Positions 1 to 64,000 of a stretch of DNA of 64,000 nt are shown piece by piece. Each line of letters starts with the position of its first letter. Within the stretch, counting starts at the first letter, position 1. The notes beneath the pieces were generated by a model. That model worked only from the letters and a program-made list of their open reading frames with translations, made no database searches and was not told where the DNA came from. The stretch comes from a virus. The DNA lies in the IMG/VR virus record IMGVR_UViG_3300026488_000010; one strand, given 5' to 3'. The translations under genes and the position numbers were made by a program.

Positions 1-2008
1 TTTTATCAATGAACCATTGTGAAAATCTTCCCATTACAGGATTAAGATTCATCATTTGATCTTCAATCTTATCAGCAATACTTTGATCTTTTTTATCATG
101 ATATGCTTTGTTTCCAAACACACCATCATAACGATTAAGAGTTAACGTTTCACCTTCTGTTCGAGCAATTGGTCCAACCATTGCTGCCAATGATTCCATT
201 TGATGTCTGTTATATTTAAGCAGTAGTTCAAATCTATCAGGATATGCTTTACCTAAATAATTTTGCATTAACTCTGCAGGCCCAAGTTCAACTGCTCCAA
301 CAGCTGCTCGTAATTCTGATTCAGAGTTTAATGTTTTGTTTTTAGCATCTTCTGATATCCAATCACTAAAAACTTTACCCATTGTTCGTTTTTCTTTACG
401 ACCAGTAATCTCTCCAGTGTATTCGTCGCGTATTGCTTCACCTTTGATCATATCACCGAGCCATGACTCAGCTCTAGATGCAGCCTTAAAAGCATTTGAT
501 ATAGAAGCTACACCTGGCAAATAACCAACCATCTCATCCATACCGCGAAGCCAATCATTATAGAATGAATAATCCATTGCTTGTTTTTCTTCTTCTTCTG
601 CTCTTAGTTCGGCTAAATAACCATGAGATGAACCATGAGTAATGCCGAAACCATCTTTACGAATCTTTAATAATTCTGATCCTGATAGTTGAGTAGTCGT
701 AAAGATTCCACCGAGCATTGCAAGCATCTTAGCGTCATATGAATCAACACCAGCAATTAATTGCGCCGCAGATTGATTTAATACTTGAGTATGGGATAAT
801 GATACACCCATTGTCTCTGAATATTTCTTTTCAGCTGCTAATGGATCTTCTAATTTGGTTCTATCATTTGCTTCATTATATAAAGCAACTGATGATTTAC
901 CATCTAATAAATTTGAAAACTGTCCACCTAAATCCATAATAGCATTTAAGTTTGCTGACCCTTGTTCCAATCCTCCAAAAATCTTTTGAAATAATCCACG
1001 CTTAGTTAACCCGGATGTTACAACCTGATCTGAACCGTCTGATCCAAATAATTCATCTAGTAAATTTTGAGCAGTGTTTCCACCCTCTTTTTCTTTTCTA
1101 GATACTTCATTAAGTTGCTCTGCAGCCATTAATGGTAACACTGCAGTATTTGTTTCAATTGCAGTCATAATATTTGCAAGTAAAGCTTCAGCTGGAGATA
1201 ATTGCCCTAGTGATTGCATTACTAATATGCGCTGGCCAAATATAGATGCCATACCATATTGTTCTTTTAATTCACCAGCACCTAACGGTTTTGTTATCGT
1301 CCATTTGCGATCCATTTGATTCTTAGTGCTACTATCATTATTGAATACTTCAAAAAGTTTTTTACCACCTTTCTGCATAGCCATCATTGTCATCATACCA
1401 GCAACAACTGGGTTCATCCCAGCCATTGCTGTTGTAATTCCCGAGCCTGCTCCCATCATTCCAGCCATAGATGCAGCTGCACCTGTAGCTGCCCCACCTA
1501 ATCCACCAACTCCACCAGCCATAGTACTGGCTAATCCACCTGTACCCATACCCATAGATGTTAGTGCTCCTGGATCGAAGCCTCCAAGCAATGAAAGGGC
1601 TGAACCTTTCATTGCTGCTGATTTTAAATTAGCTGCCGTATTGGCGGCTGATGCTCTCACATCACCCATTCCAGTACCATGACCAGACTCTTGCATCTGA
1701 CGTCTAAACATTGCTTCATTAAGTTTTTGATTAGTTTGTTTAGCTGAAGGAGCAGCTCCAAAGGCAACCATTCCACCTGAACCATATGTAATCATATCAT
1801 TGATTGCATCTGAGCCTAAGCCAAGTGATTCCCCACCACCCATCACACCTGTAAGTTTTGTTGCCATTGAGGCCATACGAAGTTTTTTAGTTAGTGGATT
1901 ATTCAATGCTTGATTCAATCCGCTAGTGTTTCCGAACTTTGCTGCTGAGTCTAATGTCCCACCAAATCGGTCACGTAACATTGATTGTATATAATCTTGT
2001 GTTGCCAT
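1..2008 (-). CDS. Large virion protein, 3'-truncated at window edge; tape-measure-like or membrane-active (Gly/Ala/Met-rich hydrophobic stretch)
   Basis: Not in the ORF track (no stop in window). ATG at 2008 preceded by AAGGAG; read open in the start and end regions I translated (MATQDYIQSMLRDRFGG...GGLGGAATGAAASMAGMMGAGSG...QWFIDK). Function is inference. Confidence 0.55.
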   Translation of the reverse strand, partial: MATQDYIQSMLRDRFGGTLDSAAKFGNTSGLNQALNNPLTKKLRMASMATKLTGVMGGGESLGLGSDAINDMITYGSGGMVAFGAAPSAKQTNQKLNEAMFRRQMQESGHGTGMGDVRASAANTAANLKSAAMKGSALSLLGGFDPGALTSMGMGTGGLASTMAGGVGGLGGAATGAAASMAGMMGAGSGITTAMAGMNPVVAGMMTMMAMQKGGKKLFEVFNNDSSTKNQMDRKWTITKPLGAGELKEQYGMASIFGQRILVMQSLGQLSPAEALLANIMTAIETNTAVLPLMAAEQLNEVSRKEKEGGNTAQNLLDELFGSDGSDQVVTSGLTKRGLFQKIFGGLEQGSANLNAIMDLGGQFSNLLDGKSSVALYNEANDRTKLEDPLAAEKKYSETMGVSLSHTQVLNQSAAQLIAGVDSYDAKMLAMLGGIFTTTQLSGSELLKIRKDGFGITHGSSHGYLAELRAEEEEKQAMDYSFYNDWLRGMDEMVGYLPGVASISNAFKAASRAESWLGDMIKGEAIRDEYTGEITGRKEKRTMGKVFSDWISEDAKNKTLNSESELRAAVGAVELGPAELMQNYLGKAYPDRFELLLKYNRHQMESLAAMVGPIARTEGETLTLNRYDGVFGNKAYHDKKDQSIADKIEDQMMNLNPVMGRFSQWFIDK

Positions 2009-2054
2009 GAACTCTCCTTTTATTTTAGTATTTGTTCATTCCGTGGATCGAAGG

Positions 2055-2088
2055 ACAAGAAATTTAATAGGGCTACAACCCTATTAAA
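2055..2088 (-). terminator. Hairpin + TTCTTGT terminator-like element after terminase
   Basis: 10-bp stem TTTAATAGGG/CCCTATTAAA with the terminase TAG in the loop, followed on minus strand by TTTCTTGTCCTTCG. Confidence 0.7.
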
Positions 2089-4085
2089 TAATCTCCTATA
2101 TCTAATTCTTCAGTCTTTTTCTTTTTATCAGATTGAAATATAAATCCAGAATCATTAATATCTTGATCCATCCATGATTTATCGTGAGATGTATTAGATC
2201 CTGTCCCTATTGACAAATCAATAAAATCCATCATTCTAGAAGGAGTCAATGCAAATGCCTGTATTTCACCCTCGATTGATAAATCGCCTGATTTAATCAT
2301 AAGTTTTCTAACATATAAACAAAAGTTAAAAGCCATTGTAACATCATCATGTTGTCCACGCATCGCTTCTATTCTACCATTAACCTTTTGCTCCAAGTTT
2401 CTAAGTTCATCTATTAACTCATCAGAGTGAAATAATTCTGGATGAGCATTAACTTGATTCATAAGTTCTGAGAACATTTGATCACGTTTACCTGCTCCCA
2501 TCTTACCCGCATTTGATGTATATAAACCATATACAAATTCACCAGTAGGCATACCTTTCGCAGTCTTAATTTCTTCTTGCCAAACATATGACTCATAATC
2601 AAAATCATCAATTAAGGGGTCATTATAAATCAATTCTTCTACAGTTTCTTTACCGATCGAGTTACGCTCAATGATTACTCTGAGGAACTCTTCATCGATG
2701 TTATAGAGCATGTTAAGCGCCTTTATAGCAGCTTTAACAACTGATGCTAATCTTTTAACGATACTGAACTTACCTTTCCATACACCAACCTCTTGACCAG
2801 AAGATGCATGAATTAAAGACATTGCTGAATAATCCGAATTGACACCAGCAGACATTGCTGTATCTACACCTAAGAAATATAATTCATTCGGTAATAGTTT
2901 ACTAAATAACTGCATTTCTTGACCAAACGGTAATTGTAGAGTTTCCCAAGCTTTTTTTGGGATCAGTTTTGAAATAATATCATCATTAAAAATACTTGTA
3001 GAGCTTCCTAAAAATACTAGATCCAGCTCTTGATTGATCTTACGTTGGTTAAAGTTAAGTTCTTTACATTGCTTATTATACCATGCTTGATCACGATGGG
3101 TATTATTCCATAAAATTTTCATACTAATAAAAGCATTCTTTTCAGGGTCTTCCATAACCTTTTCATAACCGTCATATAATGTTTTAGTTTCATAATCATA
3201 TATATCATCAAACTTAACAGATCTTTGTAAAATATTATAGAACCAGTTTCCACCTGCACCATTAGGTGTTGATACCGCGATCATACATGTTGGATAACCA
3301 TTTTGTTTTGCAAATATTTTTGCAGTCGATATAGATGGTTGCATAGCACTATAAACTATATCCATATGTTTAATAAAGGCTGCTTCATCTAGAATAATGA
3401 TTGATCCTGAAAGACCACGACCTAGAGTATCAGGATCAATAGAACCACTAACAAACATTGTATCAAACATTGATTTATTTTCTAAGTGAAAGAATGTTGT
3501 ACGTTCAGCTTTACCTTTCATAGGAACTTGCATCCACTTTGGAAGTTTTGACATCATTTCTTTTAAACGAGATACTGCATCCTTACCACGATTACTATCT
3601 AGTGTAAGGAATGCTATCTTGATTCCAGGAAAGAAAATCATACAATGTAATGCATATAATAATGCTAAAGTTGTTTTACCAATTTGTCGAGAACTAATAA
3701 AACTAACATTATCTTGTAACTCAAATAATTTAAACAATAGTCTAAATTTATTTGTACTCTGCCATTGCTCTGATGAACCCATATGAATGAATCCACCTGT
3801 TACTGGAGTATATGCAAATTTTTCTACCCAATACAATGGTGACATTTTACACTTCATCCATTCAATCATCTGTTCATTTGCAGACATTTCATTATTATAA
3901 TAATCTTCACCTAAGTATTCTGGAACCTTGATGCGAGGAGTTTTTACTAACTCAGCTTTTACTAAATTATCTGCTTCCTTGATTATCTCTTTAACTGATT
4001 CAGGTGTATCCTTAACGGTAACATCTTTCTCTTCAACAGTATATTGTTCTCCTGAAAATTGCGGCTTTGTTATAGACCAACTCAT
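2073..4085 (-). CDS. terL: Terminase large subunit (T4 gp17-like)
   Basis: Walker A SRQIGKT, GRGLSGSIIILDEAAFI (Walker B), STPNG coupling motif, nuclease LGVDTA and HDDVTMA. Confidence 0.95.
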   Translation of the reverse strand: MSWSITKPQFSGEQYTVEEKDVTVKDTPESVKEIIKEADNLVKAELVKTPRIKVPEYLGEDYYNNEMSANEQMIEWMKCKMSPLYWVEKFAYTPVTGGFIHMGSSEQWQSTNKFRLLFKLFELQDNVSFISSRQIGKTTLALLYALHCMIFFPGIKIAFLTLDSNRGKDAVSRLKEMMSKLPKWMQVPMKGKAERTTFFHLENKSMFDTMFVSGSIDPDTLGRGLSGSIIILDEAAFIKHMDIVYSAMQPSISTAKIFAKQNGYPTCMIAVSTPNGAGGNWFYNILQRSVKFDDIYDYETKTLYDGYEKVMEDPEKNAFISMKILWNNTHRDQAWYNKQCKELNFNQRKINQELDLVFLGSSTSIFNDDIISKLIPKKAWETLQLPFGQEMQLFSKLLPNELYFLGVDTAMSAGVNSDYSAMSLIHASSGQEVGVWKGKFSIVKRLASVVKAAIKALNMLYNIDEEFLRVIIERNSIGKETVEELIYNDPLIDDFDYESYVWQEEIKTAKGMPTGEFVYGLYTSNAGKMGAGKRDQMFSELMNQVNAHPELFHSDELIDELRNLEQKVNGRIEAMRGQHDDVTMAFNFCLYVRKLMIKSGDLSIEGEIQAFALTPSRMMDFIDLSIGTGSNTSHDKSWMDQDINDSGFIFQSDKKKKTEELDIGDYLIGL

Positions 4086-4126
4086 ATTATATTCCTTAAT
4101 AAATTATTTTTTTGTTTTTGATAAAA

Positions 4127-4276
4127 CTATCTTTAAAGATCGTTTCGAAGTTAGTATAGAAATTAATTTAATTTATTTCTATACTAACTAAAACGATCTT
4201 TAAAGATAGAAAAATATGCCAAGAAAACGATCTTTAAAGATAGAAATGTTTTTACCAAAACGATCTTTAAAGATAG
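4127..4276. repeat. Cluster of four C(G/T)ATCTTT-AAAGAT palindromes plus inverted AGTTAGTATAGAAAT/ATTTCTATACTAACT pair
   Basis: Copies at 4127-4145, 4190-4209, 4224-4243, 4257-4276, read directly. Confidence 0.9.
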
Positions 4277-4290
4277 AAATTACTTCTTGC

Positions 4291-4572
4291 TTAACTTCTT
4301 GATTGTTCTTGAGCTTTCTGTAACTCCGTTTTTACGACTCCACCTACATTTTGTTGTAAATGATTAGATAAGTGATTATGTGCCGAATTTGCAGACTCTT
4401 TTCTAAAGCCACTCATAGCGTTAAATGTTGTGTCTGCTGTTTCGTTATTATTATCTGAGCCTTGAAGGAACGCTGTTTTTTGTTGAGCCAATGGATCAGC
4501 ACTTTCAAAGAGACCCAAAATAGGTCCCTTATCTATTAAATATTTCATAATATAATCCTTATGCTTTAACAA
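4291..4572 (-). CDS. Hypothetical protein
   Basis: 93-aa ORF co-oriented and overlapping the upstream gene. Confidence 0.55.
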   Translation of the reverse strand: MLKHKDYIMKYLIDKGPILGLFESADPLAQQKTAFLQGSDNNNETADTTFNAMSGFRKESANSAHNHLSNHLQQNVGGVVKTELQKAQEQSRS

Positions 4573-5563
4573 CTAAATCTTTTTTAAAGTTTAAGATAAG
4601 TTGTTCTAAACGCTCTTGATCATCTCTAGAGATATTAGGTGCATCAAATAAACTTGATTTATAATTAGCACTAATGATATAAGCTATCATCTCATCAAAT
4701 GTTCCATTCATTGCTGCTTTAGAACCTTCACCAACCAATGTTGTGAATTCAGTCATAAATGCAGACTCTGTAATATTACATACACCTGCTTTTGTTAATA
4801 GTGTTGCAGCATTTCTAAAATCTTTATAATCATTTGGTTTAATCTCTTGAAGAAATTTAATCTCTTCTGCGCCATATAAACGGCTTAGTTTTGCTAATAC
4901 CGTTTGTGCTGATTGTTCTGTGAAGTTACGAGCAAAGATATAATCCAAAACAATATCCATTTTCTGCTTATTTTCACCCTCAACTTTAACATGAGCTTTT
5001 GATAATATTTTTATAACAATAGCTTTAAAAACTGCGTATGCGCTTTCAAAAATCTTGTTCTTACCATTACCTTTTAGACCAATACTTGCTAATACATTTA
5101 CAAATAAATAATAATAAACATCAACTAAAGCAAAATAATCAATACTTTCTATTAAATCATCAAACATGTCAGCAATTGACTTATCCAAGGTTTTAAGTTG
5201 TATTGCTGATGTATCAGTAATTGTTGACTTAACTCTTGATAACTCTTTGTTAGCTTTTTCAATATCTTTTACTTTTTTAGACATATCTTGTAAATCAGCT
5301 TTATCAACAACTTGACTAATATCTGCTGCTAATCCTGATAATTTATTACCAGATAAGTATGGTGCACCGTACTGAACAGTTTTTGTTTTAGATATATCAG
5401 TTATACCATATCCAATATATAATGCTTCTTGAGCAATTAATTTATGAATAGCTTTTGTTTTATGGCTTGAGCCAATCTTTTGTAACACTATTGAAATCTT
5501 TTTTAGAAATTTCTTCTGAACCTCAGGGTTTTGTTTTAAATTTATTTTATTAATTGTTACCAT
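4559..5563 (-). CDS. Hypothetical protein (334 aa)
   Basis: Long ORF with AAGGA SD; no recognised motif. Confidence 0.8.
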   Translation of the reverse strand: MVTINKINLKQNPEVQKKFLKKISIVLQKIGSSHKTKAIHKLIAQEALYIGYGITDISKTKTVQYGAPYLSGNKLSGLAADISQVVDKADLQDMSKKVKDIEKANKELSRVKSTITDTSAIQLKTLDKSIADMFDDLIESIDYFALVDVYYYLFVNVLASIGLKGNGKNKIFESAYAVFKAIVIKILSKAHVKVEGENKQKMDIVLDYIFARNFTEQSAQTVLAKLSRLYGAEEIKFLQEIKPNDYKDFRNAATLLTKAGVCNITESAFMTEFTTLVGEGSKAAMNGTFDEMIAYIISANYKSSLFDAPNISRDDQERLEQLILNFKKDLVVKA

Positions 5564-5641
5564 TTACGATCCTTTAAATTTTATATCAACACAATGCTTA
5601 TTGCACAGGTAACGTGTCAATATTATAAGAATTATTCTTAT

Positions 5642-5959
5642 TTATATTTGAAATACTTTTTGAATTACTTCTGATTTTAACATCTTGATTTGATTATTAT
5701 ATTCAGATGGTACAAATTGAAAAAGTGTTCCTATATTGTTAGCGGCTAATATTAATGGGTAATAAGATTCGTGTCCATAATATTGTTTTGCAACTCTCTC
5801 TGGGCGATATTTATAAGTGTCTGGGACATATATAACTACTAGATTTTTTGGATCTTGTATATAATGTATTTTATCATTTATAAGATTACCTAGTATTTGA
5901 GGCTCAAGGTACTGGTCAAGGATAGTTGTATCCATATTTTTATTGTATAATAAATCCAT
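5642..5959 (-). CDS. Baseplate wedge protein, T4 gp53-like/LysM-like
   Basis: YRPERVAKQYYGHESYYPLILAANNI resembles the gp53/LysM-type pattern. Confidence 0.6.
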   Translation of the reverse strand: MDLLYNKNMDTTILDQYLEPQILGNLINDKIHYIQDPKNLVVIYVPDTYKYRPERVAKQYYGHESYYPLILAANNIGTLFQFVPSEYNNQIKMLKSEVIQKVFQI

Positions 5960-5971
5960 TATATACCTCCA

Positions 5972-6634
5972 TTATCTTCTATTGTTTTTGATAAAATTAA
6001 TACCTCTACTTTTAAGACCATTACCAACAAACTGTTTATTGTCTAGTTTTAAGGCTATTTCACCTGCCCCTAGTTTAGGAACAGTTCCCATTCTACTAGG
6101 ATTATATTGTTTAATTTTTCCAGCATTTCTTAACGCGACACCTAAACCAGACTTATCTTGATTTGGAGTATTCTTTTGAATTTCACTAAAGCTTCTTAAA
6201 TCCGAAGATTCATTAAAACCTGTCAATCCTGAAGCATGTTTTGCTTGGTTATTTTCAACAGTTCTTGGGCCTTCTTCTTTATTGGTAATACCTTCTTTTG
6301 CAAGTTTAGATTGTTTACCAAAAGATTTTTTAGATATACCCTTTGTTATAGAAGCAGACGCAGATGCAAAAGGTTCACCTTTTATATATGCGTCTCGTTT
6401 TCTTATTATTGATTCTTCAAAATTTTGAAATTGTTGTTCTTGATCTTTAATCTTTTCAACATTATCTGCACCTAGTTCATCTTTAGCTGCTTCCATTTTT
6501 TCTAATTCGACTTCTGTTTTCTGTTTACGATATTCACCGACATTTTTTAATTTGCCAAGTACTTGTTGAATATCTCCTCGGACAGCATCCATTATTTCAC
6601 TTTCGATAATATATTGTTTAATTTGTATCTTCAT
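5972..6634 (-). CDS. Lys-rich protein with IxE-type leader (putative internal head protein)
   Basis: Start reassigned to ATG 6634 (AGGAGG SD): MKIQIKQYIIESE. Confidence 0.65.
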   Translation of the reverse strand: MKIQIKQYIIESEIMDAVRGDIQQVLGKLKNVGEYRKQKTEVELEKMEAAKDELGADNVEKIKDQEQQFQNFEESIIRKRDAYIKGEPFASASASITKGISKKSFGKQSKLAKEGITNKEEGPRTVENNQAKHASGLTGFNESSDLRSFSEIQKNTPNQDKSGLGVALRNAGKIKQYNPSRMGTVPKLGAGEIALKLDNKQFVGNGLKSRGINFIKNNRR

Positions 6635-6635
6635 A

Positions 6636-6899
6636 TTATCCTCCTGTTGGACATATAAGTTCTCCGGTTGTCTCTGCAAATATAACTGCTTTCTGACCAA
6701 ATCTTCTTTTTGATTTTCGTTGTATTTTAATTAAATCACCATCTTCTGTTTGATCATCATGAATTATTTTAGTGCCCTCAGCTGTAAATATTTTTACACT
6801 CTTTTTATTAACAGGTGCGCCTGATTGTGGAAAATATCCACATACAACATATCCTTGAGAACTATATAATGTTTTTAAAAAGTCATCTGATGCACTCAT
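6636..6899 (-). CDS. Hypothetical protein
   Basis: 87-aa ORF tightly packed in the operon. Confidence 0.65.
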   Translation of the reverse strand: MSASDDFLKTLYSSQGYVVCGYFPQSGAPVNKKSVKIFTAEGTKIIHDDQTEDGDLIKIQRKSKRRFGQKAVIFAETTGELICPTGG

Positions 6900-6901
6900 T
6901 A

Positions 6902-7228
6902 TTAATCCTTTTGTTTTTTTGATTTTTTTAAATAATCTTTTCTAAGGTCCAATAATAATATATAATTTCGCATAGACCATAATTTAAATCTCTGATAGTT
7001 ATCAATCATTATCAATCCAGAATCCATATCAATTAAATAATATTTTTTATTATCAATTTCAACAACTGCTGCTTGATATGGTATAAACTCTGGCTTTTGT
7101 TGAACTTTTGGGATAGGTGTATGGACGTGATTAATTTCTTTTTTAATAATAATTTCTTTTTCAGCACAAGCACTTAGAAACATGACCATGAATAGGCTAG
7201 TGCCCAATATTAAGAATAGCTTCTTCAT
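6902..7228 (-). CDS. Lipoprotein, putative o-spanin (Rz1-like)
   Basis: Signal peptide with lipobox FLSAC and a Pro-rich segment; overlaps the 3' end of the upstream TM/coiled-coil gene. Confidence 0.65.
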   Translation of the reverse strand: MKKLFLILGTSLFMVMFLSACAEKEIIIKKEINHVHTPIPKVQQKPEFIPYQAAVVEIDNKKYYLIDMDSGLIMIDNYQRFKLWSMRNYILLLDLRKDYLKKSKKQKD

Positions 7229-7637
7229 TATCTGTCTCCATAATTTCTTTTATTTTTATTGAACAATCTTTTAAAATTATTTTATCTTTAAATACTACTT
7301 TACGATGCATTCTCAATTTTTTAATTGTTAAAATTAATGATTGTATTTGATTATCTCTCGATTCAACATTACTTGAATAATAACCTTCTAGAGCAGTTAT
7401 TGAATCAGAGTATGATTCTAATTCAATAACATTCTGAGCATTTGTTTTTTTAAATTCTTTAATATCTTTTACCAACTGGACATTTGTAGATGTTAGTTTT
7501 AAATTCTTTGATGTTAAATCATTAATAGTATACTGTAGCATATTAATCTTATAGAAGACGATTATAGCTGCGATCGTCAAACCAGCAGCTAGTACTACAT
7601 ATTTATTAGTTAATGCTTTATATAGCATTGTATACAT
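7197..7637 (-). CDS. Putative i-spanin (Rz-like)
   Basis: Start reassigned to 7637 (GGAGG SD); N-terminal TM helix VVLAAGLTIAAIIVF then coiled coil; overlapped by the lipoprotein gene. Confidence 0.6.
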   Translation of the reverse strand: MYTMLYKALTNKYVVLAAGLTIAAIIVFYKINMLQYTINDLTSKNLKLTSTNVQLVKDIKEFKKTNAQNVIELESYSDSITALEGYYSSNVESRDNQIQSLILTIKKLRMHRKVVFKDKIILKDCSIKIKEIMETDNEEAILNIGH

Positions 7638-9046
7638 TATATTAACCTCCACTCAGTTCCAGTGAATATTAATTTATGTTCACCTGATGTACTTAGAACT
7701 GATGTTGCTGAACCATTGATATTATTTGCACCATCTAAGGTTACATTATTAACTGTAAAATCACCTATTGATAATATAGTTATAGTAGCATATTTTTTAG
7801 GACTTGGTAACGTCAATGTAATTGCTGAAGTATTATCAACTAAGTAGTACATATCAGCATTCAATGTTGATGTATCAGTAATTGTTGCATGTGTAGCTGT
7901 TTTTGGTTCAAAAACTTTTTGAGTATCAATACTAACATTAAAACCCGTTCCAGGTTTAGCAGTTAAACTTAATGTTGAACCATCGTCTAATACAGCAACT
8001 GCTGTACCAGCACCATTACTGATAGTTAATGAATCTTGTAATGCTGATGATAGTGTTTCATCTAATTTGACTCGAGGTGTTCGAATATTTGAAGTACCAC
8101 CTGCTGATCCAAAAGAATAACCATTTCCACCTACTGATGTCATTCCAAAAATATATCCAGCTATCCAAACATATTCAGCTAAATCATCAATTGTATATAT
8201 ATCATCAAGTAATGCAAAATTTGGAGTGCCTGCAGGCGACTCAGGATATACAGCAACTGCATGTAATGGATAATTGTTCGGGTTCCTATTTATAATATTA
8301 TTTAATCGTTCCACAAAATCCCAATTTGATGACATACCGTTTGAATCAATTCCAAAATTCTCAACTAAGAATGCATCATCAGCATTTCTAGGAAGTGTCG
8401 TATTATTTGGATTATATGTTGTAAAATTTGAACGTCTCCAATCATCAGCAGCCCATTCAGCCGGTAGATTAGTATCAATATCAATACTAAAATCTTCCCA
8501 TATCCAAGCATTTGCTATATATTTTAAAGATTTAGAATGTGTATAATTTGCTAAAGTTACTTGTCTATCTCGAGTAGTTTCATAATCGAATCCAAACTCA
8601 TCCATAAATATTCCAGTAACTCCTAAAGTATTCCAATCATCAATTGCTGTCTCTAACGTTGATATTGAACGGTTTTCTGAATTTACACCTAATGGTATGT
8701 ATCCATATACTTCTACACCCTTAGCTAGTAAACCGCTAATAATTGCAGTGGTTGAAGCATATTCAGCATGTGCAGGATCTTGATAATAATCTCCACAAAC
8801 CCATACATCATAATTACTTGCAATTGAATCCACTACTTTTTGAGCATCCCATAATCCTTCAAATGATATAGGATAACCATAATATATTAATAATGATTTT
8901 GGAGATCGATCAACCTTTTTAAATAATTCACTCATTAATGCATTTTCTTTTTCAAAAAGTTTTCCATCAGATAATATAATCCCATTATCTGGAACATTGA
9001 CTAAATCTGCTTCATTATCTAGAGTGTATACTAATCTTTTTTTCAT
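7637..9046 (-). CDS. Virion-associated TIM-barrel glycoside hydrolase-like protein (spherulin-4/GH135-like)
   Basis: LLIYYGYP, VYGYIPLG, GVTGIFMDEFGFDY, YIANAW; fibre-like C-terminal beta domain. Confidence 0.5.
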   Translation of the reverse strand: MKKRLVYTLDNEADLVNVPDNGIILSDGKLFEKENALMSELFKKVDRSPKSLLIYYGYPISFEGLWDAQKVVDSIASNYDVWVCGDYYQDPAHAEYASTTAIISGLLAKGVEVYGYIPLGVNSENRSISTLETAIDDWNTLGVTGIFMDEFGFDYETTRDRQVTLANYTHSKSLKYIANAWIWEDFSIDIDTNLPAEWAADDWRRSNFTTYNPNNTTLPRNADDAFLVENFGIDSNGMSSNWDFVERLNNIINRNPNNYPLHAVAVYPESPAGTPNFALLDDIYTIDDLAEYVWIAGYIFGMTSVGGNGYSFGSAGGTSNIRTPRVKLDETLSSALQDSLTISNGAGTAVAVLDDGSTLSLTAKPGTGFNVSIDTQKVFEPKTATHATITDTSTLNADMYYLVDNTSAITLTLPSPKKYATITILSIGDFTVNNVTLDGANNINGSATSVLSTSGEHKLIFTGTEWRLI

Positions 9047-9061
9047 GAGTATTCCTTTGTT

Positions 9062-9421
9062 TTATAATAATCTAAACACAACTTTTTCACCAGCACTTAA
9101 TGCTGTATCTAAGGTTATAGTTGTTGACGAATCTTCAGTGTACTCATCAGTTAGTAATTGAACAATACCTTCTACACATACTAATAATTCATGTGAACCA
9201 ACAACATATGATTTTGAATTAGGTATAGTGATTGTAGTTTCACCTCCCGATGCCGTAAACACTTCATTAAATCGTTGTTTAATAACTGCTATACCACCAG
9301 CAGTTGAACCATCGCCGATATATAATTTCTTTTCATCAGTTGTATATATCAATTCGCCAGATGATGGTGTAATACTTGATCTATCAGCTTCTAAACCTCT
9401 GTTGATTTGAATCTTGCTCAT
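9062..9421 (-). CDS. Mtd_N-like fibre/adaptor protein
   Basis: IQINRG...GELIYTTDEKKLYIGDGSTAGG. Confidence 0.75.
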   Translation of the reverse strand: MSKIQINRGLEADRSSITPSSGELIYTTDEKKLYIGDGSTAGGIAVIKQRFNEVFTASGGETTITIPNSKSYVVGSHELLVCVEGIVQLLTDEYTEDSSTTITLDTALSAGEKVVFRLL

Positions 9422-9523
9422 ATGTTTTCCTTTTCATTATTTATCTTATCTTTAATTATATATTTTGAGTTGAATATATAATTAAAGATAAGCTTTCGCT
9501 TATCTTTAAGAATCTAAGAATTA

Positions 9524-11386
9524 TTAGAATGTTCCACCATCGATATTAGCAACTAATTCTTCTACTTTAGTACTTGAATATACTGTACTTGTACTTGCAG
9601 TTGTATCATCAATAGATACACCAGCACCACCAACTAATGAATAAATTTTATCAGCTGATAAAGTTTTAGTAACATTATCATCTGCATCAACAATCGTATC
9701 ATCAATCAGAGCTGTAATTTCTGTTTGAACTTTATCCAATGACCAAGTTTTAGTTGAACTGGTAGTTAATGAATCATCAATTTCTGTTTTAGAATCAATT
9801 GCTGATTTAGTTTGAGAAACTGACCATACTTTATCAGTTGCGGTTGTACTTGCATCATCAATTAAACCAGTTACATCTGTATCAATTGCTGATTTAGTTT
9901 GAGAAACTGACCATACTTTATCAGTTGCGGTTGTACTTGCATCATCAATTAAACCAGTTACAGCTGTATCAATAACTGTATCAGTTTGTGAACTTGAATA
10001 CACTTTATCTGTAGCAGGGGTTGCATCATCAATTAAACCTGATACTGCTGTACCGATATTTGAATCGATTTTATCACTTGAATATGTTGTTGTAGTAGCA
10101 GATGTAGTATCATCGATAATATCTGTACCACCGACTAATGAATCGATTTTATCACTTGAATATGTTGTTGTAGTGGCAGATGTAGTATCATCGATAATAT
10201 CTGTACCTGTTGCAGCACGTAAATCACCAGTTTGAATATTGTTATCATCCCATGTAGCTGAACCTTCAGCTTTTGTTTGAAGACCAATTGTAAGAACACC
10301 TGTTGCAGAATCATACGCATCAGCAGCAGCATTTCTTTGAGTACCAGCGCCCGTTGAACCTGTTGAACCAGTTGAACCTGTTGAACCTTGAGCACCACGA
10401 ATATCAATTGTTGTATATCCTAGACCATCATCAGATTCAAATACTAGTTTATGTGTTTGACCTTGAACAGCACTTTCTGTTCCTGCACCAGAATCAGAAC
10501 CTTCAGTTAATACAGAAACACCTGTCCAACCAGCAGACACAGCACCTAATTCATTTTTAATTTTATCTACTGACCAAGTTACAATTGTAGATGTGCTTTG
10601 AGCATCATCAATTTTACCATCTGCATATGCTTTAGTTTTTGAACTTGACCATAGAGTATCAGTTGCAACAGCAGCATCATCAATAGCAGCAGCAACAGAT
10701 GAATCACCACCCTCAGCAGCAATTGAATAAATCTTATCAGCAGATAATGTTTTATCTGTGATATTATCAGCATCAACAATTGTATCATCAATCAGTGCTG
10801 TAATTTCAGTTGCAATTTTATTCGCTGACCATGTTTCATTTGTAGCTGAGCTTGCATCATTAATTAATGCTTCTAATCTAGTTGTTGTGAAGTATAAATT
10901 TGTAGTACCTTCAGCAACATCATCAGTAGTTAAAGTAATTGCGCCTGTTTTAGTGTTAACACTTGTTACAACATCAGTTGGTGTTGCAAGCACAGTCCAA
11001 TCTGTTACATCACCAGCAGAACCACCATTATGTACAAAAGTTTGACTAAGATCTGTACGAATTGCTACATCACCTTCTTCAGCAGTTAATGCAGTCATTG
11101 CAGCTTCATCAGCAACAGCAGTTACAGCAGTTAATGCTAATGCTGGTAATTGTGCAGTAGGAATGAGTCCACCAGCATCAAGTTCAGCTACACCACCTGC
11201 AGCGCCTTTAGCAGTTGTTAATATATAATCACCTGTTGCTGCAGCGGTTGCTGATACACCACCAGCTGTTGAGCCATCACCGATAAATAATTTCTTTTCG
11301 TCTGTTGTCCATATTAACTCACCATTTGCTGGTGTTATATTTAAACGATCTGCTTCGAGACCTCTTCTAATCTGAATTTTACCCAT
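9524..11386 (-). CDS. Tail fibre: Mtd_N-like head, short collagen-like G-x-x run, many IDD...(W/Y)SS.K repeats
   Basis: IQIRRG...GELIWTTDEKKLFIGDGSTAGG; GAQGSTGSTGSTGSTG; DNA-level 87-bp and 78-bp duplications at about 9795-9960 and 10065-10205. Confidence 0.8.
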   Translation of the reverse strand: MGKIQIRRGLEADRLNITPANGELIWTTDEKKLFIGDGSTAGGVSATAAATGDYILTTAKGAAGGVAELDAGGLIPTAQLPALALTAVTAVADEAAMTALTAEEGDVAIRTDLSQTFVHNGGSAGDVTDWTVLATPTDVVTSVNTKTGAITLTTDDVAEGTTNLYFTTTRLEALINDASSATNETWSANKIATEITALIDDTIVDADNITDKTLSADKIYSIAAEGGDSSVAAAIDDAAVATDTLWSSSKTKAYADGKIDDAQSTSTIVTWSVDKIKNELGAVSAGWTGVSVLTEGSDSGAGTESAVQGQTHKLVFESDDGLGYTTIDIRGAQGSTGSTGSTGSTGAGTQRNAAADAYDSATGVLTIGLQTKAEGSATWDDNNIQTGDLRAATGTDIIDDTTSATTTTYSSDKIDSLVGGTDIIDDTTSATTTTYSSDKIDSNIGTAVSGLIDDATPATDKVYSSSQTDTVIDTAVTGLIDDASTTATDKVWSVSQTKSAIDTDVTGLIDDASTTATDKVWSVSQTKSAIDSKTEIDDSLTTSSTKTWSLDKVQTEITALIDDTIVDADDNVTKTLSADKIYSLVGGAGVSIDDTTASTSTVYSSTKVEELVANIDGGTF

Positions 11387-11405
11387 TTTATTTCCTTATT
11401 TTTTA

Positions 11406-11417
11406 TAATTATTTGTT
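11406..11417 (-). promoter_or_regulatory. AACAAAT-N3-TA promoter candidate
   Basis: AACAAATAATTA 20 nt upstream of the 11386 start; recurs before other operon starts. Confidence 0.5.
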
Positions 11418-11440
11418 AGAGTGCGACTTAATCGCACTCT

Positions 11441-14400
11441 TTAAAAGGTTCCAAGATCTATTAATCCTAATTCAATATCTAATATTCTAAATAATGTGTC
11501 ATCATTTTTAAAGTCTTGTATAGTTGACGTTTCCGTCATGCCTGTGTTAGCAATCTTAATTAATTGTTCCATTTTGGAATTTATATTACTTTTAATTACA
11601 ATAACGTTTCCAATTGGTACAATATCAATACCTGTCGAATTGTAATTGTCAAAGAACGTAAAAGATGATGAAGAAGATTCTAATGTATCTAATCTATCAG
11701 TAATTCCAGAAACATCAGATATTCTTTGAGCATACTCCGAATCAATTCGTGTACTTAATGAATTATCTGATGCTATTCTTGCATCTTCCTCTGCTGATAT
11801 TGAAGTCGTTTGAATATCTGTTATGCGATCGTTTAATGATGTAACATCATATTCTCTAGCTGTTTGTTCATTATCAATATTGTCTTGTAATGTTATATCA
11901 GCAGCAACTCTTTCGTCGTGCTCAGTAGCGACTGATTCTAATTGCAGAGCAGCTAAATCATCAGTGTTTGTTTGAACTTGATCACTAAGATCTTTTAGAG
12001 GTGTGCCATTTTTAGTTAATAATACCTGTGCATCTAGATTAGCAATACTGTTTCGTAATAAATCATCAGCATCTGTTCTATCTGTTATCTCTGTTCCGAG
12101 GTCAGTATTTTGAACAGCATCTTCAACAGCAGTTATTCGATTTAACATATTTGAATGTTCATTTGAATTTGACGAGGTTAAAGAACTAATTGCATCAACT
12201 CTTGCTGTAACTTCATCATCAATCTGTTGTTGAAATCCACCAGAATCTATTGAGTCCATACGTGTTTCAATAATATCCATTCTAGAATTGGTAGCAACAT
12301 TGAGATCTTGCAGAACTTCTAAATCATGTGTAGTTGCATATTGCAAAACTTTTTCAAATTCCCAAACATATACAGCATTACCAGTAATTAGATTAAACGT
12401 ATCATCATGGTATGTTATATCAACTACTTGAGCATTAAGTGCTATCTTATCAATTAATACATTATTTCTAGTATAAACATTACATAAAAACTTATTATCA
12501 GCATTGAATACTATTTCAATCACATAATTTGTAGTTTTAAACATTTCTAAGAATGACGGATAAATAATAGATGTTGTCTTTTCAGTTGCTGTTGCATTTA
12601 CAAAATCAATATCATATTGTAACTGTCCAACGTTTGTTTCAATAATTAAAATACTATCAACTATTTGGAAGTCAAAAACTGTGCCGTTTGCAATATCAAT
12701 ATTAATAACATCATCATTTGTAAAGTTCATAATATTGATTCCACGATGATCTGAATCCATATGAACAACATATACTATCGCATATATAACAATTGTTGCA
12801 TAAAATTTATTAACAACTATATCTGTGCTGATCTTTTGACCTTGAACTTCTTTTTCATTAAATGTATTTAATAATCCAACATATGAATTTTTTTCATAAT
12901 CTTCTGAACCCGTTTCAACATATCTATAATAAATAAGATTATCAACAACTACTATAAAATCAGTGTAATCATTGTATTTGTCGAATGTTTGATATTCTGT
13001 ATAATTATTATTCAATAGAGATATTCGACCAACAACATAACGATTGTATCTATTTGTAACGTCTGATGGGTCATGTAAATATGTACCAGCAATATGCAAT
13101 ATATTATCATATACAAAACATGTCTCAAAACTAAAATAAGCATATGGTAAATCACATATGTACTTGTTTTTGAAAAATACTTGTTGTTTAAGAGTATGCT
13201 CATTATAACGAACATCAAAGTATGGATCGTTAGATGTATTATATGTTTTAATCAAATCTAAAAACGTTTTTTTAGGAATTGTTGATACATTATCATCCAT
13301 GAATCTTTTTGTAATTAGTGATTGATCAGTTTTTGGTTGGTATTTATCAATTGCGTATGGATTGTATTGTGATACATCAGGTGATCTAATATCGTCAACA
13401 GTATTTATCTTGAATATTCTATTACCATCAATTGCTACTAAATAGTTTTGATATTTAAACAATGTATAAATTTTAGATTCTAATGGTAATGTTTGAAAAT
13501 GTACTAAATCAATAGTTGAATATATAACTAGAGCTTCGCTGTATGATATATATAATAAATCATCGTATACATAAAAATCTTTAATTGATCCATTGAATGA
13601 TACGGAATCGTATTTGTATTTTGTCTCGATAGCATTTAAAAAATTACCATCTTTAAATAATGCTATAAAGTTCGAAGAGGCATACATTGTAGTTGTATCA
13701 TCAATCTTAAATAATACTTTTCTTACTGTACTTGCTTCAAATGGAATAGTGTCATCAGTAAAACCATAAGTATAATCAATAATATTGAGGTTAATAGATT
13801 GATTAAAATCTGAAAACGTTACATAGTTATTGAACATCGACATCTTAATACTTGAAACATCAGCTCCTGTGATATCAGCATTATCTATAAATGCTTGGTG
13901 AATGTCGATTGCAACATAACTGTTTAAACTATAATTGATCATCTCAAATAAAGTTCCATCAAATATTAGGATATATGATTCATGAAATTCAACAGTAAAT
14001 TTAGTATTAATAGAAATTGTTGTGCTAAATGAACCCTCTTCTGTTAAAGTATATTTATTTAATTCATCATTAAACGATTTTGTAAACATTTTTACAACAC
14101 ATGTTCCAGCATTGTCTGTTATAATAAAATATAAACCATTTTTTTCATATACATATTTAATTGGTTCAGGATGAGCAACATCATACGTTGCTCTTAATGG
14201 ATCCATTTTTAATTCAGATGTTCCAGATATTTGATCAAAATAATTTAATTTTCCAATATCAGAATAAGCTTTAGAACTTGATAATAAAACATTTGGTGAT
14301 TTACCATAATTTGAATATGTTGTGTAATCGAAAGCGTTGGCTGCTAATTTAACAAAATCAACTTGCTTCTTAGTTTTCTTGGTTTGGTTATCTATATCAG

Positions 14401-15184
14401 CAATTTTACCTTTAGTTATATTAACAGATGCTTCTGCATCTGCAATTAATGCTTCTTCTTCTGGTGTTAAAATACCATCAGCCAATGCCAATGTTACAAT
14501 TCTATTATATTCAATATAATCATTTTCTAATTGATGTGCAGCATCAATAGTTGCTTGTTCAGCAGCAGTAATTTTACCATCTAAAGCAGCTTCGGATTCT
14601 ATACGCTCAGTAATTGCAACTATACGTTTTTGTTCTTCTGCTAATATTGCTGCAGTACGTGCTGCTTCCTCATCGGTAATTCGACCATCTGCATTAGCCG
14701 CAGCTATACTTGCGCTAGACGCTTCAGTACTTGCAGCTAATATATCTGTTCCCATATTTGATAATCTCGCGTTATTCGCGTCTATAAATGATCTAGATAA
14801 AGTAATTAATGCTTCTTCTTCATCTGTTAAAACACCATCAGCCATTGCTTTAAGAACAACGTTTTGATATTCTTTATATGCAGCCGTTATATCAGCTGCC
14901 GCTTCAATTTGGGCCTGCTCAAACTGCGTAACAATGCCATCAGATTTTGCAGATGCAATTATTTGAGCTTCTTGTTGTGTAGCTAATTGCACTTCTAATT
15001 GAACTGCTCTTGCTATCGAAGCTTGCTCAAATTGATCAATCTTACCATCAAGATTAGCTGCCTCTAATATTTGGTCAGCTAATAATGTCTGTGTCTCTAG
15101 ATTAGACGATTCTAGTGCTCTAAAGTTATCATCTAATTCAGCAAACGATAATGGTCTGTCGATGTCCATACGATAATTAATCAT
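11441..15184 (-). CDS. Large tail fibre/baseplate protein (1247 aa)
   Basis: N-terminal RPLSFAELDDNF anchor motif, ADG(V/I)LT.EE repeats, aromatic beta-rich middle, coiled-coil C-terminus. Confidence 0.75.
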   Translation of the reverse strand: MINYRMDIDRPLSFAELDDNFRALESSNLETQTLLADQILEAANLDGKIDQFEQASIARAVQLEVQLATQQEAQIIASAKSDGIVTQFEQAQIEAAADITAAYKEYQNVVLKAMADGVLTDEEEALITLSRSFIDANNARLSNMGTDILAASTEASSASIAAANADGRITDEEAARTAAILAEEQKRIVAITERIESEAALDGKITAAEQATIDAAHQLENDYIEYNRIVTLALADGILTPEEEALIADAEASVNITKGKIADIDNQTKKTKKQVDFVKLAANAFDYTTYSNYGKSPNVLLSSSKAYSDIGKLNYFDQISGTSELKMDPLRATYDVAHPEPIKYVYEKNGLYFIITDNAGTCVVKMFTKSFNDELNKYTLTEEGSFSTTISINTKFTVEFHESYILIFDGTLFEMINYSLNSYVAIDIHQAFIDNADITGADVSSIKMSMFNNYVTFSDFNQSINLNIIDYTYGFTDDTIPFEASTVRKVLFKIDDTTTMYASSNFIALFKDGNFLNAIETKYKYDSVSFNGSIKDFYVYDDLLYISYSEALVIYSTIDLVHFQTLPLESKIYTLFKYQNYLVAIDGNRIFKINTVDDIRSPDVSQYNPYAIDKYQPKTDQSLITKRFMDDNVSTIPKKTFLDLIKTYNTSNDPYFDVRYNEHTLKQQVFFKNKYICDLPYAYFSFETCFVYDNILHIAGTYLHDPSDVTNRYNRYVVGRISLLNNNYTEYQTFDKYNDYTDFIVVVDNLIYYRYVETGSEDYEKNSYVGLLNTFNEKEVQGQKISTDIVVNKFYATIVIYAIVYVVHMDSDHRGINIMNFTNDDVINIDIANGTVFDFQIVDSILIIETNVGQLQYDIDFVNATATEKTTSIIYPSFLEMFKTTNYVIEIVFNADNKFLCNVYTRNNVLIDKIALNAQVVDITYHDDTFNLITGNAVYVWEFEKVLQYATTHDLEVLQDLNVATNSRMDIIETRMDSIDSGGFQQQIDDEVTARVDAISSLTSSNSNEHSNMLNRITAVEDAVQNTDLGTEITDRTDADDLLRNSIANLDAQVLLTKNGTPLKDLSDQVQTNTDDLAALQLESVATEHDERVAADITLQDNIDNEQTAREYDVTSLNDRITDIQTTSISAEEDARIASDNSLSTRIDSEYAQRISDVSGITDRLDTLESSSSSFTFFDNYNSTGIDIVPIGNVIVIKSNINSKMEQLIKIANTGMTETSTIQDFKNDDTLFRILDIELGLIDLGTF

Positions 15185-15193
15185 AGATATCCT

Positions 15194-16621
15194 TTATTTT
15201 TGTTCTAATTTTTTTAAACGTTTTTCAATATTTATAATAAATTGTGACATATTTTTATTTGCATCTTTATTTTTAACATCTCTTAATTCATTTCTTAAAC
15301 TAATAATTTCATTATTCAATTGTTTTAATTTGAACTCGCTTCTCTCATCAATACTTGCAAACGTTTCTTGTACTTCATTATAATTTATTTGAATTTCGTT
15401 GCGAATAGTTCTACGAATAACAACCATTTGATCTTCGATGGATTGAACATTGTTGACATTTAAATCTTTAAATTTTAACATTAGAGATTGTTCTAATTTT
15501 TCTGCCATTGTATCAAATGTATCTGATGATACATATGTATCATCAAAACCAATTTCTTTGATACGTTCATCTAAGGTTTTTAACAACTTTGCTTCAAATG
15601 ATACAGCGTGTGTTTTAAATAATGAATCAATATGTTTTAATCTAGAATCGATAGCAGTTCTAAAACTTTTCATTTCTTGCTCATATTTTAAAAGTTCTGA
15701 TTCTTTATCATCATTAAACTTTTTAAATTCTTGTTCTAATTGATCTTTAGTTGATTTTAATTCTGTATCTAAAGTATTCAATAAAATATCGTTATTTGAT
15801 TCAAGTACTTGTTGTTGGGTAGAAATGAAAGATAATATATCTTTTTTATTTTTAGATACAATATGTTGCATTGTGCTAAAATTATCTTTAGATTCATCCA
15901 TTAATTTAATTAATTGTGTTGATAAATCATAAAACGCTTTATTGTACTCTGATGTTTTTGAATCAATAATTGCAGTCATTGATGAATCAATGTCAGTATT
16001 AATCGAATCAATAAATTCTCTAATTTCTTTTGAGAATATATCTATTTGATCATTAAATGATATTAATATTTTATTATGAATATCTGTTTTTAATGCTTCT
16101 ATTTCTAAATCATGTTCTAATGATATATCATCTGCTTCAGCAAGCATTGTTTGAACAATCCCAAAAGCTTTTTCTAATTCAAATAATTTAACATTAAATA
16201 CTTCTTCCAATTCATGTCGAGCATCAGTATTCTCAGATATTAATGTTCTAATTTCAATATTATCATTAATTAATTTCTTAATCTTTTTATTTAATGGAGC
16301 TGCTGGTAATCGAGCATCTCTCCATTCAGAAAATTTACCATTTTTATTATCACGATGCATTGGTAATATATCCAAATCTATTGATACTATCTGTTGATAA
16401 GTTATTGAACCTTTTAATTGAGTATATAAAGTTCCGTGAATTATCTCGATAGGGATATTTAACCATCCTTTACCTATTTCAAAAGTATTTGTATTTTTAA
16501 GATAATTAGCATTTAAATCATCTTCTTTAATTATAGTAATTCTTGGATCAAAATCTAAACTCTCTAATTTATTTTGTTTATTTTGTTTAACATTAACATT
16601 CTGTAATGGAAATTTGGGCAT
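15194..16621 (-). CDS. Long coiled-coil protein
   Basis: Heptad-rich 475-aa ORF within the fibre region. Confidence 0.75.
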   Translation of the reverse strand: MPKFPLQNVNVKQNKQNKLESLDFDPRITIIKEDDLNANYLKNTNTFEIGKGWLNIPIEIIHGTLYTQLKGSITYQQIVSIDLDILPMHRDNKNGKFSEWRDARLPAAPLNKKIKKLINDNIEIRTLISENTDARHELEEVFNVKLFELEKAFGIVQTMLAEADDISLEHDLEIEALKTDIHNKILISFNDQIDIFSKEIREFIDSINTDIDSSMTAIIDSKTSEYNKAFYDLSTQLIKLMDESKDNFSTMQHIVSKNKKDILSFISTQQQVLESNNDILLNTLDTELKSTKDQLEQEFKKFNDDKESELLKYEQEMKSFRTAIDSRLKHIDSLFKTHAVSFEAKLLKTLDERIKEIGFDDTYVSSDTFDTMAEKLEQSLMLKFKDLNVNNVQSIEDQMVVIRRTIRNEIQINYNEVQETFASIDERSEFKLKQLNNEIISLRNELRDVKNKDANKNMSQFIINIEKRLKKLEQK

Positions 16622-16661
16622 AATATACTCCTTTACTAATTTGTTATCTATGAATCAAAGC

Positions 16662-16697
16662 ACAAGAAAGTTCCTAGAGATACTATATCTCTAGGAA
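16662..16697 (-). terminator. Hairpin + TTCTTGT terminator-like element
   Basis: Stem TTCCTAGAGAT/ATCTCTAGGAA, then minus-strand TTTCTTGTGCTTTGATT. Confidence 0.7.
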
Positions 16698-16725
16698 AAC
16701 GATCTTTATCGATAAAGATCGTTTT
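16696..16725. repeat. Perfect 30-bp palindrome AAAACGATCTTTATCGATAAAGATCGTTTT
   Basis: Read directly; identical copy at 39010-39039, variants at 30491, 57992 and about 61890. Confidence 0.95.
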
Positions 16726-16778
16726 ACAATTTTACTTTTTTAGGAGCTTCCCATTTTTCATTTGAACATGTAAATGTG

Positions 16779-17861
16779 CTAATGTGCTAATGTGCTAATG
16801 ATTTCATCGGTTTCATCATCACGTAATGCTTGAATGCATGATCCCATTGTATTGTCTTCTAATGCAACAACAGTATGTGATGCTTTTCCTCCAGCTTTTG
16901 TAGGAGAGAATTTTTGATCACTATATGAACCTCCAGTACCTGAAGATGAAGATGAAGACGAAGACGAAGATGAATTTTCACCCTCTGCATGTGAACCGTA
17001 ACCAATTGCCTCATTACCTTTACCCTCAGCATGTGATGCGAAACCCAGAGCTTTAGTGTTATAACCCTCTGCATGAGATGATACACCTAATGCTAAAGTG
17101 TCATGACCAAATGCTTGTGAGTTTTTACCACTCGCATCAACATTTAATCCAACTGCAATATTGTTTGATGTGGTTAAGTCTTTTTCTATAATATTAGCTG
17201 CGAGATTATATTCAACAACTGCTAAACCATTCTTTTTTTCAACTTTACTTATACAAAAATATAATTCATTTACAGGATCGTCTAAACCTTGAAAAACCAA
17301 TACATATGTTTTGTTTGTTTCAGAATCATTTGTTACAATACCTTGCTCAGACCATTCGTATGTATTCTCACCAAAATCTGTATTAACTTTAAAATTATAA
17401 TCAAATGATTGATTATAACTAAGCTCAGCATTAACTTGTTCAACATTATATATATTAACAACAATATCTTGAGTGCTCACAGATGCATCTAAACCTGATG
17501 ATGCCATAATAAATAATTGTTCTGTTGGTGCGAGCATTATTTCTTGTGTTAAAATCATAACGCCATTTGGTGCAGCGCTAGTAACATGAAGTTTTTGATC
17601 ATATGGTATATTATATTGATCATAAGATTCCTGATAATATTGTGTAATTAATCCTGCTCTAGCATCTAGTCCAATTGCGATGTTATTATTTTCATCAGGT
17701 TTGAATGCATCACCTAAATTTGACCAAACTATCTCTGATCGGCTATTTAACCAACCATGTTCACCAGTATCAGTTGCGAAAACAATTTCACCTTCCAATG
17801 GTGGTAAAGTCTCTAATATTCCTTTTGTGTTTCTTCTAAATAATACGCCTGTACCAGCCAT
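16779..17861 (-). CDS. Mtd_N-like fibre with YadA/Hep_Hag-type SHAEG repeats and poly-Ser
   Basis: GEIVFATDTGEHGW; three SHAEG repeats; SSSSSSSSSSS run. Confidence 0.75.
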   Translation of the reverse strand: MAGTGVLFRRNTKGILETLPPLEGEIVFATDTGEHGWLNSRSEIVWSNLGDAFKPDENNNIAIGLDARAGLITQYYQESYDQYNIPYDQKLHVTSAAPNGVMILTQEIMLAPTEQLFIMASSGLDASVSTQDIVVNIYNVEQVNAELSYNQSFDYNFKVNTDFGENTYEWSEQGIVTNDSETNKTYVLVFQGLDDPVNELYFCISKVEKKNGLAVVEYNLAANIIEKDLTTSNNIAVGLNVDASGKNSQAFGHDTLALGVSSHAEGYNTKALGFASHAEGKGNEAIGYGSHAEGENSSSSSSSSSSSGTGGSYSDQKFSPTKAGGKASHTVVALEDNTMGSCIQALRDDETDEIISTLAH

Positions 17862-17909
17862 TTTATTAATTATTATAAAGATTAAGTTTATTGTGAGGTT
17901 ATTGTGAGG

Positions 17910-19448
17910 TTATTGTGATATTTTTACAAAACCGTTATCAATATATAATCGTCCAGGATTTGCAGGATCAGCAGTAGGTAAACTACTAAAATCAACATCT
18001 TGTAAATCTTGAGTAACCCAACTTACACCATCAAATATCAATGCGTGTCCGTACTGAGGAGAAGTTGTTAAATCAACATCGCCTAAATCACCAATTGATG
18101 TTGCATTGAATGCATCCATATCTTTAAAATTTGTATGTGTCCAATCTGCACCATCAAACATCATAAGATCACCTGTCTGTGGCGAATTAAGAGTTACATC
18201 ACCTAAATCACCAATTGATGTTGCATCCAACGCATTAAGGTCAGCGAACTTACCAACCTGCCAAGAACCTGCTCCATCATTCATTAATATATCACCTTGA
18301 TTACCAGATGGTAAACCTCCGGATCCAGCATTATCGATCTCTGATCTAATCTTATCAGATGACCATGTAGTTGTTGATGCTTGATTTAAATCATCTAATT
18401 GTGATTCTATTGCAATTGTTCTCTCTGATACAATCTTATCAGATGACCATGTAGTTGTTGATGCTTGATTTAAATCATCTATTGATACACCAACAGCATT
18501 ATCAATCTCTGATACAATCTTATCAGATGACCATGTAGTTGTTGATGCTTGATTTAAATCATCTATTGATACACCAACAACATTATCAATCTCTGATACA
18601 ATCTTATCAGATGACCATGTAGTTGTTGATGCTTGATTTAAATCATCCAATTGTGATTCTATTGCAATTGTTCTCTCTGATACAATCTTATCAGATGACC
18701 ATGTAGTTGTTGATGCTTGATTTAAATCATCTAATTGTGATTCTATTGCAATTGTTCTCTCTGATACAATCTTATCAGATGACCATGTAGTTGTTGATGC
18801 TTGATTTAAATCATCTATTGATACACCAACAGCATTATCAATCTCTGATACAATCTTATCAGATGACCATGTAGTTGTTGATGCTTGATTTAAATCATCT
18901 ATTGATACACCAACAACATTATCAATCTCTGATACAATCTTATCAGATGACCATGTAGTTGTTGATGCTTGATTTAAATCATCTATATCAGCACCAGAAC
19001 CCGACGGGTTCGCAACATTATTTGCAGCAATAGCATTGTTGATTGATGTTGATGTTTTTGATGAACTCCAAACAGAATTTGAATTAATAGCACCATCATT
19101 GATACTTGCACCCGGTTGAATATTATTCAACAGTGTTGTAACTTGTTGTGAACTAAAAACTTTTGTATTTGATATATTAAGATCATCTACTTCCGCAAAG
19201 TCCAGTGAGTTATTATATGTTGCAAATGAGTTATTTATATATCCAACAATTTTATTAGCTGACCACGTGTTAGGTCCTTGAATGTTATCATCCATATTTC
19301 CTAATAAATCATTCCATATAACTTGTCCATTTACAAGCCAACCATATTTTTCAGTATCTGTCGCAAATACCAATTCGCCTTGAACAGGTGGATTAAATGT
19401 AAAATAATCCTGTATTTCTCTTCGTAATAATATTCCAGTACTAGCCAT
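17910..19448 (-). CDS. Mtd_N-like fibre protein with 8 tandem 28-aa repeats
   Basis: GELVFATDTEKYGW; (I/L)DDLNQASTTTWSSDKI x8; C-terminal IGDLGDV repeats. Confidence 0.8.
   Translation of the reverse strand: MASTGILLRREIQDYFTFNPPVQGELVFATDTEKYGWLVNGQVIWNDLLGNMDDNIQGPNTWSANKIVGYINNSFATYNNSLDFAEVDDLNISNTKVFSSQQVTTLLNNIQPGASINDGAINSNSVWSSSKTSTSINNAIAANNVANPSGSGADIDDLNQASTTTWSSDKIVSEIDNVVGVSIDDLNQASTTTWSSDKIVSEIDNAVGVSIDDLNQASTTTWSSDKIVSERTIAIESQLDDLNQASTTTWSSDKIVSERTIAIESQLDDLNQASTTTWSSDKIVSEIDNVVGVSIDDLNQASTTTWSSDKIVSEIDNAVGVSIDDLNQASTTTWSSDKIVSERTIAIESQLDDLNQASTTTWSSDKIRSEIDNAGSGGLPSGNQGDILMNDGAGSWQVGKFADLNALDATSIGDLGDVTLNSPQTGDLMMFDGADWTHTNFKDMDAFNATSIGDLGDVDLTTSPQYGHALIFDGVSWVTQDLQDVDFSSLPTADPANPGRLYIDNGFVKISQ
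18340..18985. repeat. 84-bp coding tandem repeat, 8 copies, three variant types
   Basis: GACCATGTAG anchors at 18361, 18445, 18529, 18613, 18697, 18781, 18865, 18949. Confidence 0.95.
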
Positions 19449-19795
19449 TAGTAATCTCCATTTAATTCATCTAAATTATTTTGTATTTCACTATTATTTG
19501 AATCTATTTTTTTCTTAACTGATTGAGCAGCACCATATACACCAGCACCTGCAGTTCCAATCGCACCTGCAATAATTAAAGGTTTTAAAACAGATTCTTG
19601 TAAAATAGGTTTAGGTTTTATATCTTTTAACCCTTTTGTTATTCTACTTGAACCACCATATTGCACTTGAGCTGTAGAACCGGAGGCATTAGAAACACCG
19701 CCAATTCCTCCAGTGATACCTCCAGCACCTGAAAATGCACCATCCTCTAAAATTGTTTTTATCAATTGTTTATTTACTTTAAGTATCATTATCAA
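19448..19795 (-). CDS. Gly/Ala-rich small protein with ILE leader (putative internal protein)
   Basis: MILKVNKQLIKTILE-DGAFSGAGG; second ILQES site. Confidence 0.7.
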   Translation of the reverse strand: MIMILKVNKQLIKTILEDGAFSGAGGITGGIGGVSNASGSTAQVQYGGSSRITKGLKDIKPKPILQESVLKPLIIAGAIGTAGAGVYGAAQSVKKKIDSNNSEIQNNLDELNGDY

Positions 19796-20394
19796 CCACC
19801 AGGTGTAAATGCATTAGTTGTTAAACCATATGTGTTAGGTTCTTGAGAATATTCAATCCATCCATCAATAATAAAATAATCATCTGCATCGATATACTCA
19901 CCTGTTTCATATACTGTAAATTGTCTAAGTTTAATTAAATATTTATCTAATGTTGCATTCAATTCAATACTCATTCTAAATTGCATCTTATCATCAGAGT
20001 ATGCTCCACCAATAAATCTTATCTTTTTATCAAGTGATTGAAATGTATCATCCATTGCTGGTATAATTACTCTACCTGATTGTGAATCTATTTTACCATC
20101 AGCATGGTCTTTTCTCCATCCTCTAATCATAATAAAATCATATGATAATCTTGTAGAATTTGTGGGTATCTCAGCAATTGTAAACTCTTGAGAGTTATCA
20201 CCTGTACCATTTGTATCGATGCTTACATTAATTTTTTGAGGTTTAACTTCAAAGTTTCCCCAAATAATATCCGAACCTTTTAATCTTCCAAACTCATCAG
20301 TGTCTATTGCATAAACCATTTCACCATCAACAGGTGGATCAATTATAAAATCCGCCTTATTTGCTCTTCTAAAAAGTATTCCTGTACTTGCCAT
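19792..20394 (-). CDS. Mtd_N-like domain protein
   Basis: MASTGILFRRANKA...GEMVYAIDTDEFG. Confidence 0.75.
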   Translation of the reverse strand: MASTGILFRRANKADFIIDPPVDGEMVYAIDTDEFGRLKGSDIIWGNFEVKPQKINVSIDTNGTGDNSQEFTIAEIPTNSTRLSYDFIMIRGWRKDHADGKIDSQSGRVIIPAMDDTFQSLDKKIRFIGGAYSDDKMQFRMSIELNATLDKYLIKLRQFTVYETGEYIDADDYFIIDGWIEYSQEPNTYGLTTNAFTPGG

Positions 20395-20405
20395 ATTTTT
20401 TCCTT

Positions 20406-20947
20406 TTATTTATTTAACCATGAACCTAATAAAAGGTCCTGCATAATTGTCCCATTTGGACCAAACTCATCAGTGCTTATTATATATGGATTAATACATA
20501 TATTCCATAATTTAACTGCTGATCCTGCTGATCCAAAATTATAATTTTCTAATATATTAGAAAATTATAATTCTCTGCACCATAAAAACCATTGTGCAAT
20601 CTTATAGTGTATGGACCATATTTTTCAACATATTCAACACAGCATATTTTGAATTCAGAATCTACAAATTCTTTTGTTTTTAAGTTATCAATTGATTGTT
20701 TAGCAATCATATCTGCGTCAACGTACCAAGCATTTGTAACTTCTTTCATTCTAATATAATCTGATAAAAATGCATATGGTATAACATCAACATATCTTTC
20801 TAAATTATATTTAGAAATCATTTCATTCCCTAATAAAATATATTCATAATGTGGGTTCATATTCTTTACTGATTGCATTGCTTCTTTAATAATATGGCTA
20901 GGCTCTGGTCCTAGCCATATTTGATATATAATGTTGGGAACGTTCAT
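20406..20947 (-). pseudogene. DXD glycosyltransferase (GT32/capsular-synthesis-like), frameshifted
   Basis: IIYQIWLG, YAFLSDYIR, WYVDAD; stops at TAG 20549 but an adjacent frame continues LENYNFGSAG...LLLGSWLNK to TAA 20406. Confidence 0.65.
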
Positions 20948-21507
20948 TATATTCTTTTTAATAGTCCGGTTTGGACCTTTTGAATTTCAATACTAATCGT
21001 TCCTAAAAAATTTGTATCCATACTTTTAATAAATAGCTCTGATGAACCACTTCCATCAGGATTAATTAACAATTTTATATGGTGTCCGGCTATTGTTCCA
21101 TATAGATTAAGATTTTCATCTATGCTATTGTTTGATGGATATAATAATAATGTTTCATCATACACTGTACCTTTATCATAAGTTGTTGGTAATTTTATAG
21201 ATAATAACATTTTTAATTTAATTTTTAACTCACCAAATGGTAATATAAATTGTCCAATAGTGTTCTCAGGATACCACCCTGATCCGCCAGCTTCAATATT
21301 AAAATCAAAAATATATTTTCTAATTGCTGCATCTGACATAGAGCTCCATACAACATTATTATCTTTAAATCTTCCAAACTCATCAGTATCCAAAGCATAA
21401 ATCATTTTACCCTCAACTGGAGGATTTAATTCTAGTTCAGCTTTATTTGCTCTTCTAAAGAGTATTCCTGTATTTGTCGTATTCGCAGCATTCGCAGTAT
21501 TCGCCAT
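20947..21507 (-). CDS. Mtd_N-like domain protein
   Basis: TGILFRRANKA...GKMIYALDTDEFG; 5' region near-identical to the 19792 gene. Confidence 0.75.
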   Translation of the reverse strand: MANTANAANTTNTGILFRRANKAELELNPPVEGKMIYALDTDEFGRFKDNNVVWSSMSDAAIRKYIFDFNIEAGGSGWYPENTIGQFILPFGELKIKLKMLLSIKLPTTYDKGTVYDETLLLYPSNNSIDENLNLYGTIAGHHIKLLINPDGSGSSELFIKSMDTNFLGTISIEIQKVQTGLLKRI

Positions 21508-21512
21508 AATGG

Positions 21513-21749
21513 TTACACCAGGTTACCATCAGCTAATAAAACATTCCCGTCTCGGAATACAATATTACCATCATTCGACTCAATAATTACTTCATTATCA
21601 CCGCGATTAACTTCTGGAAAAACAACAGCAGTTATACCATATTTTCTATTTTGTCTAGACTTTACTAATTGTAATTCATCAGGAGACATTTCATCTAATC
21701 GTTCTTTTTTTGAGAATCCAAAAACTTTTAAAACTTCTGTAGTTGCCAT
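21513..21749 (-). CDS. Small hypothetical protein (paralog of 29282-29545)
   Basis: Shared NR(K/T)YG...VFPEV motif. Confidence 0.65.
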   Translation of the reverse strand: MATTEVLKVFGFSKKERLDEMSPDELQLVKSRQNRKYGITAVVFPEVNRGDNEVIIESNDGNIVFRDGNVLLADGNLV

Positions 21750-21752
21750 AGT

Positions 21753-22169
21753 TTATCCTTGTCTTTTAACTGATCTTAAATCTGTTCTAAACTTTGTCGG
21801 TAATTTTCCAGCACCTGCTAATCGTAATTTTGTTTGATCAATAGCATGTTTATCTGATTCTGTGTATCCAATTGGAATTGGAGAGTTAGTAATATTTGTA
21901 GCTTTAGATGCAAGATGTATCATATCTTTTTGAGCAGGACTAATAGGAGGAGCCATTTCTTCAATAGCTTTAATAAATGCTGTTTCTAGAATTATTCTAG
22001 TACTCTCCATTAAACCATTATCAATCAATATTTTACGAGCTTGCATAGTCGATTCATTGATCATCATTTTTAATTGTAATGTTTTAATTTCCGATAATGA
22101 GTCTGATTCTTCTAATACTCCGAGACTGTAACGATTTCTAATATTTTCTAAAATTAAATCTAATTTCAT
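21753..22169 (-). CDS. MKLDL-family putative prohead core/internal protein
   Basis: About 70-aa N-domain shared with 35618 and 36193 (MKLDL.LEN.RN.Y.LG.LEES). Confidence 0.75.
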   Translation of the reverse strand: MKLDLILENIRNRYSLGVLEESDSLSEIKTLQLKMMINESTMQARKILIDNGLMESTRIILETAFIKAIEEMAPPISPAQKDMIHLASKATNITNSPIPIGYTESDKHAIDQTKLRLAGAGKLPTKFRTDLRSVKRQG

Positions 22170-22413
22170 ATATCATCCTTTATTGTTGGAGCTAGAACGC
22201 TCCTTTAATTTTCTATTGTTTATTTGCTTGCATATTCGATTCATTGATCATCATTTTTAATTGTAATGTTTTAATTTCCGATAATGCGTCTGATTCTTCT
22301 AATACTCCGAGACTGTAACGATTTCTAATATTTTCTAAAATTAAATCTAATTTCATATATCATCCTTTATTGTTGGAGCTAGAACGCTCCTTTAATTTTC
22401 TATTGTTTATTTG
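22051..22413. repeat. 176-bp near-perfect tandem duplication (period 187 bp)
   Basis: 22051-22226 vs 22238-22413, one mismatch seen (GAGTCT/GCGTCT). Confidence 0.9.
22213..22356 (-). pseudogene. Truncated 47-aa duplicate of the MKLDL N-domain
   Basis: MKLDLILENIRNRYSLGVLEESDALSEIKTLQLKMMINESNMQANKQ*, carrying its own copied SD. Confidence 0.7.
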
Positions 22414-22524
22414 TTTATATAGCTTCTTTTTGAGATCACGTTCTTCACTAATGATTGGATCATCTAATCCAAAACTTTTAAACATAGTGCTGACATCTTC
22501 AGCACTTCGCATAATTTTAATCAT
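22360..22524 (-). CDS. Small hypothetical protein (54 aa)
   Basis: Hand-translated MIKIMRSAEDVSTMFKSFG...; AAGGA SD; fills an operon gap. Confidence 0.5.
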   Translation of the reverse strand: MIKIMRSAEDVSTMFKSFGLDDPIISEERDLKKKLYKQINNRKLKERSSSNNKG

Positions 22525-22533
22525 AATAATCCT

Positions 22534-25419
22534 TTATATATAAGTAGGTGATGGCGATTTTGCACCGCCTGTAAAATCAAAATATATTTCTGATATATTT
22601 AAAGTCGGTGCTCCATCTACTATAGCATCGTTTGCATGTAATGATGAAGCTGTACCATCTGTGATATCTTCAGGACAAGCTCGTCTATGAGTTGTAACAC
22701 CATCTGTAACCATAACGGCCTCATTAACATCTATGGGGCCGTCATCGGCCCCATCTAACACTATACCAACAAACAATAGATCTTTAACTTTACTATTTAA
22801 ACAAGTGTTTGTTGCAGTGTATGGGTGTGATGCTCCGGAATGTCTAATAGATTCAGACATGCTAGATAAATACATTACAAACAAAATATAATCTCCACCA
22901 TCAATAGTGTATTGCAATGTTAGTGTATTTGTTACAAATTGTTCAAATATTTCATCACCGTATTGGTTATCTTGTGATAACACAACTGTTTTTCCTTCTG
23001 ATACACCATTAACTATTCCACTAAAAGCTCCACCATAATGATAATCACCACTAAAGTTTACACTAGCAACTTTTAAATCTAAGACTTTTTCAACTCTCGC
23101 ATCATCTGCTAATTTTAATTTTACCTTAACATCTTTTGCTACACCACCTTGAAATGTTGGAACTATAAATTCTCTAAAAACTGGCTCAGGTGTTCCTTGA
23201 TCAGGTAATCCTTGAGTATAACAATCATAAATTGAATAATCTGCTAAGTTTTCATAATCTAAAGGTTTAGTTAAATCAATTTCAACTCTATTAAAATCTA
23301 AAGTTGGAATATCATCATAGAATGTTTCAACTTCTAATAAACCAGCTGGATCACAAACATCTATTATTGGTTGATTATTAATACCGTCCATGTAAACTCG
23401 TTCATCGTATTGTTCCCCATTCATATAAGCGTATTCTATAGGCTCTGATGCACCATGTCCTACAGTACCCATTGATAATTGGACAAGCTTTTTAATCTTT
23501 AAAGCTAAACAAGTGTTTTCTTGATCTCTAACTTCTTGACCAAATACTGATGTAACTTGTTGACTTAACATATTGGTATAATCTAAAATAAACCATTTCT
23601 CGACACCATCAATTAGTATATCTACTCGCAGATTCTTTTGAACTAGTTCACCAATTTTTACTGAATCATATGCACTTGGGCCAGAACCCAACACAACTTC
23701 ATTACCATAATATAATGTTCCAGATCGATCAGTAAAACTTGATCCTAATATTTCAATATCAGACATTCCAGAACCATCATTAATTTTAAGATGTAAATTA
23801 ATATCACAACCCGTTATTGGTATATAAAAGTCGGCATATGTTGGAACAGGTTTAATACCTACGGGTATTTCTCCTTCAATATATGTATTATTTCTAATCA
23901 TAGAATCTGAAAAATATGTATACTCTGCAGATATGTCTTGAGATATTAAATTGATTTTTCGTGAACAAGCATCAACTTTAAAATAATCAAAGAATCTGTT
24001 TGGGCCGATCTCATCAATTAAATATGCAGGTGTCTGTACTAATTTATTATCAACATACACATCATATGATCTTTGATAAGCATTGTCATAATCTTCAAAG
24101 AATTTAAATTTAAAGTTTGCTGGATCATCAACATTCGTAATCTCTAGCGCGCATTTGTTTGAAGATTTCGGCTCAGATATAACGATAGATTTTGCATCTC
24201 TCATTGGATCCAGTTGTTGAACATCTACTTTAGCATTTGACGCAACATCTAAATATTCATCAAAATACCATTTATACTCATCATTACATGTACATGATCT
24301 AATATGTTTTACTTTAATAATATTTGATAATGCCACTAATTTGTAAGGGACAAATGATTCATGAACTTCAATTTGTACTTCAATATTGCCAAGTTGTGCA
24401 TAAGCATTAGCAAATAAGAAATAATAATTCAGAAGCGTCGGTGCGCCAGCATGTGCGAAGAATCTACTCTTCCATCCAGTAGGAACACTTGCATCGCTAC
24501 CATATTGTTGAATACCTGTTCCGCGAACACGCATACTCATAATATGTCCAGGATTTCCACCAGCCGTTAAAAAATTATCGATTCTAGCAGCTGTTAAATC
24601 AACTGTAAATATTGGTGCACCTGCAATTGATTCATCATAGTTTGTTGTATAGTCTCTTTTTGCACAATCAGAAGCTTCTAATAAATCAACAGTTATTTTT
24701 CCCACACTTTCAAATAATAATTCCTTAGTTGATGTTGTTGATGTTGTAACTACTTTTGCATATGCTCTATTTGTACCTCCGAATGTACTAAATGTTTTAG
24801 TACGAATCTTTGAGACACCATCTGCATTTGCACCATTTATAATTTCAAAATCTACACCAACTCTAAGCGTTTGAACTTTAGTATTATTTAAAAATATTTG
24901 AATTTCTGTAATGTTTTGTGAATCTGAATTAAATTCAAATTGAACAGTACTTTCACTCAAATCAATTACTTGAAGTTCATCGGTGTTTATAGTATCAGCT
25001 AAAAATGTTGGATATAATAAGGCTCCAGAAGGATAATTATATTGTTGTTTAGAACTTCTTGAAATAACATCTATATCTATAGCTGCAGTATTTATTGAAT
25101 TTACTATACTGTTTAATTTAATTTTAACGATTTCTCTATTTCTAGAATCTATTCGTTTAACTAATTTGCCATCTTCATAAACTTTAATTGTTTTAGGTTC
25201 ATTTTTTGAACCATCATCGTTTATATATAATACCAATTCATTATCATTCGCGACAGCTAAAACGGTTTCACCTAAATACATATTAGGAAATATATAGTTA
25301 TCGTTATATCTATTTAATTCTTTTTTTGTATCATTAATTACTTTTGATGCCTCAACGCCTTCTTCTAAGAAGACATCTTTGGATTTAATTGAATCTATTT
25401 TGTTTGTTAATATTCTCAT
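22534..25419 (-). CDS. Large beta-rich putative virion protein (961 aa)
   Basis: Long ORF within the fibre region; no motif recognised. Confidence 0.75.
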   Translation of the reverse strand: MRILTNKIDSIKSKDVFLEEGVEASKVINDTKKELNRYNDNYIFPNMYLGETVLAVANDNELVLYINDDGSKNEPKTIKVYEDGKLVKRIDSRNREIVKIKLNSIVNSINTAAIDIDVISRSSKQQYNYPSGALLYPTFLADTINTDELQVIDLSESTVQFEFNSDSQNITEIQIFLNNTKVQTLRVGVDFEIINGANADGVSKIRTKTFSTFGGTNRAYAKVVTTSTTSTKELLFESVGKITVDLLEASDCAKRDYTTNYDESIAGAPIFTVDLTAARIDNFLTAGGNPGHIMSMRVRGTGIQQYGSDASVPTGWKSRFFAHAGAPTLLNYYFLFANAYAQLGNIEVQIEVHESFVPYKLVALSNIIKVKHIRSCTCNDEYKWYFDEYLDVASNAKVDVQQLDPMRDAKSIVISEPKSSNKCALEITNVDDPANFKFKFFEDYDNAYQRSYDVYVDNKLVQTPAYLIDEIGPNRFFDYFKVDACSRKINLISQDISAEYTYFSDSMIRNNTYIEGEIPVGIKPVPTYADFYIPITGCDINLHLKINDGSGMSDIEILGSSFTDRSGTLYYGNEVVLGSGPSAYDSVKIGELVQKNLRVDILIDGVEKWFILDYTNMLSQQVTSVFGQEVRDQENTCLALKIKKLVQLSMGTVGHGASEPIEYAYMNGEQYDERVYMDGINNQPIIDVCDPAGLLEVETFYDDIPTLDFNRVEIDLTKPLDYENLADYSIYDCYTQGLPDQGTPEPVFREFIVPTFQGGVAKDVKVKLKLADDARVEKVLDLKVASVNFSGDYHYGGAFSGIVNGVSEGKTVVLSQDNQYGDEIFEQFVTNTLTLQYTIDGGDYILFVMYLSSMSESIRHSGASHPYTATNTCLNSKVKDLLFVGIVLDGADDGPIDVNEAVMVTDGVTTHRRACPEDITDGTASSLHANDAIVDGAPTLNISEIYFDFTGGAKSPSPTYI

Positions 25420-25427
25420 CTTTTATC

Positions 25428-25820
25428 CTAAATTACATAATATACTGTTCCAACTAAATGTGAAGCGGTTTCAGCTTCGGTTGGAATATGGTCCATTATG
25501 ATTGGTTTATTTGGTTTTGGTACCCATACACCATTATATTTGAACCATTCTTTATATGTTACAACACCATTATCATCTTGATATTGTATATAACTATCAT
25601 TCTCTGCACCAACAGAAGTTAATGGTGGAATACTTCCTGATAGTTTTCCAGAGTTAAGTTTTTTCCAAACAACTTCATTATTAACTAACCATCCATGCTC
25701 CGAAGTATCTGTTGCAAAAACAATCTCATTAGGAACAATTGCAACATTTCCTGTCCAGTTTGCTCCTATACCATTTACTAGTTCAGCTTTCGTGCCGAAT
25801 CTTAAAATTACACCCGTCAT
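25428..25820 (-). CDS. Mtd_N-like domain protein
   Basis: GVILRFGTKAEL...NEIVFATDTSEHGW. Confidence 0.75.
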   Translation of the reverse strand: MTGVILRFGTKAELVNGIGANWTGNVAIVPNEIVFATDTSEHGWLVNNEVVWKKLNSGKLSGSIPPLTSVGAENDSYIQYQDDNGVVTYKEWFKYNGVWVPKPNKPIIMDHIPTEAETASHLVGTVYYVI

Positions 25821-25821
25821 C

Positions 25822-26691
25822 TTAATTCTCCATCTCGTGATAAATTGTACCTAACACATCATTATACTTACTAGCAGATTCTGTATTTTGACGATGTATC
25901 TTTGGAATAGCTGATTTTTCTAACCATGTGTCACCAACTTTATAATACTCAATATATGCATAGTCTACTTCATATGGAACAACCATTGTAAATTTAGGAA
26001 CATTCATTTCATCCCACACAGAACTCAATAATTCTTGATCAGTTAATACATCTTTTATTTTTGATAAATCATACATTTCGCTAGTGTATTTAAGATCAAC
26101 ACCATAAACAACAATGGAACCATTTAAGTATGGAAATATTTTAGTAGGTTCGAATGTTATATTTACATCATTAATTCTAAAAGATGATAGAACTAATTGA
26201 TCATCACCTACATTTGAGTTAGGTAAAAATAATTCCATGATAAAATATTCTTCTGCACCATGTTTTTCTTTAATTAAAATTATAGCCACTTCTAATTTTG
26301 GTGCGCCTGGTGGAGATACAACTTTTCCATATATACGATTCATAAATATAATATTCGTTGCTAACGATAGAATTTCCATGGTCACAGTTTCACCTGTGTC
26401 TGGGTCAATATTAGTTTCATGCCTCATACTATCTAATGAAATAATATATGGTATTTCTGTTTGAACATTATTTATTGGTAGTTTGATATAAATTGAACCA
26501 TCTTTTCCTTCATCAGCTGATGGAAAATCTGTCCCTACTAAGACATCGCGCCCAAGTTTATTCCAAATCATTCGATTAGCAGAACTCTTCCAACCATGTT
26601 CTTCAGTATCAGTTGCGAAAACAATTTCACCAACCTCAACACCTTCTGATTCTAAATCAGCTTTCAAACCATTTCTATATAAAATTGCCAT
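25822..26691 (-). CDS. Mtd_N-like domain protein
   Basis: ILYRNGLKADL...GEIVFATDTEEHGW. Confidence 0.75.
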   Translation of the reverse strand: MAILYRNGLKADLESEGVEVGEIVFATDTEEHGWKSSANRMIWNKLGRDVLVGTDFPSADEGKDGSIYIKLPINNVQTEIPYIISLDSMRHETNIDPDTGETVTMEILSLATNIIFMNRIYGKVVSPPGAPKLEVAIILIKEKHGAEEYFIMELFLPNSNVGDDQLVLSSFRINDVNITFEPTKIFPYLNGSIVVYGVDLKYTSEMYDLSKIKDVLTDQELLSSVWDEMNVPKFTMVVPYEVDYAYIEYYKVGDTWLEKSAIPKIHRQNTESASKYNDVLGTIYHEMEN

Positions 26692-26701
26692 TTATTTTTC
26701 C

Positions 26702-28144
26702 TTAACAAGCATTAGGATTGATATAATTTAATCCTGATTCACTATTAATTAATGCTACATCTGCTGCAGATGGAGCAGTAAGAGCCGGACAATTATCAAC
26801 AACAATTGCTGATTTTATTGTTTTATTTGCAGTATTGATATTTGAAACACATTCTAATGATGTACAATTCTGTAACATATATGCTGCATAAATCGATGCG
26901 GACATATCAATATCTAATGTTACTAATGATGAACAATTTTTAAATGTTTCAGCGAATGTCTCAACCTTAGATGTGTCCAAATCAACAATTGTTGTTAAAG
27001 ATGTACATCCACTAAATAGCCCCGATACGATAATTAGATTCGGAGCGTTAAATGTTGCAGTAACTAATGATGAACAACCCATTAAACCATCAGAAATATT
27101 TGTAGCTAGAGTATTTATAGTAATATTAACCACAGATGATCTTTCAAATGTACTAAACATATCAATAACTGATGGCGCATTAAGTACTACATTTTGTAAA
27201 TTTGTTTTATAAAACATTCGATCAATTAATTTACAATTGTTGATATTAATCGTAACGTCAGTGCTTGAAAAGGTTGCATATCTAAATGCATCAGTCATAT
27301 TATGAAAATCTAAAGTTATAATATTATTTGAGGGAACAGTTAATGAACAATCTTTAAATGTTCCAGCTATGATTGCGGAGTTTGGTATAGTGTTTATAAA
27401 CCCTTCTAAATCTGTAAAGTCTGATGATTCAAAAGTATTTGTCCAATAATCAACTGCACTTAAATCCATACTAGGCAAAGTTGTCATACCCGAACTAGCG
27501 AATGTACTTTCAAGTGCTTTTATGTCACATGTTCCTTGAACCGTAACATTTTGGAGGGCTACACAATCTTCAAATGTGCTAATCCATGTGTCACTTTTAA
27601 CATTACCATTTATATATACATTAAGTAATAGTGAGTTATCAATAAATGTTTCATTAAAATGTTTTTGAGTAATATCACAATTAAATGTTATAGTTGTACA
27701 ATTGGTATCAGTTACCCCACCAAAAAGAGTAACTGCTGATATATCATTAAATGTTACTGAAGTAATTCTAGCACCTCTAATTGCTAAAACATATACTTCG
27801 GTGTTTGGAACCATCGATTCAAATGTATATACTCCACCTTGTGTATAACCTCTCATAGAACCATCATCGAATTGATCATATTTGATTGTGCCATCCGGTA
27901 ATGTTATTTTAAACATACATGATGAATAGACGCTAGGGCGACCGCTATAACTATCAGATAAATCTTCTGTTATTGTTAAAGAAAATGATAAACCAATATC
28001 AGGTTTAAATAGTTTTTGTAGTCCATGTTCAGTTTTTATATATCCATCAATCACTGGAACAATTTGATCTTGAATTTTTGTATTTATTTTTAAAACTTGC
28101 TTATTTATACCATCAGCTGTTTTAATTTTAAAATTTGGTATCAT
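26702..28144 (-). CDS. BspA/DUF285-type leucine-rich-repeat protein (putative receptor-binding)
   Basis: LDTSKVETFAETFKNCSSLVTLD and repeated TF..C..L motifs. Confidence 0.75.
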   Translation of the reverse strand: MIPNFKIKTADGINKQVLKINTKIQDQIVPVIDGYIKTEHGLQKLFKPDIGLSFSLTITEDLSDSYSGRPSVYSSCMFKITLPDGTIKYDQFDDGSMRGYTQGGVYTFESMVPNTEVYVLAIRGARITSVTFNDISAVTLFGGVTDTNCTTITFNCDITQKHFNETFIDNSLLLNVYINGNVKSDTWISTFEDCVALQNVTVQGTCDIKALESTFASSGMTTLPSMDLSAVDYWTNTFESSDFTDLEGFINTIPNSAIIAGTFKDCSLTVPSNNIITLDFHNMTDAFRYATFSSTDVTININNCKLIDRMFYKTNLQNVVLNAPSVIDMFSTFERSSVVNITINTLATNISDGLMGCSSLVTATFNAPNLIIVSGLFSGCTSLTTIVDLDTSKVETFAETFKNCSSLVTLDIDMSASIYAAYMLQNCTSLECVSNINTANKTIKSAIVVDNCPALTAPSAADVALINSESGLNYINPNAC

Positions 28145-28153
28145 TATTATTCC

Positions 28154-29008
28154 TTATATTGTATAATATATTGTGCCATTTGGCTCATAATCAACGTTTT
28201 CGTTTGTTAATTCTTTAGTTGAAATTACAGGAGTATTTATTTTTTTACCCCATTGACCATTCAATTTTATCCATTCTTGAAACTCGTATCTTTGAACAAT
28301 TGTAATTTGAACAATAAATTCTTTTTGATCTCGAATATTTGTCGCGAGGTCTCTAAATGGTGCATATTCAATACCTCTTTTCGTAACAGGCTCAGCATTA
28401 ACTAATACTCCCATGTGATATTCAGGAAAACCTTCTAAAAGAGTTAACTCCATTGTACCAAAAGATAGCTTATCATAAGTGTGAGTTAAATCATATTCTA
28501 ATGGTAACTCACCATTAGAATTCAATATTTTGAATTTTGATATAAATTGATTATGATCACCTGGTGTAATCAATAAAAATATTGCTAAATCAACTTGTTC
28601 AGCGATTTCATCAATATTATCAACATCCATACCCAATGCAAAGTCATGATACATTGTTGGCGTACATGAACCTTTTTCAGCATGACCTGCTAATAGCTCA
28701 TCACCTTGGAATAATGACAATCCTTTAGAAACATAGAAGCCATCAGTACAATAAATTTTATAAGTTTCAGTGTATTCTTTTGGAAGTTGAGGATATTGAA
28801 TATATTCATCTCTATCTGAACCAATCGTTGAATCTGGTTCTCGCTCACCAGTTAGTAAATCATCAAGATTTCTCCAAACTATTTGTCCATTAGCTATCCA
28901 TCCATGTTCGTGTGTATCAAGAGCAAATACGATTTCACCGATAGCAATACCAGCAGTAATTAAATCTTCTTTTGAACCTCTGCGTTGCAATAATGTATTA
29001 TCTTGCAT
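28154..29008 (-). CDS. Mtd_N-like domain protein
   Basis: LLQRRGSKEDL...GEIVFALDTHEHGW; C-terminal W.K...PVI...GTIYY shared with 25428 and 25822. Confidence 0.75.
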   Translation of the reverse strand: MQDNTLLQRRGSKEDLITAGIAIGEIVFALDTHEHGWIANGQIVWRNLDDLLTGEREPDSTIGSDRDEYIQYPQLPKEYTETYKIYCTDGFYVSKGLSLFQGDELLAGHAEKGSCTPTMYHDFALGMDVDNIDEIAEQVDLAIFLLITPGDHNQFISKFKILNSNGELPLEYDLTHTYDKLSFGTMELTLLEGFPEYHMGVLVNAEPVTKRGIEYAPFRDLATNIRDQKEFIVQITIVQRYEFQEWIKLNGQWGKKINTPVISTKELTNENVDYEPNGTIYYTI

Positions 29009-29279
29009 TTGAAATCTCCTCTGAATGTACTTTATTTTTAAATTCTAATTTGCGTACTTGAATTTCAGGTACCCACATTATCTGACCATTAATAACTCTA
29101 CCAACATAATTATAATCAAATGGTTTTAGAAACATATTTGAAGTTAATTCATCATTTTCCCACATCTTCATAATTTTTTCTTTTGATCTTTGGATAATTA
29201 TTATATTAACTTCATCTTTTTTTGTTATATTATCTAATACATGTTTACCTGCAAATTTCAAATTTTTAATTGCTAACAT
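28998..29279 (-). CDS. Hypothetical protein
   Basis: 93-aa ORF in operon. Confidence 0.55.
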   Translation of the reverse strand: MLAIKNLKFAGKHVLDNITKKDEVNIIIIQRSKEKIMKMWENDELTSNMFLKPFDYNYVGRVINGQIMWVPEIQVRKLEFKNKVHSEEISNAR

Positions 29280-29281
29280 GT

Positions 29282-29545
29282 CTATCTCCCATCTACTGTA
29301 TTGTTTGAATTACCATTAAGTAAATAAACATTACCATCGTTATTTGAACTAGGTATGATTACAACATTACCAGTACCTGTGCCGTCAGATGGTGGCACAT
29401 ATGGATCTACTGGAGCCGTTGATACTTCCGGAAATACAAAAATACTTTTACCATATGTTCTATTATTATATTTATCTAATAACGCTTCATCCGTATCAGC
29501 ACTATACTTATTTCTATTTGCGCCTGATTCTAATACTCTTGCCAT
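29282..29545 (-). CDS. Small hypothetical protein (paralog of 21513)
   Basis: NNRTYGKSIFVFPEV. Confidence 0.65.
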   Translation of the reverse strand: MARVLESGANRNKYSADTDEALLDKYNNRTYGKSIFVFPEVSTAPVDPYVPPSDGTGTGNVVIIPSSNNDGNVYLLNGNSNNTVDGR

Positions 29546-30285
29546 TATTTTTCTCCATTTTGTACTATATATTCTTTTAAATTATATTCTATTGAGTCAA
29601 AGTGATCTGCAATGAAATCACCTGACCAATCATGCACTATTTTTATCTTCGCGGATATTGTATCAGCAAATGGTCTAATTCCACCCAACATCGTAGCTGG
29701 AAATTCTAAGAATGCATAACTTGGCCCTTTATCTCCAATAACTGATTGTGACATTACAAGCTCTCCATCAATTCCAAATGATACAGGAGTATCAATCACA
29801 ACAATGTCTCGATACACTTCGAGTTCACCATTACTAGGATTATAATAATAAAATAATTCTAGTTCAAAATTTCCAGCCCAAACATCTTTCTTTACTGATG
29901 TTTGTGTTGGTTGAGGATCACTCATTGGATCAACTACCCCATTATACACTATTGTGAAATCAACATATACTTTAAAAGGTAATGATATAACACCTTCATT
30001 CAATACAGTATCTATAAGGTCCATAGGTATTGCATCAGTTATTCCAAACTTTGGATAAACATTATATCTAAATGATGAATATCTAACCATATCAGTTATA
30101 TCACTATCGATTGTTACAAATGATGTCGGGGCCTCTTTTAATTTCATAAATGTTAGAATACCTTTTGATAAATAACATATCTCTTCAGTATCTGTAGTAT
30201 ATGCTAATTCACCTTCTATTGGTGGATCTAGCTCAAGTTCAGCTTTAAGTTTTCGTCTTAAAATGATTCCAGAATCTGCCATCAT
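29545..30285 (-). CDS. Mtd_N-like domain protein
   Basis: SGIILRRKLKAEL..DPPIEGELAYTTDTEE. Confidence 0.75.
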   Translation of the reverse strand: MMADSGIILRRKLKAELELDPPIEGELAYTTDTEEICYLSKGILTFMKLKEAPTSFVTIDSDITDMVRYSSFRYNVYPKFGITDAIPMDLIDTVLNEGVISLPFKVYVDFTIVYNGVVDPMSDPQPTQTSVKKDVWAGNFELELFYYYNPSNGELEVYRDIVVIDTPVSFGIDGELVMSQSVIGDKGPSYAFLEFPATMLGGIRPFADTISAKIKIVHDWSGDFIADHFDSIEYNLKEYIVQNGEK

Positions 30286-30482
30286 TTACTCCTATTTGCA
30301 TCATGCATAATTGAGTGTAATGGTTTTTTTAATGGATCAAAGTCAACAGCTTCTTTGACATCATCTGCGTGTGAACCGATTGCTGCACCTACTGCTGCTG
30401 CACCCATCCCTGCTGCACCCATCCCTGCGAGAATCTTCATCTCTTCTATAATAAATGATTTATTTATTTTCATATTTTTCAT
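30282..30482 (-). CDS. Leader-bearing Gly/Ala-rich small protein
   Basis: MKINKSFIIEE-MKILAGMGAAGMGAAAVGAAIG. Confidence 0.7.
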   Translation of the reverse strand: MKNMKINKSFIIEEMKILAGMGAAGMGAAAVGAAIGSHADDVKEAVDFDPLKKPLHSIMHDANRSK

Positions 30483-30490
30483 ATTTTTCC

Positions 30491-30520
30491 TTTTCTATCT
30501 TTATCGATAAAGATCGTTTT
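30491..30520. repeat. Palindrome-family copy (mixed half-sites)
   Basis: TTTTCTATCTTTATCGATAAAGATCGTTTT. Confidence 0.9.
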
Positions 30521-30525
30521 GTAAT

Positions 30526-31242
30526 TTATAATACCCAAATCATTTGATCAGGTGGTGTTTTTCTTAAATCTTCTAATGTCTTCATTCGAAGTTCTTTTGC
30601 CTCTTGAATAAGCTCTTCAGCATTTAAATTTATTTCACCAAATGGTGTATTAAATCTATTAAACTTTTTTCTAATTTTACCAATAGCATTCATAATATAT
30701 GCGCATGCTAAGTCTCTAAAGAGATCATACATATCAGGATGAATTGATGTTGGATCAGAATGAACAACCTCTAATTCTAAAAGAAATTCATTATTTATAT
30801 AAGAGAATCCAGCCTTAGTTACTTCTATGATGTTTGGAGAAATAAATCTCATTGTATCTTCAGCTCTAACCATATTTGCCATATCTAAATAATTTTGACG
30901 AACTAGATAATCTGTAACATCACCAGTTACTGATTGACTAAACATGTGATCATAATCAACGTAATGTGCCTTATCAACTTTATTTAATATTTCCATAATT
31001 TTATAAGGAAAATTTGTGATCTCATACCTTAGTATCGGATCATCTGAAACAATGTGACCTTCTGTTACTTTGTACCATTTGTGTAAACCAGAGTACGCGC
31101 TAAATTCTGGTAGGACGTGCATTTGAATTTTTTCTATAATTTTTTGATCTGATATCTCTAGCGCCATTACATCGGCACCAAGCTCAGTTTTAATATGATC
31201 TAACACATTATCCCAGCTTTGCCAGCTATTACATTCAGTCAT
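30526..31242 (-). CDS. Neck/head-tail connector protein (T4 gp13-like)
   Basis: VLDHIKTELGA...; C-terminal IGKIRKKF...PFGEINLNAEELIQEAKE. Confidence 0.7.
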   Translation of the reverse strand: MTECNSWQSWDNVLDHIKTELGADVMALEISDQKIIEKIQMHVLPEFSAYSGLHKWYKVTEGHIVSDDPILRYEITNFPYKIMEILNKVDKAHYVDYDHMFSQSVTGDVTDYLVRQNYLDMANMVRAEDTMRFISPNIIEVTKAGFSYINNEFLLELEVVHSDPTSIHPDMYDLFRDLACAYIMNAIGKIRKKFNRFNTPFGEINLNAEELIQEAKELRMKTLEDLRKTPPDQMIWVL

Positions 31243-31323
31243 ATATTGCTCCTCGTATATCGCAGTATATACTATACGATATTTGTTTATTTTAATATTT
31301 GTTGTTTATGTTTGATTTCAACC

Positions 31324-31356
31324 ACAAGAAAGTATCTAGGCACATGCCTAGATACT
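31324..31356 (-). terminator. Hairpin + TTCTTGT terminator-like element
   Basis: Stem AGTATCTAGGCA/TGCCTAGATACT, then TTCTTGTGGTTGAA. Confidence 0.7.
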
Positions 31357-31594
31357 AATGCCCATAAGGACTTCGAGTGGAACGGCGAGTTCTATCATTT
31401 GAACGAATAGAACCGACGTTATTATTTAAAGGTTTTTGGCGGTCAGGTTGAGCACCAGCAGTTAATGCTGCTGCACCTCCAATCGCTAACCCACCTGCAC
31501 CTGCACCTGCAATAGCTGCTGTCTTACCATCAACATGATCAATCAACTCGTCAAAGAATTCTAAAATTAATCCTTTATTTATTTTTTCAATCAT
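31355..31594 (-). CDS. Leader-bearing Gly/Ala-rich small protein
   Basis: MIEKINKGLILE...AAIAGAGAGGLAIGGAAALTAG. Confidence 0.75.
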   Translation of the reverse strand: MIEKINKGLILEFFDELIDHVDGKTAAIAGAGAGGLAIGGAAALTAGAQPDRQKPLNNNVGSIRSNDRTRRSTRSPYGH

Positions 31595-32097
31595 TTTAAA
31601 GTGCTTCCCATTCGAGTACTAGGTGATAATACCGAACGAGTGCTGTCAAGCGCGCTTGTTTGTATATTAGCCATACCTTGATTCATTGGTCCAGCAACAA
31701 AAGGATTTAAATAATATTGACCGGGATTGTTCATCTTAACATCTTCGGTACCTTGAGCATATTCTTTTGAGCTTTCAGATGCTGAATCCATTTGAGCATT
31801 CCAAGGTTGACCATTTGGATCAACTTGTACTGTTGCTTCTGTTGGCAACTCTTTTGAATCTTTATGTTTTAATAATTCATAAGGGACTTGGTTATATACT
31901 TGGCCAAGTTTATTACCAATATGAGAGATTGGTCCACCAACCATAGGATTAAATATATACTGTCCAGGATTGCTATCAAGTGTTGCTGAGAGTGCTTGGT
32001 CTCTATTTACAAGAGCTTGTTGACGATTCTGCATAGATGTGTCCCATGCTCCATTAACTGCTTCTAAAATTAAACTCTTATTTATATCATATATCAT
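31591..32097 (-). CDS. Leader-bearing protein with internal NPGQY..NP.V.GP repeat
   Basis: Start reassigned to 32097: MIYDINKSLILE-AVNG. Confidence 0.75.
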   Translation of the reverse strand: MIYDINKSLILEAVNGAWDTSMQNRQQALVNRDQALSATLDSNPGQYIFNPMVGGPISHIGNKLGQVYNQVPYELLKHKDSKELPTEATVQVDPNGQPWNAQMDSASESSKEYAQGTEDVKMNNPGQYYLNPFVAGPMNQGMANIQTSALDSTRSVLSPSTRMGSTLK

Positions 32098-32098
32098 T

Positions 32099-32734
32099 TT
32101 ATTTCCCCTTTTTTGCTCGGACTTTTTTAGCAACATCTATTAATAATTTTGATGCTGAATTTCTTGTAGCTTTAACAGCTTTATCTTTTGCAGCTTTTGC
32201 AGCTTTGGTTGTTTTATCTACATATTTTTCACCATTCTTTGCTAAGTGTAATCCACCAGCAATAGTTGTGGCACTGACAGCTAATGTTTTTGCAGCTGTT
32301 GTTAAACCAGATTCATCTTCATCATCAGAATTGATTTCATCTAAATCTGTCGATTCCCCAAAATAACCTTTAACTGTATCAACTGTATCATTAATTGATT
32401 GAACAGTGTTTCCTAAACCATGACCAACATCATATGCTGCTCTTGGTACTAGTGCAATATTTGGATCAGTCTCAGCATTATATGCTGCCTTGACCGAGTC
32501 CATTGCCGTTCTCGCACCTGCTCCATAATCAACACCTCGTAAATTCGATGTACCAACTCCTGTTAACACCGCAGCATTATTAATAGAACTATTTACAGCT
32601 GATCCAAGATTACCATTATTCGCAGCATATGCTCCAATTCCTGCTAAAGATGCGCCTGCTACATATTTACCTTTATTACCATTAAGATGATTTAACAATC
32701 CTTCTTGTAATAAATAAATCATTTTTTGTTTCAT
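32099..32734 (-). CDS. Leader-bearing Gly/Ala-rich protein
   Basis: MKQKMIYLLQE-GLLNHL..NKGKYVAGASLAGIGAYAA. Confidence 0.75.
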   Translation of the reverse strand: MKQKMIYLLQEGLLNHLNGNKGKYVAGASLAGIGAYAANNGNLGSAVNSSINNAAVLTGVGTSNLRGVDYGAGARTAMDSVKAAYNAETDPNIALVPRAAYDVGHGLGNTVQSINDTVDTVKGYFGESTDLDEINSDDEDESGLTTAAKTLAVSATTIAGGLHLAKNGEKYVDKTTKAAKAAKDKAVKATRNSASKLLIDVAKKVRAKKGK

Positions 32735-32742
32735 TTTAATTC

Positions 32743-33255
32743 CTAAAATTTATTTTTTATATAATCAGTGTATGGTGTAACATGTGCAGCTAAGTTATCA
32801 TAAGCTAAACCTGCAGATACAATTGGATGTCTAACTGTAAAGTTTGTTTGATCTGGTTCTTGATCCATTGATGTTACTTTTTTAATAACATTTGATGCTG
32901 TGTCTTGTGCATGTGATAAAGCGTTTTCTTTTTGTATCGAGTGCTGATAATCATAAGTGTCGCCATTATGATCCCAATTTGATATTAAGTTATCAGGTTT
33001 AGAAAAAACTTCATTCGCTGCTTGTAACTTTGCTGTTATTGCATTAGCAGTTGATGCATTATGTAAATCGGCTGATGCTTCACCTGCAAAATCTTGAACT
33101 GCATCTTGTGCTTCAACACCTAATAAACCTTTACCTGCTGCGTATGTTCCAGCAGTTCCAGCAGCCGCTAAACCAGCAACATACTTACCATAATTGTTTT
33201 TTAGGTGATCAACAATCCCCTCTTCTATAATATGATTTTTAATATCAATTATCAT
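32743..33255 (-). CDS. Leader-bearing Gly/Ala-rich protein
   Basis: MIIDIKNHIIEE-GIVDHLKNNYGKYVAGLAAAGTAG. Confidence 0.75.
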   Translation of the reverse strand: MIIDIKNHIIEEGIVDHLKNNYGKYVAGLAAAGTAGTYAAGKGLLGVEAQDAVQDFAGEASADLHNASTANAITAKLQAANEVFSKPDNLISNWDHNGDTYDYQHSIQKENALSHAQDTASNVIKKVTSMDQEPDQTNFTVRHPIVSAGLAYDNLAAHVTPYTDYIKNKF

Positions 33256-33641
33256 TTTATTTCCTTATTATGTTTTCTATAGTAATTATTTGCACCTGCT
33301 CTAAATGCTGGAGCTGCTAATAATCCACCTAATGATGCGCCAATCGCGCCTGAAGCTGCTGGAACTACAAAATTATTATTTAGAGTATCAAATGAATCAT
33401 CACCGATATCAATATCATCATATTGTGATTTAACAATACCTAACCCAGTACCTACGGCAGCACCTATAGCAGCTGGAGCGGTACTCGCAGTTAAACCTGC
33501 AACATAAGTATTATTTGCTAAACCCAATGCTGTCATATTTTCTTTATCTCTTTTCGCCTCATAACTTTTATGTTTATCACGAATTCTATCTTTAATGATC
33601 GTTGCAAACTCTTCTATGATTTCAAATTTATTTAATTTCAT
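33252..33641 (-). CDS. Leader-bearing glycine-zipper protein
   Basis: Start reassigned to 33641: MKLNKFEIIEE; AAIGAAVGTGLG and GAIGASLGGLL segments. Confidence 0.75.
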   Translation of the reverse strand: MKLNKFEIIEEFATIIKDRIRDKHKSYEAKRDKENMTALGLANNTYVAGLTASTAPAAIGAAVGTGLGIVKSQYDDIDIGDDSFDTLNNNFVVPAASGAIGASLGGLLAAPAFRAGANNYYRKHNKEIK

Positions 33642-33642
33642 A

Positions 33643-34212
33643 TTATGCTCCATAACTTTTCATAAATTCTAATGTATCTGAATCTTTTATAGTATTACTT
33701 AAATTATCATGAGTTGTATCATGTGCTGTTGATTGTGCTGTTGATTGTGCTGTTGACTGAGATGTTGAATATGCTGGTGTATTTGCATCATCATTCGTTT
33801 TTCTACTAAAATCTGGTATCTTTTCTTTTAACTCATTAAAAACTTTTATTACTGTTGATTGATCTTCTGGACCTTGTATATCTTTTAAATGATCATTTTC
33901 AACAGCTGATGAGTTAGAATCTAGAGGTGAATCTTTTGTTTCACCTAATGTTTTAATACCATCACCATTAGCATCTGTACCATATGTTGAATTAAGTTTT
34001 ATCATTGAATCTTTTGACCAATCACCTGCTTTTTCAACGAAACCTTTTAAAGCTGAACCACCTCTATCAACAGCATCCTTAGCTGTTGGGCCAAAAGCAT
34101 TAGCATGTGCCAATGCTATACCACCTGCAGCCATTAAACCTTTTCCCCAATTATCTTTCACACTTTGTAAAACACCTTCTTGAATAAGGTGTGCTTTTAT
34201 ATCTATTATCAT
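33643..34212 (-). CDS. Leader-bearing Gly/Ala-rich protein
   Basis: MIIDIKAHLIQE-GVLQSVKDNWGKGLMAAGG. Confidence 0.75.
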   Translation of the reverse strand: MIIDIKAHLIQEGVLQSVKDNWGKGLMAAGGIALAHANAFGPTAKDAVDRGGSALKGFVEKAGDWSKDSMIKLNSTYGTDANGDGIKTLGETKDSPLDSNSSAVENDHLKDIQGPEDQSTVIKVFNELKEKIPDFSRKTNDDANTPAYSTSQSTAQSTAQSTAHDTTHDNLSNTIKDSDTLEFMKSYGA

Positions 34213-34311
34213 ATTGGTTTCCTCAAAATTTCTTATATAAATATCCTAAAATTCCTATATAAGAATTTCTATTAATTTGTTAGTATCCGGAGATACTAAC
34301 ATACTAACATA

Positions 34312-34848
34312 CTACCCTCTCATTCGTTGACCGAACTCAGTACCTTTTCTGATACCATACTCCGCCGCATTGTTAAGATTATTTAGACGAACAGCAGCCG
34401 CCCCTTTTCTTAACATAGAATCATCTTGAGATGTTGTATTGTATCCATGCTTAGCAAGACGTTGTTTAATCGGATTGATACTTGAACCATGCAATAATCT
34501 TTTTGCTGCGAATGATTGCCCAATCGTTCCAAGACCGGCCCCAATTGCTGCACCTGTCATATCATATTCATCATCATTAACTTCTTGATCAATATCATCT
34601 TGTTTCATTACCGCTTTATCAGCATATGAAAGATCACCATCACCATGTACAGAATTACCTGCTGCACCTCCAACTAACATACCGGCAGTTGGAGCCATAG
34701 ATGCAGCAGCCGCATTATTAAATGTTTTTGATGCTGAACTATGGTTTAATGCTCTAGTTGAACGTCTTGCAAATTTTTCAGCTTTTTCTGGAGAATCTAT
34801 TCTAAATGCTTCTTCTAAAAGAGCGCTTTTATCTATTGTATATATCAT
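34312..34848 (-). CDS. Leader-bearing glycine-zipper protein
   Basis: MIYTIDKSALLEE; GMLVGGAAG and GAAIGAGLGTIG. Confidence 0.75.
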   Translation of the reverse strand: MIYTIDKSALLEEAFRIDSPEKAEKFARRSTRALNHSSASKTFNNAAAASMAPTAGMLVGGAAGNSVHGDGDLSYADKAVMKQDDIDQEVNDDEYDMTGAAIGAGLGTIGQSFAAKRLLHGSSINPIKQRLAKHGYNTTSQDDSMLRKGAAAVRLNNLNNAAEYGIRKGTEFGQRMRG

Positions 34849-34888
34849 TTTATTTCCTATTTGATTATTTAATTATATGAATTTTAGC

Positions 34889-34921
34889 ACAAGAATAATC
34901 ATAGAGATAAACTCCATGATT
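34889..34921 (-). terminator. Hairpin + TTCTTGT terminator-like element
   Basis: Minus-strand stem AATCATGGAG/CTCTATGATT (one G-U pair), then TTCTTGTGCTAAA. Confidence 0.6.
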
Positions 34922-34948
34922 AAATTATGTGTAATTATGCGTAATTAT

Positions 34949-35608
34949 CTATCTACTTCTACCAAGATTTCCATAACCCGTAGGTCTAGAAACATTATTT
35001 GAAGGATGTGATAAATTTTGTTTGAATGCGGATCCACCACTTTTCAGAGCAGAGCCAAAATTCTTAACACCGTGACCAGTTGCAGCAACGCCACTTTTAG
35101 CAGCACCATATGCAGCATGTGCACCTTGTTTTACTTGAGAAGCTGTTTTACCAACACCATTTCCTGCAACATGTGCAGCAATACCCCCAGCAGCAGCTAA
35201 TCCAAGCCCACCTAAGATACCAATACCTGAATCATCATCAGCTGCATCATCAATAGGTGCAGCTGCGTCAACTGACGCATGCTGAGCATCATGTTCAACC
35301 TTTTGACGAACATCAGATACTGGAGCAGATTCTTTAGCTTGAAACATTTTGTCTCCACCATAGAAATGACCAGCAGCCGTTGCTTCGTTTCCGATTTTAG
35401 AACCAGCAGCTGAAGCAGCTCCTCGAACAGCATCGTAACTTCCATCAACAGCATTCTTAACACCTGAACCAAATGTTCCAGCATGTGCTAATCCAAGTCC
35501 AGCGCCAACAGCACCGACTTTCATACCATTTCTTGCCATCTGAGACATCTCTTCTTCTAATAGAGAAAGAGATTCTAAGATGATACTTTTATTTACATCA
35601 AAAATCAT
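34949..35608 (-). CDS. Leader-bearing Gly/Ala-rich protein
   Basis: MIFDVNKSIILE-SLSLLEEE...GAVGAGLGLAHAGTFG. Confidence 0.75.
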   Translation of the reverse strand: MIFDVNKSIILESLSLLEEEMSQMARNGMKVGAVGAGLGLAHAGTFGSGVKNAVDGSYDAVRGAASAAGSKIGNEATAAGHFYGGDKMFQAKESAPVSDVRQKVEHDAQHASVDAAAPIDDAADDDSGIGILGGLGLAAAGGIAAHVAGNGVGKTASQVKQGAHAAYGAAKSGVAATGHGVKNFGSALKSGGSAFKQNLSHPSNNVSRPTGYGNLGRSR

Positions 35609-35617
35609 ATTTGATCC

Positions 35618-36193
35618 TTAACGTGTTTGAGATTGAGGTCGAATAGGTGCACGATTTCTAAATTGTTGCATTCTACGTTTCAAAGTTTGTCCAGCAGCAG
35701 GAATTGCACGTTGTGCAATCATACCTGCTCCAACACCACCTGCTAGTGCACCTGCTCCAATAGCAGCAGCAGTTCCTGGATTGGCACCAATAACATTCCC
35801 AATAGAAGCAGTTTGACCCAAATTAAGCTCAGGATTGTAACCTTGAGAATATCCTTGCTGCATTGAGCTATTAATAACTTCGCCTGTATCATCATAATCC
35901 AAATCCATTGAACCATCTTCCATGTCGCCTGTTGCTAAACCAGCAACGCCTGCAACACCATGAGCAAGACCTTGAGCGCCACCAGCAACGTGATCAGCCC
36001 AAGATTCTTGTAAAAGATTTTGAACAGCTACGATTGTACCTTCTTCAACTAACATTTTACGAATTTGCATAATACTTTCATTGATAAGGATTTTACCTTG
36101 TAAAACAGTCTTTTCATCAAGACCATCGGACTCCTCTAAGAGTCCAAGATTGTATTGATTACGAGTGTTTTCTAATACTAAATCTAATTTCAT
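35618..36193 (-). CDS. MKLDL-family protein with Gly/Ala-rich C-terminus
   Basis: N-domain shared with 21753 and 36193. Confidence 0.8.
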   Translation of the reverse strand: MKLDLVLENTRNQYNLGLLEESDGLDEKTVLQGKILINESIMQIRKMLVEEGTIVAVQNLLQESWADHVAGGAQGLAHGVAGVAGLATGDMEDGSMDLDYDDTGEVINSSMQQGYSQGYNPELNLGQTASIGNVIGANPGTAAAIGAGALAGGVGAGMIAQRAIPAAGQTLKRRMQQFRNRAPIRPQSQTR

Positions 36194-36834
36194 TAGTCAT
36201 CTCCTAGTGCTGCAGCGGCAGCTCCACCAGCAGCTAATAGTGCGGCGGCAGCTCCACCTTTCTTAAGAAGAGATTTATCTTTCTTAGAACCAGTTGTTGC
36301 AGGTGTTTTATTACCAGCTTTTACAGGTGCTCCAGCTTTAGGTTCTGTTTTAGCAGAAGCCTTGTCATGTTTCTTTTGAGAAACTAATGCTTTTGATGCT
36401 TTAGACTTTTCTTTCTTAGCAACATTAGCAACCACAACTGCATGTTTCTTAGCTTTAACTTGGTCATCACGCTTTGCAATTTGCTTTTGAGCATTTTGTT
36501 TAGCAGCAACAGCCTTCTCAGCATCTTCTGCTTTCTTAGTACGCATTGCTTTTGCTTCTGCTTTCTTAGCAGCTTTCTCAGCGTTACGTTTAACTGTACG
36601 ATCAAAATTTGACTCTTCAATAACAGCATATGTCCATGCTTCTTCTAAAACTTGTTGAACAGCACTCATAGTACCTTCTTCAACTAACATTTTACGAATT
36701 TGCATAGTTGATTCGTTGATAAGAATCTTACCACGAAGCAACTCTGTTTCTGACATATTTTCTGATTCTTCAAGAAGTCCAAGATTGTAGCGATTACGAG
36801 TGTTTTCTAATACTAAATCTAACTTCATAATCAA
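36193..36834 (-). CDS. MKLDL-family protein with histone-H1-like Lys/Ala-rich C-terminus
   Basis: Shared N-domain; AEKAAKKAEAKA...GAAAALLAAGGAAAAALG. Confidence 0.8.
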   Translation of the reverse strand: MIMKLDLVLENTRNRYNLGLLEESENMSETELLRGKILINESTMQIRKMLVEEGTMSAVQQVLEEAWTYAVIEESNFDRTVKRNAEKAAKKAEAKAMRTKKAEDAEKAVAAKQNAQKQIAKRDDQVKAKKHAVVVANVAKKEKSKASKALVSQKKHDKASAKTEPKAGAPVKAGNKTPATTGSKKDKSLLKKGGAAAALLAAGGAAAAALGDD

Positions 36835-36838
36835 ATCC

Positions 36839-37423
36839 TTATTTTAGGTTTGCAAGGATTCTCGCAACCACATTTTCAGATTCTTCAAGAATTTCAGACT
36901 CTTCTTCGATTACAGTACTTTCTTCAACGATTGCACCTTCTTCAGACTCTTCAGACTCTTCAGACTCTTCACTTTCTTCAACGATTTCACCTTCTTCACT
37001 TTCTTCAACGATTTCACCTTCAGCTTCTTCAGACTCAGCCATTGGTTGAGGCTCTTCTGCCATTGGAGCATCTACAGGAAGTTCACCATGATCTTCTTCA
37101 GCATCAGCCATACCATCTTGATCACCATCTACTGGAATAAGTTGACCATCTTGGAATACATACTTGTTACCAACAGCATCGAATAATTCAATTGGTGATT
37201 CAGGAGCCATTTCTTCAGGAGCATCTGGTACTTCAATTGTATCAGGAATAAAATCCTCAGCAGCTTCAGTGATAATGTCAGCACATAAATTGTGATAAAA
37301 CTCAGACTCTTCTAATGTAACTGAACCTTTTTCAGCGATGTGGTTAAGAACCATAGCATTACCCATGTTCGTACTTGTTTCTTCTAAAACACTTGCTAGT
37401 GTTTGTGCAAAATATTCATTCAT
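36839..37423 (-). CDS. Highly acidic putative prohead scaffold/core protein
   Basis: Repeated IVEES/ESEE/ILEES motifs resembling multiple prohead-protease sites. Confidence 0.65.
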   Translation of the reverse strand: MNEYFAQTLASVLEETSTNMGNAMVLNHIAEKGSVTLEESEFYHNLCADIITEAAEDFIPDTIEVPDAPEEMAPESPIELFDAVGNKYVFQDGQLIPVDGDQDGMADAEEDHGELPVDAPMAEEPQPMAESEEAEGEIVEESEEGEIVEESEESEESEESEEGAIVEESTVIEEESEILEESENVVARILANLK

Positions 37424-37538
37424 ATTTTTACCTTTGTTTTAATTTTTTAATTTTGTGAATTGTTCTTGATTTGTGATTTTCTTAATTATTTGTTACCTAA
37501 GTGTTTTATTTATACCTAATTGTAAATAATTATAACAT

Positions 37539-38579
37539 CTAATCAAATATAAGTAGTTCTGTTATAGATAATGGCCCAAATTTAAAATTTGCAAGTTTAT
37601 CTTTCAACGGAAAGATAAACGTATCTAAATCATCATTTAACATTGTGTCTTCAACTAACGTAATCTCTTCCCATAATATATTTGGGGTATTAGAAGTTGA
37701 ATCATCAACAATATATATTGCACATGCTTTATTTATAATCTGATCTCTTAATGATATAGGAACTTCACAAGTGTTGTTCTCTATATTAAAATTAGATTCT
37801 GCTAATATATTTGCCTGTTTAAATTTTTGTTGTCTATCAGAGAAAACATCATTATCCATATCAATAAGAATCGGTGTTGTTTCTGTCTGTAAATTTTCAA
37901 CGATTTGTATACCATTGATAATCCGATTATCTATTGTTTGATTCCCAATAACATTTGGAACTCTTAATCTAATTTCTAAACCAATATCTAAACTTATTTC
38001 ATCTTCTACATTTTTTGTTTTTGTTGTTGATGTCACTTTAAATAGTGGCTCTAAACCAAACCATGCGAATCCTTCAGTTACTTGATCAGTGCTTCTATAA
38101 TGAACGCCATTCATATCATGAGATGGTTCCCAATTAGTCATATATTTATTAATATTAATAAAAGAATTATATCTATAAGCATAGAACATAAAATCTTTTG
38201 GAAACGCGCTGATAACATGATTATGATAATCAAGTAAATCAGCTAATGATGCTAAGTTTATTTTTAATTGCACCTGCATCGTAACCCATTTGAAGTCACA
38301 TAATATGGTTTCTTGTAAATCATGATTATTTGCGAGAACTTCAACTAACTCATCAGAGTGAGCACCGCCGATATAACGAAAGAATGCTTTATTATCATCA
38401 ACAGATATATCTGTTAAATTGATCATACACATAGGATATTCTTTAACATGTTCTTGATAAAGTTTATAATTTAAGAATGCTTTGTCTCCATAATTAAATT
38501 GCCAGTGTTCAATCTCAGGGAAATGTGAAGCAATAAATTTTTTAAAAGATTTTAAAAAATCTAAGTAATGACCATTCAT
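37539..38579 (-). CDS. Possible tail terminator (T4 gp15-like)
   Basis: YPMCMINLTDIS and VTMQVQLKINL..L.DLLDY..ISAFP loosely follow the gp15 pattern. Confidence 0.4.
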   Translation of the reverse strand: MNGHYLDFLKSFKKFIASHFPEIEHWQFNYGDKAFLNYKLYQEHVKEYPMCMINLTDISVDDNKAFFRYIGGAHSDELVEVLANNHDLQETILCDFKWVTMQVQLKINLASLADLLDYHNHVISAFPKDFMFYAYRYNSFININKYMTNWEPSHDMNGVHYRSTDQVTEGFAWFGLEPLFKVTSTTKTKNVEDEISLDIGLEIRLRVPNVIGNQTIDNRIINGIQIVENLQTETTPILIDMDNDVFSDRQQKFKQANILAESNFNIENNTCEVPISLRDQIINKACAIYIVDDSTSNTPNILWEEITLVEDTMLNDDLDTFIFPLKDKLANFKFGPLSITELLIFD

Positions 38580-38993
38580 TTATATCTCCTCTAACCGTTG
38601 ATTAATATTATATAAAGTTGTTGAACTAAAGAATAAACTAAAATCATCTTCTCCCTTATACTTTCTATGAAGAACCATGATCGTATCAGTTCCTAACAAT
38701 ATCCTATAGACCAATAAAGCATTATCAACTGTACCAAACGAATATGTTTGCCACTTATTAATCTCTTTAATTTTTATATGATTATCTTCAATAATGAATA
38801 ATTCATTATCTTTATTTTTATCATAAACTTTATCCAAATCTCTTATAAAATTTAATTTTAAATTATAATGTTCATTTAGATATTTATAATTTCCAGATAA
38901 TCTATATGCGTGATCTATAGATGATAAACGCATATAGACATATGGTGATGTTCTATGAGATATTGGAACCTTATACGACTCATAATTTTCCAT
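38580..38993 (-). CDS. Hypothetical protein
   Basis: 137-aa ORF with AAGGA SD. Confidence 0.7.
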   Translation of the reverse strand: MENYESYKVPISHRTSPYVYMRLSSIDHAYRLSGNYKYLNEHYNLKLNFIRDLDKVYDKNKDNELFIIEDNHIKIKEINKWQTYSFGTVDNALLVYRILLGTDTIMVLHRKYKGEDDFSLFFSSTTLYNINQRLEEI

Positions 38994-39009
38994 TTTATTT
39001 CCTTTTTGT

Positions 39010-39039
39010 AAAACGATCTTTATCGATAAAGATCGTTTT
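39010..39039. repeat. Perfect 30-bp palindrome at the end of the RNAP gene
   Basis: AAAACGATCTTTATCGATAAAGATCGTTTT. Confidence 0.95.
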
Positions 39040-42000
39040 TATATATCAGATATTAAACCTGCGCCTTTAAAATATGTCTTAACCATATCTAAAGATGTTA
39101 AATCAGCTTTATCTATTTCGACATCCAATTCATCTGGGATTTCATTGGTTCTTAAAATAGTGTTTAACATTTGTCTCTTTGCTTTACCGGCATCTGATTT
39201 CATCGCGTGCATCTCTTTAATAAGATTATATGGTCTTTTAGATAATAATGAATTAATATCATATAAACCAATTTTAGTTGCACCTGTTCCATCTTTAGTT
39301 CCTGAACGTCCTTGACCAGTAATCCAATTTTTACCTGTTGCTAATGAACCACGTGTACTAGACATTGCTTGTGGAAAATGTTCCAACATATTGATTGGGA
39401 GAATCCCAACGGGAACTGATCTTTGAGTAACAATACCATTATTTTCAACAATTTTAACTTTTTCGTTTAAAGGTATACCCAACACATCTGCTGCTTTTTG
39501 TATATCAGCCATTTTAATTTGATTCTTAAATGGTGGAACAATTGCTGGAAATGCTGGATTATTTAAAGCATCTGAATTATTAATAATTTTAATAATTTCA
39601 GCATTTGGCTTCTTAAAAAATTCATCTAATTGATTAATGATCATATGATCATCAGTTGCGTCTAGATTTGCAAAAACCTCTTTAACTATTTTCTTTATAC
39701 CTAACACTTTTTTAGATTTTGCTAAATCCATAACTGCTAAGTTCAAAAAGTATATAACTTTTCCTAAGTACATTGATAATAAAATTGATGGATTCTTTCT
39801 AGAAATAATTGATAATGGTGTACCAATAAATTCAATTTTTAAACCAGTTTCTTCTGCTATTGGTTCTTGACCATGTTTCATAATATATTGAACTGTACCT
39901 TTACCACCAGAACTGGTTAGAGTAAATTTTGAACCATTAATTACAGGGTTATGTCTTTCAATATAAACCTCAATAACAGCACCTTCAAATTCTTCACCAT
40001 TGAGTTTATGTCCACCAATTGTTAACGTTTCTACATTTTCTAAATGTCCAATACAATCAGCAGCACCTAAACCTTTAGTATCTTCTTCAATACCTTTAAA
40101 TTGTTTTAAACATGCATCTTGTTTATTTTGAATCTCTTCAGTTACTTTTTTATGTAAAGATAAAATTTGTTTATTTATTTTACGAGTATTTAATTTAACA
40201 ACAACTTCTTTAATAACACCACCAGGTGATAAATATGATTTAGTTAAACCATCAACAACTAATCCGATCATTAGAGAATCATCTTCTTCATTGTCAGAAT
40301 CATCTATAAATGTTTCCGATGTATTAAATTTAATTAACACATCTCCAGCGTTCGTTTTTGAACCTTGATTAAGATTAATATCTTTTAACATTGCATTATC
40401 TGGAAATTTAATAGTTATTTTTTGCAAAATTTTGTTTGAATATTTTGTATCTAATGTATCAGATACAACCCAACCATCTTCATAATTCATTCCCATATAA
40501 CCCATTTCAGCAACTACTAGGTTTTTACCGATAGCGAGCTTCTGATGCTTCAAAGAATCAGTTACTGCTATCATTTGACCTTCTTCAATCTTTTGTCCTT
40601 TGTTTATAAGAACGTTGTAATTAGTTGCTATGTATATACCGCGCTTAGTACGCGATTTAACTGGCTTTATAGAGAAGGTTTCTGTTTCACCGTCATTGTA
40701 TTTGACTTTAACAATTTCATCTGTTACAGCGCTTATAACACCTGCTTTACGAGCCTTCTTCACAAATCTATCAGAAACTAAATGTGGAACATATGCTTCA
40801 AACCCTGTCTGAACCAATGCAACATCAGGTTTCTCAAGTTGTATAAACTGAGCTGTTTGTTGATTACCCATTACTCTACGAGTAGTGTCATCATATTCAA
40901 AGAATGGTGATAATGATTCAACAGGACTCAGATTCTCAAAAGGATTAGAATCGTTAGAGAAAGGCTTCTTAGAAATGTTTCCAAATCTATCATCAATCAT
41001 TGCACCGTTAGTAAGCGTTTGATTAATACCAATACCACCATACTCATTAGTTGCGGTTGGAGCCATTACACCAAAATATGATGGATTTAAATCTCTACGA
41101 TTAAGAGTTACTTGTGATTTAAGAGTATTACCAATACCCGTCTTAGTAACTTTTAAACTTAGCATCATCTCTTCTAAAGGGTTTAGTGTTTTAGTATATT
41201 GTAATATACCAGCATCTAAAAGATTTTTAATAATAAAATCATTTTGCATATATATTTTTTCATTTGATAAATGCTTTCTTGTTTTAAATTTAGAAATTGC
41301 TTGATGCATCTGATTATATGCAACTGATGTGATTGTCTCAGACATTCTCAATCTATAATTATCTAAATCATATTGTGATTTAGCTGATCGAGTACCTAGT
41401 AGTTCTACCATTTCGTTTGAGAATATTCCAGCTAGATCAGTACTTTGACCAGCATCTTGAAGTATTTTTTTAGTCGAACCATCAATAAATTTATACTCTA
41501 TATCATATAAATTCTTTGCAAATCTTGCACCTTGTTTATGTTCGATAATATCTAACATTGTTTGAGCCAATGCTTCAATTGTTGGCTCAAAATCTCTATC
41601 TTTTATTTTATAAGTGTTAAGACCATTTGCATAATTCCATTGCTCTGTTGTGTTTGGGTACAAACATAAATATTGTCTCTCATCATTATGTTTAAAATTC
41701 ATTACAATTCCAGCTTCATTATCTTTACGATCCTTAAACTGATATTTTAAATTCATTATAGAAAACGCTTTCTTAGAAGTACTTCTATTGATTAATAAAA
41801 ATACAGATAATGGAACATTCTTTCCCATAATTCGCATTTCATAAAATGGTTTTGAACTCTTTGATTTTTTTAATACATCATCACCTGATAATTTATTGTT
41901 TATCTTATTATAAATATTAAATACAAAATCATTTAATAAATTTTTTGAAATATGATTTATATCAGAATCTTCTGTTTTATAGAAGATGTCATTTGAACCC

Positions 42001-42149
42001 TCTCTAAGGTAAGCATATTCAATAGTCTCTGTAACATTCCCTAAACCTGGTTTAGAACATGTATAGAATTGAAGAACTTGAACTTGTTCTCCATCTATGT
42101 TTTTTGTTATTTCATTTTTGAAATCTATAACATAATTGTATTTTGCCAT
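39039..42149 (-). CDS. rpoB: Phage multisubunit RNA polymerase beta subunit, main/C-terminal part
   Basis: RRVMGNQQTAQ (cf RALMGANMQRQA), VQTGFE, GMNYEDG, NGSKFT..SGGKG, FIGTPLSIISRKN (cf NPLGVPSRMN), GATKIGLYDI (cf GGQRFGEME). Confidence 0.9.
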   Translation of the reverse strand: MAKYNYVIDFKNEITKNIDGEQVQVLQFYTCSKPGLGNVTETIEYAYLREGSNDIFYKTEDSDINHISKNLLNDFVFNIYNKINNKLSGDDVLKKSKSSKPFYEMRIMGKNVPLSVFLLINRSTSKKAFSIMNLKYQFKDRKDNEAGIVMNFKHNDERQYLCLYPNTTEQWNYANGLNTYKIKDRDFEPTIEALAQTMLDIIEHKQGARFAKNLYDIEYKFIDGSTKKILQDAGQSTDLAGIFSNEMVELLGTRSAKSQYDLDNYRLRMSETITSVAYNQMHQAISKFKTRKHLSNEKIYMQNDFIIKNLLDAGILQYTKTLNPLEEMMLSLKVTKTGIGNTLKSQVTLNRRDLNPSYFGVMAPTATNEYGGIGINQTLTNGAMIDDRFGNISKKPFSNDSNPFENLSPVESLSPFFEYDDTTRRVMGNQQTAQFIQLEKPDVALVQTGFEAYVPHLVSDRFVKKARKAGVISAVTDEIVKVKYNDGETETFSIKPVKSRTKRGIYIATNYNVLINKGQKIEEGQMIAVTDSLKHQKLAIGKNLVVAEMGYMGMNYEDGWVVSDTLDTKYSNKILQKITIKFPDNAMLKDINLNQGSKTNAGDVLIKFNTSETFIDDSDNEEDDSLMIGLVVDGLTKSYLSPGGVIKEVVVKLNTRKINKQILSLHKKVTEEIQNKQDACLKQFKGIEEDTKGLGAADCIGHLENVETLTIGGHKLNGEEFEGAVIEVYIERHNPVINGSKFTLTSSGGKGTVQYIMKHGQEPIAEETGLKIEFIGTPLSIISRKNPSILLSMYLGKVIYFLNLAVMDLAKSKKVLGIKKIVKEVFANLDATDDHMIINQLDEFFKKPNAEIIKIINNSDALNNPAFPAIVPPFKNQIKMADIQKAADVLGIPLNEKVKIVENNGIVTQRSVPVGILPINMLEHFPQAMSSTRGSLATGKNWITGQGRSGTKDGTGATKIGLYDINSLLSKRPYNLIKEMHAMKSDAGKAKRQMLNTILRTNEIPDELDVEIDKADLTSLDMVKTYFKGAGLISDI

Positions 42150-42211
42150 AAATATTCCCTTTAATTTTTATTTTTCAGCATATTGCGACAGTGTTTCAGA
42201 TATGATTCAGT

Positions 42212-43804
42212 TTATGCTGATATAGTCATCTTACTATATTTAAAATCATGAAGATCAGATATACCATATTTTAAACTTATAGTATCTTTAGTTGCATTAT
42301 CAAAATTTTCAAGCTTAATTTTATTCAGTGCTTTCAATTGTTGTACAAATTTATCTTCAACATCAACGAATGAATTACTTGCAGATAGTTTTGTATTTTT
42401 CAATTTAAGAGATGACACACTAAAGTGTGTATAAAATCTTACAAGATTTGGTGCTACTTTTTGAATAGGCTTTGGAAATAATTGATTAATCAAAATGTAA
42501 TTATTTCCTCCAAGTTTTATATATTTTCCTTGAACGGGAACAGGAATTCTAAAACTTATAGTATATGGTTTATTAGTAGTTGCTCCAAAATCTTTGTGTT
42601 TGACTTTGATTTGAAACTCTTTATATCTATTTTTATTATCATCAACTATTTTTTTCTGAACAGATACGATCTCAATATCAACATCTGGATCATTACCTAA
42701 TGTGCTATGTATCAGATCTTCGATTAAATCATCTATATTCTCAGTTAATTCTAATCGCTGCTTATCGTAATTTCCAACCTCGTCCATTCCAACAATCTTT
42801 TGATCATTAAATGCACCAGTCTGTTTGATATTTAAAGATATATTACCATTGTATTTTCTATTAATATTTTTAGATAATTTTTCAACCGCTTCAGTGGTTG
42901 AACCTTTTTGATATAATGCTTGTAATTTCTCTTCAAATGTTCCAGTCAAAGGTAAAGTATTCAGATGTTCTTTAATCTTCTTTTGAATATCTTTAAGTTC
43001 TGAATCTTTAGCTTTAGATGATGATGTTACTAGATCATCAATTAATTCTTTTACTGATGTTTCTTTATTTGATGCTATTTCAGATTCTTCTTCTTCTGAT
43101 ACAGCATTTTTAATATCTTTATCTTTGGTCATATTTTTCAAAACCATATTTAAAATATTTCTTTGAAATTTTAATTCATCTTCTGAAGAAGATGAAGGAA
43201 TAGCTATAGGAAAATATTTCCCATCAATAAAATAAATAATACCATCTAAACGTGTTTTAATTTTTCCAGCGTTAAGTTTATTTATATAATTTAATAGTTG
43301 AAGCACATCAGCATTTGCGGCATCTAAATTACTTTCTGAACTGATAAATAAATAATTCTTTCTTTCAGGATCATAATCTTTAATTACCGATTCTATTAAT
43401 TTTAATAATTCAAAAAATACTTTTTTTTGAGATCTAGACTTAGCTGTCGATAATACGTCTGATATCATACCAGACATATCAAAAACATTAGTTCTCTCAG
43501 GCATTGTTTGTTTTGATGGTACTCTAGTATAATGAAAGTTTGGCATATCTTTTTTAAGTTCTAAAAAGTATTTTTGTGAACTTAACTTTTTCCCTAAGAA
43601 ATTTGAAATAATTCCAGGTACTGTAATTTGGTGATAATAACCTTTGATTTGAGTACTTAAGTATTTTTGTAACGCTTTATGTGCAACCCCCTGTGAAGAT
43701 GCTTCAGGAGCAAAGAAAATATTTGCTCCTACCTTTTCATCATCCCAAAAGCGAACATTAGGCAAAGGTTGTTTATTCTTTATAAATTTAGTAACTGATA
43801 CCAT
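42212..43804 (-). CDS. RNA polymerase beta N-terminal part fused to an extra N-terminal region
   Basis: C-terminal SFRIPVPVQGKYIKLGGNNYILINQL matches the beta N-terminal IP.MT..GTFIING.ERV.VSQL motif; adjacent to the main beta gene. Confidence 0.75.
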   Translation of the reverse strand: MVSVTKFIKNKQPLPNVRFWDDEKVGANIFFAPEASSQGVAHKALQKYLSTQIKGYYHQITVPGIISNFLGKKLSSQKYFLELKKDMPNFHYTRVPSKQTMPERTNVFDMSGMISDVLSTAKSRSQKKVFFELLKLIESVIKDYDPERKNYLFISSESNLDAANADVLQLLNYINKLNAGKIKTRLDGIIYFIDGKYFPIAIPSSSSEDELKFQRNILNMVLKNMTKDKDIKNAVSEEEESEIASNKETSVKELIDDLVTSSSKAKDSELKDIQKKIKEHLNTLPLTGTFEEKLQALYQKGSTTEAVEKLSKNINRKYNGNISLNIKQTGAFNDQKIVGMDEVGNYDKQRLELTENIDDLIEDLIHSTLGNDPDVDIEIVSVQKKIVDDNKNRYKEFQIKVKHKDFGATTNKPYTISFRIPVPVQGKYIKLGGNNYILINQLFPKPIQKVAPNLVRFYTHFSVSSLKLKNTKLSASNSFVDVEDKFVQQLKALNKIKLENFDNATKDTISLKYGISDLHDFKYSKMTISA

Positions 43805-43813
43805 TATAATTCC

Positions 43814-43857
43814 TTTAGTATATCTTTAGTATATCTTTAGTATATCTTTAGTATATC
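43814..43857. repeat. 11-bp tandem repeat TTTAGTATATC x4
   Basis: Read directly in the 5' UTR of 43804. Confidence 0.9.
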
Positions 43858-43920
43858 TTATTAAGTATTTGTTTACTTAACACTTTTAGTTCATTGTGTT
43901 TTTTATGTCTGAAATCAAGC

Positions 43921-43948
43921 ACAAGGAAATGGGTCATAGACCCATTTC
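43921..43948 (-). terminator. Hairpin + CTTGT terminator-like element
   Basis: Stem GAAATGGGTC/GACCCATTTC containing the TGA of 43934, then CTTGTGCTTGATT. Confidence 0.65.
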
Positions 43949-44215
43949 TGTTAATAATTGATAGTTAAACTTCTCAGCATCAAGTGCCTTTGATATTTTA
44001 ATAGAATCTCTTTTCATATAGTGAATTTCTAATTCTTTTTTTACAACTTTTCTTGCAGCCTCAATTTTCAATCGTAATACATCAACGTATGACATATCTT
44101 TAAAAATTGAAGGAGATACACCATAAAGATCATGAGTAGGCATAATCATTTTATTAGACACAAAATTATCAGAGATTGATGATTTCGAAATATTTTTTTC
44201 TAATTCTTCTTGCAT
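43934..44215 (-). CDS. Hypothetical protein
   Basis: 93-aa ORF with AAGGA SD. Confidence 0.7.
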   Translation of the reverse strand: MQEELEKNISKSSISDNFVSNKMIMPTHDLYGVSPSIFKDMSYVDVLRLKIEAARKVVKKELEIHYMKRDSIKISKALDAEKFNYQLLTEMGL

Positions 44216-44607
44216 GATAATCCTTTATGATATTTATCAATAGCGTCTTTAATATTTGAATCAAGTGCTTTCACAACACCTAAATTTATTTCTTTATTTA
44301 TATATAATTCAAAAGAATTTTTAATAAATTCAAATAATAAAACTGATGATTCATCAGCATCACCTGTAAATTTTAATTGTGTCCCTTCAAATTCTAATCG
44401 GCCAACTTCGATGTTATCAGCATTGTGAAATGTTAATGAGTTTGATGGAACAACTTCAAAAGCTTTTATTTCACCCTTATATGTTAAATCTGCTAAATTA
44501 AAACCATATTGATTAGTTATTGGATCAATAGCGTCCTTAGCGTCCTCAATCGCACATAATTCCTCATATGGTCCTTGATCTTTTAAAGAACTTAAAACAT
44601 GTTTCAT
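44200..44607 (-). CDS. Hypothetical protein
   Basis: 135-aa ORF in operon. Confidence 0.7.
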   Translation of the reverse strand: MKHVLSSLKDQGPYEELCAIEDAKDAIDPITNQYGFNLADLTYKGEIKAFEVVPSNSLTFHNADNIEVGRLEFEGTQLKFTGDADESSVLLFEFIKNSFELYINKEINLGVVKALDSNIKDAIDKYHKGLSCKKN

Positions 44608-44891
44608 TTTGTTTCTCCGTATTCTTTAGCGTATTCTTTAGCGTCTTTTAAATATACTTCACATGACTTCACCCATATAATTCTGGATGAGCTCTCATCT
44701 GGTAATTTACATTGTTCTAAACCAGCTTTTGCCATTGCCTCTGATGTATCATTACCATAATTGTAAATCAATATTGATAATATAAACGTTAACAGTACTA
44801 TTACAATACCGACAATTAAAAATTTTTTATTTTCAGACTCTTCCAATATTGATGTTGTTTTTACAGTCGCTTCGTATTCATTCATTGCCAT
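44604..44891 (-). CDS. Small membrane protein
   Basis: One TM segment FLIVGIVIVLLTFILSILIY. Confidence 0.65.
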   Translation of the reverse strand: MAMNEYEATVKTTSILEESENKKFLIVGIVIVLLTFILSILIYNYGNDTSEAMAKAGLEQCKLPDESSSRIIWVKSCEVYLKDAKEYAKEYGETK

Positions 44892-45582
44892 TTTTATTCC
44901 TTAAATATTCTAAAAATATATTTTGTTTACTTTTTATTAACTCGTTAATAAATTCATCTTCTAATATTGGATTATATTTGAATCCACATTGTTTTACAGC
45001 ACTTTTCTGACGAGTAATAAATAGATGTTTTGATATTAAATGTACTTCATGATATGTAAAAATTCTTTCGATACAATGCAATAATGCTTTTGCTGATGAG
45101 TCAATCTTAGACTTCATCTTTAAAGGTTTTAGAAATAATTTAAGTTCAGTGCTCCACATCATAGATAATAATAACGGCATATCTCGCTTATAACCTCTTT
45201 TACGTTTTATAAATGGTTTAGTTACTAATGGATTAGTTTCATCGTAATACCATACTTCTACGTCATTATATAAATCACTTCCTATGAATTCACGTTCAAA
45301 CATTTTTTGATGTTTAATATCTAATATCACAACTACTAGGTTTGAATATTGTTTATATTCCATTACCTGATAGTTAAGTTTTTTTAAATTATCTGCACAT
45401 GATTTGATTTCAATTGCACATGTCAAATTATCATCAACGACAAATAAATCATTTCTCGTTACCAAACACCCTTGTGTAAATTCATCATGTATGGTGGAAG
45501 TTGGGTAGCGATGTTGGAACATTTCTCGAGCAGATTCTCTAATTACTTTCTCATTAGACGCCTTAGATGCTTTATTTTTCAT
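44878..45582 (-). CDS. PD-(D/E)xK nuclease-fold protein (sce7726-family-like)
   Basis: RNDLFVV...AIEIKSCADNLKKLNYQVMEY. Confidence 0.65.
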   Translation of the reverse strand: MKNKASKASNEKVIRESAREMFQHRYPTSTIHDEFTQGCLVTRNDLFVVDDNLTCAIEIKSCADNLKKLNYQVMEYKQYSNLVVVILDIKHQKMFEREFIGSDLYNDVEVWYYDETNPLVTKPFIKRKRGYKRDMPLLLSMMWSTELKLFLKPLKMKSKIDSSAKALLHCIERIFTYHEVHLISKHLFITRQKSAVKQCGFKYNPILEDEFINELIKSKQNIFLEYLRNKNGNE

Positions 45583-46286
45583 TATAAATCACTTAAATAT
45601 CTAGGAGGTATTCTCATAGCATTAATGATTGCTTGTTGCGTATCACTGATAACATCAGAATATCTATCTAAAAAAGATGGAGCAATATCAAAAGTATTAA
45701 TATCAACTCTTGGACCAGTTACTATTAATTCATTATCAAAATATACAGAAAATGCTTTTCGTATAATTGCGATTTGTAAATCATCAACTTCATTATACGG
45801 TGGACAATATAAAAATGCATCATCTTTATTTATAATTTTAGATTCATTAAATTTAATTGCTCCGAAGACCATTTCCTGAGCATCGGTCTTCCAAACATTT
45901 AATCTATCAAGTAATGATAGATTCTTTTTTAAATAGCTGGGTTTGATATGCATGTGACCATGAAATCCTATCTTAACTTGACTTAACTTTGATAAATATA
46001 ATAAATCATCATATGATACAAAATCAGATGTTAGTCCTAAATCGAAGAATCGCAGATGCGCAACATCTGATTCATTAAATGTATGAGGTTCTTGACCAAC
46101 ATGTATTATGCCCGTACTCACAAAAAACTTAATTTTTATATTTGGATATATACTTATTATTTTTTTAATACCAATCACTTGAGAATGTAGACCATCATCA
46201 AACGTTAAATCGTAATCATCTAATTTTAGATCTAAGTACTCATCGTGGAACTTGTGTATCATTAACTCTGTTCTACTATATAACAT
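45582..46286 (-). CDS. Polysaccharide deacetylase (CE4/NodB-like)
   Basis: LTFDDG, IKFFVSTG, IGFHGHMH, YCPPYN. Confidence 0.75.
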   Translation of the reverse strand: MLYSRTELMIHKFHDEYLDLKLDDYDLTFDDGLHSQVIGIKKIISIYPNIKIKFFVSTGIIHVGQEPHTFNESDVAHLRFFDLGLTSDFVSYDDLLYLSKLSQVKIGFHGHMHIKPSYLKKNLSLLDRLNVWKTDAQEMVFGAIKFNESKIINKDDAFLYCPPYNEVDDLQIAIIRKAFSVYFDNELIVTGPRVDINTFDIAPSFLDRYSDVISDTQQAIINAMRIPPRYLSDL

Positions 46287-46295
46287 TATTATCCC

Positions 46296-46637
46296 TTAAA
46301 TAGATTTTATAGTTTTATCTAATTCGCCTAGATTGAATACTTGATCACGTATATCATTATCCATTTGATTAAACATTTCTTCCATTAGCTTTTCTTGATC
46401 TTTAACTACAACTGGATCTTTATCATTATATATAGCTATCAATTCTTTTAAATTTTTAGATAATTCATTATTATTTGAAATAGCATTTGCTAAATCACGT
46501 TTAGTACTATGATCAATGATTGTGCGAGTTTCAAAATCCAATATCAATTCTGCTATATCAGCCTCTGATAATTCAACCTCTAATCCACTCTGGAATCTGA
46601 TATCATATACATCACCACCTATATATTGTTTCGTCAT
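46296..46637 (-). CDS. Hypothetical protein
   Basis: 113-aa ORF with AGGAG SD. Confidence 0.7.
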   Translation of the reverse strand: MTKQYIGGDVYDIRFQSGLEVELSEADIAELILDFETRTIIDHSTKRDLANAISNNNELSKNLKELIAIYNDKDPVVVKDQEKLMEEMFNQMDNDIRDQVFNLGELDKTIKSI

Positions 46638-46681
46638 ATTGTTCTCCTATTTCATCTTTATATATTATTTCTATATTATCT

Positions 46682-46861
46682 TTTTCTATCTTAAAGGATA
46701 GAAAAAATAAGAATCAAGGAAAACGATCTTTAAAGATCGTTTTATAAATTGTCTATAAAAATGACTTTATAAAACGATCTTTAAAGATCGTTTTAGTTAG
46801 CATAGAAATTAATTTAATTTATTTCTATGCTAACTATTTTTCTATCTTAAAAGATCGTTTT
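46682..46861. repeat. Cluster of four palindrome-family copies plus inverted AGTTAGCATAGAAAT/ATTTCTATGCTAACT pair
   Basis: Copies at 46682, 46720, 46771, 46838; architecture mirrors 4127-4276. Confidence 0.9.
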
Positions 46862-46871
46862 CACAATAAGA

Positions 46872-47327
46872 TTATAATTGAGGAGTATATAATTCAAAGT
46901 GAGGCAAATCATTAAAAGATTGATCATCAAATCTATCATCAGAGTCCCAATCCAATCCAAAACGGACTTTATGTGTAATTAATCCTTCTTCAAACATCTG
47001 AGAACTGATCATACGAACCATACCCATTAAAAAATAGAATCTATTTTTATCAGCAATTGCTCCTGAGAAGGCATTTGTTCCTTTTTTGTACGGCATTATA
47101 TCAACAGCCATTGATACACCATCACCTCTATCCTGATGTCTTGATTTAATATCAACACCATTTATTTTTGATTTACCATCATTAAACAATTGTAATTGTC
47201 TTTCATCTGAACGTAATCCTTCTAATACACTAAAGTCATAATATTTAATAACTTCAGATAATACCATCTGAATGTCTGGATGACATGTATCGAGTTGTTC
47301 CTTTGATTTTCTTCCGAATGAGTACAT
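46872..47327 (-). CDS. Endolysin, peptidase M15 (L-Ala-D-Glu peptidase-like)
   Basis: Start at 47327 (AGGAGG SD); EGLRSDERQ..LF..GKS, SRHQ, AVDI, FGLDWD, DLPHFEL. Confidence 0.9.
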   Translation of the reverse strand: MYSFGRKSKEQLDTCHPDIQMVLSEVIKYYDFSVLEGLRSDERQLQLFNDGKSKINGVDIKSRHQDRGDGVSMAVDIMPYKKGTNAFSGAIADKNRFYFLMGMVRMISSQMFEEGLITHKVRFGLDWDSDDRFDDQSFNDLPHFELYTPQL

Positions 47328-47731
47328 ATTGTACCTCCTATTTTTATAAGGATTTGTTGGACACATTTCTATATTAACTTTAGAAACTCTAGAAACTTTA
47401 GAAACTCTGGGAAATACAAATACGTAGTATAGAAATCAATATAGTAATAAGAATATAATATAGGATTATATTCGCAATGAAACAAAGAAGAGAGTTATAG
47501 GAACTCCTAAAAACCTAAAAGTAAAAAACCGACGATGAATGGTATATAAAAAATCAATAGAGGTAAGCGAAAGCACTCAAAACATAAAACATAAAATGCA
47601 CAAAAAGTGTGGCAGTACAAAAGTACATAAGACCGGAAAATTGAACGAAGCAGTTAAGAGCTGCATATAAAAATTCCCAACTGGGGGAAATAAAATATAC
47701 CAGATTTTTAATTATTATAAAAGGATCAGAA

Positions 47732-48310
47732 ATGATGAAAGTAAAAGAAATAAGAGAATATTATAAACAATTTTTATTGCCTGTAGATAGTGATAGTGTT
47801 AGAAATTCACACGGTGTTGATCATTGTGATGATGTTTTTAATTTAATGATAAAATTGAATAAGAAGTTGGGTTATGGTTATAGTAATGAAATAATAGCAT
47901 TCGCTGCTTATATACATGATTTATATTCAGATAGTACCAATAGAACGATACATCATATATTAGCACATACATATGTATTGAATAGAGTAGATGATTTATT
48001 AAAAGAATTATCTGGACACGATTTATATCTAGTCGCAGATGCTGTATTAGAACATAGAGCATCATATACTGGTAAATTTAGTTCTAATCTAAGCGCATTA
48101 ATATCTGCGGCAGATAGAGGATTGCCTGATTATGATTTACATTACAACCGTTCATTGGTATACAATAATGGAGATCATGATGGAGTTATTGAGCATTTAA
48201 AAGATAAGTTTAGTAGAGGTGGTTACGCTACGAAGAAGTATCCTGATTTTTATATTGAGATGTTTAAAGAAGAGTTAGAAATATTTTGGAGTAGAATTGA
48301 TGCGGCATAG
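47732..48310 (+). CDS. HD-domain phosphohydrolase
   Basis: HGVDH, AAYIHDL, EHRAS, AADRG; AAGGA SD. Confidence 0.85.
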   Translation: MMKVKEIREYYKQFLLPVDSDSVRNSHGVDHCDDVFNLMIKLNKKLGYGYSNEIIAFAAYIHDLYSDSTNRTIHHILAHTYVLNRVDDLLKELSGHDLYLVADAVLEHRASYTGKFSSNLSALISAADRGLPDYDLHYNRSLVYNNGDHDGVIEHLKDKFSRGGYATKKYPDFYIEMFKEELEIFWSRIDAA

Positions 48311-48418
48311 ACGATGTATAATCTCTATGGATAAGTGCAGTTATTTCTATATTAACTTTGGGAAATCCCAGAACTTAATATAGAAATCAATATAGTAATA
48401 AAATAAAAGGAGACAGAA

Positions 48419-48541
48419 ATGTCAAAGAAAGAAATAGAATTAATAAAAAATTATAAAGGTCGTGTGACGGTATGTCCATCACATGAACCAATTAGAGAAA
48501 ATTTGGTGAAGAGATCACCAAAATTAACAAGATATAGTTAA
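48419..48541 (+). CDS. 40-aa small protein
   Basis: MSKKEIELIKNYKGRVTVCPSHE...; AAGGAG SD; conserved upstream motif at 48380-48400. Confidence 0.55.
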   Translation: MSKKEIELIKNYKGRVTVCPSHEPIRENLVKRSPKLTRYS

Positions 48542-48774
48542 ATAAGATAGGTTAAAATCCTATCTTTTATTGAAATAAAAGACAAGAAAAAAGCGATTAT
48601 ATAAACATTAATTTTAATGTTTATATAATCGCTAAATTTTTTATTCTTATGTTTTATGGATCTGCTATAAACCTTTTTAGATTTAATAGTCCTAGTTCCC
48701 AAATTAATTTCTTTGGTTGCTGTTAGATATATATTCATATCTCGAGTTTTTACAATTTTTTTAATCTTAGACAT
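48538..48774 (-). CDS. Small basic protein
   Basis: Start reassigned to 48774 (AGGA SD): MSKIKKIVK...ATKEINLGTRTIKSKKVYSRSIKHK. Confidence 0.45.
   Translation of the reverse strand: MSKIKKIVKTRDMNIYLTATKEINLGTRTIKSKKVYSRSIKHKNKKFSDYINIKINVYIIAFFLSFISIKDRILTYLI
48582..48633 (-). terminator. Long hairpin + TTCTTGT terminator-like element closing the tRNA operon
   Basis: Stem AGCGATTATATAAACATT/AATGTTTATATAATCGCT, then TTTTTCTTGTC. Confidence 0.7.
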
Positions 48775-48794
48775 AATGAATCCTGTTGTTTGTA

Positions 48795-48869
48795 TGGCGC
48801 TCCGTAGGAGAATTGAACTCCTGATACTACCGTGACAGGGTAGTGTACTAACCGCTATACTAACGGAGC
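48795..48869 (-). tRNA. tRNA-Asp(GUC)
   Basis: Cloverleaf, loop CT-GTC-AC, encoded CCA. Confidence 0.95.
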
Positions 48870-48870
48870 T

Positions 48871-48947
48871 TGGTCGTCCTTCGAAGACTTGAACTTCGGA
48901 CCTCACCCTTATCAGGGGCGCACTCTAACCAACTGAGCTAAAGGACG
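48871..48947 (-). tRNA. tRNA-Ile(GAU)
   Basis: Loop CT-GAT-AA, encoded CCA. Confidence 0.95.
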
Positions 48948-48963
48948 ATTAATGTTTTAATGG

Positions 48964-49039
48964 TGGCTCCGGAGGCAGAATTCGAATCTGCAATCTTCAA
49001 GTTAACAGCTTGCTACATCACCAGTTATGTTACTCCGGA
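48964..49039 (-). tRNA. tRNA-Asn(GUU)
   Basis: Loop CT-GTT-AA, encoded CCA. Confidence 0.95.
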
Positions 49040-49066
49040 ATATTTTTTGTAAGTATAAATACTTAG

Positions 49067-49139
49067 ATGAGGAAGAGGGTTTCGAACCCCCAACATTCGC
49101 CACCAAAAGGCGATGCTCTACCAGTTGAGCTATTCCTCA
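49067..49139 (-). tRNA. tRNA-Gln(UUG), CCA not encoded
   Basis: Loop TT-TTG-GT, U1-A72 pair, T-loop GGTTCGAAA. Confidence 0.9.
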
Positions 49140-49150
49140 TCTAAATATTC

Positions 49151-49296
49151 AATAAGAACACATATGACCGCGAATAAGCGTCTGAGGATTCGAACCTCAG
49201 TAACCTAAAGCATTCACTGCCTTTCGCTAATCACCTTTTCGGTTTGCAACCCGTATAGTGTGTCGGCCGACAATTCGCGGTCATATGTATTCTTAT
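49151..49296 (-). ncRNA. tRNA-like RNA enclosed in a 24-bp terminal stem
   Basis: Terminal inverted repeat 49152-49175/49273-49296 with one U-G wobble in minus sense; canonical T-arm TGAGG-TTCGAAT-CCTCA. Confidence 0.65.
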
Positions 49297-49492
49297 GTAT
49301 TCTTATTAAATTTAAACAATAGAACCTTTCATCCAAAACGGGCGAACACTTAGTTCATCATAAACTTTATCCAATTCTTTTTGAGTATTTGCTAAACTTG
49401 AAGCGACTATCAATTCTCTAAAAGACATGTTTTTTAATTCTTTTTCTTTTTTCAATTTCTTTTCTTTTCTTTTCTTTTCTTTTTTTAATTTA

Positions 49493-49567
49493 TGGTGACC
49501 CTGCAGAGATTTGAACTCTGGTGACAGGCATGAAAAGCCTGGATCCTAACCACTAGATGACAGGGTC
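49493..49567 (-). tRNA. tRNA-Glu(UUC)
   Basis: Loop TT-TTC-AT, encoded CCA. Confidence 0.95.
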
Positions 49568-49568
49568 G

Positions 49569-49660
49569 TGGAGGAGAATGAGAGATTCGAACTCTCGGAC
49601 GATCAGAAACCGTCAACAGATTTCAAGTCTGCCGCCATCGACCAACTCGGCCAATTCTCC
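49569..49660 (-). tRNA. tRNA-Ser(UGA)
   Basis: Loop CT-TGA-AA, long variable arm, CCA. Confidence 0.95.
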
Positions 49661-49683
49661 ATATTATTATAACTTCTTTGTTG

Positions 49684-49760
49684 TGGTCGCATATCGAAGA
49701 CTTGAACTTCGGACCTCACCCTTATGAGGGGCACGCTCTAACCAACTGAGCTAATATGCG
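49684..49760 (-). tRNA. tRNA-CAU (Ile2 or elongator Met)
   Basis: Loop CT-CAT-AA; body nearly identical to tRNA-Ile(GAU); C1-G72 so not initiator. Confidence 0.9.
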
Positions 49761-49781
49761 GTAATATGCGATGGTGCCTGA

Positions 49782-49870
49782 TGGTGGATAGTGAGAGATT
49801 TGAACTCTCGGTACTCGAAAGTACGCTTCCTTAGCAGGGAAGTACCATAAGCCAGCTCGGCCAACTATCC
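49782..49870 (-). tRNA. tRNA-Ser(GCU)
   Basis: Loop CT-GCT-AA, long variable arm, CCA. Confidence 0.95.
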
Positions 49871-49910
49871 TTAAATTTTGTAGTTAAATGCAACTTACGC
49901 AAATCTAAAG

Positions 49911-49956
49911 ACAAGAAATGAGTAGCTACTTCACCGTTAGGCTCAGTAGCTACTCA
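49911..49956 (-). terminator. Hairpin + TTCTTGT element upstream of the tRNA array
   Basis: Stem TGAGTAGCTACT/AGTAGCTACTCA, then TTTCTTGTCTTTAG. Confidence 0.65.
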
Positions 49957-49974
49957 AAAAAATAATTTAATTGT

Positions 49975-50118
49975 CTAAAGGGTTGGAGGCCATTCTTTCG
50001 CGACGTTATCATTATTTTCCCAAGAGCTACTGAACATACTATTTTGCACATTTTCATTAGTTGAGGCACTAATCTGCATATCATTAATCGATTCAATATT
50101 TAATGTACAATTTTTCAT
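49975..50118 (-). CDS. 47-aa small protein
   Basis: Hand-translated MKNCTLNIESINDMQISAST...EWPPTL*; AAGGAA SD; promoter motif at 50154-50165. Confidence 0.55.
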   Translation of the reverse strand: MKNCTLNIESINDMQISASTNENVQNSMFSSSWENNDNVAKEWPPTL

Positions 50119-50241
50119 AATATGTTCCTTATTTTTTATATTTATTTTTCTTATACTTATTTGTTACCAGTGTTATTTTTTTACTCAAAATAATGCTATA
50201 AACTACTTAGACACGTTCCACTATTGTTGTGTCAATAATTT

Positions 50242-50411
50242 AAAAAAGTTCAGACCAGCTGCCCTGCTACATCTAAGTATGTATTAGACGGTTGCTATAC
50301 TCCGCTGAGTCATCATAACGTTTTTATCACCTCGGTACTTTATTACTAGACGATGATACTTTATAACTGCTTTTAACAGTAACGCTTTTATGCTCTCGTA
50401 TGAACTTTTTT
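50242..50411 (-). ncRNA. About 170-nt structured RNA of unknown class
   Basis: Closed by 11-bp AAAAAAGTTCA/TGAACTTTTTT; internal stems TATCATC/GGTGATA, ACTG/CAGT, TCTAA/TTAGA; no ORF. Confidence 0.5.
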
Positions 50412-50439
50412 AAATTATTTTAAATTATTTTGGACTTTT

Positions 50440-51250
50440 TAGAAGCTTGAGAATACAGCTTCTAAACGTGAATCTTAAAGACCTTATTTTTTAGTCTCTT
50501 TTCCACTTACGCGAGTAAGTACTTCACACGGTTGCAATTTTTATAGATCATGCGATTGATCTCTAACTTATAACTACTCATATTTTATCAACTTGAGAAC
50601 CTTGCGAGCTCTAAAAGACTACGAATCTATCATGAGACTTAATATAAAAGGATATTTGCCTTGGGGGCATCACCTCTCCATATTCAATAAATTGTATGGA
50701 ATTAAACCGCTTTCGTTATAAATGAATCTGAACTTTCCATGTGCTTTCGCTTATTTAATTTTCAGTTTAAAATTTAATCTAATTTTTGTGTGATACCAAT
50801 GTGTCAGATTAAGTGTGTCGTAACCTTTTGAGTCACAATATACACCACATCAGTTGTTCAGTTTTTTACACTAAACAATCCGTTGGATTTGCTCCTTATG
50901 AGAACACTCCCAACTTCTTGAAATTCGCCCTTGCTTTTACACTTGAACCTAATTTCTACCTTTACTTGCTATTATTTATATCGTTGGATAATTGTTAAGT
51001 AGGTCCCCCTACAAATAATGCTACAGCCGTAAGCCCTCACATCCTAGGTCGTTATCCCAAACAATTCGATTTTCTTAATGTATCTCATATTTCAATAAGA
51101 TATTAACGCAACAAACGTTAATCAAGTTAGCTTGCATAAACAAACTAGATGCTAACATCTAGCGATGATTTATCAGATCACCTTTACACCACTTACATGA
51201 TGATATTCGGATTATACTCCGACATAACTTTGACTGCTATGATTTTTCGC
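50440..51250 (-). ncRNA. GOLLD-like large ornate RNA (about 800 nt; boundaries approximate)
   Basis: ORF-free, GC-enriched, next to the tRNA array; GNRA hairpins; motifs GGTGTAAAGG, GACCTAG, AGCAAGGGCGAAT, GGAGTGTTCTCATA, CTCAAAAGG and 3' TTCTCAAGC resemble GOLLD as I recall it; needs a covariance-model search. Confidence 0.65.
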
Positions 51251-51372
51251 TGTTTATATCTCTAATACATAATTAATTAGATACTGAGATATAAACAACT
51301 ATATAAATACTCATATGTTTGTTTTAGAGTACTCAAATAGTTGTTTACAATATACTATTTCTATAGTAACTA

Positions 51373-51396
51373 TTTTCTATCTTTAAAGATAGAAAA
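51373..51396. repeat. 24-bp palindrome TTTTCTATCTTTAAAGATAGAAAA preceded by ATTTCTATAGTAACT
   Basis: Read directly; same pairing at about 52271-52309 and 57774-57807. Confidence 0.9.
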
Positions 51397-51435
51397 TAAT
51401 ATATTCCATTTAAATATTGAGATAAGGTTTAAACC

Positions 51436-51732
51436 TTATGCTCCGATTTTTTTACCTGATTTTGAGAGTTCAAACGCAAGTTTAGTACGCGCAGGTTTAG
51501 CTGGAATATCATAGAATGTTCCGGGAACTAGTGCATTCTCAACATTAAGACGAGCAGCAGTTGCTCTAACATCTTTACGTTTAAAAGTACCATTTTTACC
51601 AAATGCTGCTTTGCCATTTTCCATAGCTTCTTTCACAATTGTATCAATTACGAATTCTACTTTTTCTCTACCAGCATCAGCTGTTTCACCAAATTTCTCA
51701 CTAAATTTTGCATATAATTCTTTTTCAGTCAT
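51436..51732 (-). CDS. HU/IHF-like DNA-binding protein
   Basis: Start at 51732; G..AFGKNGTFKRKDVRA...RN-like arm, IPAKPA..KLAFELSK. Confidence 0.85.
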   Translation of the reverse strand: MTEKELYAKFSEKFGETADAGREKVEFVIDTIVKEAMENGKAAFGKNGTFKRKDVRATAARLNVENALVPGTFYDIPAKPARTKLAFELSKSGKKIGA

Positions 51733-51950
51733 ATAATTCTCCGTTAAGTTTTTTTTGAGTTTCCTCATAAAAGATTTTATAAAATATAAAAGCTTTTATA
51801 AAGAAATCAGATCGAGGAGAGAAGTCTCGATCTAATTTAGGACGTTCTAATGAAAAACAAAATATCTAATCAAGGATATAGATATGAGTAATAGTGACAT
51901 ATAATAAGCATTAAAGCATTAAAGCATTAAAGCATTAAAGGAGTCAAATT

Positions 51951-52079
51951 ATGAAATACAAAGTTGAGATAAGGGGTAGACAAAAAATACGAAACGCACG
52001 AAACACACACAAAACACGTGTCTTGTCAGACGAAAAGGAGTTAATTTCTTTTGTTTTGGTTTACTCAGATTTTATATAA
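51951..52079 (+). CDS. Possible 42-aa small protein
   Basis: AAGGAG SD directly after an AAGCATTA x4 repeat; MKYKVEIRGRQKIRNARN... Confidence 0.35.
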   Translation: MKYKVEIRGRQKIRNARNTHKTRVLSDEKELISFVLVYSDFI

Positions 52080-52315
52080 GATTATACATCATTAAAGATT
52101 TATCGCGTGTTTTATCGAGTGTTCACTTAATAAGTACTTAATACCTTTAATAAATTAAATTTTATTTCTGATCACCTGGCTGTTAAATATCAGCGCTCTA
52201 AATATAACAAATTATACTTAAAGCGTTGTATTTGAGTTACTTTATCTGTTTGTCTGTATTACATTTAATAATTTCTATAGTAACTTTTTCTATCTTTTAA
52301 GATAGAAAAATATAG

Positions 52316-52738
52316 TTACCAGGCGTTGAATCCGCCTGATGTACTAGGTGCTGTTATAGTACCTGCAGTTTTTTGGGTAGATGCTACAGTATTTGTGGCA
52401 TGTGTTGTGCTCACTGTATCAGATACAGCGATATCAGTTAACTCTACTAAATCATCAGTACTTTGATTTAATGCTTTAAATTCTTGTTTAACCATAAATT
52501 CTTTATACATATTTGTCTTAGCGAATAATTTAATTCCTAAATTTACGATTGTTTCACCATGAATTGCACTTGCCTCTTGAATAATAGTCATTGCATCTTT
52601 ATCTAAAGCAACTGTTACTTTAGATAGTACTTCATCACCAGCAGTGCTATTCATCTGAGGTTCAGATGAATATGATGTTGCAGGTGCAGGCTGTTGATGT
52701 TGCGGCTGTTTCGGCATATTTGCTGGAACTTCTAACAT
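52316..52738 (-). CDS. Hypothetical protein (possible partition adaptor)
   Basis: Two genes downstream of the actin-like gene; central KVTVALDKDAMTII strand-helix segment with disordered flanks; role is inference. Confidence 0.6.
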   Translation of the reverse strand: MLEVPANMPKQPQHQQPAPATSYSSEPQMNSTAGDEVLSKVTVALDKDAMTIIQEASAIHGETIVNLGIKLFAKTNMYKEFMVKQEFKALNQSTDDLVELTDIAVSDTVSTTHATNTVASTQKTAGTITAPSTSGGFNAW

Positions 52739-53145
52739 TATAATGATCCTTTGTTTGTTGTTATATTACCATGTAAAGATTTATCAAACACATCAAGGAG
52801 TTCATCAATGTCAGTATCATTAAAGGTTGTACTTTCTTCGATACTTTTAAGTGACTCCTTTAATGCTAGTTGTAATGATTCATTAATACTTTTAAGATTG
52901 TTTATTTCAACATCTCTTGCAGCATCAGCTGATTCATTATCCATTACTGATTGTTTAATAATTTTTAATAGTTCATCATCAGATGATACAGTTGCCTTTA
53001 AATTTAAGAAAATTGCTTCAAAATCTTTTAAATCTTTTTTATTGGCTTTTGTTAGCCCGCCAATTCGAGCATTGAGTTCAGTCTCGATGTAATCTTTTAA
53101 GATTTCACCTTGACCTTCCATGATTCTTTTTATACCATGTTTCAT
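52738..53145 (-). CDS. Coiled-coil hypothetical protein
   Basis: 135-aa ORF with AAGGA SD. Confidence 0.7.
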   Translation of the reverse strand: MKHGIKRIMEGQGEILKDYIETELNARIGGLTKANKKDLKDFEAIFLNLKATVSSDDELLKIIKQSVMDNESADAARDVEINNLKSINESLQLALKESLKSIEESTTFNDTDIDELLDVFDKSLHGNITTNKGSL

Positions 53146-53291
53146 ATATTATCCTTTTTTAATATATCGAATATTTCTACATTTCCAAAACTTTTTTGGA
53201 AACTTTATCATCTGTTAAATATTGATTATATTGTCTTAAAATTTTTGTTCTTCGTAGGCATATTCACCTAAAATGTGATTAGTTTAAAAAC

Positions 53292-54203
53292 TTAATTTGA
53301 AACTAAGGAATATCCATATGCATTTGAGAACTCTTTGGGGTTCTTATTCCATACTACATTCTTCATACCAATAAACCCTTCTAGTAGATAAGAACCTCCA
53401 CCTGCAATTAGCACAGTGCTAGCAAATTGTAAAGTTTTCTTTTCAGATACTAAAACCGAATTGATAAGTTTTTGTACGAATTTGCCTTTAAGATCTTCAA
53501 TTTTTGCTGGGATTGCTTCTTGAATTTCTCCACCAAGAGTTAATTCACCGTCCATGAAGATCTTTAATGCTTCTTGTTCAGAAAAAGGCATACCATATGC
53601 ACTTTCTAAAAAGTTTGAAAATGTTTTCATTATACTTACAACACCATGACCAGGAAACCCTTTCATGCGGGTTTGCATTGCTTGGCCTCTTTCAAAATAT
53701 AAAAAGTTAATAGTTCTGTAACCAATATCAATTACACATGCATCTTTAGGATGTTCTCCAGGTGCATCATCTTTTTGAGTAATGTATGCATAATATGCAC
53801 CTGCACCTTGAGGAGCAACAACCTCACAAGCAGTTGCAATTGTTTCATCATTTACTTTAAGAAACTGCAATCGTTCTTGAAATTCTGCACGTTTAGACCA
53901 ATCAGTTAATGCTAATCCAGTTATTAACTTTACGTCACCAGCTATTCCCAATTTCTTTAAAATATGAAATACCATTAGTGGTCCAAATTTATCTAGGAAT
54001 TTATAATCAGTTGTTGTAAAAGCTTCATCAGTTGCTGCTTCACCTACATAATATTGCTCACCCTCAAAATCATAAACACTTGATTGGCCAAATTCAATAC
54101 CCGCATCGTTTGCGAATGATATAGCGGTTGGAACTTTATAAAATTCACCATTAAACATAATCTTCGCTGCTGAGTATCCTAAATCTATAATAATTTTATT
54201 CAT
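53292..54203 (-). CDS. parM: ParM/StbA-family actin-like ATPase
   Basis: IIIDLGYSAAK (phosphate 1), YYVGEAA, PQGAGA, VIDIGYRTIN (phosphate 2), LIAGGGS, NAYGY. Confidence 0.85.
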   Translation of the reverse strand: MNKIIIDLGYSAAKIMFNGEFYKVPTAISFANDAGIEFGQSSVYDFEGEQYYVGEAATDEAFTTTDYKFLDKFGPLMVFHILKKLGIAGDVKLITGLALTDWSKRAEFQERLQFLKVNDETIATACEVVAPQGAGAYYAYITQKDDAPGEHPKDACVIDIGYRTINFLYFERGQAMQTRMKGFPGHGVVSIMKTFSNFLESAYGMPFSEQEALKIFMDGELTLGGEIQEAIPAKIEDLKGKFVQKLINSVLVSEKKTLQFASTVLIAGGGSYLLEGFIGMKNVVWNKNPKEFSNAYGYSLVSN

Positions 54204-54667
54204 TATTGTTCCTTTTTATATTTTTGAACTGCTTGAATTTCTTCTTTTGTAAATTTTTTGTGATCAACATAGTGTAGTACTAATTTACTTGCGTATTTAT
54301 CTAATTCGATTTCACGCTCAGCATCAGTTAAATCCTGAGCAGCTAAGTATACTCTAAATTCAGCAACTGTTTTTTCAACTAATAGATTGTATTGATCTTC
54401 ATCAAAGAATGCTATACCATTATCAACAACAGCTATGTAATGATCTTTACCTGTAATCTTTGCATGCATTTCTGCTCTTTGAACAATTGTGATAAATGAA
54501 TCAGCTAATGCTGCTCCATTAATCTCTGTTGAGATACGTTGTCTATCTTGCATGATTGTTTTTAACTCTGGTGTGAGTTCTGTTGCTTCTGTTACTTCTG
54601 TTGCTTCTGTTGCTTCTGTTACTTCTGTTGCTTCTGTTACTTCTGTTGCTTCTGTTACATTTTCCAT
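54203..54667 (-). CDS. Hypothetical protein with N-terminal (TEV/TEA)n acidic repeat
   Basis: 9-bp tandem repeats at about 54590-54660. Confidence 0.75.
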   Translation of the reverse strand: MENVTEATEVTEATEVTEATEATEVTEATELTPELKTIMQDRQRISTEINGAALADSFITIVQRAEMHAKITGKDHYIAVVDNGIAFFDEDQYNLLVEKTVAEFRVYLAAQDLTDAEREIELDKYASKLVLHYVDHKKFTKEEIQAVQKYKKEQ

Positions 54668-54669
54668 TT

Positions 54670-55062
54670 TTATTTCCTATTTTTTTTAATTATTTGTGAA
54701 ACTTCATATTCTGTTAGGTATTCGTTAATACCCATTCCTAAATACACATCTTTCAATATATTAGTTATCTGGTCAATATCTTTCTTTAATATACCATGTG
54801 CATGAACATCTATTTTATTTAAAAAATAAATATATGTTATATGAAATTCTTGTATTTTAAAGTATTTTAATGCTCCAATTCTTTCATCTGGATCTATACA
54901 CATTTCTTGCATTTCCATTATATTTTTAATGATTGCTTTTTTAAATCTATATTGACCTTTTGAATATTTTAACAATAACTCAACTATTTGCAATGTTTTT
55001 GATTGCAACATACTTATATGACATATAAAATATATCATCATCTGAAATTTATAAATCAACAT
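54670..55062 (-). CDS. Hypothetical protein
   Basis: Start probably 55062, just after the helicase stop. Confidence 0.5.
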   Translation of the reverse strand: MLIYKFQMMIYFICHISMLQSKTLQIVELLLKYSKGQYRFKKAIIKNIMEMQEMCIDPDERIGALKYFKIQEFHITYIYFLNKIDVHAHGILKKDIDQITNILKDVYLGMGINEYLTEYEVSQIIKKNRK

Positions 55063-55084
55063 CTTAATATTGATTCTTATTTTT

Positions 55085-57748
55085 TTAACCAAAATCAAAC
55101 CCTTCGTAACTAAATTCACTTGGATATTGTGTCTTAATATTGTTGACAAGTATATGTAACATATCTGGGAAGAAATTCATAAACTGTTGTGTAAACATGA
55201 AGTGCGCTTGAATGTCTTGATTCTTAGATTTGTCAATTCTTGTAATTCGTCCAAGTGATTGAATTACGGGAACCTTCCCAACAATAAGAGAACCGAAGAT
55301 GATTGCAGATAAATCTGATTTATCAAAACCTGCAGATAATAATTTAAAATTTGATACTAATGTATCCTTCGCTTTCATTATCTCACGTTCAGTACGATTA
55401 TCAGCAATTGTCCAAGATGTTTTTAAATCCAGGGTTGGAATAGTTGCTTGAACCTTAGCGATATCTTTTAATATTGGTTTAGTCAAACTATATTTATCAT
55501 CCTCTCCTTTGAGCAATTTTAATGCGACACATTTCTTTCTTTTAGGAAATACTTCAAAATAATGATCATAGTATGATTGTACTTGTTCAGGCGTTAAATA
55601 TTCTTTTGATTCATCTAATTTCTTTTTAGTTTCACCAATTATGACACCAACGTCGATTCCTCGTCTTTCTAATACAGCAGCCATTCTACGAACCATTTTA
55701 TTAGTTGCAAATAATATTGCTGTTTTATGACCATCTTTTATTCTATATTCAACCCAGTTAGCAATCCATTCAAAATAAACTTCTTTAGTTTCTAATATCA
55801 TATTATATGTTGCCATGAAACGAACATAATCAGTTCTTGAAAAAACTAATCTTTGAATTTCTTTCTCTGTGAACTCGATTATCCCATTATGTAAATTAAT
55901 TTTGGGTACAAGATTTTGATGATCTGATTTATATAATATACCACCAGTGTTATTCATAAATAGGAATTCATTGATACCTACTCTATATGGTGTAGCAGTC
56001 ATTGATAATACATTATCTGTTGAAAACATACAAGCGGTTTTAGAATAACCATCTGATGCATTACCAACATGCGCTTCATCGTATATAACTAAGCCAAAAG
56101 CGGAATACAATTCTACTAATATATTAATATCAATATTTTTTAATTGTGCATATAATGATTGAATTTTGGCGACAACTATATCTTTTTCAAATACACATTT
56201 TTTAATTAATGCATTTATATCTGAACCTTGAGCAATACCTATATCATCCTTCTCAAGATTTGTAAATTCAATAATTGATTCTACAAATTGTCCTTCTAAT
56301 ATATCATTAGGTACAATAATTAAAGATTTTGTTCCTACTAATTCAACAGTCTTTATAGCTACTATCGAATTATGAGTCACTGTAAAATCTCGAGTAATAT
56401 ATAAGTGATCTTTCGCGTCTATTGTAATACATCTAGAATTTTCTTGATAATCTAATTTTTCAATATTAACTATTGTTTTTGTATTTTTTTTAGGGTTGAT
56501 ATTAATCATAAATTCATATGCTTCATGACCTATACATATCTCACCTTTATGTTTAAACTTTGGTTCAGGTTTTATACGAATCTCATTCGCATAAATACCT
56601 AACGATCTGACAATATGTTGTAATTGATTAATTAATTTTTTTGATGAGCTATATAAAATCTTTGAATTTTTAGATTGATGATATGAATCAGTTAATAAAT
56701 ATGCTCTTAAAAATTCTTTACGTTCGTCTACTGATGCGAAAATATAATCATCAGGTATGGATTTATCGATTGATAATTTATCCATTAATTTGTACGATTT
56801 TAATAACTGTTTTAATTTTAAACTCGTTATTCTATATGAGTATTTATTAATTATAGAATATGTTGCATCAGAATCAAATTCTAAAATTTGTGAAAAAACC
56901 TCTTTAAACACATCACCTCTTAAATCTGCAAATGTTATTGCATCTCCTCTAAAACTACCATCTGCAATAAGTGCGCCCATTGCAAAAGATTTTAGTTTTA
57001 AATTTCTTTTTGTGTATTGAACTTCGTCGCATAAATTAATTTTATATTTATATTCTTGTTGGTAAGTTCCATATTTTGTTTTATATCGACCACTTTTATA
57101 ATTTTTTAAAATTTTAGATGTATCTATAGTTTCCCAACCTTTATTTTTATTGGTAATTTTATGTCTATTTTTAACGGTCCATAAGTGATCAATACCACAT
57201 TTTGTATATGTTCCATCTTGGAACGTTATTTTATAAACATCGCTTATTCCATGTTCATGAATATGTGTGACTTTTGTTGGTGTTCCATTTTTTCCAACAA
57301 TAAATGAACCTATTTTGAGTTCTCCCATTGTGACCCAACCATTAGGTGTAAGGATCGGTTCGCTGTATGGTTGTTGCTTACCGAAACCAGGTTGAGCAAC
57401 TATAAGACCATTTATAGAACCTTTTAACATAGCATCTTTAATCGCTTTAAACACTGGTATTTGCTCTTTTCTCGCTTCGATTGATGTTACCATCTTCTTT
57501 AACTTTACTGGAGCAATTTGCGCATCTTCTTTAGCTAAGTTATGTCGGCGTAAGATTTCAGCACCAACTTTATCAATCGCTAACTCACTATGATTATATT
57601 GCACAAAGAATTTTGGCAATACTACACCATAACCAACATCGAATACACCTAAGTCGCGGTCATCATATGGTATTGGTTTTTCATATTTATTCCATATACT
57701 GGACTGGGATTTTAAATATTCCCATTCAGTTTTGTAAATTATATCCAC
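55085..57748 (-). CDS. SF2 helicase (UvsW-like) containing an intein
   Basis: Walker A QPGFGK|S, DEAH, MTAT, SAGFD, QSLGRITR. Confidence 0.9.
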   Translation of the reverse strand: MDIIYKTEWEYLKSQSSIWNKYEKPIPYDDRDLGVFDVGYGVVLPKFFVQYNHSELAIDKVGAEILRRHNLAKEDAQIAPVKLKKMVTSIEARKEQIPVFKAIKDAMLKGSINGLIVAQPGFGKQQPYSEPILTPNGWVTMGELKIGSFIVGKNGTPTKVTHIHEHGISDVYKITFQDGTYTKCGIDHLWTVKNRHKITNKNKGWETIDTSKILKNYKSGRYKTKYGTYQQEYKYKINLCDEVQYTKRNLKLKSFAMGALIADGSFRGDAITFADLRGDVFKEVFSQILEFDSDATYSIINKYSYRITSLKLKQLLKSYKLMDKLSIDKSIPDDYIFASVDERKEFLRAYLLTDSYHQSKNSKILYSSSKKLINQLQHIVRSLGIYANEIRIKPEPKFKHKGEICIGHEAYEFMININPKKNTKTIVNIEKLDYQENSRCITIDAKDHLYITRDFTVTHNSIVAIKTVELVGTKSLIIVPNDILEGQFVESIIEFTNLEKDDIGIAQGSDINALIKKCVFEKDIVVAKIQSLYAQLKNIDINILVELYSAFGLVIYDEAHVGNASDGYSKTACMFSTDNVLSMTATPYRVGINEFLFMNNTGGILYKSDHQNLVPKINLHNGIIEFTEKEIQRLVFSRTDYVRFMATYNMILETKEVYFEWIANWVEYRIKDGHKTAILFATNKMVRRMAAVLERRGIDVGVIIGETKKKLDESKEYLTPEQVQSYYDHYFEVFPKRKKCVALKLLKGEDDKYSLTKPILKDIAKVQATIPTLDLKTSWTIADNRTEREIMKAKDTLVSNFKLLSAGFDKSDLSAIIFGSLIVGKVPVIQSLGRITRIDKSKNQDIQAHFMFTQQFMNFFPDMLHILVNNIKTQYPSEFSYEGFDFG
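56369..57376 (-). mobile_element. 336-aa intein with LAGLIDADG domain; class 3 signature, Gln1
   Basis: QQPYSEPILTPNGW...DHLW...GALIADG...RCITID...VTHN|S, inserted in Walker A. Confidence 0.9.
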
Positions 57749-57872
57749 GCGACTCCTTTTGTTTTATATATTATTTCTATAGTAACTTTTTCTATCTTTA
57801 AAGATAGTTTGGGTTTTATAAATATTTACCATAGAAATTAATATAGTAATATAAAAAGATAAAGGAAAAAGA

Positions 57873-57944
57873 ATGAAAAAGATACAGGAGTTAATCAAAT
57901 CGTTAGATAATTGGTTTGAAAGAATGTCTTATAGATGGTTTTAA
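57873..57944 (+). CDS. Possible 23-aa peptide
   Basis: MKKIQELIKSLDNWFERMSYRWF*; AAGGA SD; conserved upstream motif 57831-57851; palindromic hairpin over the stop. Confidence 0.4.
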   Translation: MKKIQELIKSLDNWFERMSYRWF

Positions 57945-57991
57945 AACCATCTATAAGACATTTATTTTATTTATAAATATAAATATTTTAC

Positions 57992-58036
57992 AAAACGATC
58001 TTTATCGATAAAGATCGAAAAAGTTACCATAGAAAT
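57992..58036. repeat. Palindrome-family copy plus AGTTACCATAGAAAT
   Basis: AAAACGATCTTTATCGATAAAGATCG followed by the second motif. Confidence 0.85.
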
Positions 58037-58053
58037 AGGGCCCAAAATCAAGG

Positions 58054-58088
58054 ACAAGAATATTCTTAGGCAATATGCCTAAGAATAT
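58054..58088 (-). terminator. Hairpin + TTCTTGT terminator-like element
   Basis: Stem ATATTCTTAGGCA/TGCCTAAGAATAT, then TCTTGTCCTTGAT. Confidence 0.7.
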
Positions 58089-58096
58089 AAATCATT

Positions 58097-58471
58097 TTAA
58101 TCATTTAATGTTATTGGTGAAAATAATAAATTACCAACAACAAGTTCATTTGGATCCAATAATTCAGTTGATTCAATAGTTAATATATCATTAACTATTC
58201 TAATACTAAATGGTTGAATATCAACAGTTAATATTTTATTTACATCAATTTTTGATACAATATTAGATTCAATCATTTTTGATTGAATCTTTTTACCTTG
58301 AATCTTAATAGTAATCATTGAATCTGTTCTAAAATTTATTGGAACAGTATTCATATTTAATATATTAGCAGTTTTATCTGCACTAGGTAATATACTAAAT
58401 AACATAAATGGATTATCATTAGTTGGTTTATATAATATGTTTTCTTTTAAAGCATTTTTTATTGGATACAT
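58097..58471 (-). CDS. Hypothetical protein
   Basis: 124-aa ORF coupled to the upstream gene. Confidence 0.65.
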   Translation of the reverse strand: MYPIKNALKENILYKPTNDNPFMLFSILPSADKTANILNMNTVPINFRTDSMITIKIQGKKIQSKMIESNIVSKIDVNKILTVDIQPFSIRIVNDILTIESTELLDPNELVVGNLLFSPITLND

Positions 58472-59205
58472 TATTTTAACTCCTCAAAATCTCCAGATAT
58501 AACTTTTTCTAAATCGGTTTTTTCGGTTGTATATGTTCTAGTAATGTTATCAACAATAACATCTTTAGTATAACCATAATTAAATCCTACACCAGCATTA
58601 AATTTATGAGCAGAATCTTTTGAATTTAAAGCATTCCCTTTTGAATATTTTTGATTTTTAGTCATTCGTGTAGGTTCAAAACCATTATCAGTATATTCAC
58701 CATACAATACTGTTAATATTGTTTCAATATGTTGCATTCGAATATTTGATGTATTTAATAATTGATCATAAATTGCAACGATGTGTTTTGGTAAGTCACC
58801 ACTCAAATATTTAATACGATTTTCAAATAGCTTATCGAGAATCATAATATCTGTTGCGCTTGATTTTGTCATTGCGAATGCAATAAGATCACCTTTTGAA
58901 AAATAATAAGTGCTAATAGTTCCTTCTTTCTCAACGGTGTCAGATATTACAAAATTGATATTAAATGGGAAATATAATTGAACTTCATCATTTTCTTCAG
59001 GTACTTCAATATTTAATATTCCAGGAATATTAATGGAGCCTACTAATGATTCATTATCATCTTCACTTATATCAACAAGTTCTTCATCTTCTATTTTAAA
59101 ATCTGATTCATCAATTCTGATAATGATATCATACTTTGCATAAAAATGATTCTTCTGCACATCTAAGTATTTTAAGACTTTGTCTTTCGAGCTCAATTTT
59201 GCCAT
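58471..59205 (-). CDS. RNA polymerase beta-prime C-terminal fragment
   Basis: NIRMQHIETILTVL (cf INDKHIEVIVRQM); KGNALNSKDSAHKFNAGVGFNYGYTKDVI (cf GITKASL.T.SFISAASFQETT.VL). Confidence 0.6.
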   Translation of the reverse strand: MAKLSSKDKVLKYLDVQKNHFYAKYDIIIRIDESDFKIEDEELVDISEDDNESLVGSINIPGILNIEVPEENDEVQLYFPFNINFVISDTVEKEGTISTYYFSKGDLIAFAMTKSSATDIMILDKLFENRIKYLSGDLPKHIVAIYDQLLNTSNIRMQHIETILTVLYGEYTDNGFEPTRMTKNQKYSKGNALNSKDSAHKFNAGVGFNYGYTKDVIVDNITRTYTTEKTDLEKVISGDFEELK

Positions 59206-59222
59206 TTTATATCCCTTTTTGT

Positions 59223-59477
59223 TTACTTAGTATCTACTGCTTTTTGTTCAGATGTTGGAACTTTAACAGAACCGTGCATTTCGTGATTAGCTAGTCCTTT
59301 TTCATTATAGATAGTTTTTGAATACTCAGTATCTGTTCCATCAAATTTCTCTTCGCGCTTAACGATTCTATCCATCTCTGCATCAGGACCTTTACGATCT
59401 TCCTGTTGTGCCATACCTATTTCTTTTAATTTTTTTAGTATAGCTGCTTTTGGTGTTGTGTATATAGTTGCATTCAT
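59223..59477 (-). CDS. Hypothetical protein
   Basis: 84-aa ORF with AAGGA SD. Confidence 0.7.
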   Translation of the reverse strand: MNATIYTTPKAAILKKLKEIGMAQQEDRKGPDAEMDRIVKREEKFDGTDTEYSKTIYNEKGLANHEMHGSVKVPTSEQKAVDTK

Positions 59478-59486
59478 TTTAGTTCC

Positions 59487-59723
59487 TTATAATTTATAAC
59501 CCATTTTCTTTAAAAAAATGTCCGATGTTCTTTCATGAGAAGCTTTGAGATCATTACCTGACCCTCGAACCTTAGTAACCGTAAACGGTTTATTTGATTC
59601 ATTTGGTTTAGTGAACTTCTTTTCATGATAAGCTTTTAAAGCATCCATACGTCTCTGAACAATTGCTGGATCAGCATTATATGTTGCTTCTAAGATTTCT
59701 GCTTTATCTAATGTAATAATCAT
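59487..59723 (-). CDS. Leader-bearing small basic protein
   Basis: MIITLDKAEILE-ATYN. Confidence 0.7.
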   Translation of the reverse strand: MIITLDKAEILEATYNADPAIVQRRMDALKAYHEKKFTKPNESNKPFTVTKVRGSGNDLKASHERTSDIFLKKMGYKL

Positions 59724-60238
59724 TTTGATTCCTTGTCTTTATCTTTTTTTGAATCTTCTACCCAATTGAGATTTAAAGGACTTATACGTTCTTCTACAAT
59801 TTCTAAAGTCTCACCAATATAGGGTGCGCCAATTTCATCATCAACTGTGAAATCTCCACAATCATACATTAATGTAATATGTGACGTATATTCTGGGTAA
59901 TCTGTAGTTGCTCCGAGCTTGATTGCTTTTGCAAATTGTTCTTGACAGAACTTACATTCTAATACAACATGTAGATTTTTACCCTCATCTGTTTTAAAAT
60001 GTCCAAATGATTTTATCTTTATTCTCTTTGATAATTTGTTCTTGGCAGTACCTTTAACTTGTTTCGTTCCTTTAGATGTTTTTAAATATGGAACTGGTTT
60101 CTTTGAGTACGTTATTGTCGTGTGATATGCATCAGTAAAATCTTTTTTCAATCCAAAACTTTTAATAATATCATCAAGTTTTTTATTAGAGTTTTCACTG
60201 AATATTACATCCATATATGTTCCTTTTGTTTCTGCCAT
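59720..60238 (-). CDS. acb1: Acb1-like (T4 gp57B) 2H phosphoesterase, anti-CBASS
   Basis: Start at 60238; YHTTITYSK.PVPY, TDEG..L.VVL, LGATTDYPEYTSHITLMY, SPLNLNW. Confidence 0.85.
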   Translation of the reverse strand: MAETKGTYMDVIFSENSNKKLDDIIKSFGLKKDFTDAYHTTITYSKKPVPYLKTSKGTKQVKGTAKNKLSKRIKIKSFGHFKTDEGKNLHVVLECKFCQEQFAKAIKLGATTDYPEYTSHITLMYDCGDFTVDDEIGAPYIGETLEIVEERISPLNLNWVEDSKKDKDKESK

Positions 60239-60239
60239 T

Positions 60240-60416
60240 TTAAAATCTCCTTCCATTGTTTATATTTTCTTTAATTTTATAACACCTTTTAGATGCATGC
60301 CATAAACCATCATGTTGACCACATTCAGGACAAGTGTAATCATCTTTTTTTGTAAGTAATGCTCCAATGATAATGAATGATGCCGTAAATATTAATATTA
60401 TATATATAATTTCCAT
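60240..60416 (-). CDS. 58-aa TM plus CxxC protein
   Basis: Hand-translated MEIIYIILIFTASFIIIGALLTKKDDYTCPECGQH... Confidence 0.6.
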   Translation of the reverse strand: MEIIYIILIFTASFIIIGALLTKKDDYTCPECGQHDGLWHASKRCYKIKENINNGRRF

Positions 60417-60417
60417 T

Positions 60418-60783
60418 TTAAATCTTTTTAGTTGCTGATTTTAAAGCTGCTGCTGATAGACCCATCTTTTGAATAAATCCTCTTCTTGATACATTTTTGG
60501 TCTCATCATTATTTGATGTTGTATGTTTGTATATTTTTGAAGCAGTGATGCCTGATGCAACTTTTTTCTTAGCATGTTTATAATCACTGACTATTGATCC
60601 AGGATTTTGCAGCTTACCAATAACACTTGTTGCACCTGCAGTAGCAGCAGCGGTTAGTCCCATTAATCCTAAGAAGTTTCGTCTAGAAACATCTTCTTCC
60701 AATAAATAAAATATCTCATTTTCTAAAAAATATTGTACATTATTTTCTTCTAAATATTCTATACCTTGTTGTATTGTATACAT
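60418..60783 (-). CDS. Leader-bearing protein with two twin-arginine (Tat)-like motifs
   Basis: LLEE-DVSRRNFLGLMGLTAAATAGA and NVSRRGFIQKMGLSAAAL. Confidence 0.75.
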   Translation of the reverse strand: MYTIQQGIEYLEENNVQYFLENEIFYLLEEDVSRRNFLGLMGLTAAATAGATSVIGKLQNPGSIVSDYKHAKKKVASGITASKIYKHTTSNNDETKNVSRRGFIQKMGLSAAALKSATKKI

Positions 60784-60843
60784 ATAAGTCCTTATATACC
60801 ATCTATAATCTTAGAGAGTTTTTCTTTGAGTACTTGAGGTGTA

Positions 60844-61029
60844 TCATGATGGACAGCCTCGTATTAGATGATGAGCTGGAGGCATATTAAATTGTCCATG
60901 AATTGGGCAAATAATACACACTTTAGTTAACCTATTAACGTAGTCAACTTTTGAATAATCATATTTATCATTATATCTTATATTAGATTTATGGATAAAT
61001 AAATTCTTAACCTTATCTGTTTTTTTCAT
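60844..61029 (-). pseudogene. Truncated homing-endonuclease Zn-ribbon repeat (DUF723-like)
   Basis: KYDYSKVDYVN..TKVCIICPIHGQF...HL.RGCPS*, with no nuclease domain following. Confidence 0.6.
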
Positions 61030-61143
61030 ATTATATCCAATAACTTGAAATGTTATCAGAGCTACCAGTATATGCCCCATACACAACCATTGATGATATA
61101 ATTATTACTAAAAATATTTTTAATTTTAAACTCATAATATAAC

Positions 61144-61500
61144 TCATAAGCTTTTTACAAATATCATATTCTTGATATGTAATCTATCTAAGGATGCTTT
61201 ATTATCATCTGATAATGCACTCTGCATCTGACTCTTTGTTAGAACTTCACATTCTCCAAAGATGCCTGGATTAATGTAGTGTATATCGATAAAGTATTTA
61301 AATACTAGATATTCAACATGTTCATCTTTATATAAAAAATCATTATATGTTTCTAAAACTTCAGGTGTCAATTGTAATAAATCATTAACTTTATACATAA
61401 TATATGGGAAAGCCATATATTTTGAATTTCTTATATTTTTTACTTTACTAAGGTCTTGTACTTCGCAGACACTTATTAATTCTTTATGTGTTACGGGCAT
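61144..61500 (-). CDS. Hypothetical protein
   Basis: 118-aa ORF in operon. Confidence 0.65.
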   Translation of the reverse strand: MPVTHKELISVCEVQDLSKVKNIRNSKYMAFPYIMYKVNDLLQLTPEVLETYNDFLYKDEHVEYLVFKYFIDIHYINPGIFGECEVLTKSQMQSALSDDNKASLDRLHIKNMIFVKSL

Positions 61501-61501
61501 T

Positions 61502-61885
61502 CTAATCCTTTAAATATGTTGGGACACTATAATGTTTAGGTTCCGCTTCGATCATTTTAAGCTTGATTTTAAGCATAAAAATCTTTCTATCAACACTTCT
61601 ATAGTAGTCTTTATCTTCGGCTGTTATACCTACTCTACGCGCGTTATACAGCTCGTTCTGATAAACTATCAATTGTGTTCTAGCTAAAGAATTGTCAAGC
61701 TTATCTACATTTTGTTTCAAAGCATAATTCGATGCTTCTAATTTACTTATAAATTTAGTGCCTAACCAATCAATGGTCATATATCCCAATCCTGCTATAA
61801 ATAGTATCGACATAGCTATCTGCTTAATAGCATTTAAGTTATCAGCTAACCAATTTATTTTAGACTCTTTGTTTTCTTTAGACAT
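61502..61885 (-). CDS. Single-TM protein (holin/antiholin candidate)
   Basis: Start at 61885; TM IAMSILFIAGLGYMTIDWLG, then coiled coil. Confidence 0.5.
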   Translation of the reverse strand: MSKENKESKINWLADNLNAIKQIAMSILFIAGLGYMTIDWLGTKFISKLEASNYALKQNVDKLDNSLARTQLIVYQNELYNARRVGITAEDKDYYRSVDRKIFMLKIKLKMIEAEPKHYSVPTYLKD

Positions 61886-62195
61886 TACTTTTATCCTTAT
61901 CGATAAAGATCGTTTTATCTTGTATATATTTATATAATACTTTAAAATTCTCAAAATCGTATTTAGTACATTTTGTTCTATAACTACGTTTAAAATTGTT
62001 ATGGAAATTCATATGACAACCATAACATAAACATACACCATTTGATAAATCATATCTCTCATCTGGAAAATAACTTCCAGAATTCATGTGATGTGCTGTA
62101 CGTCTATCGTTATCACCACACATGACACATTTCTTATCTCTACGTATTACTTGAGCTCGCCAAATACGATACTCTCTTGAACTATGCCATGACAT
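61878..62195 (-). CDS. HNH endonuclease
   Basis: CVMCG, AHH, NGVCLCYGCHMNFH. Confidence 0.9.
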   Translation of the reverse strand: MSWHSSREYRIWRAQVIRRDKKCVMCGDNDRRTAHHMNSGSYFPDERYDLSNGVCLCYGCHMNFHNNFKRSYRTKCTKYDFENFKVLYKYIQDKTIFIDKDKSNV

Positions 62196-62196
62196 A

Positions 62197-62463
62197 TTAA
62201 CCCTTTATATCTATTATGTGTCCAGGTTTATGATCATAAGCCTTTAATTTTTGCTGGACTACATTTGTAACTTGTTTTTTAGAAGCAATTGCTTCTCTTG
62301 CTGCATCTGCAACTTTATCAACAGGCAAATTAATTTTAGTTGATGTGTTTAATATTATAATTGGTTTATTAATTCCCATTATTCTATTAAAATCAAATAA
62401 ATGTTTTGATGTTGCATGTAGTTTTGCTGTATCGTCAAAATTATTTAATATTCTCTTTTGCAT
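62197..62463 (-). CDS. Hypothetical protein
   Basis: 88-aa ORF in operon. Confidence 0.6.
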   Translation of the reverse strand: MQKRILNNFDDTAKLHATSKHLFDFNRIMGINKPIIILNTSTKINLPVDKVADAAREAIASKKQVTNVVQQKLKAYDHKPGHIIDIKG

Positions 62464-63046
62464 CTTTAGCCTTTTTTCTCTCTAGTTGTTTTGCTAGTTT
62501 GAGATCTTTCAATTGTTGTATATGAGCATTTGTTAATTGTACAAGCTCTTCCCATTCAGGTGTCACATATATTGGTTTCTTAATAATTGTTCTTTTTCTA
62601 GGGTGCAATTCTAAATAATATTTAGAAACTCTTTTATATTCAGATATTTTAACTTTAATACGTTTTGGCTTTTCAGAATAATATGCATAACATTCTGTTA
62701 GTTGTTTAGCAGGAGGATTCTCTAGATAATCAGCTAAGTTTCTTAAATACGTTGGAAGATCAAAACCTTCTTTATCTAATCCATATCTTGACCAAGCATT
62801 AACAATTTTACCTTCTACAGCATTTGCTCTAAACTCTATAGCTCCGCGAATCAAACCTTTTCCACCATTATCCCAATTTGAGCATTTTTCTTTTTTAAGT
62901 TTGTGTTGATGATCTGCAACCATTTTATCAACTTCAACATATTGTCCTAATAATGGACAAATGCCTTTTGATATTTGATATAATTCTTTTTTTATTAATT
63001 GTGTTTCTTTCTGATTAGTAAATATAATATTGTCTATTTTTTCCAT
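62441..63046 (-). CDS. Recombination endonuclease VII (T4 gp49-like)
   Basis: GICPLL, ADHQH, GLIRG...ANAVEGKI..AWSRYG...LRNLADYL. Confidence 0.85.
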   Translation of the reverse strand: MEKIDNIIFTNQKETQLIKKELYQISKGICPLLGQYVEVDKMVADHQHKLKKEKCSNWDNGGKGLIRGAIEFRANAVEGKIVNAWSRYGLDKEGFDLPTYLRNLADYLENPPAKQLTECYAYYSEKPKRIKVKISEYKRVSKYYLELHPRKRTIIKKPIYVTPEWEELVQLTNAHIQQLKDLKLAKQLERKKAKDAKENIK

Positions 63047-63063
63047 TTTAATATCCTATGTTT

Positions 63064-63100
63064 TTATAATTATTTGTTAATCGTTAACAAATAATTATAA
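63064..63100. promoter_or_regulatory. Back-to-back divergent AACAAATAATTA promoter candidates
   Basis: 17-bp inverted repeat; each arm is about 21-22 nt from a divergent start codon (63046 and 63119). Confidence 0.65.
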
Positions 63101-63118
63101 AAACGAAAAAGGACTAGT

Positions 63119-63340
63119 ATGCAAGATAAGCAAGATAAGCAAGAGATAACTGAAGAAGAGTTATTGGAAATGAAATCTAGAATGATGGTAGCATTAAAAG
63201 AATACAATGATGATATTAAACAAGTTGATAGAATAAACAGAAATGTTTTAAGTGGAATTAATAACTGTTTTAGAGTTATTAAAAATATTGACGAAACATT
63301 GAATCCAATTCCTCCAATTCCTCCAAGCGTAATAGAATAG
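63119..63340 (+). CDS. Small hypothetical protein
   Basis: AAGGA SD, own promoter motif and own terminator element. Confidence 0.7.
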   Translation: MQDKQDKQEITEEELLEMKSRMMVALKEYNDDIKQVDRINRNVLSGINNCFRVIKNIDETLNPIPPIPPSVIE

Positions 63341-63414
63341 AGTTGATACTCTATTCTATTCTTGTGGCTGAATTCAAGGACAAGAAAATATCTTAGACAT
63401 ATGTCTAAGATATT
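63331..63414. terminator. Two convergent hairpin + TTCTTGT elements
   Basis: Plus-strand stem 63331-63360 + TTCTTGTGGCTGAA; minus-strand stem 63387-63414 + TTCTTGTCCTTGAA. Confidence 0.8.
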
Positions 63415-63620
63415 GTCATTCCCCAACTAGGTTTTGGATTAGATGAGTCTCCTGATATATTAACGATCGCGGATCCATCTGATCCAGGTTTAGCTGGATC
63501 AACAGAAAATTTAAAAGTATCGGTATTTGGAGTTTTATATTCTGTTACTGTTGTAGTATCAACGACTGTATCATTAGCGATATGGGTTGATCTATGAGTT
63601 GCTGTTTCATTCCAAAACAT
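63405..63620 (-). CDS. Hypothetical protein
   Basis: 71-aa ORF; its stop lies in the terminator stem. Confidence 0.6.
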   Translation of the reverse strand: MFWNETATHRSTHIANDTVVDTTTVTEYKTPNTDTFKFSVDPAKPGSDGSAIVNISGDSSNPKPSWGMTIS

Positions 63621-63628
63621 GCTGCAAC

Positions 63629-64000
63629 CTATATAGTGAAACCAGTATTTACTAACAGTGTTTCAGTATATACTATTTTAGGAGCGGGTAGATCACGTTT
63701 TCTTGAAAGCTCGCCTGATGTTTCAACAACTGCTGCTTCTACTTCAGATGTTACATCTGTTCTAGGACCTTCAGCATGGGTTGGAGTTCCAATCATAGTC
63801 GCAACTTCATCTGGCACTCTATCAGATTTAACTGTTTTAACAGTTGCTGGTTCTTGTTTACGTTGTTGGACTTCAGGTGTCTCAACTACTTCTTCAACAG
63901 TCTCAACAGGTGTCTCAACTACTTCTTCAACAGTCTCAACAGGTGTCTCAACTACTTCTTCAACAGTCTCAACAGGTGTCTCAACTACTTCTTCAACAGT
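63629..64000 (-). CDS. 5'-truncated protein with (TVEEVVETPVE)n acidic repeat
   Basis: Frame open to the window edge; 33-bp unit starting at 63874, 63907, 63940, 63973. Confidence 0.75.
   Translation of the reverse strand, partial: TVEEVVETPVETVEEVVETPVETVEEVVETPVETVEEVVETPEVQQRKQEPATVKTVKSDRVPDEVATMIGTPTHAEGPRTDVTSEVEAAVVETSGELSRKRDLPAPKIVYTETLLVNTGFTI

Follow-up and report, generated by a model that had tools for sequence, protein, structure and literature searches.

The stretch of DNA analysed here, a 64-kb window of sequence from an uncultured giant phage of a hydrothermal vent, encodes about 18 small, otherwise fast-changing proteins whose ORF translations begin with a common 10-12-residue N-terminal tag. 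Leaders ending in (I/L)-x-E occur on 12 of the 13 minus-strand genes at 30282-37423 and on 5-7 genes elsewhere in the window. A preliminary description had noted the 12 array genes and their one exception, a gp13-like gene; ORF calls confirm both, the exception being a leaderless 238-aa gene at 30526-31242. That description recognized one leader type, but three classes can be distinguished: class 1, a 10-12-residue tag with the consensus M-(K/I)-(Y/I/V)-x-(I/L)-(N/D)-K-x-L-I-L-E (nine array genes); class 2, a conserved helical N-domain of about 70 residues with five near-invariant Glu sites (two array genes and gene 21753); and class 3, a single acidic protein. Its list of outlying members (5972, 19448, 21753, 59487 and 60418) holds except for 60418, a weak member, and had missed 4291-4548 and the leader-only ORF at 22213-22356. 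Array and surroundings read as follows:

37487..37494, minus strand: AACAAATA motif, 64 nt upstream of the first array gene
36839..37423, minus strand: class-3 gene, 194 residues, acidic (pI 4.1), first gene of the array
36193..36828, minus strand: class-2 gene; helical N-domain of about 70 residues, Lys/Ala-rich basic tail, Gly/Ala-rich C-terminus
35618..36193, minus strand: class-2 gene; N-domain 71% identical to that of gene 36193 over 52 residues
34949..35608, minus strand: class-1 gene, 219 residues; 12-residue tag ending I-L-E; two Gly/Ala-rich segments; paralogue of gene 33643
34896..34922, minus strand: terminator-like hairpin within the array, after gene 34949
34312..34848, minus strand: class-1 gene, 178 residues; tag ending L-L-E-E; orphan payload
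33643..34212, minus strand: class-1 gene, 189 residues; tag ending I-Q-E; paralogue family
33252..33641, minus strand: class-1 gene, 129 residues from the ATG at 33641; tag ending I-I-E-E
32743..33255, minus strand: class-1 gene, 170 residues; tag ending I-I-E-E; paralogue family
32099..32734, minus strand: class-1 gene, 211 residues; 11-residue tag ending L-Q-E; paralogue family
31591..32097, minus strand: class-1 gene, 168 residues from the ATG at 32097; tag ending I-L-E; without a Gly/Ala segment
31355..31594, minus strand: class-1 gene, 79 residues; tag ending I-L-E; Gly/Ala-rich core; terminator-like hairpin after it
31331..31356, minus strand: terminator-like hairpin closing the array, just before two AACAAATA copies that precede the adaptor gene
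30526..31242, minus strand: neck or head-tail-adaptor-like virion protein, 238 residues, no leader (phrog_18911, 2e-22; phrog_211, 3.8e-7)
30282..30482, minus strand: class-1 gene, 63-66 residues; tag ending I-I-E-E
22213..22356, minus strand: 47-residue ORF, class-2 N-domain only, from a 187-bp tandem duplication (22039-22413)
21753..22169, minus strand: class-2 gene outside the array, amid fibre genes
19448..19789, minus strand: class-1 variant, 113 residues, between fibre genes; 15-residue tag ending I-L-E; Gly-rich payload
5972..6634, minus strand: class-1 gene, 220 residues, near the terminase gene
4291..4548, minus strand: 85-residue gene adjoining the terminase gene; 15-residue tag ending L-F-E
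59487..59723, minus strand: class-1 tag on a 78-residue basic protein, outside the morphogenesis region
60418..60783, minus strand: doubtful member; N-terminus ending Y-L-E-E, without the tag's N/D-K core

Terminase, neck and fibre genes and a virion-type RNA polymerase (RNAP) lie near the array; about ten fibre genes of the window carry a common N-terminal module. Besides the array, the AACAAATA motif, a candidate late-type promoter, occurs at the adaptor gene (31280, 31296), at the RNAP gene (43866) and at one fibre gene (11410). Of 11 copies on the coding strand, nine fall between genes (P=6e-7).

Behind the class-1 tags, the proposed paralogy of 32099, 32743, 33643 and 34949 was borne out, with the likeness limited to the first ~55 residues; BLAST alone detected only the pair 33643 and 34949 in this group. 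Gene 33643 displays the features of the family, an N-W-G-K motif with a Gly/Ala segment behind it, and the payload of gene 30282 is hardly more than a single Gly/Ala zipper. The payloads are orphans with low-confidence predicted folds (pLDDT 0.50 for the Atlas model of 33643; pLDDT 41 for AF2 on the paralogue-family alignment with 32743), and no homology to T4 internal proteins, gp22, gp67 or gp68, or to phiKZ PF12699 proteins was found.

The class-2 N-domain is conserved. In gene 36193 it contains five conserved hydrophobic-x-Glu sites, and AF2 predicts helices at residues 2-24 and 27-158 (pLDDT 82-91 over residues 1-50). Throughout the family (170 clusters) the domain invariably starts at residue 1, and E8, E20, E21, E27 and E39 are conserved at 99-100% among 124 representatives. 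Its payloads vary: that of gene 35618 is Gly/Ala-rich and unrelated to that of 36193. In 30 of 150 class-2 representatives, the start of a class-1 paralogue-family payload stands directly behind the class-2 N-domain, at an E|G junction, and the same cargo therefore occurs with either leader. The class-3 protein, whose 15-residue N-terminus ends V-L-E-E, contains [IL]xE nine times and closes with a repeat tail rich in Glu and Ser. It is kept in all relatives (L002-L020; 36-57% identity), gave no Pfam or PHROG match and no similarity to T4 gp67, and is a candidate prohead core or scaffold component. The earlier picture of a library of peptides overlooks these conserved proteins: class-2 and class-3 members look more like scaffold or core components to be diced than effectors.

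A Shine-Dalgarno sequence (AGGA/GGAG-type) lies 6-9 nt upstream of every leader ATG in the window, and two genes start at internal ATGs right after an upstream stop (32097 in gene 31591; 33641 in gene 33252). In the window the leader regex matched 11 of 83 N-termini versus 2 of 370 internal Met positions (P=2.5e-7), and in the relative G001 12 of 212 versus 4 of 1118 (P=2e-7): the tag is restricted to N-termini. Its conservation ends sharply at the Glu. Across 47 distinct leaders, positions P3-P1 carry 2.5-3.9 bits of information, a measure partly circular where the regex fixes the residue, and those past the Glu 0.3-1.0 bits; P3 is I or L in 45 of the 47, and the tag is conserved across all 12 positions, beyond P3-P1 alone. 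We give almost no credence to the idea that the similarity lies at the nucleotide level, for instance in a translation-initiation region or a recombination site copied along with each gene, and that the peptide itself has no function. The 187-bp duplication did copy a Shine-Dalgarno sequence plus leader; however, leader codons differ synonymously between paralogues and in relatives, upstream regions have only the generic Shine-Dalgarno in common, and amino-acid conservation persists where the relatives' adaptor protein is only 42-43% identical.

Using the adaptor gene at 30526-31242 as anchor (homologues 43-92% identical), we fetched related metagenomic phages, and the tag is present in every one while the payloads behind it turn over. 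All longer relatives fetched (L001, L002, L004, which is the G001 contig, L005, L006, L017 and L020) carry a tagged array in one and the same position, bounded by the RNAP-beta/346-aa genes on one side and the adaptor gene on the other. Identity across relatives is 36-75% for flanking genes, the class-2 N-domain and class 3; past the nearest relative, most class-1 payloads and class-2 tails can no longer be detected. Outside the array, the tag of gene 5972 is kept in orthologues of G001, L005, L006 and L010, and orthologues of 4291 in G001, L017 and L020 bear the canonical tag.

The window does not extend to the phage's own protease and capsid genes, so the link to a protease rests on relatives. 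G001, a close relative (181-kb IMG/VR contig) syntenic with the window, encodes a head maturation protease (phrog_207, 2.7e-22) which is 28% identical to RB16/RB43 gp21, aligns with T4 gp21 in its His and Ser motif blocks, and in tblastn is closer to T4 gp21 than to the phiKZ/SPN3US proteases. The adjoining gp23-like capsid protein starts I-L-E-N, the same motif as the tags, and this start, together with an (L/I)(L/I)-E-E site near residue 70, is conserved in 115 homologues. A second tagged lineage, G005, also encodes the protease (51% identity).

The earlier suggestion of a cleavable capsid-targeting leader thus gains comparative support from a relative's gp21-type protease, the capsid motif, conservation of the tag as against the payloads, and the virion-gene setting; the leaders probably act as T4-like capsid-targeting propeptides that the head protease cuts off. 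Counting against this reading are the lack of detectable homology to the T4 and phiKZ proteins named above, the undepleted [IL]xE sites of the payloads (detailed below) and the position of gene 59487 among non-structural genes; no orthologue of that gene was found in G001. We consider it unlikely that the leader is instead a docking or oligomerisation helix retained on the mature protein, with a virion or cellular partner and no proteolysis. Conservation at all 12 positions fits such a helix, as does the reuse of a common N-module by about ten fibre genes of the same genome, and [IL]xE sites in the payloads are not depleted beyond composition-based expectation and thus bear no signature of selection against internal cutting. 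However, the tag always ends in Glu with I/L at P3, the gp21-type rule, the relatives' capsid protein and protease bear the same N-terminal motif, and conservation stops abruptly at the Glu, where payload modules are swapped.

The capsid motif also speaks against the tag being a recognition sequence for a modifying enzyme, for example a radical-SAM maturase in a RiPP-like system. The lineage does encode many radical-SAM proteins, among them nine with CxxxCxxC at 104-117 kb of G001, but even the closest tagged gene there (123747-124256) is 6 kb or more away from this cluster, the array is 18 kb or more away, and no radical-SAM-like protein was found in the 64-kb window. With one Cys in 2002 residues of the array, and a tag of just 10-12 residues on payloads of 50-200 residues, we regard such modification as highly improbable.

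The payloads had been described as mostly Gly/Ala-rich hydrophobic helices, which holds for most array members by a loose measure but for a minority in a strict charge-free 16-mer test (clade-wide, 20 of 57 class-1 and 9 of 19 class-2 proteins, about 35-47%). Hydrophobicity of the segments is marginal (Kyte-Doolittle 19-mer maxima of 0.9-1.75), and they scored below threshold against glycine-zipper Pfam families. Charge-free Gly/Ala-rich segments are found exclusively in leader-bearing proteins, one point in favour of the injection and membrane activity which the payloads may have. The same confinement would suit small membrane proteins destined for the infected cell, with roles such as superinfection exclusion, control of lysis or envelope remodelling, with the segment as anchor and the tag as a cytoplasmic regulatory or degradation signal, and large phages encode many small membrane proteins. 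The modest share of positive proteins and the marginal hydrophobicity argue against this, as do the position of the genes inside the virion block, behind a AACAAATA motif common to virion genes, and the soluble, helical or acidic nature of class-2 and class-3 members; we think it quite improbable.

Under T4-style capsid targeting, the tagged genes would be expressed together with virion genes, and the 10-12-residue tag would dock each precursor on the assembling prohead core. The gp21-family prohead protease would then cut (I/L)-x-E sites behind the Glu and trim the gp23-like capsid protein. It would also dice the acidic class-3 protein and the class-2 N-domain, whose five conserved sites follow one another at intervals of ~10-12 residues; both may act as core or scaffold parts or long propeptides. 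Mature payloads would remain in the head with the DNA, probably beside the virion RNA polymerase that neighbouring genes encode, and exit with the DNA at infection.

Among known systems, the inner-body and ejection proteins of phiKZ and SPN3US (PF12699; proteases gp175/gp245) likewise belong to giant phages with a virion RNAP and form expanded head-protein paralogue families whose N-terminal parts are removed by protease. Their multi-site diced propeptides resemble the class-2 N-domain, and SPN3US gp47 has a transmembrane segment exposed after cleavage. However, those propeptides mostly exceed 100 residues, whereas most tags here have 10-12; their proteases cut at S/A/G-x-E or A-x-E, whereas P3 here is mostly I/L; and no PF12699 match was found. 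Of the two parallels drawn earlier, T4 and phiKZ gp175, the relevant one is T4, with (L/I)-x-E and a 10-residue CTS that is cleaved once (10.1101/2021.01.19.427310, PMC5694885).

In T-even phages internal proteins are diverse and the CTS alone is conserved (PMC3012670), and a polymorphic internal-protein locus has been described (Repoila et al. 1994, as cited in PMC3012670). Here, too, relatives differ in genes at one spot with only the targeting leader conserved; unlike that locus, the one here comprises 9-13 arrayed genes, with more members scattered through the morphogenesis region, and belongs to an uncultured, deep-branching lineage. T4 IPI, IPII, IPIII and Alt bear a ~10-residue N-terminal tag ending (L/I)-x-E on otherwise unrelated proteins, and gp21, gp22, gp24 and Alt (NC_000866) all begin with 9-10 residues ending in this way. 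Also as in T4, the lineage has a gp21-family protease, a gp23-like capsid protein with an N-terminal propeptide, and fast-diverging payloads. Unlike in T4, tag and payloads here have no sequence homology to T4 proteins, and many payloads have Gly/Ala-rich hydrophobic segments whereas those of T4 are small, basic and DNA-binding; the phage also has a phiKZ-type multisubunit RNAP. Judging from sequence, the proteins are most likely loaded into the head as T4 internal proteins are, and the set, with ~18 tagged genes per genome versus ~4 in T4, would therefore represent a known system in a new and large form.

The window is AT-rich (GC ~31%) and nearly all of its genes lie on the minus strand. The array at 30282-37423 comprises 13 minus-strand genes, named here by their left coordinates, and 12 of them are small genes which start with a leader ending in (I/L)-x-E: 11 lie between the RNA polymerase (RNAP)-proximal genes and the leaderless adaptor gene, and one lies beyond the adaptor gene.

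Landmarks of the window.
2073-4085: large terminase gene
Long run within the window: fibre genes
30526-31242: neck or adaptor-like virion gene (the adaptor gene)
39039-43804: multisubunit RNAP beta subunit, split, with ~25% identity to the subunits of phiR1-37 and further giant phages
In the window: eight tRNAs

A megablast search with the whole region returned no match to cultured phages at the DNA level. Only one sequencing run, a hydrothermal vent metagenome which is possibly the source itself, contains the stretch, and no RNA run is listed for it. One relative, G001, is a 181-kb IMG/VR contig syntenic with the window over ~50 kb, and its entire length was read. A 303-aa protein encoded at 53292-54203 matches phage partition proteins (phrog_691, 2.3e-33), is 74% identical to its G001 counterpart and has an N-terminus which looks actin/ParM-like by eye.

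The preliminary description had reported the shared leader on the 12 array genes, and statistical analysis bears this out: the tag pattern is found at 11 of 83 N-termini in the window vs 2 of 370 internal Met positions (P=2.5e-7), and a relative behaves similarly. A Shine-Dalgarno sequence precedes every leader ATG. With the leaders lined up at the Glu, positions P3-P1 carry 2.5-3.9 bits of information and those beyond the Glu 0.3-1.0 bits, a drop which is partly fixed by the regex used to collect them. P1 is E in 47/47 leaders, as the selecting regex requires, and P3 is I or L in 45/47; the preferences for K at P6 (43/47), N at P7 and Y at P10 are well in excess of anything the regex imposes. 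Identical tag residues are encoded by differing codons in different genes, and a DNA-level element as the origin of the leader similarity is less consistent with the evidence as a whole. Sec/Tat signal peptides, defined by a basic n-region, an h-region of at least 7 residues and a small-x-small site, were also considered and rejected: the tag has 10-12 residues, no h-region and a Glu at its end.

The leaders fall into three classes. Class 1, present in nine array genes and in 4291, 5972, 19448 and 59487, is a tag of 10-15 residues with the consensus M-(K/I)-(Y/I/V)-x-(I/L)-(N/D)-K-x-L-I-L-E. Class 2 (35618, 36193, 21753 and a 47-aa duplicate at 22213) is a conserved N-domain of ~70 residues in which Glu 8, 20, 21, 27 and 39 are 99-100% conserved across 124 family representatives, each with a hydrophobic residue two positions ahead of it. 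AlphaFold2 models this domain as helices (pLDDT 82-91). It does not resemble a concatenation of class-1-like tags, as no segment scored above the 99th background percentile with a PSSM. Class 3 consists of 36839-37423 only, whose product is acidic (pI 4.1), contains nine [IL]xE sites and opens with a 15-residue segment ending V-L-E-E. The 47-aa ORF of class 2 lies in a 187-bp tandem duplication (22039-22413; 2.0 copies, 98% identical), which carries over the Shine-Dalgarno sequence together with about the first 40 codons of the class-2 gene, and it encodes the N-domain only.

Metagenomic homologues of the adaptor protein are 43-92% identical to it, and 18 relative loci were fetched via this protein. 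All sufficiently long loci have a run of tagged small genes between the RNAP/346-aa genes and the adaptor gene, with further tagged genes downstream. The flanking genes, the class-2 N-domain and class 3 keep 36-75% identity across relatives. The class-1 payloads (the parts behind the tag) and class-2 tails are mostly undetectable past the nearest relative, where they are 54-84% identical vs 91% for the adaptor. Scanning IMG/VR with the back-translated tag returned 60 stretches, mostly chance matches; true tags were present only in G001 and about 8 contigs from a few samples. Searches of 50,697 cultured-phage records with 35618 and 32743 (tblastn) gave no match.

Payload BLAST detected no mutual similarity except between 33643 and 34949 and within the class-2 trio, and scanning the array members against PHROG and Pfam returned nothing significant. 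Judged by sequence, one leader is common to otherwise unrelated proteins of one phage. The genes 32099, 32743, 33643 and, more loosely, 34949 form a paralogue family, with a short amphipathic stretch, an N-(W/Y)-G-K motif and a Gly/Ala-rich segment directly behind the tag. The start of this payload is also found directly behind the class-2 N-domain in 30 of 150 class-2 family representatives, with the junction falling between E and G; one cargo can thus be found behind both kinds of leader, and the join coincides with the predicted cut. The ESM Atlas had no usable look-alike for 33643 (model pLDDT 0.50), and AlphaFold2 reached a pLDDT of 41 on the class-1 paralogue family.

The payloads had been described as mostly Gly/Ala-rich hydrophobic helices, which is correct in part. 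Charge-free Gly/Ala-rich 16-mers are present in 20/57 class-1 and 9/19 class-2 proteins, a minority in each class, and their hydrophobicity is only marginal. What stands is their association with the tag: the 16-mers occur in 9/227 other small proteins, all nine of which are tagged proteins missed by the regex, and the Gly/Ala-rich segment is therefore exclusive to tagged proteins in these genomes. Provided that the tag functions as it does in T4, this exclusivity would point to a class of ejection proteins directed at membranes, which is open to testing. Small-xxx-small repeats are seen in the array payloads by eye and by count; glycine-zipper Pfam domains (PF13488 and relatives) were rejected, the best being PF13488 at 11.4 bits vs a cut-off of 25. 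Insertion of the payloads into membranes after ejection is plausible by analogy, with precedents in SPN3US gp47 and phiKZ lipid-associated injected cargo. The predicted mature part of 30282 has 53 residues. The tagged proteins could instead be membrane proteins serving the infected cell, a reading which is less consistent with where else the tag motif occurs (see below). Residues ~75-190 of 36193-36828 form a histone-H1-like, Lys/Ala-rich basic tail behind the class-2 N-domain, and this protein is possibly a DNA-condensing internal protein.

We consider it probable that the leaders are T4-type capsid-targeting propeptides cut by a gp21-type prohead protease. G001 encodes a head maturation protease (L031:6419-7213; phrog_207, 2.7e-22) which shares 28% identity with gp21 of RB16 and RB43 and aligns with T4 gp21 over the conserved His and Ser motif blocks. 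G005, a second tag-bearing lineage, has a version of this protease (51% identity) whose own N-terminus includes I-L-E-E. Pfam S77 and S80 scores were under the cut-off, and PF03420 alone did not detect the G001 protease. The G001 protease is adjoined by a 539-aa capsid protein, some homologues of which contain a Pfam Gp23 domain. The capsid N-terminus is highly conserved (115 homologues) and has a short opening segment which closes with I-L-E-N, as the tags do; near residue 70, the position at which T4 gp23 is cut, the homologues also have an (L/I)(L/I)-E-E site with a small residue behind it. In the T4 record, gp21, gp22, gp24 and Alt all open with 9-10 residues ending (L/I)-x-E. In G001 and G005, a gp21-family (S77) prohead protease occurs together with the tag, and the link to the window's phage is made through these relatives. 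The propeptide reading is weakened by the absence of [IL]xE depletion in the payloads: class-1 payloads contain 57 such sites vs 49.9 +/- 6.4 when shuffled, with no depletion beyond composition, and class-2 tails contain 5 vs 5.5. G001 also has two large HNH/homing endonuclease genes (L031:2967-4604 and L033:4321-6027), one directly downstream of the capsid gene and the other beside a tagged 169-aa gene.

Two rival readings of the leader, a docking helix kept on the mature protein and a RiPP-like enzyme tag, are less consistent with the evidence. The latter gains from the many radical-SAM genes in the lineage, nine proteins with radical-SAM-type CxxxCxxC motifs being clustered at 104-117 kb of G001 (L032), but the window has no CxxxCxxC protein and the radical-SAM genes are not near the array. 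Cys occurs once in the 2002 array residues vs 0.57% in the window's proteins, and candidate RiPP-like precursors were rejected for having neither an adjacent modifying enzyme nor a modifiable Cys core. All four rivals (docking helix, enzyme tag, membrane proteins of the infected cell and DNA-level element) are a poorer fit than the propeptide reading to the Glu-anchored boundary, to the presence of the motif on both capsid protein and protease, and to the cargo exchange at the junction.

The motif AACAAATA has 11 coding-strand copies, 9/11 of which are intergenic (P=6e-7). Where the downstream gene falls inside the window, the intergenic copies lie 24-64 nt upstream of starts, often directly behind a hairpin, which makes AACAAATA a candidate phage promoter.

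Copies of AACAAATA ahead of genes.
37487, minus strand: ahead of the array
31280 and 31296, minus strand: ahead of the adaptor gene
43866, minus strand: ahead of the RNAP gene
11410, minus strand: ahead of a fibre gene
50158 and 63071, minus strand: upstream of gene starts

Hairpins follow genes 34949 and 31355, and together with the placement of AACAAATA this is indirect evidence which fits co-expression of the array with virion genes. At 43813-43859, after AACAAATA and ahead of the RNAP beta N-terminal gene start, stand 4.3 exact copies of an 11-bp unit. Palindromic repeat units of ~24 bp with the core AAAACGATCTTTAAAGATCGTTTT occupy 4190-4280, within the long spacer lying upstream of the terminase gene, and recur at 46720-46795; these look like operator or iteron sites.

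New here are the scale of the system (~18 tagged genes), a lineage in which a T4-type head is paired with a phiKZ-type RNAP and of which no member is cultured, the class with a conserved multi-site N-domain, and the exclusive tie between Gly/Ala-rich segments and the tag. Should the tag act as it does in T4, capsid targeting coupled to a protease would be no T-even peculiarity: it would be an old and general means of loading cargo into T4-type heads, enlarged to ~18 genes in this lineage and joined to a virion RNA polymerase. Sequence alone would then mark the proteins that are probably first into the host, making the tagged set candidates for entry, early-compartment or counter-defence roles, and the tag could be used for finding injected proteins in metagenomes and for packaging in engineered phages. 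A far more speculative picture, which we regard as rather unlikely in its entirety, is of a vent giant-phage lineage with a T4-type head and phiKZ-type virion RNAP, in which one 12-residue tag loads ~20 changeable proteins and the tag boundary is the recombination joint for cargo. Many of these proteins would be glycine-zipper peptides, unmasked by the protease, that insert into host membranes on injection, either building or reshaping a DNA-entry conduit or an early membrane compartment like the phiKZ EPI vesicle, or disabling envelope-based defences.

By homology, the tagged proteins stand apart from known head systems. PHROG and Pfam scans detected no homology in the array to T4 IPI, IPII, IPIII, Alt, gp22, gp67 or gp68. 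Direct comparisons of class 2 and class 3 with T4 gp68 and gp22 were likewise rejected (hhalign probability <2%; the resemblance to gp68 is limited to a non-significant 8-residue motif), as was a relationship to T4 gp67 (BLASTP E=29). Ten tagged proteins (nine of the array and 19448) had no match to PF12699, the phiKZ-like internal head proteins, even at E<=5. The proteases of giant phages share the cut after Glu, but at A/S/G-x-E and for the most part on propeptides of >100 residues (PMC5694885 among the sources). The preliminary description had invoked phiKZ gp175-type cleavage at S/A/G-x-E as a precedent, which does not carry over: the phiKZ-like internal head proteins are cleaved at that motif, whereas the tags here have I/L at P3 and come without PF12699. 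By these sequence comparisons, the tagged proteins belong to no T4 or phiKZ internal-protein family. The closer likeness is to the T4 capsid-targeting sequence (CTS), which brings internal proteins, and foreign ones too, into the prohead and is cut off a single time by gp21 (PMC5694885, 10.1101/2021.01.19.427310), and which is the only conserved part of the diverse T-even internal proteins (PMC3012670). Proteins of this functional class are recognised by an N-terminal leader of ~10-20 residues ending (L/I)-x-E, the tags here have 10-15 residues and the same kind of ending, and the tag system would by analogy work like the CTS and internal proteins of T4.

Follow-up and report, generated by a model that had tools for sequence, protein, structure and literature searches.

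Two adjacent genes of an uncultured giant phage probably encode one virion-type RNA polymerase beta subunit, cut in a linker near the start of its beta-homologous part

The RNA polymerases (RNAPs) of jumbo phages occur in pieces and assemble without alpha and omega subunits. In the viral DNA studied here (hereafter the window, i.e., the whole stretch of 64,000 nucleotides that was analysed), two neighbouring ORFs lie on the minus strand at 39039-42149 and 42212-43804, as the original prediction had stated, and they raise three questions: (i) whether both belong to a single beta subunit; (ii) to which type of enzyme this subunit belongs; and (iii) what is the role of the long region that precedes the beta-like part. 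With a probability of about 0.8, the two ORFs encode a single beta subunit in two polypeptides, and this subunit belongs to a multisubunit RNAP that the phage itself encodes and that is of the virion-packaged type (vRNAP). This is the type present in phiKZ-, phiR1-37- and AR9/PBS1-like jumbo phages; what is seen here varies a known system and does not amount to a novel kind of enzyme. The locus comprises:

39039..42149, minus strand: beta body P0001 (1036 aa), with the remainder of the lobe, the fork, the hybrid-binding/DPBB domain and the C-terminal clamp-side part.
42150..42211, minus strand: fission spacer of 62 nt. AAAGGGAA precedes the ATG of the body gene by 7-8 nt, the two ORFs do not share a frame, and a TAA 18 nt upstream of that ATG closes the frame of the body gene.
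42212..43804, minus strand: beta N-piece P0002 (530 aa), with an alpha/beta domain (1-225), a helical region (240-370) and then the N-terminal conserved block of beta.
42377..42691, minus strand: beta-homologous block in P0002 (residues ~372-476), with the invariant motif G-G-N-N...Q-L-F-P-x-P.

The body, P0001, matches the Pfam family RNA_pol_Rpb2_6 (38.1 bits, E 1.3e-9; cut-off 23.4), as well as Rpb2_3, and the PHROG families 3148 (E 1e-47) and 14872 (E 9e-43), both labelled 'RNA polymerase beta subunit'. Its C-terminal third matches PHROG families 3295 and 3233. Bacterial beta chains in the PDB match P0001 at E 2e-25, residues 400-566 corresponding to residues 662-822 of E. coli beta. The conserved E-D and G-x-K-G motifs of the catalytic cleft, located in the hybrid-binding/DPBB domain, are present in P0001, where N-Y-E-D (555-558) and G-G-K-G (748-751) are invariant in an alignment of 27 homologues. 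P0001 is an RNAP beta homologue whose catalytic motifs are intact. In terms of the cultured phages, it corresponds to the C-terminal half of beta-N fused to beta-C.

Regarding the N-piece, searches of Pfam, PHROG and the PDB sequences found no match for P0002, and its family profile returned only coiled-coil noise from the PDB sequences. By hhalign, residues ~325-476 could be aligned with the conserved N-terminal block found in jumbo-phage vRNAP beta-N proteins, with E-values of 2.9e-6 (LPJP1), 1.5e-5 (pPa_SNUABM_DT01), 7e-4 (phiR1-37) and 1.8e-3 (phiKZ gp178); the top alignment of the block to E. coli beta falls on the expected motif, at residues 133-155, and is not significant (E 0.44). Given this hhalign alignment, the original prediction was right that only the last ~120-150 aa of the 530-aa ORF are beta-like. 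When the P0002 model was compared with BFVD by Foldseek, the best matches were jumbo-phage RNAP beta proteins of 921-1463 aa (E 2e-10 to 6e-5); RNAP beta was not returned when the whole model was compared with PDB folds (Foldseek, VIA). The first domain of this model is confident (pLDDT ~90) and its C-terminal part is not (pLDDT 35-80).

The beta block of P0002 is preceded by ~370 aa without family match. This region, put at ~400 aa and thought to be special to this phage, is not so, since an extension of 410-565 aa precedes the block in all the cultured vRNAP beta-N proteins compared (phiR1-37, LPJP1, phiKZ, DT01 and JD-Fnp1). The first ~320 aa give long Foldseek alignments to those extensions, only with low TM-scores, and no hhalign alignment to them. 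Residues 10-234 have weak fold matches in the PDB of a generic alpha/beta NTPase-like kind (SRP54/FtsY, Z 6-7), other matches being helical-bundle noise; because a Walker A motif is absent, the N-terminal domain is not called an NTPase. In the ESM Atlas, residues 1-235 have no usable match. Across the N-piece family, conservation of the N-terminal region begins at about residue 25-60.

In related metagenomic phages the two pieces form one protein of 1540-1710 aa and, in consequence, the arrangement is a clean gene fission in a linker. Residues 1-523 of P0002 correspond to residues 1-517 of P0040, a fused homologue of 1555 aa (49% identity, E 7e-153), and residues 8-1032 of P0001 to its residues 531-1552; nothing has therefore been lost at the junction. 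The fused proteins P0060 and P0073 show the same collinear match. The linker that is cut shows little conservation, and the cut follows the first conserved block of beta by ~55 aa. The 121 homologues comprise 84 split, 31 fused and 6 partial proteins; the bodies start at the same place, and the N-piece family has two forms (~510-620 aa and ~1480-1710 aa). On a tree of 115 relatives, the split or fused state has changed at least seven times at this same point. The uncultured beta family as a whole includes at least 148 proteins, on contigs of up to 291 kb; one relative, P0027, is 95% identical and comes from a 65-kb contig. Within the family the pieces are arranged in several ways: (i) in the closest long contig (G001), the gap between them measures 2.2 kb and holds two homing-endonuclease genes; (ii) in L038, they overlap by 17 nt; (iii) in L039, a 102-aa ORF with neither similarity to the linker of the fused protein nor a Pfam match lies between them; and (iv) in G002 and G003, they are ~80 kb apart. 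Probably, and in part demonstrably, it is mobile homing-endonuclease genes, or else small changes that break the frame, that have produced the cut and keep producing it at a tolerant linker.

The division of the cultured phages is placed elsewhere. Their beta-N proteins, of 1393-1484 aa, invariably stop near residue 800-820 of P0001, where P0001 is continuous; here, phrog_3148 ends at 789 and phrog_3295 covers 711-1016 of the same chain, so the betaN|betaC junction is uncut. The claim of a phage beta from a multisubunit RNAP, divided close to where its beta-homologous part begins, is supported. As for the split being unusual, the claim survives in that cultured phiKZ/AR9-type phages do not use this cut site, and is not supported in that the RNAP was said to differ from phiKZ/AR9. 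Actually, every relative with a name is a vRNAP beta-N subunit, from phiR1-37 (g099), PBS1, Listeria LPJP1, JD-Fnp and phiKZ-like phages and, since the nearest ones belong to that group, the enzyme is not a lineage apart from it.

A further candidate subunit is encoded 3'-ward in window coordinates:

58471..59205, minus strand: P0026 (244 aa), probable small beta-prime C subunit of the vRNAP, with an N-terminal SBHM-like beta domain and then helices with L-F-E-N-R and H-I-E-T-I.

The P0026 ORF is conserved, and its family profile matches phiR1-37 g148 (E 4.8e-5; hhalign 3.1e-5), which belongs, together with phiKZ gp176, to phrog_2926 (g148 E 8e-49). In BFVD, Foldseek matched P0026 to a 232-aa protein (E 5e-7) and to jumbo-phage proteins of ~233-248 aa. 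The top three PDB matches of its N-terminal domain are trigger-loop insert (SI3) domains of beta-prime (Z 5.3-5.9). The order of its motifs, LFENR followed by HIETI, fits beta-prime; the alignment to E. coli beta-prime is not significant (E ~0.47), the C-terminal half of the model has low confidence, and the direct comparison with phiKZ gp176 gave only E 0.17. P0026 itself has no PHROG match, its profile has none in the phiKZ or SPN3US records, PDB or Pfam, and the ESM Atlas yielded no usable match. A PBS1 match of the profile was discarded, as it fell in a frame with stops beside a helicase gene. P0026 is probably a distant relative of the phiKZ gp176/SPN3US gp244 family, the small beta-prime C subunits of vRNAPs, and the remote match to this family makes the proposed beta-prime C-terminal fragment at 58471 plausible. 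The catalytic part of beta-prime is indeed absent from the window, as had been noted: D[FY]DGD occurs in none of the six frames, and the beta-prime pieces of relatives gave no tblastn match there. In the contig G001, which is 65% complete, the N and middle pieces of beta-prime were not found.

When the complete records of phiR1-37 and pPa_SNUABM_DT01 were searched, nothing but the virion beta-N was matched (E 6e-32 and 9e-15, respectively); phiR1-37 g099 is annotated as a structural protein, and the best tblastn matches are annotated as virion-associated or structural. Furthermore, a long N-terminal extension is a vRNAP trait and a separate small beta-prime C protein is specific to vRNAPs (PMC5105663, PMC7598289). 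Packaging of the beta pair in the virion is thus most likely, the label 'virion' being drawn from homology and gene context. That the pair might instead belong to a non-virion enzyme (nvRNAP), or to a single all-purpose phage RNAP that is not packaged, is unlikely. Relatives G002 and G003 do carry two beta and two beta-prime sets and, because of this paralogue set, an assignment by homology could be crossed; besides, P0001 matches bacterial beta in the PDB and not any phage chain. Nevertheless, the second beta of G002 is a 675-aa piece of beta-C type with a different family pattern, and both the exclusive match to virion beta-N and the two vRNAP traits speak against this alternative. It is very unlikely that the split does not exist in the protein, either because ribosomes bypass the 62-nt gap and make a single chain or because of an assembly error. 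Bypass would find a GCA before the stop codon TAA (take-off) and another after the ATG (landing), and joining would give a linker as long as that of the fused homologue. But Ala is common as second residue, and the body ATG is preceded by its own ribosome-binding site, AAAGGGAA, in the spacer. Moreover, the same split recurs in 84 proteins from many samples, and the pieces are separated by 2.2 kb and two genes in G001 and by ~80 kb in G002 and G003.

The N-terminal region had been proposed as a possible supplier of promoter specificity. The case for a built-in promoter-specificity module of ~370 aa draws on the fact that jumbo-phage vRNAPs have no known sigma-like factor (PMC7598289), and on the conservation and confident folding of the region described above. 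This role is nonetheless improbable: in phage 201phi2-1 the homologous subunit loses its first 275 aa as a propeptide, a sign that the mature enzyme can do without them, although they stay in place in SPN3US (PMC5694885), and residues 10-234 of P0002 show only the generic NTPase-like fold and no DNA-binding fold. Most likely, the region would help to bring the enzyme into the head or to handle it once packaged, and would not select promoters. A more speculative idea, which we regard as rather doubtful, is that the recurrent cut is not neutral: a separate 530-aa piece could let the packaged RNAP thread the tail in smaller units and be rebuilt in the host, the N-terminal domain acting as a handle for head docking and reassembly. 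If this were true, the family would be a natural series of alternative ways to dismantle a multisubunit RNAP for ejection.

Taking the two ORFs as one vRNAP beta subunit, the following sequence of events can be proposed. An ancestral gene of ~1550-1700 aa would have encoded the vRNAP-specific N-terminal region (~370 aa) followed by full beta, and in the present lineage it would have been cut in the linker. The 530-aa piece would retain the N-terminal region and the start of beta, and the 1036-aa piece everything else, including what is a separate beta-C in the cultured phages. Each piece would be translated from its own start, and both would reassemble through the contacts of the single chain. 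P0026 and beta-prime pieces whose genes lie beyond the window would complete the enzyme, which, by homology, may be made late, loaded into the head and ejected, and then transcribe early genes.

The beta pair is flanked by the following features:

43921..43945, minus strand: hairpin followed by CTTGTGCTTGAT, the putative end of the upstream transcription unit (read from sequence).
43862..43873, minus strand: promoter-like motif AACAAATACTTA, which precedes the 530-aa ORF by 58 nt.
43813..43858, minus strand: about four tandem copies of the 11-nt unit AGATATACTAA in the 5' leader (read from sequence).
38580..38993, minus strand: 137-aa ORF directly downstream of the body, without family match (51% identity in L001).
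37539..38579, minus strand: 346-aa ORF that abuts the 137-aa ORF, without family match (Pfam, PHROG).

The window holds nine copies of the motif AACAAATACTTA where 4.0 would be expected (nine were attained in 2 of 100 shuffles), and eight of these copies are on the gene strand. We take it to be an AR9-late-type motif, its promoter role being assumed from the AR9 late-promoter consensus. The next promoter-like motif after the 346-aa ORF is at 37483. Both the 137-aa and the 346-aa ORFs are kept beside beta in a 74% relative, and the beta genes presumably adjoin head-protein-like genes.

In general terms, four groups of known systems can be compared with this locus. The split large subunits of cellular RNAPs (cyanobacterial gamma/beta-prime, archaeal B'/B'') likewise consist of two reassembling polypeptides, but the subunit and the positions differ; archaeal B is divided midway along beta rather than ~55 aa beyond its first conserved block (PMC7598289).

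The mReC, metagenomic Caudovirales with multisubunit RNAP (PMC7481178, Weinheimer and Aylward, 2020), are uncultured large phages with beta and beta-prime genes as well as T4-type terminase and baseplate genes, and some contigs have several beta/beta-prime matches. Their beta proteins score 92-103 bits on Rpb2_6, compared with 38 bits for P0001; the contig numbers of the present relatives are absent from the mReC tables, and the mReC paper does not describe splits (PMC7481178). The group is marked by a T4-type TerL (PF03237), a gp23-type capsid and RNAPs that cluster in one clade. In the window, the TerL gene (2073-4085) scores 19.6 bits against PF03237, below the cut-off of 22, and a capsid gene was not identified.

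AR9 and PBS1 are uracil-DNA Bacillus jumbo phages that have a multisubunit RNAP (msRNAP) and lack chimallin; phiR1-37 and PBS1, the nearest named relatives of the present beta, are both msRNAP phages without chimallin (10.1101/2023.02.24.529968). The beta pieces of PBS1 match residues 445-802 of P0001 (29% identity), and P0002 has its second-best structural match in a PBS1 protein of 921 aa. Homing endonucleases interrupt RNAP genes in both PBS1 and the present family, and AACA-N6-TA-like motifs in the window are a further likeness to AR9/PBS1. The PBS1 beta is, however, cut at other points by endonuclease genes, and no HD domain was seen in the phage studied here.

Finally, the phiKZ-like vRNAP beta (phiKZ gp178 and gp149; phiR1-37 g099; SPN3US beta-N/beta-C) is the best match in sequence and structure, although identity is only 22-25%. 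Both share an extension of the 400-560-aa class, probably a small beta-prime C of ~240 aa of the phrog_2926 type and, presumably, a gene position among head genes. But while the phiKZ-like subunit is cut inside the hybrid-binding domain, that of the present phage is continuous there and is cut ~55 aa after the N-terminal block instead. The vRNAP kit (N-terminal extension and probable small beta-prime C protein) is extended to a divergent lineage. In its family, one beta gene is found undivided, or divided into pieces that are separated by a short spacer, have overlapping reading frames, flank homing-endonuclease genes or are dispersed across the genome, and the classical betaN|betaC junction is uncut. 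These states provide direct comparative material on the idea that mobile endonucleases drive the splits and on which surface linkers of beta tolerate a break.

The original prediction of an RNA polymerase (RNAP) beta subunit cut near its N-terminus holds: the feature is real and correctly located, and it involves the first two of the following genes, the third being considered further below.

39039-42149 (-): P0001, RNAP beta homologue (beta body), 1036 aa; Pfam, PHROG and PDB matches
42212-43804 (-): P0002, N-terminal piece of beta, 530 aa, 62 nt from P0001
58471-59205 (-): P0026, probable beta-prime C, 244 aa; profile, fold and family links

In P0001, the Pfam domain Rpb2_6 exceeds its curated cut-off (E 1.3e-9) and Rpb2_3 covers residues 317-384. 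The PHROG "RNA polymerase beta subunit" families 3148 (E 1e-47) and 14872 (E 9e-43) span residues 65-809, and families 3295 and 3233 span residues 711-1033. Bacterial beta chains of solved structures also match (E 2e-25), with the fork, E/F and G-x-K-G regions in the expected order. Since all 27 aligned homologues carry N-Y-E-D (555-558) and G-G-K-G (748-751) without change, the enzyme containing P0001 looks active.

P0002 has no match by sequence in Pfam, PHROG or PDB. By hhalign, the first conserved block of jumbo-phage beta-N proteins corresponds to its residues ~325-476, which align with Listeria LPJP1 443-557 (E 2.9e-6), pPa_SNUABM_DT01 533-619 (E 1.5e-5), phiR1-37 g099 410-542 (E 7e-4) and phiKZ gp178 479-613 (E 1.8e-3). 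In the best hhalign alignment with E. coli beta, which is non-significant on its own (E 0.44), the invariant G-G-N-N...Q-L-F-P-x-P lands on residues 133-155. Compared with predicted viral structures, the AlphaFold model of P0002 (mean pLDDT 72; about 90 for residues 1-225) is closest to RNAP beta proteins of jumbo phages, 921-1463 aa long (E 2e-10 to 6e-5), in alignments that are as long as the query and have low TM-scores. Because ~55 residues trail the block before the stop of P0002, and similarity to g099 in P0001 begins only at residue 68-97, the cut lies in the variable stretch separating the first conserved block from the next; we infer that this is near the protrusion/lobe boundary of beta.

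A search with P0001 gave at least 148 relatives, whose lengths form two classes, ~1015-1060 aa and ~1540-1710 aa. In the fused metagenomic homologue P0040 (1555 aa), residues 1-517 correspond to P0002 1-523 (49% identity, E 7e-153) and residues 531-1552 to P0001 8-1032 (63% identity); two further fused homologues, P0060 and P0073, show the same two-piece correspondence. The linker from the last shared motif of P0002 to the first of P0001 measures 13 aa in fused and 12-14 aa in split proteins. As both pieces together cover the fused homologues and the linkers are about alike in length, P0002 and P0001 are one gene cut in two within the linker, with nothing missing; their predicted association rests on the fused homologues. 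P0001 is initiated separately from P0002, because it has its own AAAGGGAA in the spacer, 7-8 nt 5' of its ATG, lies in a different frame, and has that frame closed by a stop 18 nt upstream of the ATG. When a profile of 23 P0002 homologues was run against 1.84 billion representatives, it detected 119 proteins, again in ~510-620-aa and ~1480-1710-aa forms; forms of 850-1290 aa were also present and suggest further cut points.

Ahead of P0002, the upstream unit closes with a hairpin, and the motif AACAAATACTTA lies 58 nt upstream of the gene; the window has 9 copies of it where 4.0 would be expected, a count reached in 2 of 100 shuffles. About four tandem copies of the 11-nt unit AGATATACTAA (43813-43858, -) occupy the P0002 leader from this promoter-like motif to the ribosome-binding site. 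P0001 is followed by two conserved ORFs with no assigned function, and the phiKZ neighbourhood is similar (gp178, gp177, gp176 and then the head protease). The terminase is weakly T4-type (19.6 bits, under the cut-off).

Among 121 homologues, 84 are split, 31 fused and 6 partial, and most bodies start within ~10 residues of one another. A FastTree built from 115 bodies after exclusion of the junction columns is quick and unrooted and so leaves the direction of change unassigned; on it, the split/fused state changes at least 7 times, versus 27 with shuffled labels. The fused P0040, P0046 and P0054 branch among or below the split proteins of the window's own subclade.

Junction between the beta pieces in the window and in its relatives
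Window: 62-nt spacer
L038 (69% relative): 17-nt overlap
L039 (291-kb contig): additional 102-aa ORF
G001 (74% relative): 2.2 kb, two ORFs
G002 and G003 (42% relatives): N-piece ~80 kb from body

Both ORFs in the G001 gap belong to the homing-endonuclease family (phrog_3339, E 4e-24; phrog_559, E 1e-56) and also match the PHROG families "homing endonuclease" and "intron encoded nuclease". Mobile introns and endonucleases have been proposed as the source of split RNAP genes (PMC7598289), and an intron endonuclease targeting phiKZ gp178 has been reported (PMC11620839). The junction forms fit such elements as the splitters; alternatively, the endonucleases may occupy an already existing gap.

One of the beta-prime genes of the 42% relatives (L006/L008/L016, G002 20.8-28.7 kb; same region in G003) is broken within the catalytic double-psi barrel: a zinc-finger piece of 512 aa stops just short of the metal-binding motif, a second piece of 686 aa starts with H-D-Y-D-G-D, and they are separated by two genes for HNH homing endonucleases (phrog_3339, E 2e-92 and 1e-82). 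In G001, a 785-aa ORF (L026, 51.3-53.6 kb) without a PHROG match shows a weak match to positions 317-389 of the P0002 profile (E 5e-4), which may mark the N-piece of the second polymerase's beta or be due to chance.

As predicted, the catalytic part of beta-prime lies outside the window: D-[FY]-D-G-D is absent from all six frames, and tblastn with the beta-prime pieces of G002 and G003 gives no match there. P0026, previously read as a beta-prime C-terminal fragment, is retained as a probable, if remote, member of the beta-prime C family. It is kept as a ~240-250-aa protein in 31 relatives and is also found in G001-G003. Its profile matches g148 of phiR1-37, a structural protein of the virion with 232 aa (E 4.8e-5; hhalign E 3.1e-5, residues 7-108), and phrog_2926 has both g148 (E 8e-49) and phiKZ gp176 (E 2e-101) as full-length members. 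The latter is homologous to SPN3US gp244, the 240-aa fifth subunit of the virion-packaged RNAP (vRNAP), which represents the end of beta-prime (PMC5105663). The P0026 model (pLDDT 61; residues 1-110 good) is closest to a viral protein of 232 aa (E 5e-7), and also matches jumbo-phage proteins of 233-248 aa. When the model is compared with 48,161 solved chains, the three best matches are SI3 (trigger-loop insert) domains of chloroplast and cyanobacterial beta-prime (~80 residues, rmsd 3.0-3.1), at Z 5.3-5.9, and the next is the E. coli beta-prime G/G' insert, at Z 4.4, all of these Z values being low in absolute terms. A helix past the N-terminal domain contains L-F-E-N-R, followed by H-I-E-T-I; the best alignment with E. 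coli beta-prime (E 0.47) coincides with the latter motif. Membership is graded probable and remote because direct matches to gp176 are weak (E 0.17).

Other genes of the window include (i) an actin-like (ParM/Alp) protein (53292-54203, -; Pfam ALP_N E 4e-12, MreB-like_C E 1.6e-9), with a homologue near the beta genes of the 291-kb relative (L039 904-1800), and this clade may have an actin-like filament where phiKZ-like phages have the tubulin PhuZ; (ii) an 887-aa helicase (55085-57748, -; ResIII/DEAD, phrog_16), probably intein-containing, in which residues 342-392 form a LAGLIDADG domain and residues ~66-390 give intein-like PHROG matches; (iii) a 78-aa ORF (60844-61080, -) that looks like an endonuclease remnant, being similar (phrog_681, E 5e-8; phrog_559, E 3.5e-7) to the repeated module at the N-terminus of phage HNH/homing endonucleases; and (iv) two probable tail-fibre or receptor-binding proteins (9524-11386, - and 29545-30285, -), each starting with Mtd_N, the N-terminal domain of the major tropism determinant (E 6.6e-10 and 1.4e-3).

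The original prediction also took the combination of this polymerase with T4-like genes to differ from phiKZ/AR9, a view not supported by tblastn against 50,697 phage records, in which all 237 matched records were jumbo phages with multisubunit RNAPs. Coverage was widest for phiR1-37 g099, the Fusobacterium JD-Fnp phages, pPa_SNUABM_DT01, Listeria LPJP1, Staphylococcus SA1 and PBS1. In the annotation, g099 (1393 aa) is a structural protein and the DT01 beta-N gene is virion-associated; in searches of the whole phiR1-37 and DT01 records, the virion beta-N gene was the sole match and the non-virion beta was not matched. Judged from sequence, P0002/P0001 belong to an enzyme of the phiKZ/AR9 kind and most likely of the virion type. 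The nearest named relatives, phiR1-37 and PBS1, are multisubunit-RNAP phages without chimallin (10.1101/2023.02.24.529968).

The 400 aa of unrecognised sequence in P0002 are a common vRNAP beta-N trait and no peculiarity of this phage, because the cultured phages (phiR1-37, LPJP1, phiKZ, DT01, JD-Fnp) all have 410-565 aa ahead of the conserved block. The suggested role in promoter specificity is disfavoured, given that 201phi2-1 reportedly cleaves the first 275 aa off its vRNAP beta-N subunit as a propeptide; SPN3US retains this region, and the five vRNAP subunits assemble and then enter the prohead (PMC5694885, PMC5105663). By analogy, propeptide removal and assembly ahead of prohead entry would favour head incorporation over promoter choice.

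Cultured beta-N proteins (1393-1484 aa) all terminate near P0001 residue 800-820 and are followed by a separate beta-C, whereas P0001 is uninterrupted there; because it runs through these residues, its lineage has the classical junction fused and a new one near the N-terminus. The beta subunits of vRNAP and of the non-virion polymerase are cut at different places, neither like archaea (review, PMC7598289), and the P0002/P0001 junction is a third. Overall, the window encodes the beta subunit of a virion-type jumbo-phage RNAP, cut at a new and recurrent point, and probably a beta-prime C subunit as well. Like phiKZ-type phages, G002 and G003 have two beta and two beta-prime sets, and the small beta-prime C protein is a vRNAP-specific trait of which P0026 is the probable counterpart.

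Follow-up and report, generated by a model that had tools for sequence, protein, structure and literature searches.

What is the long non-coding interval that heads a tRNA island in an uncultured hydrothermal-vent jumbo phage, and do its neighbours tell us what it does? The window that we analysed, a 64,000-nt stretch of the phage's DNA (IMG/VR record IMGVR_UViG_3300026488_000010), encodes a multisubunit RNA polymerase beta subunit, a terminase, virion proteins and an actin-like protein, and the terminase is less than 27% identical to that of any cultured phage. A preliminary description, made from the letters of the sequence, had rightly taken this for a phage with an RNA polymerase of its own, here a multisubunit one, and had proposed that the interval encodes a GOLLD-like giant RNA. 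GOLLD RNAs are among the largest non-coding RNAs of bacteria and phages, and they have been known since 2024 to form cages that consist of RNA only and are larger than the ribosome. We conclude that window positions 51299-50441 (coordinates in descending order run along the minus strand) very probably constitute a divergent but complete two-domain GOLLD gene of this phage, standing at the head of the tRNA island.

The identification starts from a covariance-model search (cmsearch, Rfam release 15), in which the GOLLD family (RF02032) matched the minus strand at 50855-50444 with 158.4 bits and an E-value of 1.7e-42, covering model positions 1-416 of 416 without truncation. The curated gathering cut-off of the family is 150 bits, and since the score exceeds it by just 8 bits we regard the window GOLLD as a divergent member. 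What had been proposed is in this way borne out by a full-length match above the cut-off, and the ROOL family gave no match at E<=1 in 47500-53500 and none at gathering score over the whole window. The only other Rfam matches with E<=1 in 47500-53500 were eight tRNAs and three below-cut-off matches, all lying on tRNA genes. The absence of a credible reading frame also held up: the only ORFs of at least 40 aa in 50440-51300 are two on the plus strand, of 42 and 61 aa, and gene calling likewise left the homologous stretch of the relative L116 empty.

Relatives were reached through the HU-like protein encoded upstream, which has 12 homologs in vent-type metagenomes. The most informative is L116, whose HU-like protein is 71% identical and whose gene order (helicase, actin-like, HU-like) is that of the window; directly after its HU-like gene, in the syntenic place, lies a GOLLD match of 186.1 bits, and L117 is identical to L116 over the GOLLD RNA. 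Alignment of the window with L116 extends over the full RNA, about 859 nt (33% G+C) in the window and 850 nt in L116 (L116:6306-7155). The similarity begins at the first hairpin, ends shortly behind the last one and extends no further, which fixes the complete RNA at 51299-50441, almost exactly the ends (50440 and 51300) that had been proposed for it. The 5' half of the RNA is 69% and the 3' half 75% identical to L116, comparable with the 73% of the neighbouring HU-like gene. A third relative, L113, has an HU-like protein 89% identical to that of the window and covers the first 215 nt of the GOLLD only. Further afield, a GOLLD sequence-pattern scan of IMG/VR gave 104 loci, of which the best has 67% identity in the 3' half; BLAST against these loci returned just short motif matches. 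Two lineage-specific pattern scans of IMG/VR gave chance matches only, and a metagenome scan gave six loci and no GOLLD, the L265 locus ending before the downstream part.

Of the 5' part, the Rfam model takes in no more than the last hairpin, its remainder being the linker and the 3' domain; the 5' 440 nt are left uncovered and therefore need separate evidence. The region as a whole (51300-50856) folds better than its shuffles (z = -6.2). It opens with a long P1-like hairpin at 51299-51249 (-20.1 kcal/mol, z -7.2), so that the long hairpin described earlier at 51251-51297 is real; hairpins of different sequence stand in the same place in L113 (-19.2 kcal/mol) and L116 (-17.2 kcal/mol), and the feature is kept in three phages. 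The 5'-domain core follows at 51229-51078 and reads, in order, hairpin 1, AUA, hairpin 2 with a GUAA loop, GUAAAGG, hairpin 3, CGCUA and two further hairpins. The rest of the 5' domain (51077-50856, examined in an alignment of the window with L116 here called A2) contains the conserved block AGGAUGUGAGGG..UACG.CUGUAGCAU at 51045-51018. The four ordered motifs that had been noticed at about 51181, 51043, 50923 and 50891 all fall on blocks conserved between the window and L116.

Compensatory changes occur among the homologs in both halves of the RNA. RNAalifold applied to A2 predicted 74 pairs, of which 30 are changed on both sides, whereas slid controls, in which the partners were shifted by 1-3 columns, gave 0-4 double changes; 100% of cells are paired and no helix is broken. 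Both the structure and its test come from these two sequences, so that the covariation is supportive and not independent. We accordingly built a covariance model (R1) solely from window 51229-51078 together with L116 and L113, and searched it against 100 sources (about 1 Mb) and, in a second search, against 21 sources. In more than 40 IMG/VR GOLLD loci R1 matches the 5' region; every such match is on the strand of the GOLLD and precedes the ACGAAAG junction by 520-590 nt, compared with 513 nt in the window. The E-values range from 1e-5 to 5e-4 in the 100-source search, and the best match, L111, reached 49 bits and E 1e-8 in the 21-source search. In the alignment made from these matches (A5), 91.5% of cells are paired versus 34-50% in slid controls, and 92 cells carry double changes versus 14-28. 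The GOLLDs found by R1 share a core of a hairpin, AUA, a hairpin with a GNRA-like loop, GUAAAGG, a hairpin and CGCUA, and no primary-sequence motif in the 5' half is common to the window and other GOLLDs, the homology being visible to the covariance model only. Because the R1 matches fit in both position and strand, the 5' half is, on this comparative evidence, the canonical GOLLD 5' domain, diverged too far for BLAST or motif searches to find it.

The remainder of the RNA can be read along the Rfam alignment; we inferred the correspondence of published helix names to Rfam positions from the text of the papers, not from their figures. Model positions 1-59 correspond to the P13/P14 hairpin at 50855-50797, whose loop UCAAAAG (the L14 A-patch) is identical to the Rfam consensus and is also present in L116. 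The variable A/U-rich linker (J13/15) occupies 50796-50725, a low-confidence unpaired part of the alignment in which no tRNA was found. It contains the motif UGGAAAG (50739-50733) and a 13-nt insertion missing in L116. The hairpin described earlier at 50743-50750 survives only as an extra mini-hairpin of this linker (GCGAAAGC, 50750-50743), two base pairs of the form GC-GAAA-GC that L116 does not have. The conserved 3' core (50724-50444, model positions 137-416) comprises the long-range helix P17 together with P18, P19/20, P21 (P21a and P21b), P22, P23-P26 and P27, with the junction ACGAAAG..UAAU and a P19/20 loop CCCAA at 50665-50661. Two other hairpins that had been described as GNRA-capped lie within this core: that at 50596-50611 stands as a hairpin, P21b, its loop being CGCAA, and that at 50707-50717 is in the Rfam alignment the conserved single-stranded junction ACGAAAG instead. 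The 3' hairpin reported near 50440-50464 is the last hairpin, P27, at 50463-50441, whose loop GUAUUCUCA differs from the consensus by one letter. The signature of the 3' domain is complete and has high posterior probability: the helix enclosing P18-P21, ACGAAAG..UAAU, the GAGUAGU strand and a terminal loop of the GUAaUCUCA type.

Cryo-electron microscopy has shown that GOLLD self-assembles protein-free, into a 14-mer (env-38) or a 12-mer (Streptococcus agalactiae), with the 5' domains as caps, the 3' domains as rings and named bridges that join the subunits; the L14 A-patch makes an inter-subunit A-minor contact in the solved cages (bioRxiv 10.1101/2024.12.08.627333; PMC12990946). Beyond the A-patch, the P21a loop of the window has a central CG, one of the two reported self-complementary dinucleotides. 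A further bridge, B7, is the kissing contact between L20 and the linker. Among 36 distinct GOLLDs, the linker/L20 triplets are GCG/CGC in 16, GCA/CGC in 11, and GUG/CGC and GCA/UGC in one each, and UGG/CCC occurs in the window and L116 only, so that in these two the central kissing pair has been swapped from C-G to G-C. In the register that we inferred, 20 of the 36 sequences can pair at this bridge, against a shuffle mean of 15.1, and none of 1,000 shuffles reached 20. The compensated swap is consistent with selection on the inter-subunit contact. The hairpin mapped to P24 has the loop UCGC (AUGU in L116), which is not GNRA, so that the tetraloop-receptor contact made by L24 in the S. agalactiae cage may be lacking here. 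By analogy with the solved structures, protein-free self-assembly into a cage of 12 to 14 subunits is the mechanism that we consider most likely, and on balance probable. The 5' part of the transcript would fold as the cap domain and the 3' part as the ring domain, with a floppy linker between them, and 12 to 14 copies would assemble without protein into a hollow cage. The contacts that would hold it are all kept here: the A-patch of L14, the kissing of L20 with the linker, and the self-kissing loops L21a and L21b.

How firmly, then, can the region be called a GOLLD, and one that still works? The reading in which it belongs to a new large-RNA class, or is a piece of coding or spacer sequence, A/T-rich and matching the model by chance, draws on a G+C content of about 31-33% for the stretch, on the 22-bit composition bias term in the match and on the distance to known sequences (blastn of 50300-51450 against 50,697 cultured-phage records gave no match, and the nearest IMG/VR GOLLD is 67% identical in its 3' half). 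We hold it to be extremely improbable given an E-value of 1.7e-42 over the full model, a 186-bit match in the independent relative L116, the lack of any conserved ORF, and a model of the 5' half alone whose matches to other GOLLDs have the expected spacing and strand; within the reach of sequence analysis, the Rfam, L116 and R1 matches refute it. A second reading accepts the family and supposes that the window holds a decaying, non-functional remnant that no longer assembles or acts and is leaving the lineage. The score barely over the cut-off, the variable presence among relatives, the L24 loop that is not GNRA and the 13-nt linker insertion would all fit such decay, but both halves have been kept over about 25-30% divergence with many compensatory changes and complete pairing in A2, the partners of the kissing loop have changed together and the invariant loops are intact. 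The RNA is moreover as conserved as the adjoining protein gene, and words of the stretch are present in RNA libraries, all of which leaves the remnant very unlikely and an intact GOLLD the reading that we retain.

We were also interested in whether the protein gene upstream takes part in the mechanism. The product of this gene (51732-51436, minus strand; P0001, 98 aa) had been called HU, and Pfam alone supports that name poorly (PF00216, E 0.17, below the cut-off). A profile of its family matches solved HU proteins in the PDB at E 0.005, three of its homologs carry a precomputed PF00216 match, and an AF2 model (pLDDT 83) has HU, IHF or ASFV pA104R as all of its top 20 Foldseek hits (E 3e-5, TM about 0.65); the neighbour is thus HU-like by its predicted fold. 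An alternative to unaided assembly, which bears on mechanism and leaves the identity untouched, is that GOLLD is a processed 3' extension of the HU-like mRNA and that the HU-like protein binds or chaperones the cage as a ribonucleoprotein. Bacterial HU binds structured RNAs, which favours such a complex, and GOLLD follows the HU-like gene on the same strand not only in the window but also in L116/L117 and, for its 5' part, in L113. In L116 only about 10 nt lie between the HU-like stop codon and the first GOLLD hairpin, with no terminator- or promoter-like element there. The window, by contrast, has a terminator-like palindrome between the two genes, and the solved GOLLD cages assemble without protein. 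Relatives point the same way: in L001 the HU-like gene is kept and is followed by two protein genes, in L118 by an unstructured GOLLD-free spacer (z -0.3 vs shuffles) and in L114 by a tRNA. An HMM of the HU subfamily found no member near any of the 104 IMG/VR GOLLD-pattern loci, within the sequence available around each. Since other relatives keep the HU-like gene without GOLLD, the link between the two looks positional, and we think it unlikely that the HU-like protein is part of the assembly. The suggestion that the neighbourhood offers context for function is correspondingly weaker than had been implied, the adjacency of HU-like gene and GOLLD holding in part of this lineage and at 0 of 104 other loci.

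Protein-free assembly remains the mechanism that we prefer, and the HU-like gene is better seen as marking the edge of a variable tRNA/ncRNA island of which GOLLD is an accessory part. The close relatives L001 and L118 have no GOLLD after the HU-like gene, which makes it accessory in the lineage; for L001/G001 (IMGVR_UViG_3300024260_000002) none was found in 181 kb of a genome only about 65% complete. L001, L114 and L118 share the order helicase, actin-like, HU-like, and what comes after the HU-like gene varies. The island downstream of that gene is a gene-turnover hot spot, occupied by GOLLD, tRNA, protein genes or plain spacer. On the other side of the HU-like gene, the window has about 500 nt (51770-52270) with no ORF of at least 60 aa and with several hairpins, the ends of which are about 79% conserved in L113; in L001 the HU-like gene is likewise preceded by non-coding DNA rich in hairpins, about 330 nt long. 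The helicase gene of the window (55085-57748) contains an inserted LAGLIDADG domain by Pfam, probably an intein; the L001 helicase is without the inserted part, and the tblastx alignment skips from 57545 to 56368.

In the window the minus-strand order is HU-like gene, palindrome with 15-mer, leader hairpin, GOLLD, a stem-enclosed element, a 47-aa ORF and tRNAs. The tRNA-island setting that had been described is confirmed by eight tRNA genes (Ser, Met, Ser, Glu, Gln, Asn, Ile and Asp; ARAGORN and Rfam) at 49870-48795, on the same strand and 570-1650 nt downstream of GOLLD. Directly downstream of GOLLD, at 50419-50234, about 148 nt are flanked by the arms of an A/U-rich inverted repeat of 19 bp; this element folds modestly better than shuffles (z -2.9), has no Rfam match and has no counterpart in L116 or the loci of other relatives compared. 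The tRNA array is split by a stem-locked tRNA-like RNA at 49296-49151, in which a stem of about 22-24 bp closes off a perfect T-arm (GAGGUUCGAAUCCUC) and three hairpins, one containing GCA, one capped by GUGAA and one palindromic; the surrounding region folds with z -5.2. The tRNA-like RNA is not called by ARAGORN or Rfam and has no counterpart in the relatives' loci compared. Smaller features lie between these elements: a late-promoter-like word, AACAAATAAGTA, at 50165-50154 precedes the 47-aa ORF (50118-49975), which has a good ribosome-binding site; a 12-bp hairpin at 49956-49919 follows that ORF just before the first tRNA; and a purine-only run of (AAAAG)-like repeats occupies the minus strand at 49440-49492, between tRNA-Glu and the tRNA-like RNA.

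The boundary between the HU-like gene and GOLLD is drawn by a cassette on the minus strand (51398-51357), in which a terminator-like perfect palindrome (51398-51371) abuts the 15-mer AGTTACTATAGAAAT (51371-51357). The general form of the cassette, an A/T-rich perfect palindrome (TTTTCTATCTTTAAAGATAGAAAA or AAAACGATCTTTAAAGATCGTTTT) next to the 15-mer AGTTANNATAGAAAT, recurs about 10 times in the window. The palindrome has three copies there (46682-46705, 51371-51398 and 52285-52310) versus none expected, and about 11 in the relative G001. The 15-mer, with about 10 copies that are mostly intergenic, is found at 51357-51371, 52271-52285, 57773-57787, 47365-47379, 48343-48357, 4149-4189, 46795-46835 and 58022-58036; two copies lie just upstream of gene starts, and two sites hold two copies face to face. 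The cassette is present in L113 and not in L116. It is probably a terminator plus a promoter or operator; alternatively, it may be a protein-binding (partition) site.

These arrangements suggest two modes of expression. The cassette just downstream of the HU-like gene would probably drive transcription of the window GOLLD, and the L116 GOLLD, which starts about 10 nt past the HU-like stop codon, would probably be co-transcribed with that gene. At the other end of the RNA, the last GOLLD hairpin of L116 is followed by a U-run, UUAUUUUUU (L116:7126-7165), and could double as an intrinsic terminator; that of the window is followed by an A-run, AAAAAG (50441-50468), which suggests read-through into the downstream RNAs. 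In two vent metatranscriptome runs from a different study, 71% of the stretch's sampled words were present, RNA libraries being able to carry DNA as well, and the whole stretch is present in one vent metagenome run, which is probably its source.

The neighbourhood is rich in translation-related parts (tRNAs, the tRNA mimic and a putative ArfA-like gene), and with low confidence we put forward that GOLLD belongs to a phage translation-support module made of the tRNAs and the putative ArfA-like gene. Late in infection it might enclose or protect cargo of tRNA size or cargo associated with ribosomes. A more specific version of this idea seems to us a long shot. In it GOLLD would be the first gene of a single RNA operon of about 2.8 kb, which would run from the cassette at 51398-51357 to a terminator at 48633-48592 and take in, after GOLLD, a stem-enclosed 170-nt RNA, the eight tRNAs with the mimic among them and the putative ArfA-like gene; the cage would be built beside the tRNA-shaped RNAs that it holds, and the HU-like protein would serve as a dedicated cofactor. 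As the phage is uncultured, the copy alone does not make the function testable. What the locus does offer is a complete and highly diverged GOLLD from a setting new to the family, a jumbo phage of hydrothermal vents that encodes RNA polymerases of its own. It also supplies a naturally occurring compensatory swap in a kissing loop between subunits, which speaks for selection on the cage contact, and a small group of relatives, useful for comparative work, that do or do not carry GOLLD at this locus.

The closest likeness among known systems is to the marine env-38 GOLLD, an RNA of 833 nt whose 14-mer cage has been solved (PDB 9MEE; Kretsch et al., bioRxiv 10.1101/2024.12.08.627333). Both are RNAs of about 0.85 kb built from two domains that a floppy, A-rich linker joins, and both match the family model at full length; both have the L14 A-patch, the ACGAAAG junction, P21a and P21b, the last loop GUAUUCUCA and, through R1, the 5' core; and both are phage-borne and lie beside tRNAs. 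The window RNA differs in being very divergent, in its L20 CCCAA and linker UGGAAAG in place of CGCAA and GCGAAAG (a compensated difference), and in its phage, an uncultured jumbo phage from a vent that encodes an RNA polymerase of its own. The S. agalactiae GOLLD is shorter (700 nt) and forms a 12-mer, its 3' domain alone a 10-mer (PDB 9L0R and 9LMF; PMC12990946). It belongs to the same family and uses the same 3'-domain contacts (L14 minor-groove, L20 kissing and L21 self-kissing), but is without P21b, which the window has, and several 5' helices, and its cage uses an L24 GNRA tetraloop where the window has UCGC.

The GOLLD of the Lactobacillus brevis ATCC 367 prophage (Weinberg et al. 2009) accumulates in lytic growth according to a later account (PMC7567579), which, citing Harris and Breaker 2018, gives this as the sole GOLLD studied in vivo and as dispensable for phage production. 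Like the window GOLLD it is phage-encoded and adjacent to tRNAs, whereas its carrier is a temperate prophage of a Gram-positive host and that of the window a large uncultured phage, for which the only sign of expression is the presence of the stretch in metatranscriptome assemblies. ROOL, which gave no match at E<=1, is unrelated in sequence and fold but analogous in function: it too is a large RNA found in phages and with tRNAs, and it assembles into a hollow homo-oligomer, in its case an octameric or hexameric cage.

Follow-up and report, generated by a model that had tools for sequence, protein, structure and literature searches.

Internal proteins of phage T4 are synthesized with an acidic pro-piece and yield a basic product that is injected (PMC9026906). 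Those studied as IPI, IPII, IPIII and Alt carry a capsid-targeting sequence, are cut by gp21 after Leu/Ile-x-Glu and enter the cell with the DNA; none of the T4 internal proteins is known to carry an export signal. The ejection or inner-body proteins of phiKZ, 201phi2-1 and SPN3US also have propeptides, which are removed by an S80 protease. Bacterial Tat signals such as those of formate dehydrogenase, NapA and TorA combine an S-R-R-x-F-L motif with a weakly hydrophobic h-region and an AxA site, and in class V Tat substrates (FecR) the motif lies behind an N-terminal cytoplasmic segment, with folded domains on both sides. The mini-proteins of the TIGR02811 (formate_TAT) and NF038009 families, which are cellular, have little beyond a single N-terminal Tat signal and a conserved C-terminal motif of their own. 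A search of the open-access literature for work linking 'prohead protease' with 'twin-arginine' found no relevant paper.

The window analysed here, a 64,000-nt stretch of viral DNA, comes from a metagenomic contig of 286,633 bp (ENA ERZ27262635), 6 kb of which are also present in a Logan assembly of SRR7968109; the two assemblies, possibly from the same sample, are identical over 5971 bp. The phage is AT-rich (31% GC), carries almost all genes on the minus strand, and encodes a T4-like large terminase, a phiKZ-type multisubunit RNA polymerase and eight tRNAs. One of its genes specifies a 121-aa protein in which an acidic segment ending in LLEE precedes a Tat module, a basic linker and a second, C-terminal RR module (Table 1). 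We propose that this product is a small, basic, non-globular 'address-only' protein, probably expressed late, of a T4/phiKZ-like giant phage. The parts are already known, and what would be new is the combination of a Tat signal with a head-protease-type pro-piece; this protein is distinctive in having no cargo and in its second RR module.

Compared with the T4 internal proteins, the 121-aa protein likewise has a mature part that is small and basic, preceded by a short acidic pro-piece with a Leu-x-Glu-type end; its gene occupies a hypervariable position, and the phage has a gp21/gp175-like protease. It differs in that its N-terminus lacks the leader shared among proteins of this phage, and its packaging and cleavage are proposed from sequence. 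The phiKZ-type systems likewise come from giant phages that encode a multisubunit RNA polymerase and a head protease specific for Glu, and their propeptides, too, offer several possible cut sites; these propeptides, however, mostly exceed 100 residues, have Ser/Ala/Gly-x-Glu sites and lack sequence similarity to the 121-aa protein. Module 1 shares the motif, the weakly hydrophobic h-region and the AxA site of bacterial Tat signals, but the protein departs from them in the 30 acidic residues in front, the missing folded cargo and the second, C-terminal copy with its interrupted h-region. The placement of the motif behind an N-terminal segment recalls FecR, without either of its folded domains, and the scarcity of sequence beyond the signal recalls the TIGR02811 and NF038009 mini-proteins, from which the protein is set apart by their cellular origin, single N-terminal signal and C-terminal motif.

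Table 1. Features of the 121-aa gene, its operon and related elements (window coordinates unless a relative or contig section is named)
Feature	Position	Strand	Remarks
Gene for the 121-aa ORFan protein	60418..60783	(-)	Stop codon 60418-60420; translation exactly as described
Shine-Dalgarno AAGGA	60789..60793	(-)	5 nt upstream of ATG
Acidic leader, residues 1-30	60694..60783	(-)	Net -8 over residues 1-31
LLEE, residues 27-30, candidate head-protease site	60694..60705	(-)	Directly N-terminal of Tat n-region
Tat module 1, residues 31-56	60616..60693	(-)	TIGR01409 match; hydropathy
Basic low-complexity linker, residues 57-96	60496..60615	(-)	Net +5, two Y-K-H repeats
Tat-like module 2, residues 97-121	60421..60495	(-)	C-terminal end of the protein
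Candidate late promoter (TAACAAATAAT...) and operon leader	63053..63080	(-)	Nearly the same sequence before capsid, head-protease and tail-fibre-like genes
Terminator-like hairpin closing the preceding transcription unit	63387..63414	(-)	
Terminator-like hairpin, operon end	58060..58088	(-)	
HNH/DUF723 homing endonuclease remnant	60844..61086	(-)	Directly upstream of the 121-aa gene; absent from the closest relative
58-aa membrane-helix and zinc-ribbon ORF	60240..60416	(-)	Starts 1 nt past the 121-aa stop; positional counterpart in L003
Acb1 (anti-CBASS phosphodiesterase) homologue	59720..60256	(-)	Conserved neighbour; Pfam PF23474, 9.7e-27
78-aa protein, same operon	59487..59723	(-)	Genuine capsid-targeting-like leader, 23 bits; conserved in L003
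Eight tRNA genes	48795-49870		Asp, Ile, Asn, Gln, Glu, Ser, Met, Ser
Leader-bearing proteins, window	31591-36834, 30283-30482, 5972-6700, 19448-19795, 59487-59723		
Leader-bearing proteins, relatives	L003:5695-5925, L005:1439-2281, L005:2262-3167, L005:5464-6174, L007:11834-12139		
Candidate late promoters (G)TAACAAATA(A/C)T	63071, 43866, 37487, 31280/31296, 22408, 11410, 2029; L093:18321, L093:19241		

Judged by its ribosome-binding site, tight packing (1 nt separates its stop from the following start), phage-typical GC3 (0.156) and two modules kept as protein, the reading frame is on sequence grounds a real, lineage-specific gene. A TTG at Leu28 was considered as the main start, which would give a classical N-terminal Tat signal, and was rejected for its weak upstream GAG as compared with the AAGGA preceding the ATG. 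Translation of 60418-60783 bears out the acidic 30-aa leader ending in LLEE that the first-pass annotation had described, with a net charge of -8 over residues 1-31. This leader contains three aromatic/Leu-Leu-Glu-type repeats (YLEE, FLEN and LLEE), the last followed by D31 and standing three residues before S-R-R; the mature part after LLEE is basic (+12). The same annotation had seen no folded passenger domain, a view consistent with an AlphaFold2 single-sequence model of mean pLDDT 40 throughout, too poor for a fold search, and an ESM Atlas model of pLDDT 0.44 lacking a confident fold, although a poor single-sequence model is no proof of disorder. No Pfam domain, FecR included, scored above threshold in the protein.

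Homology searches characterize the protein as an ORFan. No homologue was found in INPHARED phages (tblastn with E up to 10; megablast of 9 kb), in IMG/VR or in the PDB, the phage as a whole having no close relative among isolated phages or in IMG/VR, and among 5.8 billion clustered proteins only the protein itself was recovered. A HMMER search of 1.84 billion representative proteins returned the query and three others, all of them repeat or low-complexity proteins, and ESM Atlas feature matches (0.79-0.82) were at chance level, though several were Tat-signal fragments. The gene lies between a conserved gene for a protein of 110/118 residues and that for Acb1. In the closest relative, L003, gene order is the same but a CheY-like receiver-domain protein (L003:4591-4989) stands in this place, and in L005 the two flanking genes abut and the slot is empty; because one relative fills it differently and the other leaves it empty, the 121-aa gene occupies a variable slot. 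Homologues of the neighbouring SF2 helicase occur in relatives of the phage at 89%, 72% and 61% identity. This helicase (55085-57748; 887 residues) contains a LAGLIDADG intein, as do those of other relatives (P0017, 895 residues), and the 89%-identical P0006 (553 residues) is intein-free. An actin-like ParM/Alp protein (53292-54203; ALP_N, MreB-like_C; phrog_691 partition) lies beside the helicase in all relatives.

The distribution of LLEE across the phage offers a clue to the function of the motif. It occurs seven times in the 38,057 residues of forward ORFs, against 1.0 expected, and every copy lies within the first 70 residues of its protein: in the capsid protein (residues 67-70), the head protease (17-20), two scaffold-like proteins, two array proteins and the 121-aa protein. 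For the broader motif [LIV]LEE the count is 14 of 17 within this region, which holds 27% of all residues, and for the control EELL it is one of four; leaders in the relative L005 likewise end in LLEE. The head genes themselves were found by walking along the same contig. The head maturation protease (263 residues, L093:18393-19184) matches phrog_207 at 4e-23, with sub-threshold Pfam scores for both S80 (19.2 bits) and S77 (18.2 bits), and adjoins, directly upstream, the major capsid protein (L093:19280-20857; together contig positions 106508-108972), which matches PDB 7x30, 'Major structural protein ORF12', at 6e-15. The capsid-protein LLEE is close in position to the end of the 65-residue propeptide of T4 gp23 (PMC5694885), and the protease LLEE is comparable to the N-terminal cut site of T4 gp21 (PMC9026906). 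Because all seven copies are N-terminal, those of the capsid protein and protease included, LLEE is very probably the propeptide boundary of this lineage and a plausible head-protease site. Chance alone would yield roughly one LLEE in this amount of sequence, and the Leu/Glu-rich composition of the 121-aa leader raises the local chance of its own copy to about 4%.

Entry into the head is a separate matter. At least 12 small proteins of the phage that are otherwise unrelated begin with a conserved leader of 13 residues (Met, Ile/Lys, x, x, Ile/Leu, Asn/Asp, Lys, x, x, Ile/Leu, Leu, Glu, then a small or acidic residue); it is also present on proteins of three relatives and looks like a capsid-targeting sequence. 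A model built from seven clear members finds more of them here and in L003, L005 and L007. Many leader-bearing proteins have an Ala/Gly-rich, signal-peptide-like stretch straight after the cut motif, and the Ala/Gly-rich stretches behind the leaders of the array proteins at 32099-35608 are similar to that of the 121-aa protein. The N-terminus of the 121-aa protein (first 13-18 residues) gave no match to the leader model, scoring 2.9 bits at rank 45 of 561 and, in a wider set, 0.9 bits at rank 376 of 1314, and the protein was absent from the top 30 for a model of capsid/scaffold/protease-type leaders. Comparison with the head-array paralogue family (31591-35608) by hhalign gave a probability of 0.1%, and BLASTP against array members reached at best E = 0.027 with one and nothing with another. 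With three models and one profile-profile comparison all negative, membership of the leader or array family was rejected. Entry of the protein into the head is not supported, because its N-terminus lacks a capsid-targeting-like leader; a genuine one is carried by the 78-aa protein encoded two genes downstream. The earlier proposal that the head protease cuts after LLEE is partly supported: LLEE is a plausible site and an S77/S80-like protease is encoded, but the shared leader is missing. We consider it quite possible, at somewhat less than even weight, that the 121-aa protein is a head-protease substrate.

Expression of the gene can be read from its operon. The motif (G)TAACAAATA(A/C)T precedes the capsid, protease, tail-fibre-like and neck genes as well as the first gene of the 121-aa operon (63071), and such candidate late promoters sit 20-70 nt upstream of structural-gene starts. 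We take the AACA core to resemble the late promoter of the Bacillus giant phage AR9. The leader sequence downstream of the motif is near-identical before the capsid gene, the protease gene and the 121-aa operon, and no terminator was found between the candidate promoter and the 121-aa gene. Because motif and leader are common to the capsid and protease genes, the arrangement argues for co-expression of the 121-aa gene with head assembly genes. Terminator-like hairpins at 63387-63414, at 58060-58088 and near 2040-2060 are each followed by the same TTCTTGTCCT(T) box and mark off separate transcription units. Elsewhere, at 43810-43866, an 11-nt unit (AGATATACTAA) occurs four times in a row between the promoter motif and a gene for a 530-residue protein (42212-43804).

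The Tat assignment was examined module by module. In module 1, D-V-S-R-R-N-F-L (RR at residues 34-35) leads into a Gly/Ala/Thr-rich h-region; the 21 residues after the motif are uncharged with a mean Kyte-Doolittle value of 1.23, and an AxA site is present as A49-G50-A51 (60631-60639). Gly, Ala, Ser and Thr make up 13 of 19 h-region residues, and over 19 residues the hydropathy peaks at only 1.56. NCBIfam TIGR01409 matches the protein at 27.9 bits, above its cut-off of 16.7, in two stretches. These features uphold the first-pass claim of a Tat signal (SRRNFL) right behind LLEE. Pfam TAT_signal (PF10518) was sub-threshold (16.3 vs 22.7), and the second-best match, TIGR02811 of the formate-dehydrogenase-region Tat family, scored 25.8 bits vs a cut-off of 48.45, and its match is confined to the signal region (positions 7-32 of the 66 in the profile). 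NF038009 gave a weak match over the signal region (18.3 vs 100). The pattern [ST]RR.F[LIVM] occurs twice in the six frames of the window, both times in this ORF, with a chance expectation of 1.3e-4 per 121 residues, and no other RR motif with an uncharged stretch was found in a further 45 kb of the phage (~109 kb in all). A feature of N-terminal signals is missing, namely the N-terminal position and net-positive n-region, as the RR of module 1 lies behind the acidic segment; module 1 would have that feature only after a cut at LLEE. Taken on its sequence, module 1 probably engages the host Tat system.

Module 2 is a different case. It was annotated as a second Tat signal at the C-terminus, and its motif, N-V-S-R-R-G-F-I, is indeed Tat-like; the last 30 residues alone scored 15.4 bits (E = 0.018) against TIGR01409, just below the cut-off. 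Its h-region, however, is broken by Lys106 and Lys115, which leave 8 hydrophobic residues and no c-region before the protein ends, and for this reason module 2, as its sequence reads, cannot serve as a signal peptide in its present form. The two modules align over 26 residues with a score of 61, against a mean of 21.6 and a maximum of 50 in 2000 shuffles. They share 13 identical residues, and only 5 of these 13 use the same codon, which points to an old duplication or to convergence under selection on the peptide. Judged from these codons, the likeness is kept at the level of protein, not DNA, and since this likeness persists although most codons differ, the frame appears to be translated.

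The proposed host interaction presupposes a Tat system. An overlapping pair at 6902-7652, one member i-spanin-like (N-terminal membrane helix and coiled coil) and the other o-spanin-like (lipobox L-S-A-C), suggests a Gram-negative host. The only host clue of its kind is a Campylobacterota MAG label on one related contig, and the host Tat system is an assumption. A scan of genome contigs with the helicase returned only remote SF2 helicases, epimerase homologues carried no informative names, and no TatA-like ORF was found in about 165 kb of the phage and its relatives. At the window edge (63629-64000), an open-ended ORF is built of 11-residue units in tandem that are rich in Val, Glu and Thr.

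These observations can be assembled into a route from capsid to host envelope. The promoter motif in common suggests that the 121-aa protein would be made together with the head proteins. Its acidic 30-residue pro-region would then enter the prohead, where, as the distribution of the motif suggests, a Glu-specific head protease could cut at LLEE. By analogy with the T4 internal proteins, the cut product would be injected with the DNA, and its now free N-terminal Tat signal could, by its sequence match, dock on the host TatBC receptor. The short hydrophilic tail might be exported or anchored; alternatively, the C-terminal RR module might hold a further site and stall the receptor. Since hydrophilic peptides that are short and unstructured can be transported by Tat, the tail might serve as its passenger. 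In favour of the full chain (packaged, cut, injected, docked on TatBC) we count a real gene and a Tat signal, the LLEE distribution, the head protease, the candidate late promoter and the charge pattern, together with the genuine capsid-targeting-like leader on the 78-aa protein of the same operon. Against it we count an N-terminus that fits neither leader class, the lack of array kinship, a possible chance LLEE, a module 2 that is no signal in its present form, the homing-endonuclease/Acb1 setting in a variable slot, the sub-threshold Pfam Tat model and the assumed host Tat system. On this balance the full chain is the likeliest of the readings weighed here, though at clearly less than even odds. 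In principle a Tat signal need not be unmasked, as the internal signals of class V substrates show (FecR; PMC13673990). The stronger version, in which a two-headed cargo-less peptide is packed, unmasked in the head and injected to occupy or stall TatBC, is very improbable, and a jamming of TatBC or of chaperones by this protein, as first envisaged, is pure conjecture.

The main rival is a protein that acts without being packaged. The same Tat evidence could describe a product made in the infected cell and directed straight to the host Tat translocase by an internal or long-n-region signal, its acidic 30 residues staying cytoplasmic or leaving with the signal peptide; it would end as a small, basic, periplasmic or membrane-anchored protein with a role, for example, in the exclusion of other phages, in lysis timing or in remodelling of the envelope. 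Class V substrates such as FecR are an established precedent, their uncleaved internal Tat signal following a cytoplasmic N-terminal part (PMC13673990), and both the missing capsid-targeting-like leader and the variable accessory slot beside Acb1 sit well with this explanation. Tat n-regions, however, are normally net positive (PMC13673990), the reverse of the -8 here, and the folded N- or C-terminal domain of FecR is absent. Direct targeting also leaves unexplained why a propeptide-boundary motif stands 3 residues before S-R-R and why a second, C-terminal RR module is kept up, and we consider it rather unlikely. A membrane-active small protein independent of Tat, either SAR/holin-type or an Ala/Gly helix like those of the array, with the arginines as a positive anchor, is unlikely. 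The small-residue-rich h-region of low hydropathy and the comparable stretches of the array proteins would suit such a peptide. A highly charged basic C-terminus, moreover, is typical of holins. Yet the full S-R-R-x-F-[LI] persists in both modules despite differing synonymous sites, the curated Tat model TIGR01409 is passed, no PHROG holin or lysis match was obtained, and the endolysin (46872-47366) is 13 kb distant.

The two modules without cargo, the second at a C-terminus where it is unable to be a signal, could instead belong to a cytoplasmic mimic of Tat signals that soaks up TatBC, TorD/DmsD/NapD-type chaperones or SlyD and so disturbs redox-enzyme biogenesis. The affinity of SlyD and of dedicated chaperones for Tat signals is indeed sub-micromolar, and phage PhiX174 already makes use of SlyD (PMC13673990); TIGR02811, the second-best match, would be in keeping with such a role, but its score is far under the cut-off, and the mimic would have neither a known partner nor an evident gain for the phage, so that we find it distinctly improbable. 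Least credible of all, to the point of being highly improbable, is a young or decaying functionless ORF brought in by the homing endonuclease. An ORFan beside an HNH remnant and absent from relatives invites that explanation, and two assemblies identical over their shared sequence offer no polymorphism from which to read selection; against it stand the good ribosome-binding site, the stop placed 1 nt from the next start, the phage-typical codon usage and two modules that are alike as protein while their codons have diverged.

Should the motifs prove inert, the gene would be an ordinary phage ORFan. If the two-step route through capsid and Tat is true, proteins injected by giant phages could reach the envelope of the host or its export machinery within the first seconds of infection, ahead of all phage gene expression, and this 121-residue cargo-less gene would be the smallest natural test object, with leader, cut site and RR modules separable. 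If the two-headed inhibitor reading is true, the protein would be the first case of a phage product that inhibits or hijacks the Tat pathway and would embody a minimal two-step address code, 'into the capsid, then to the host export machine'. In a host of the Campylobacterota-type chemolithotroph kind, where Tat carries much of the respiratory enzyme set, such interference would hit energy metabolism directly.
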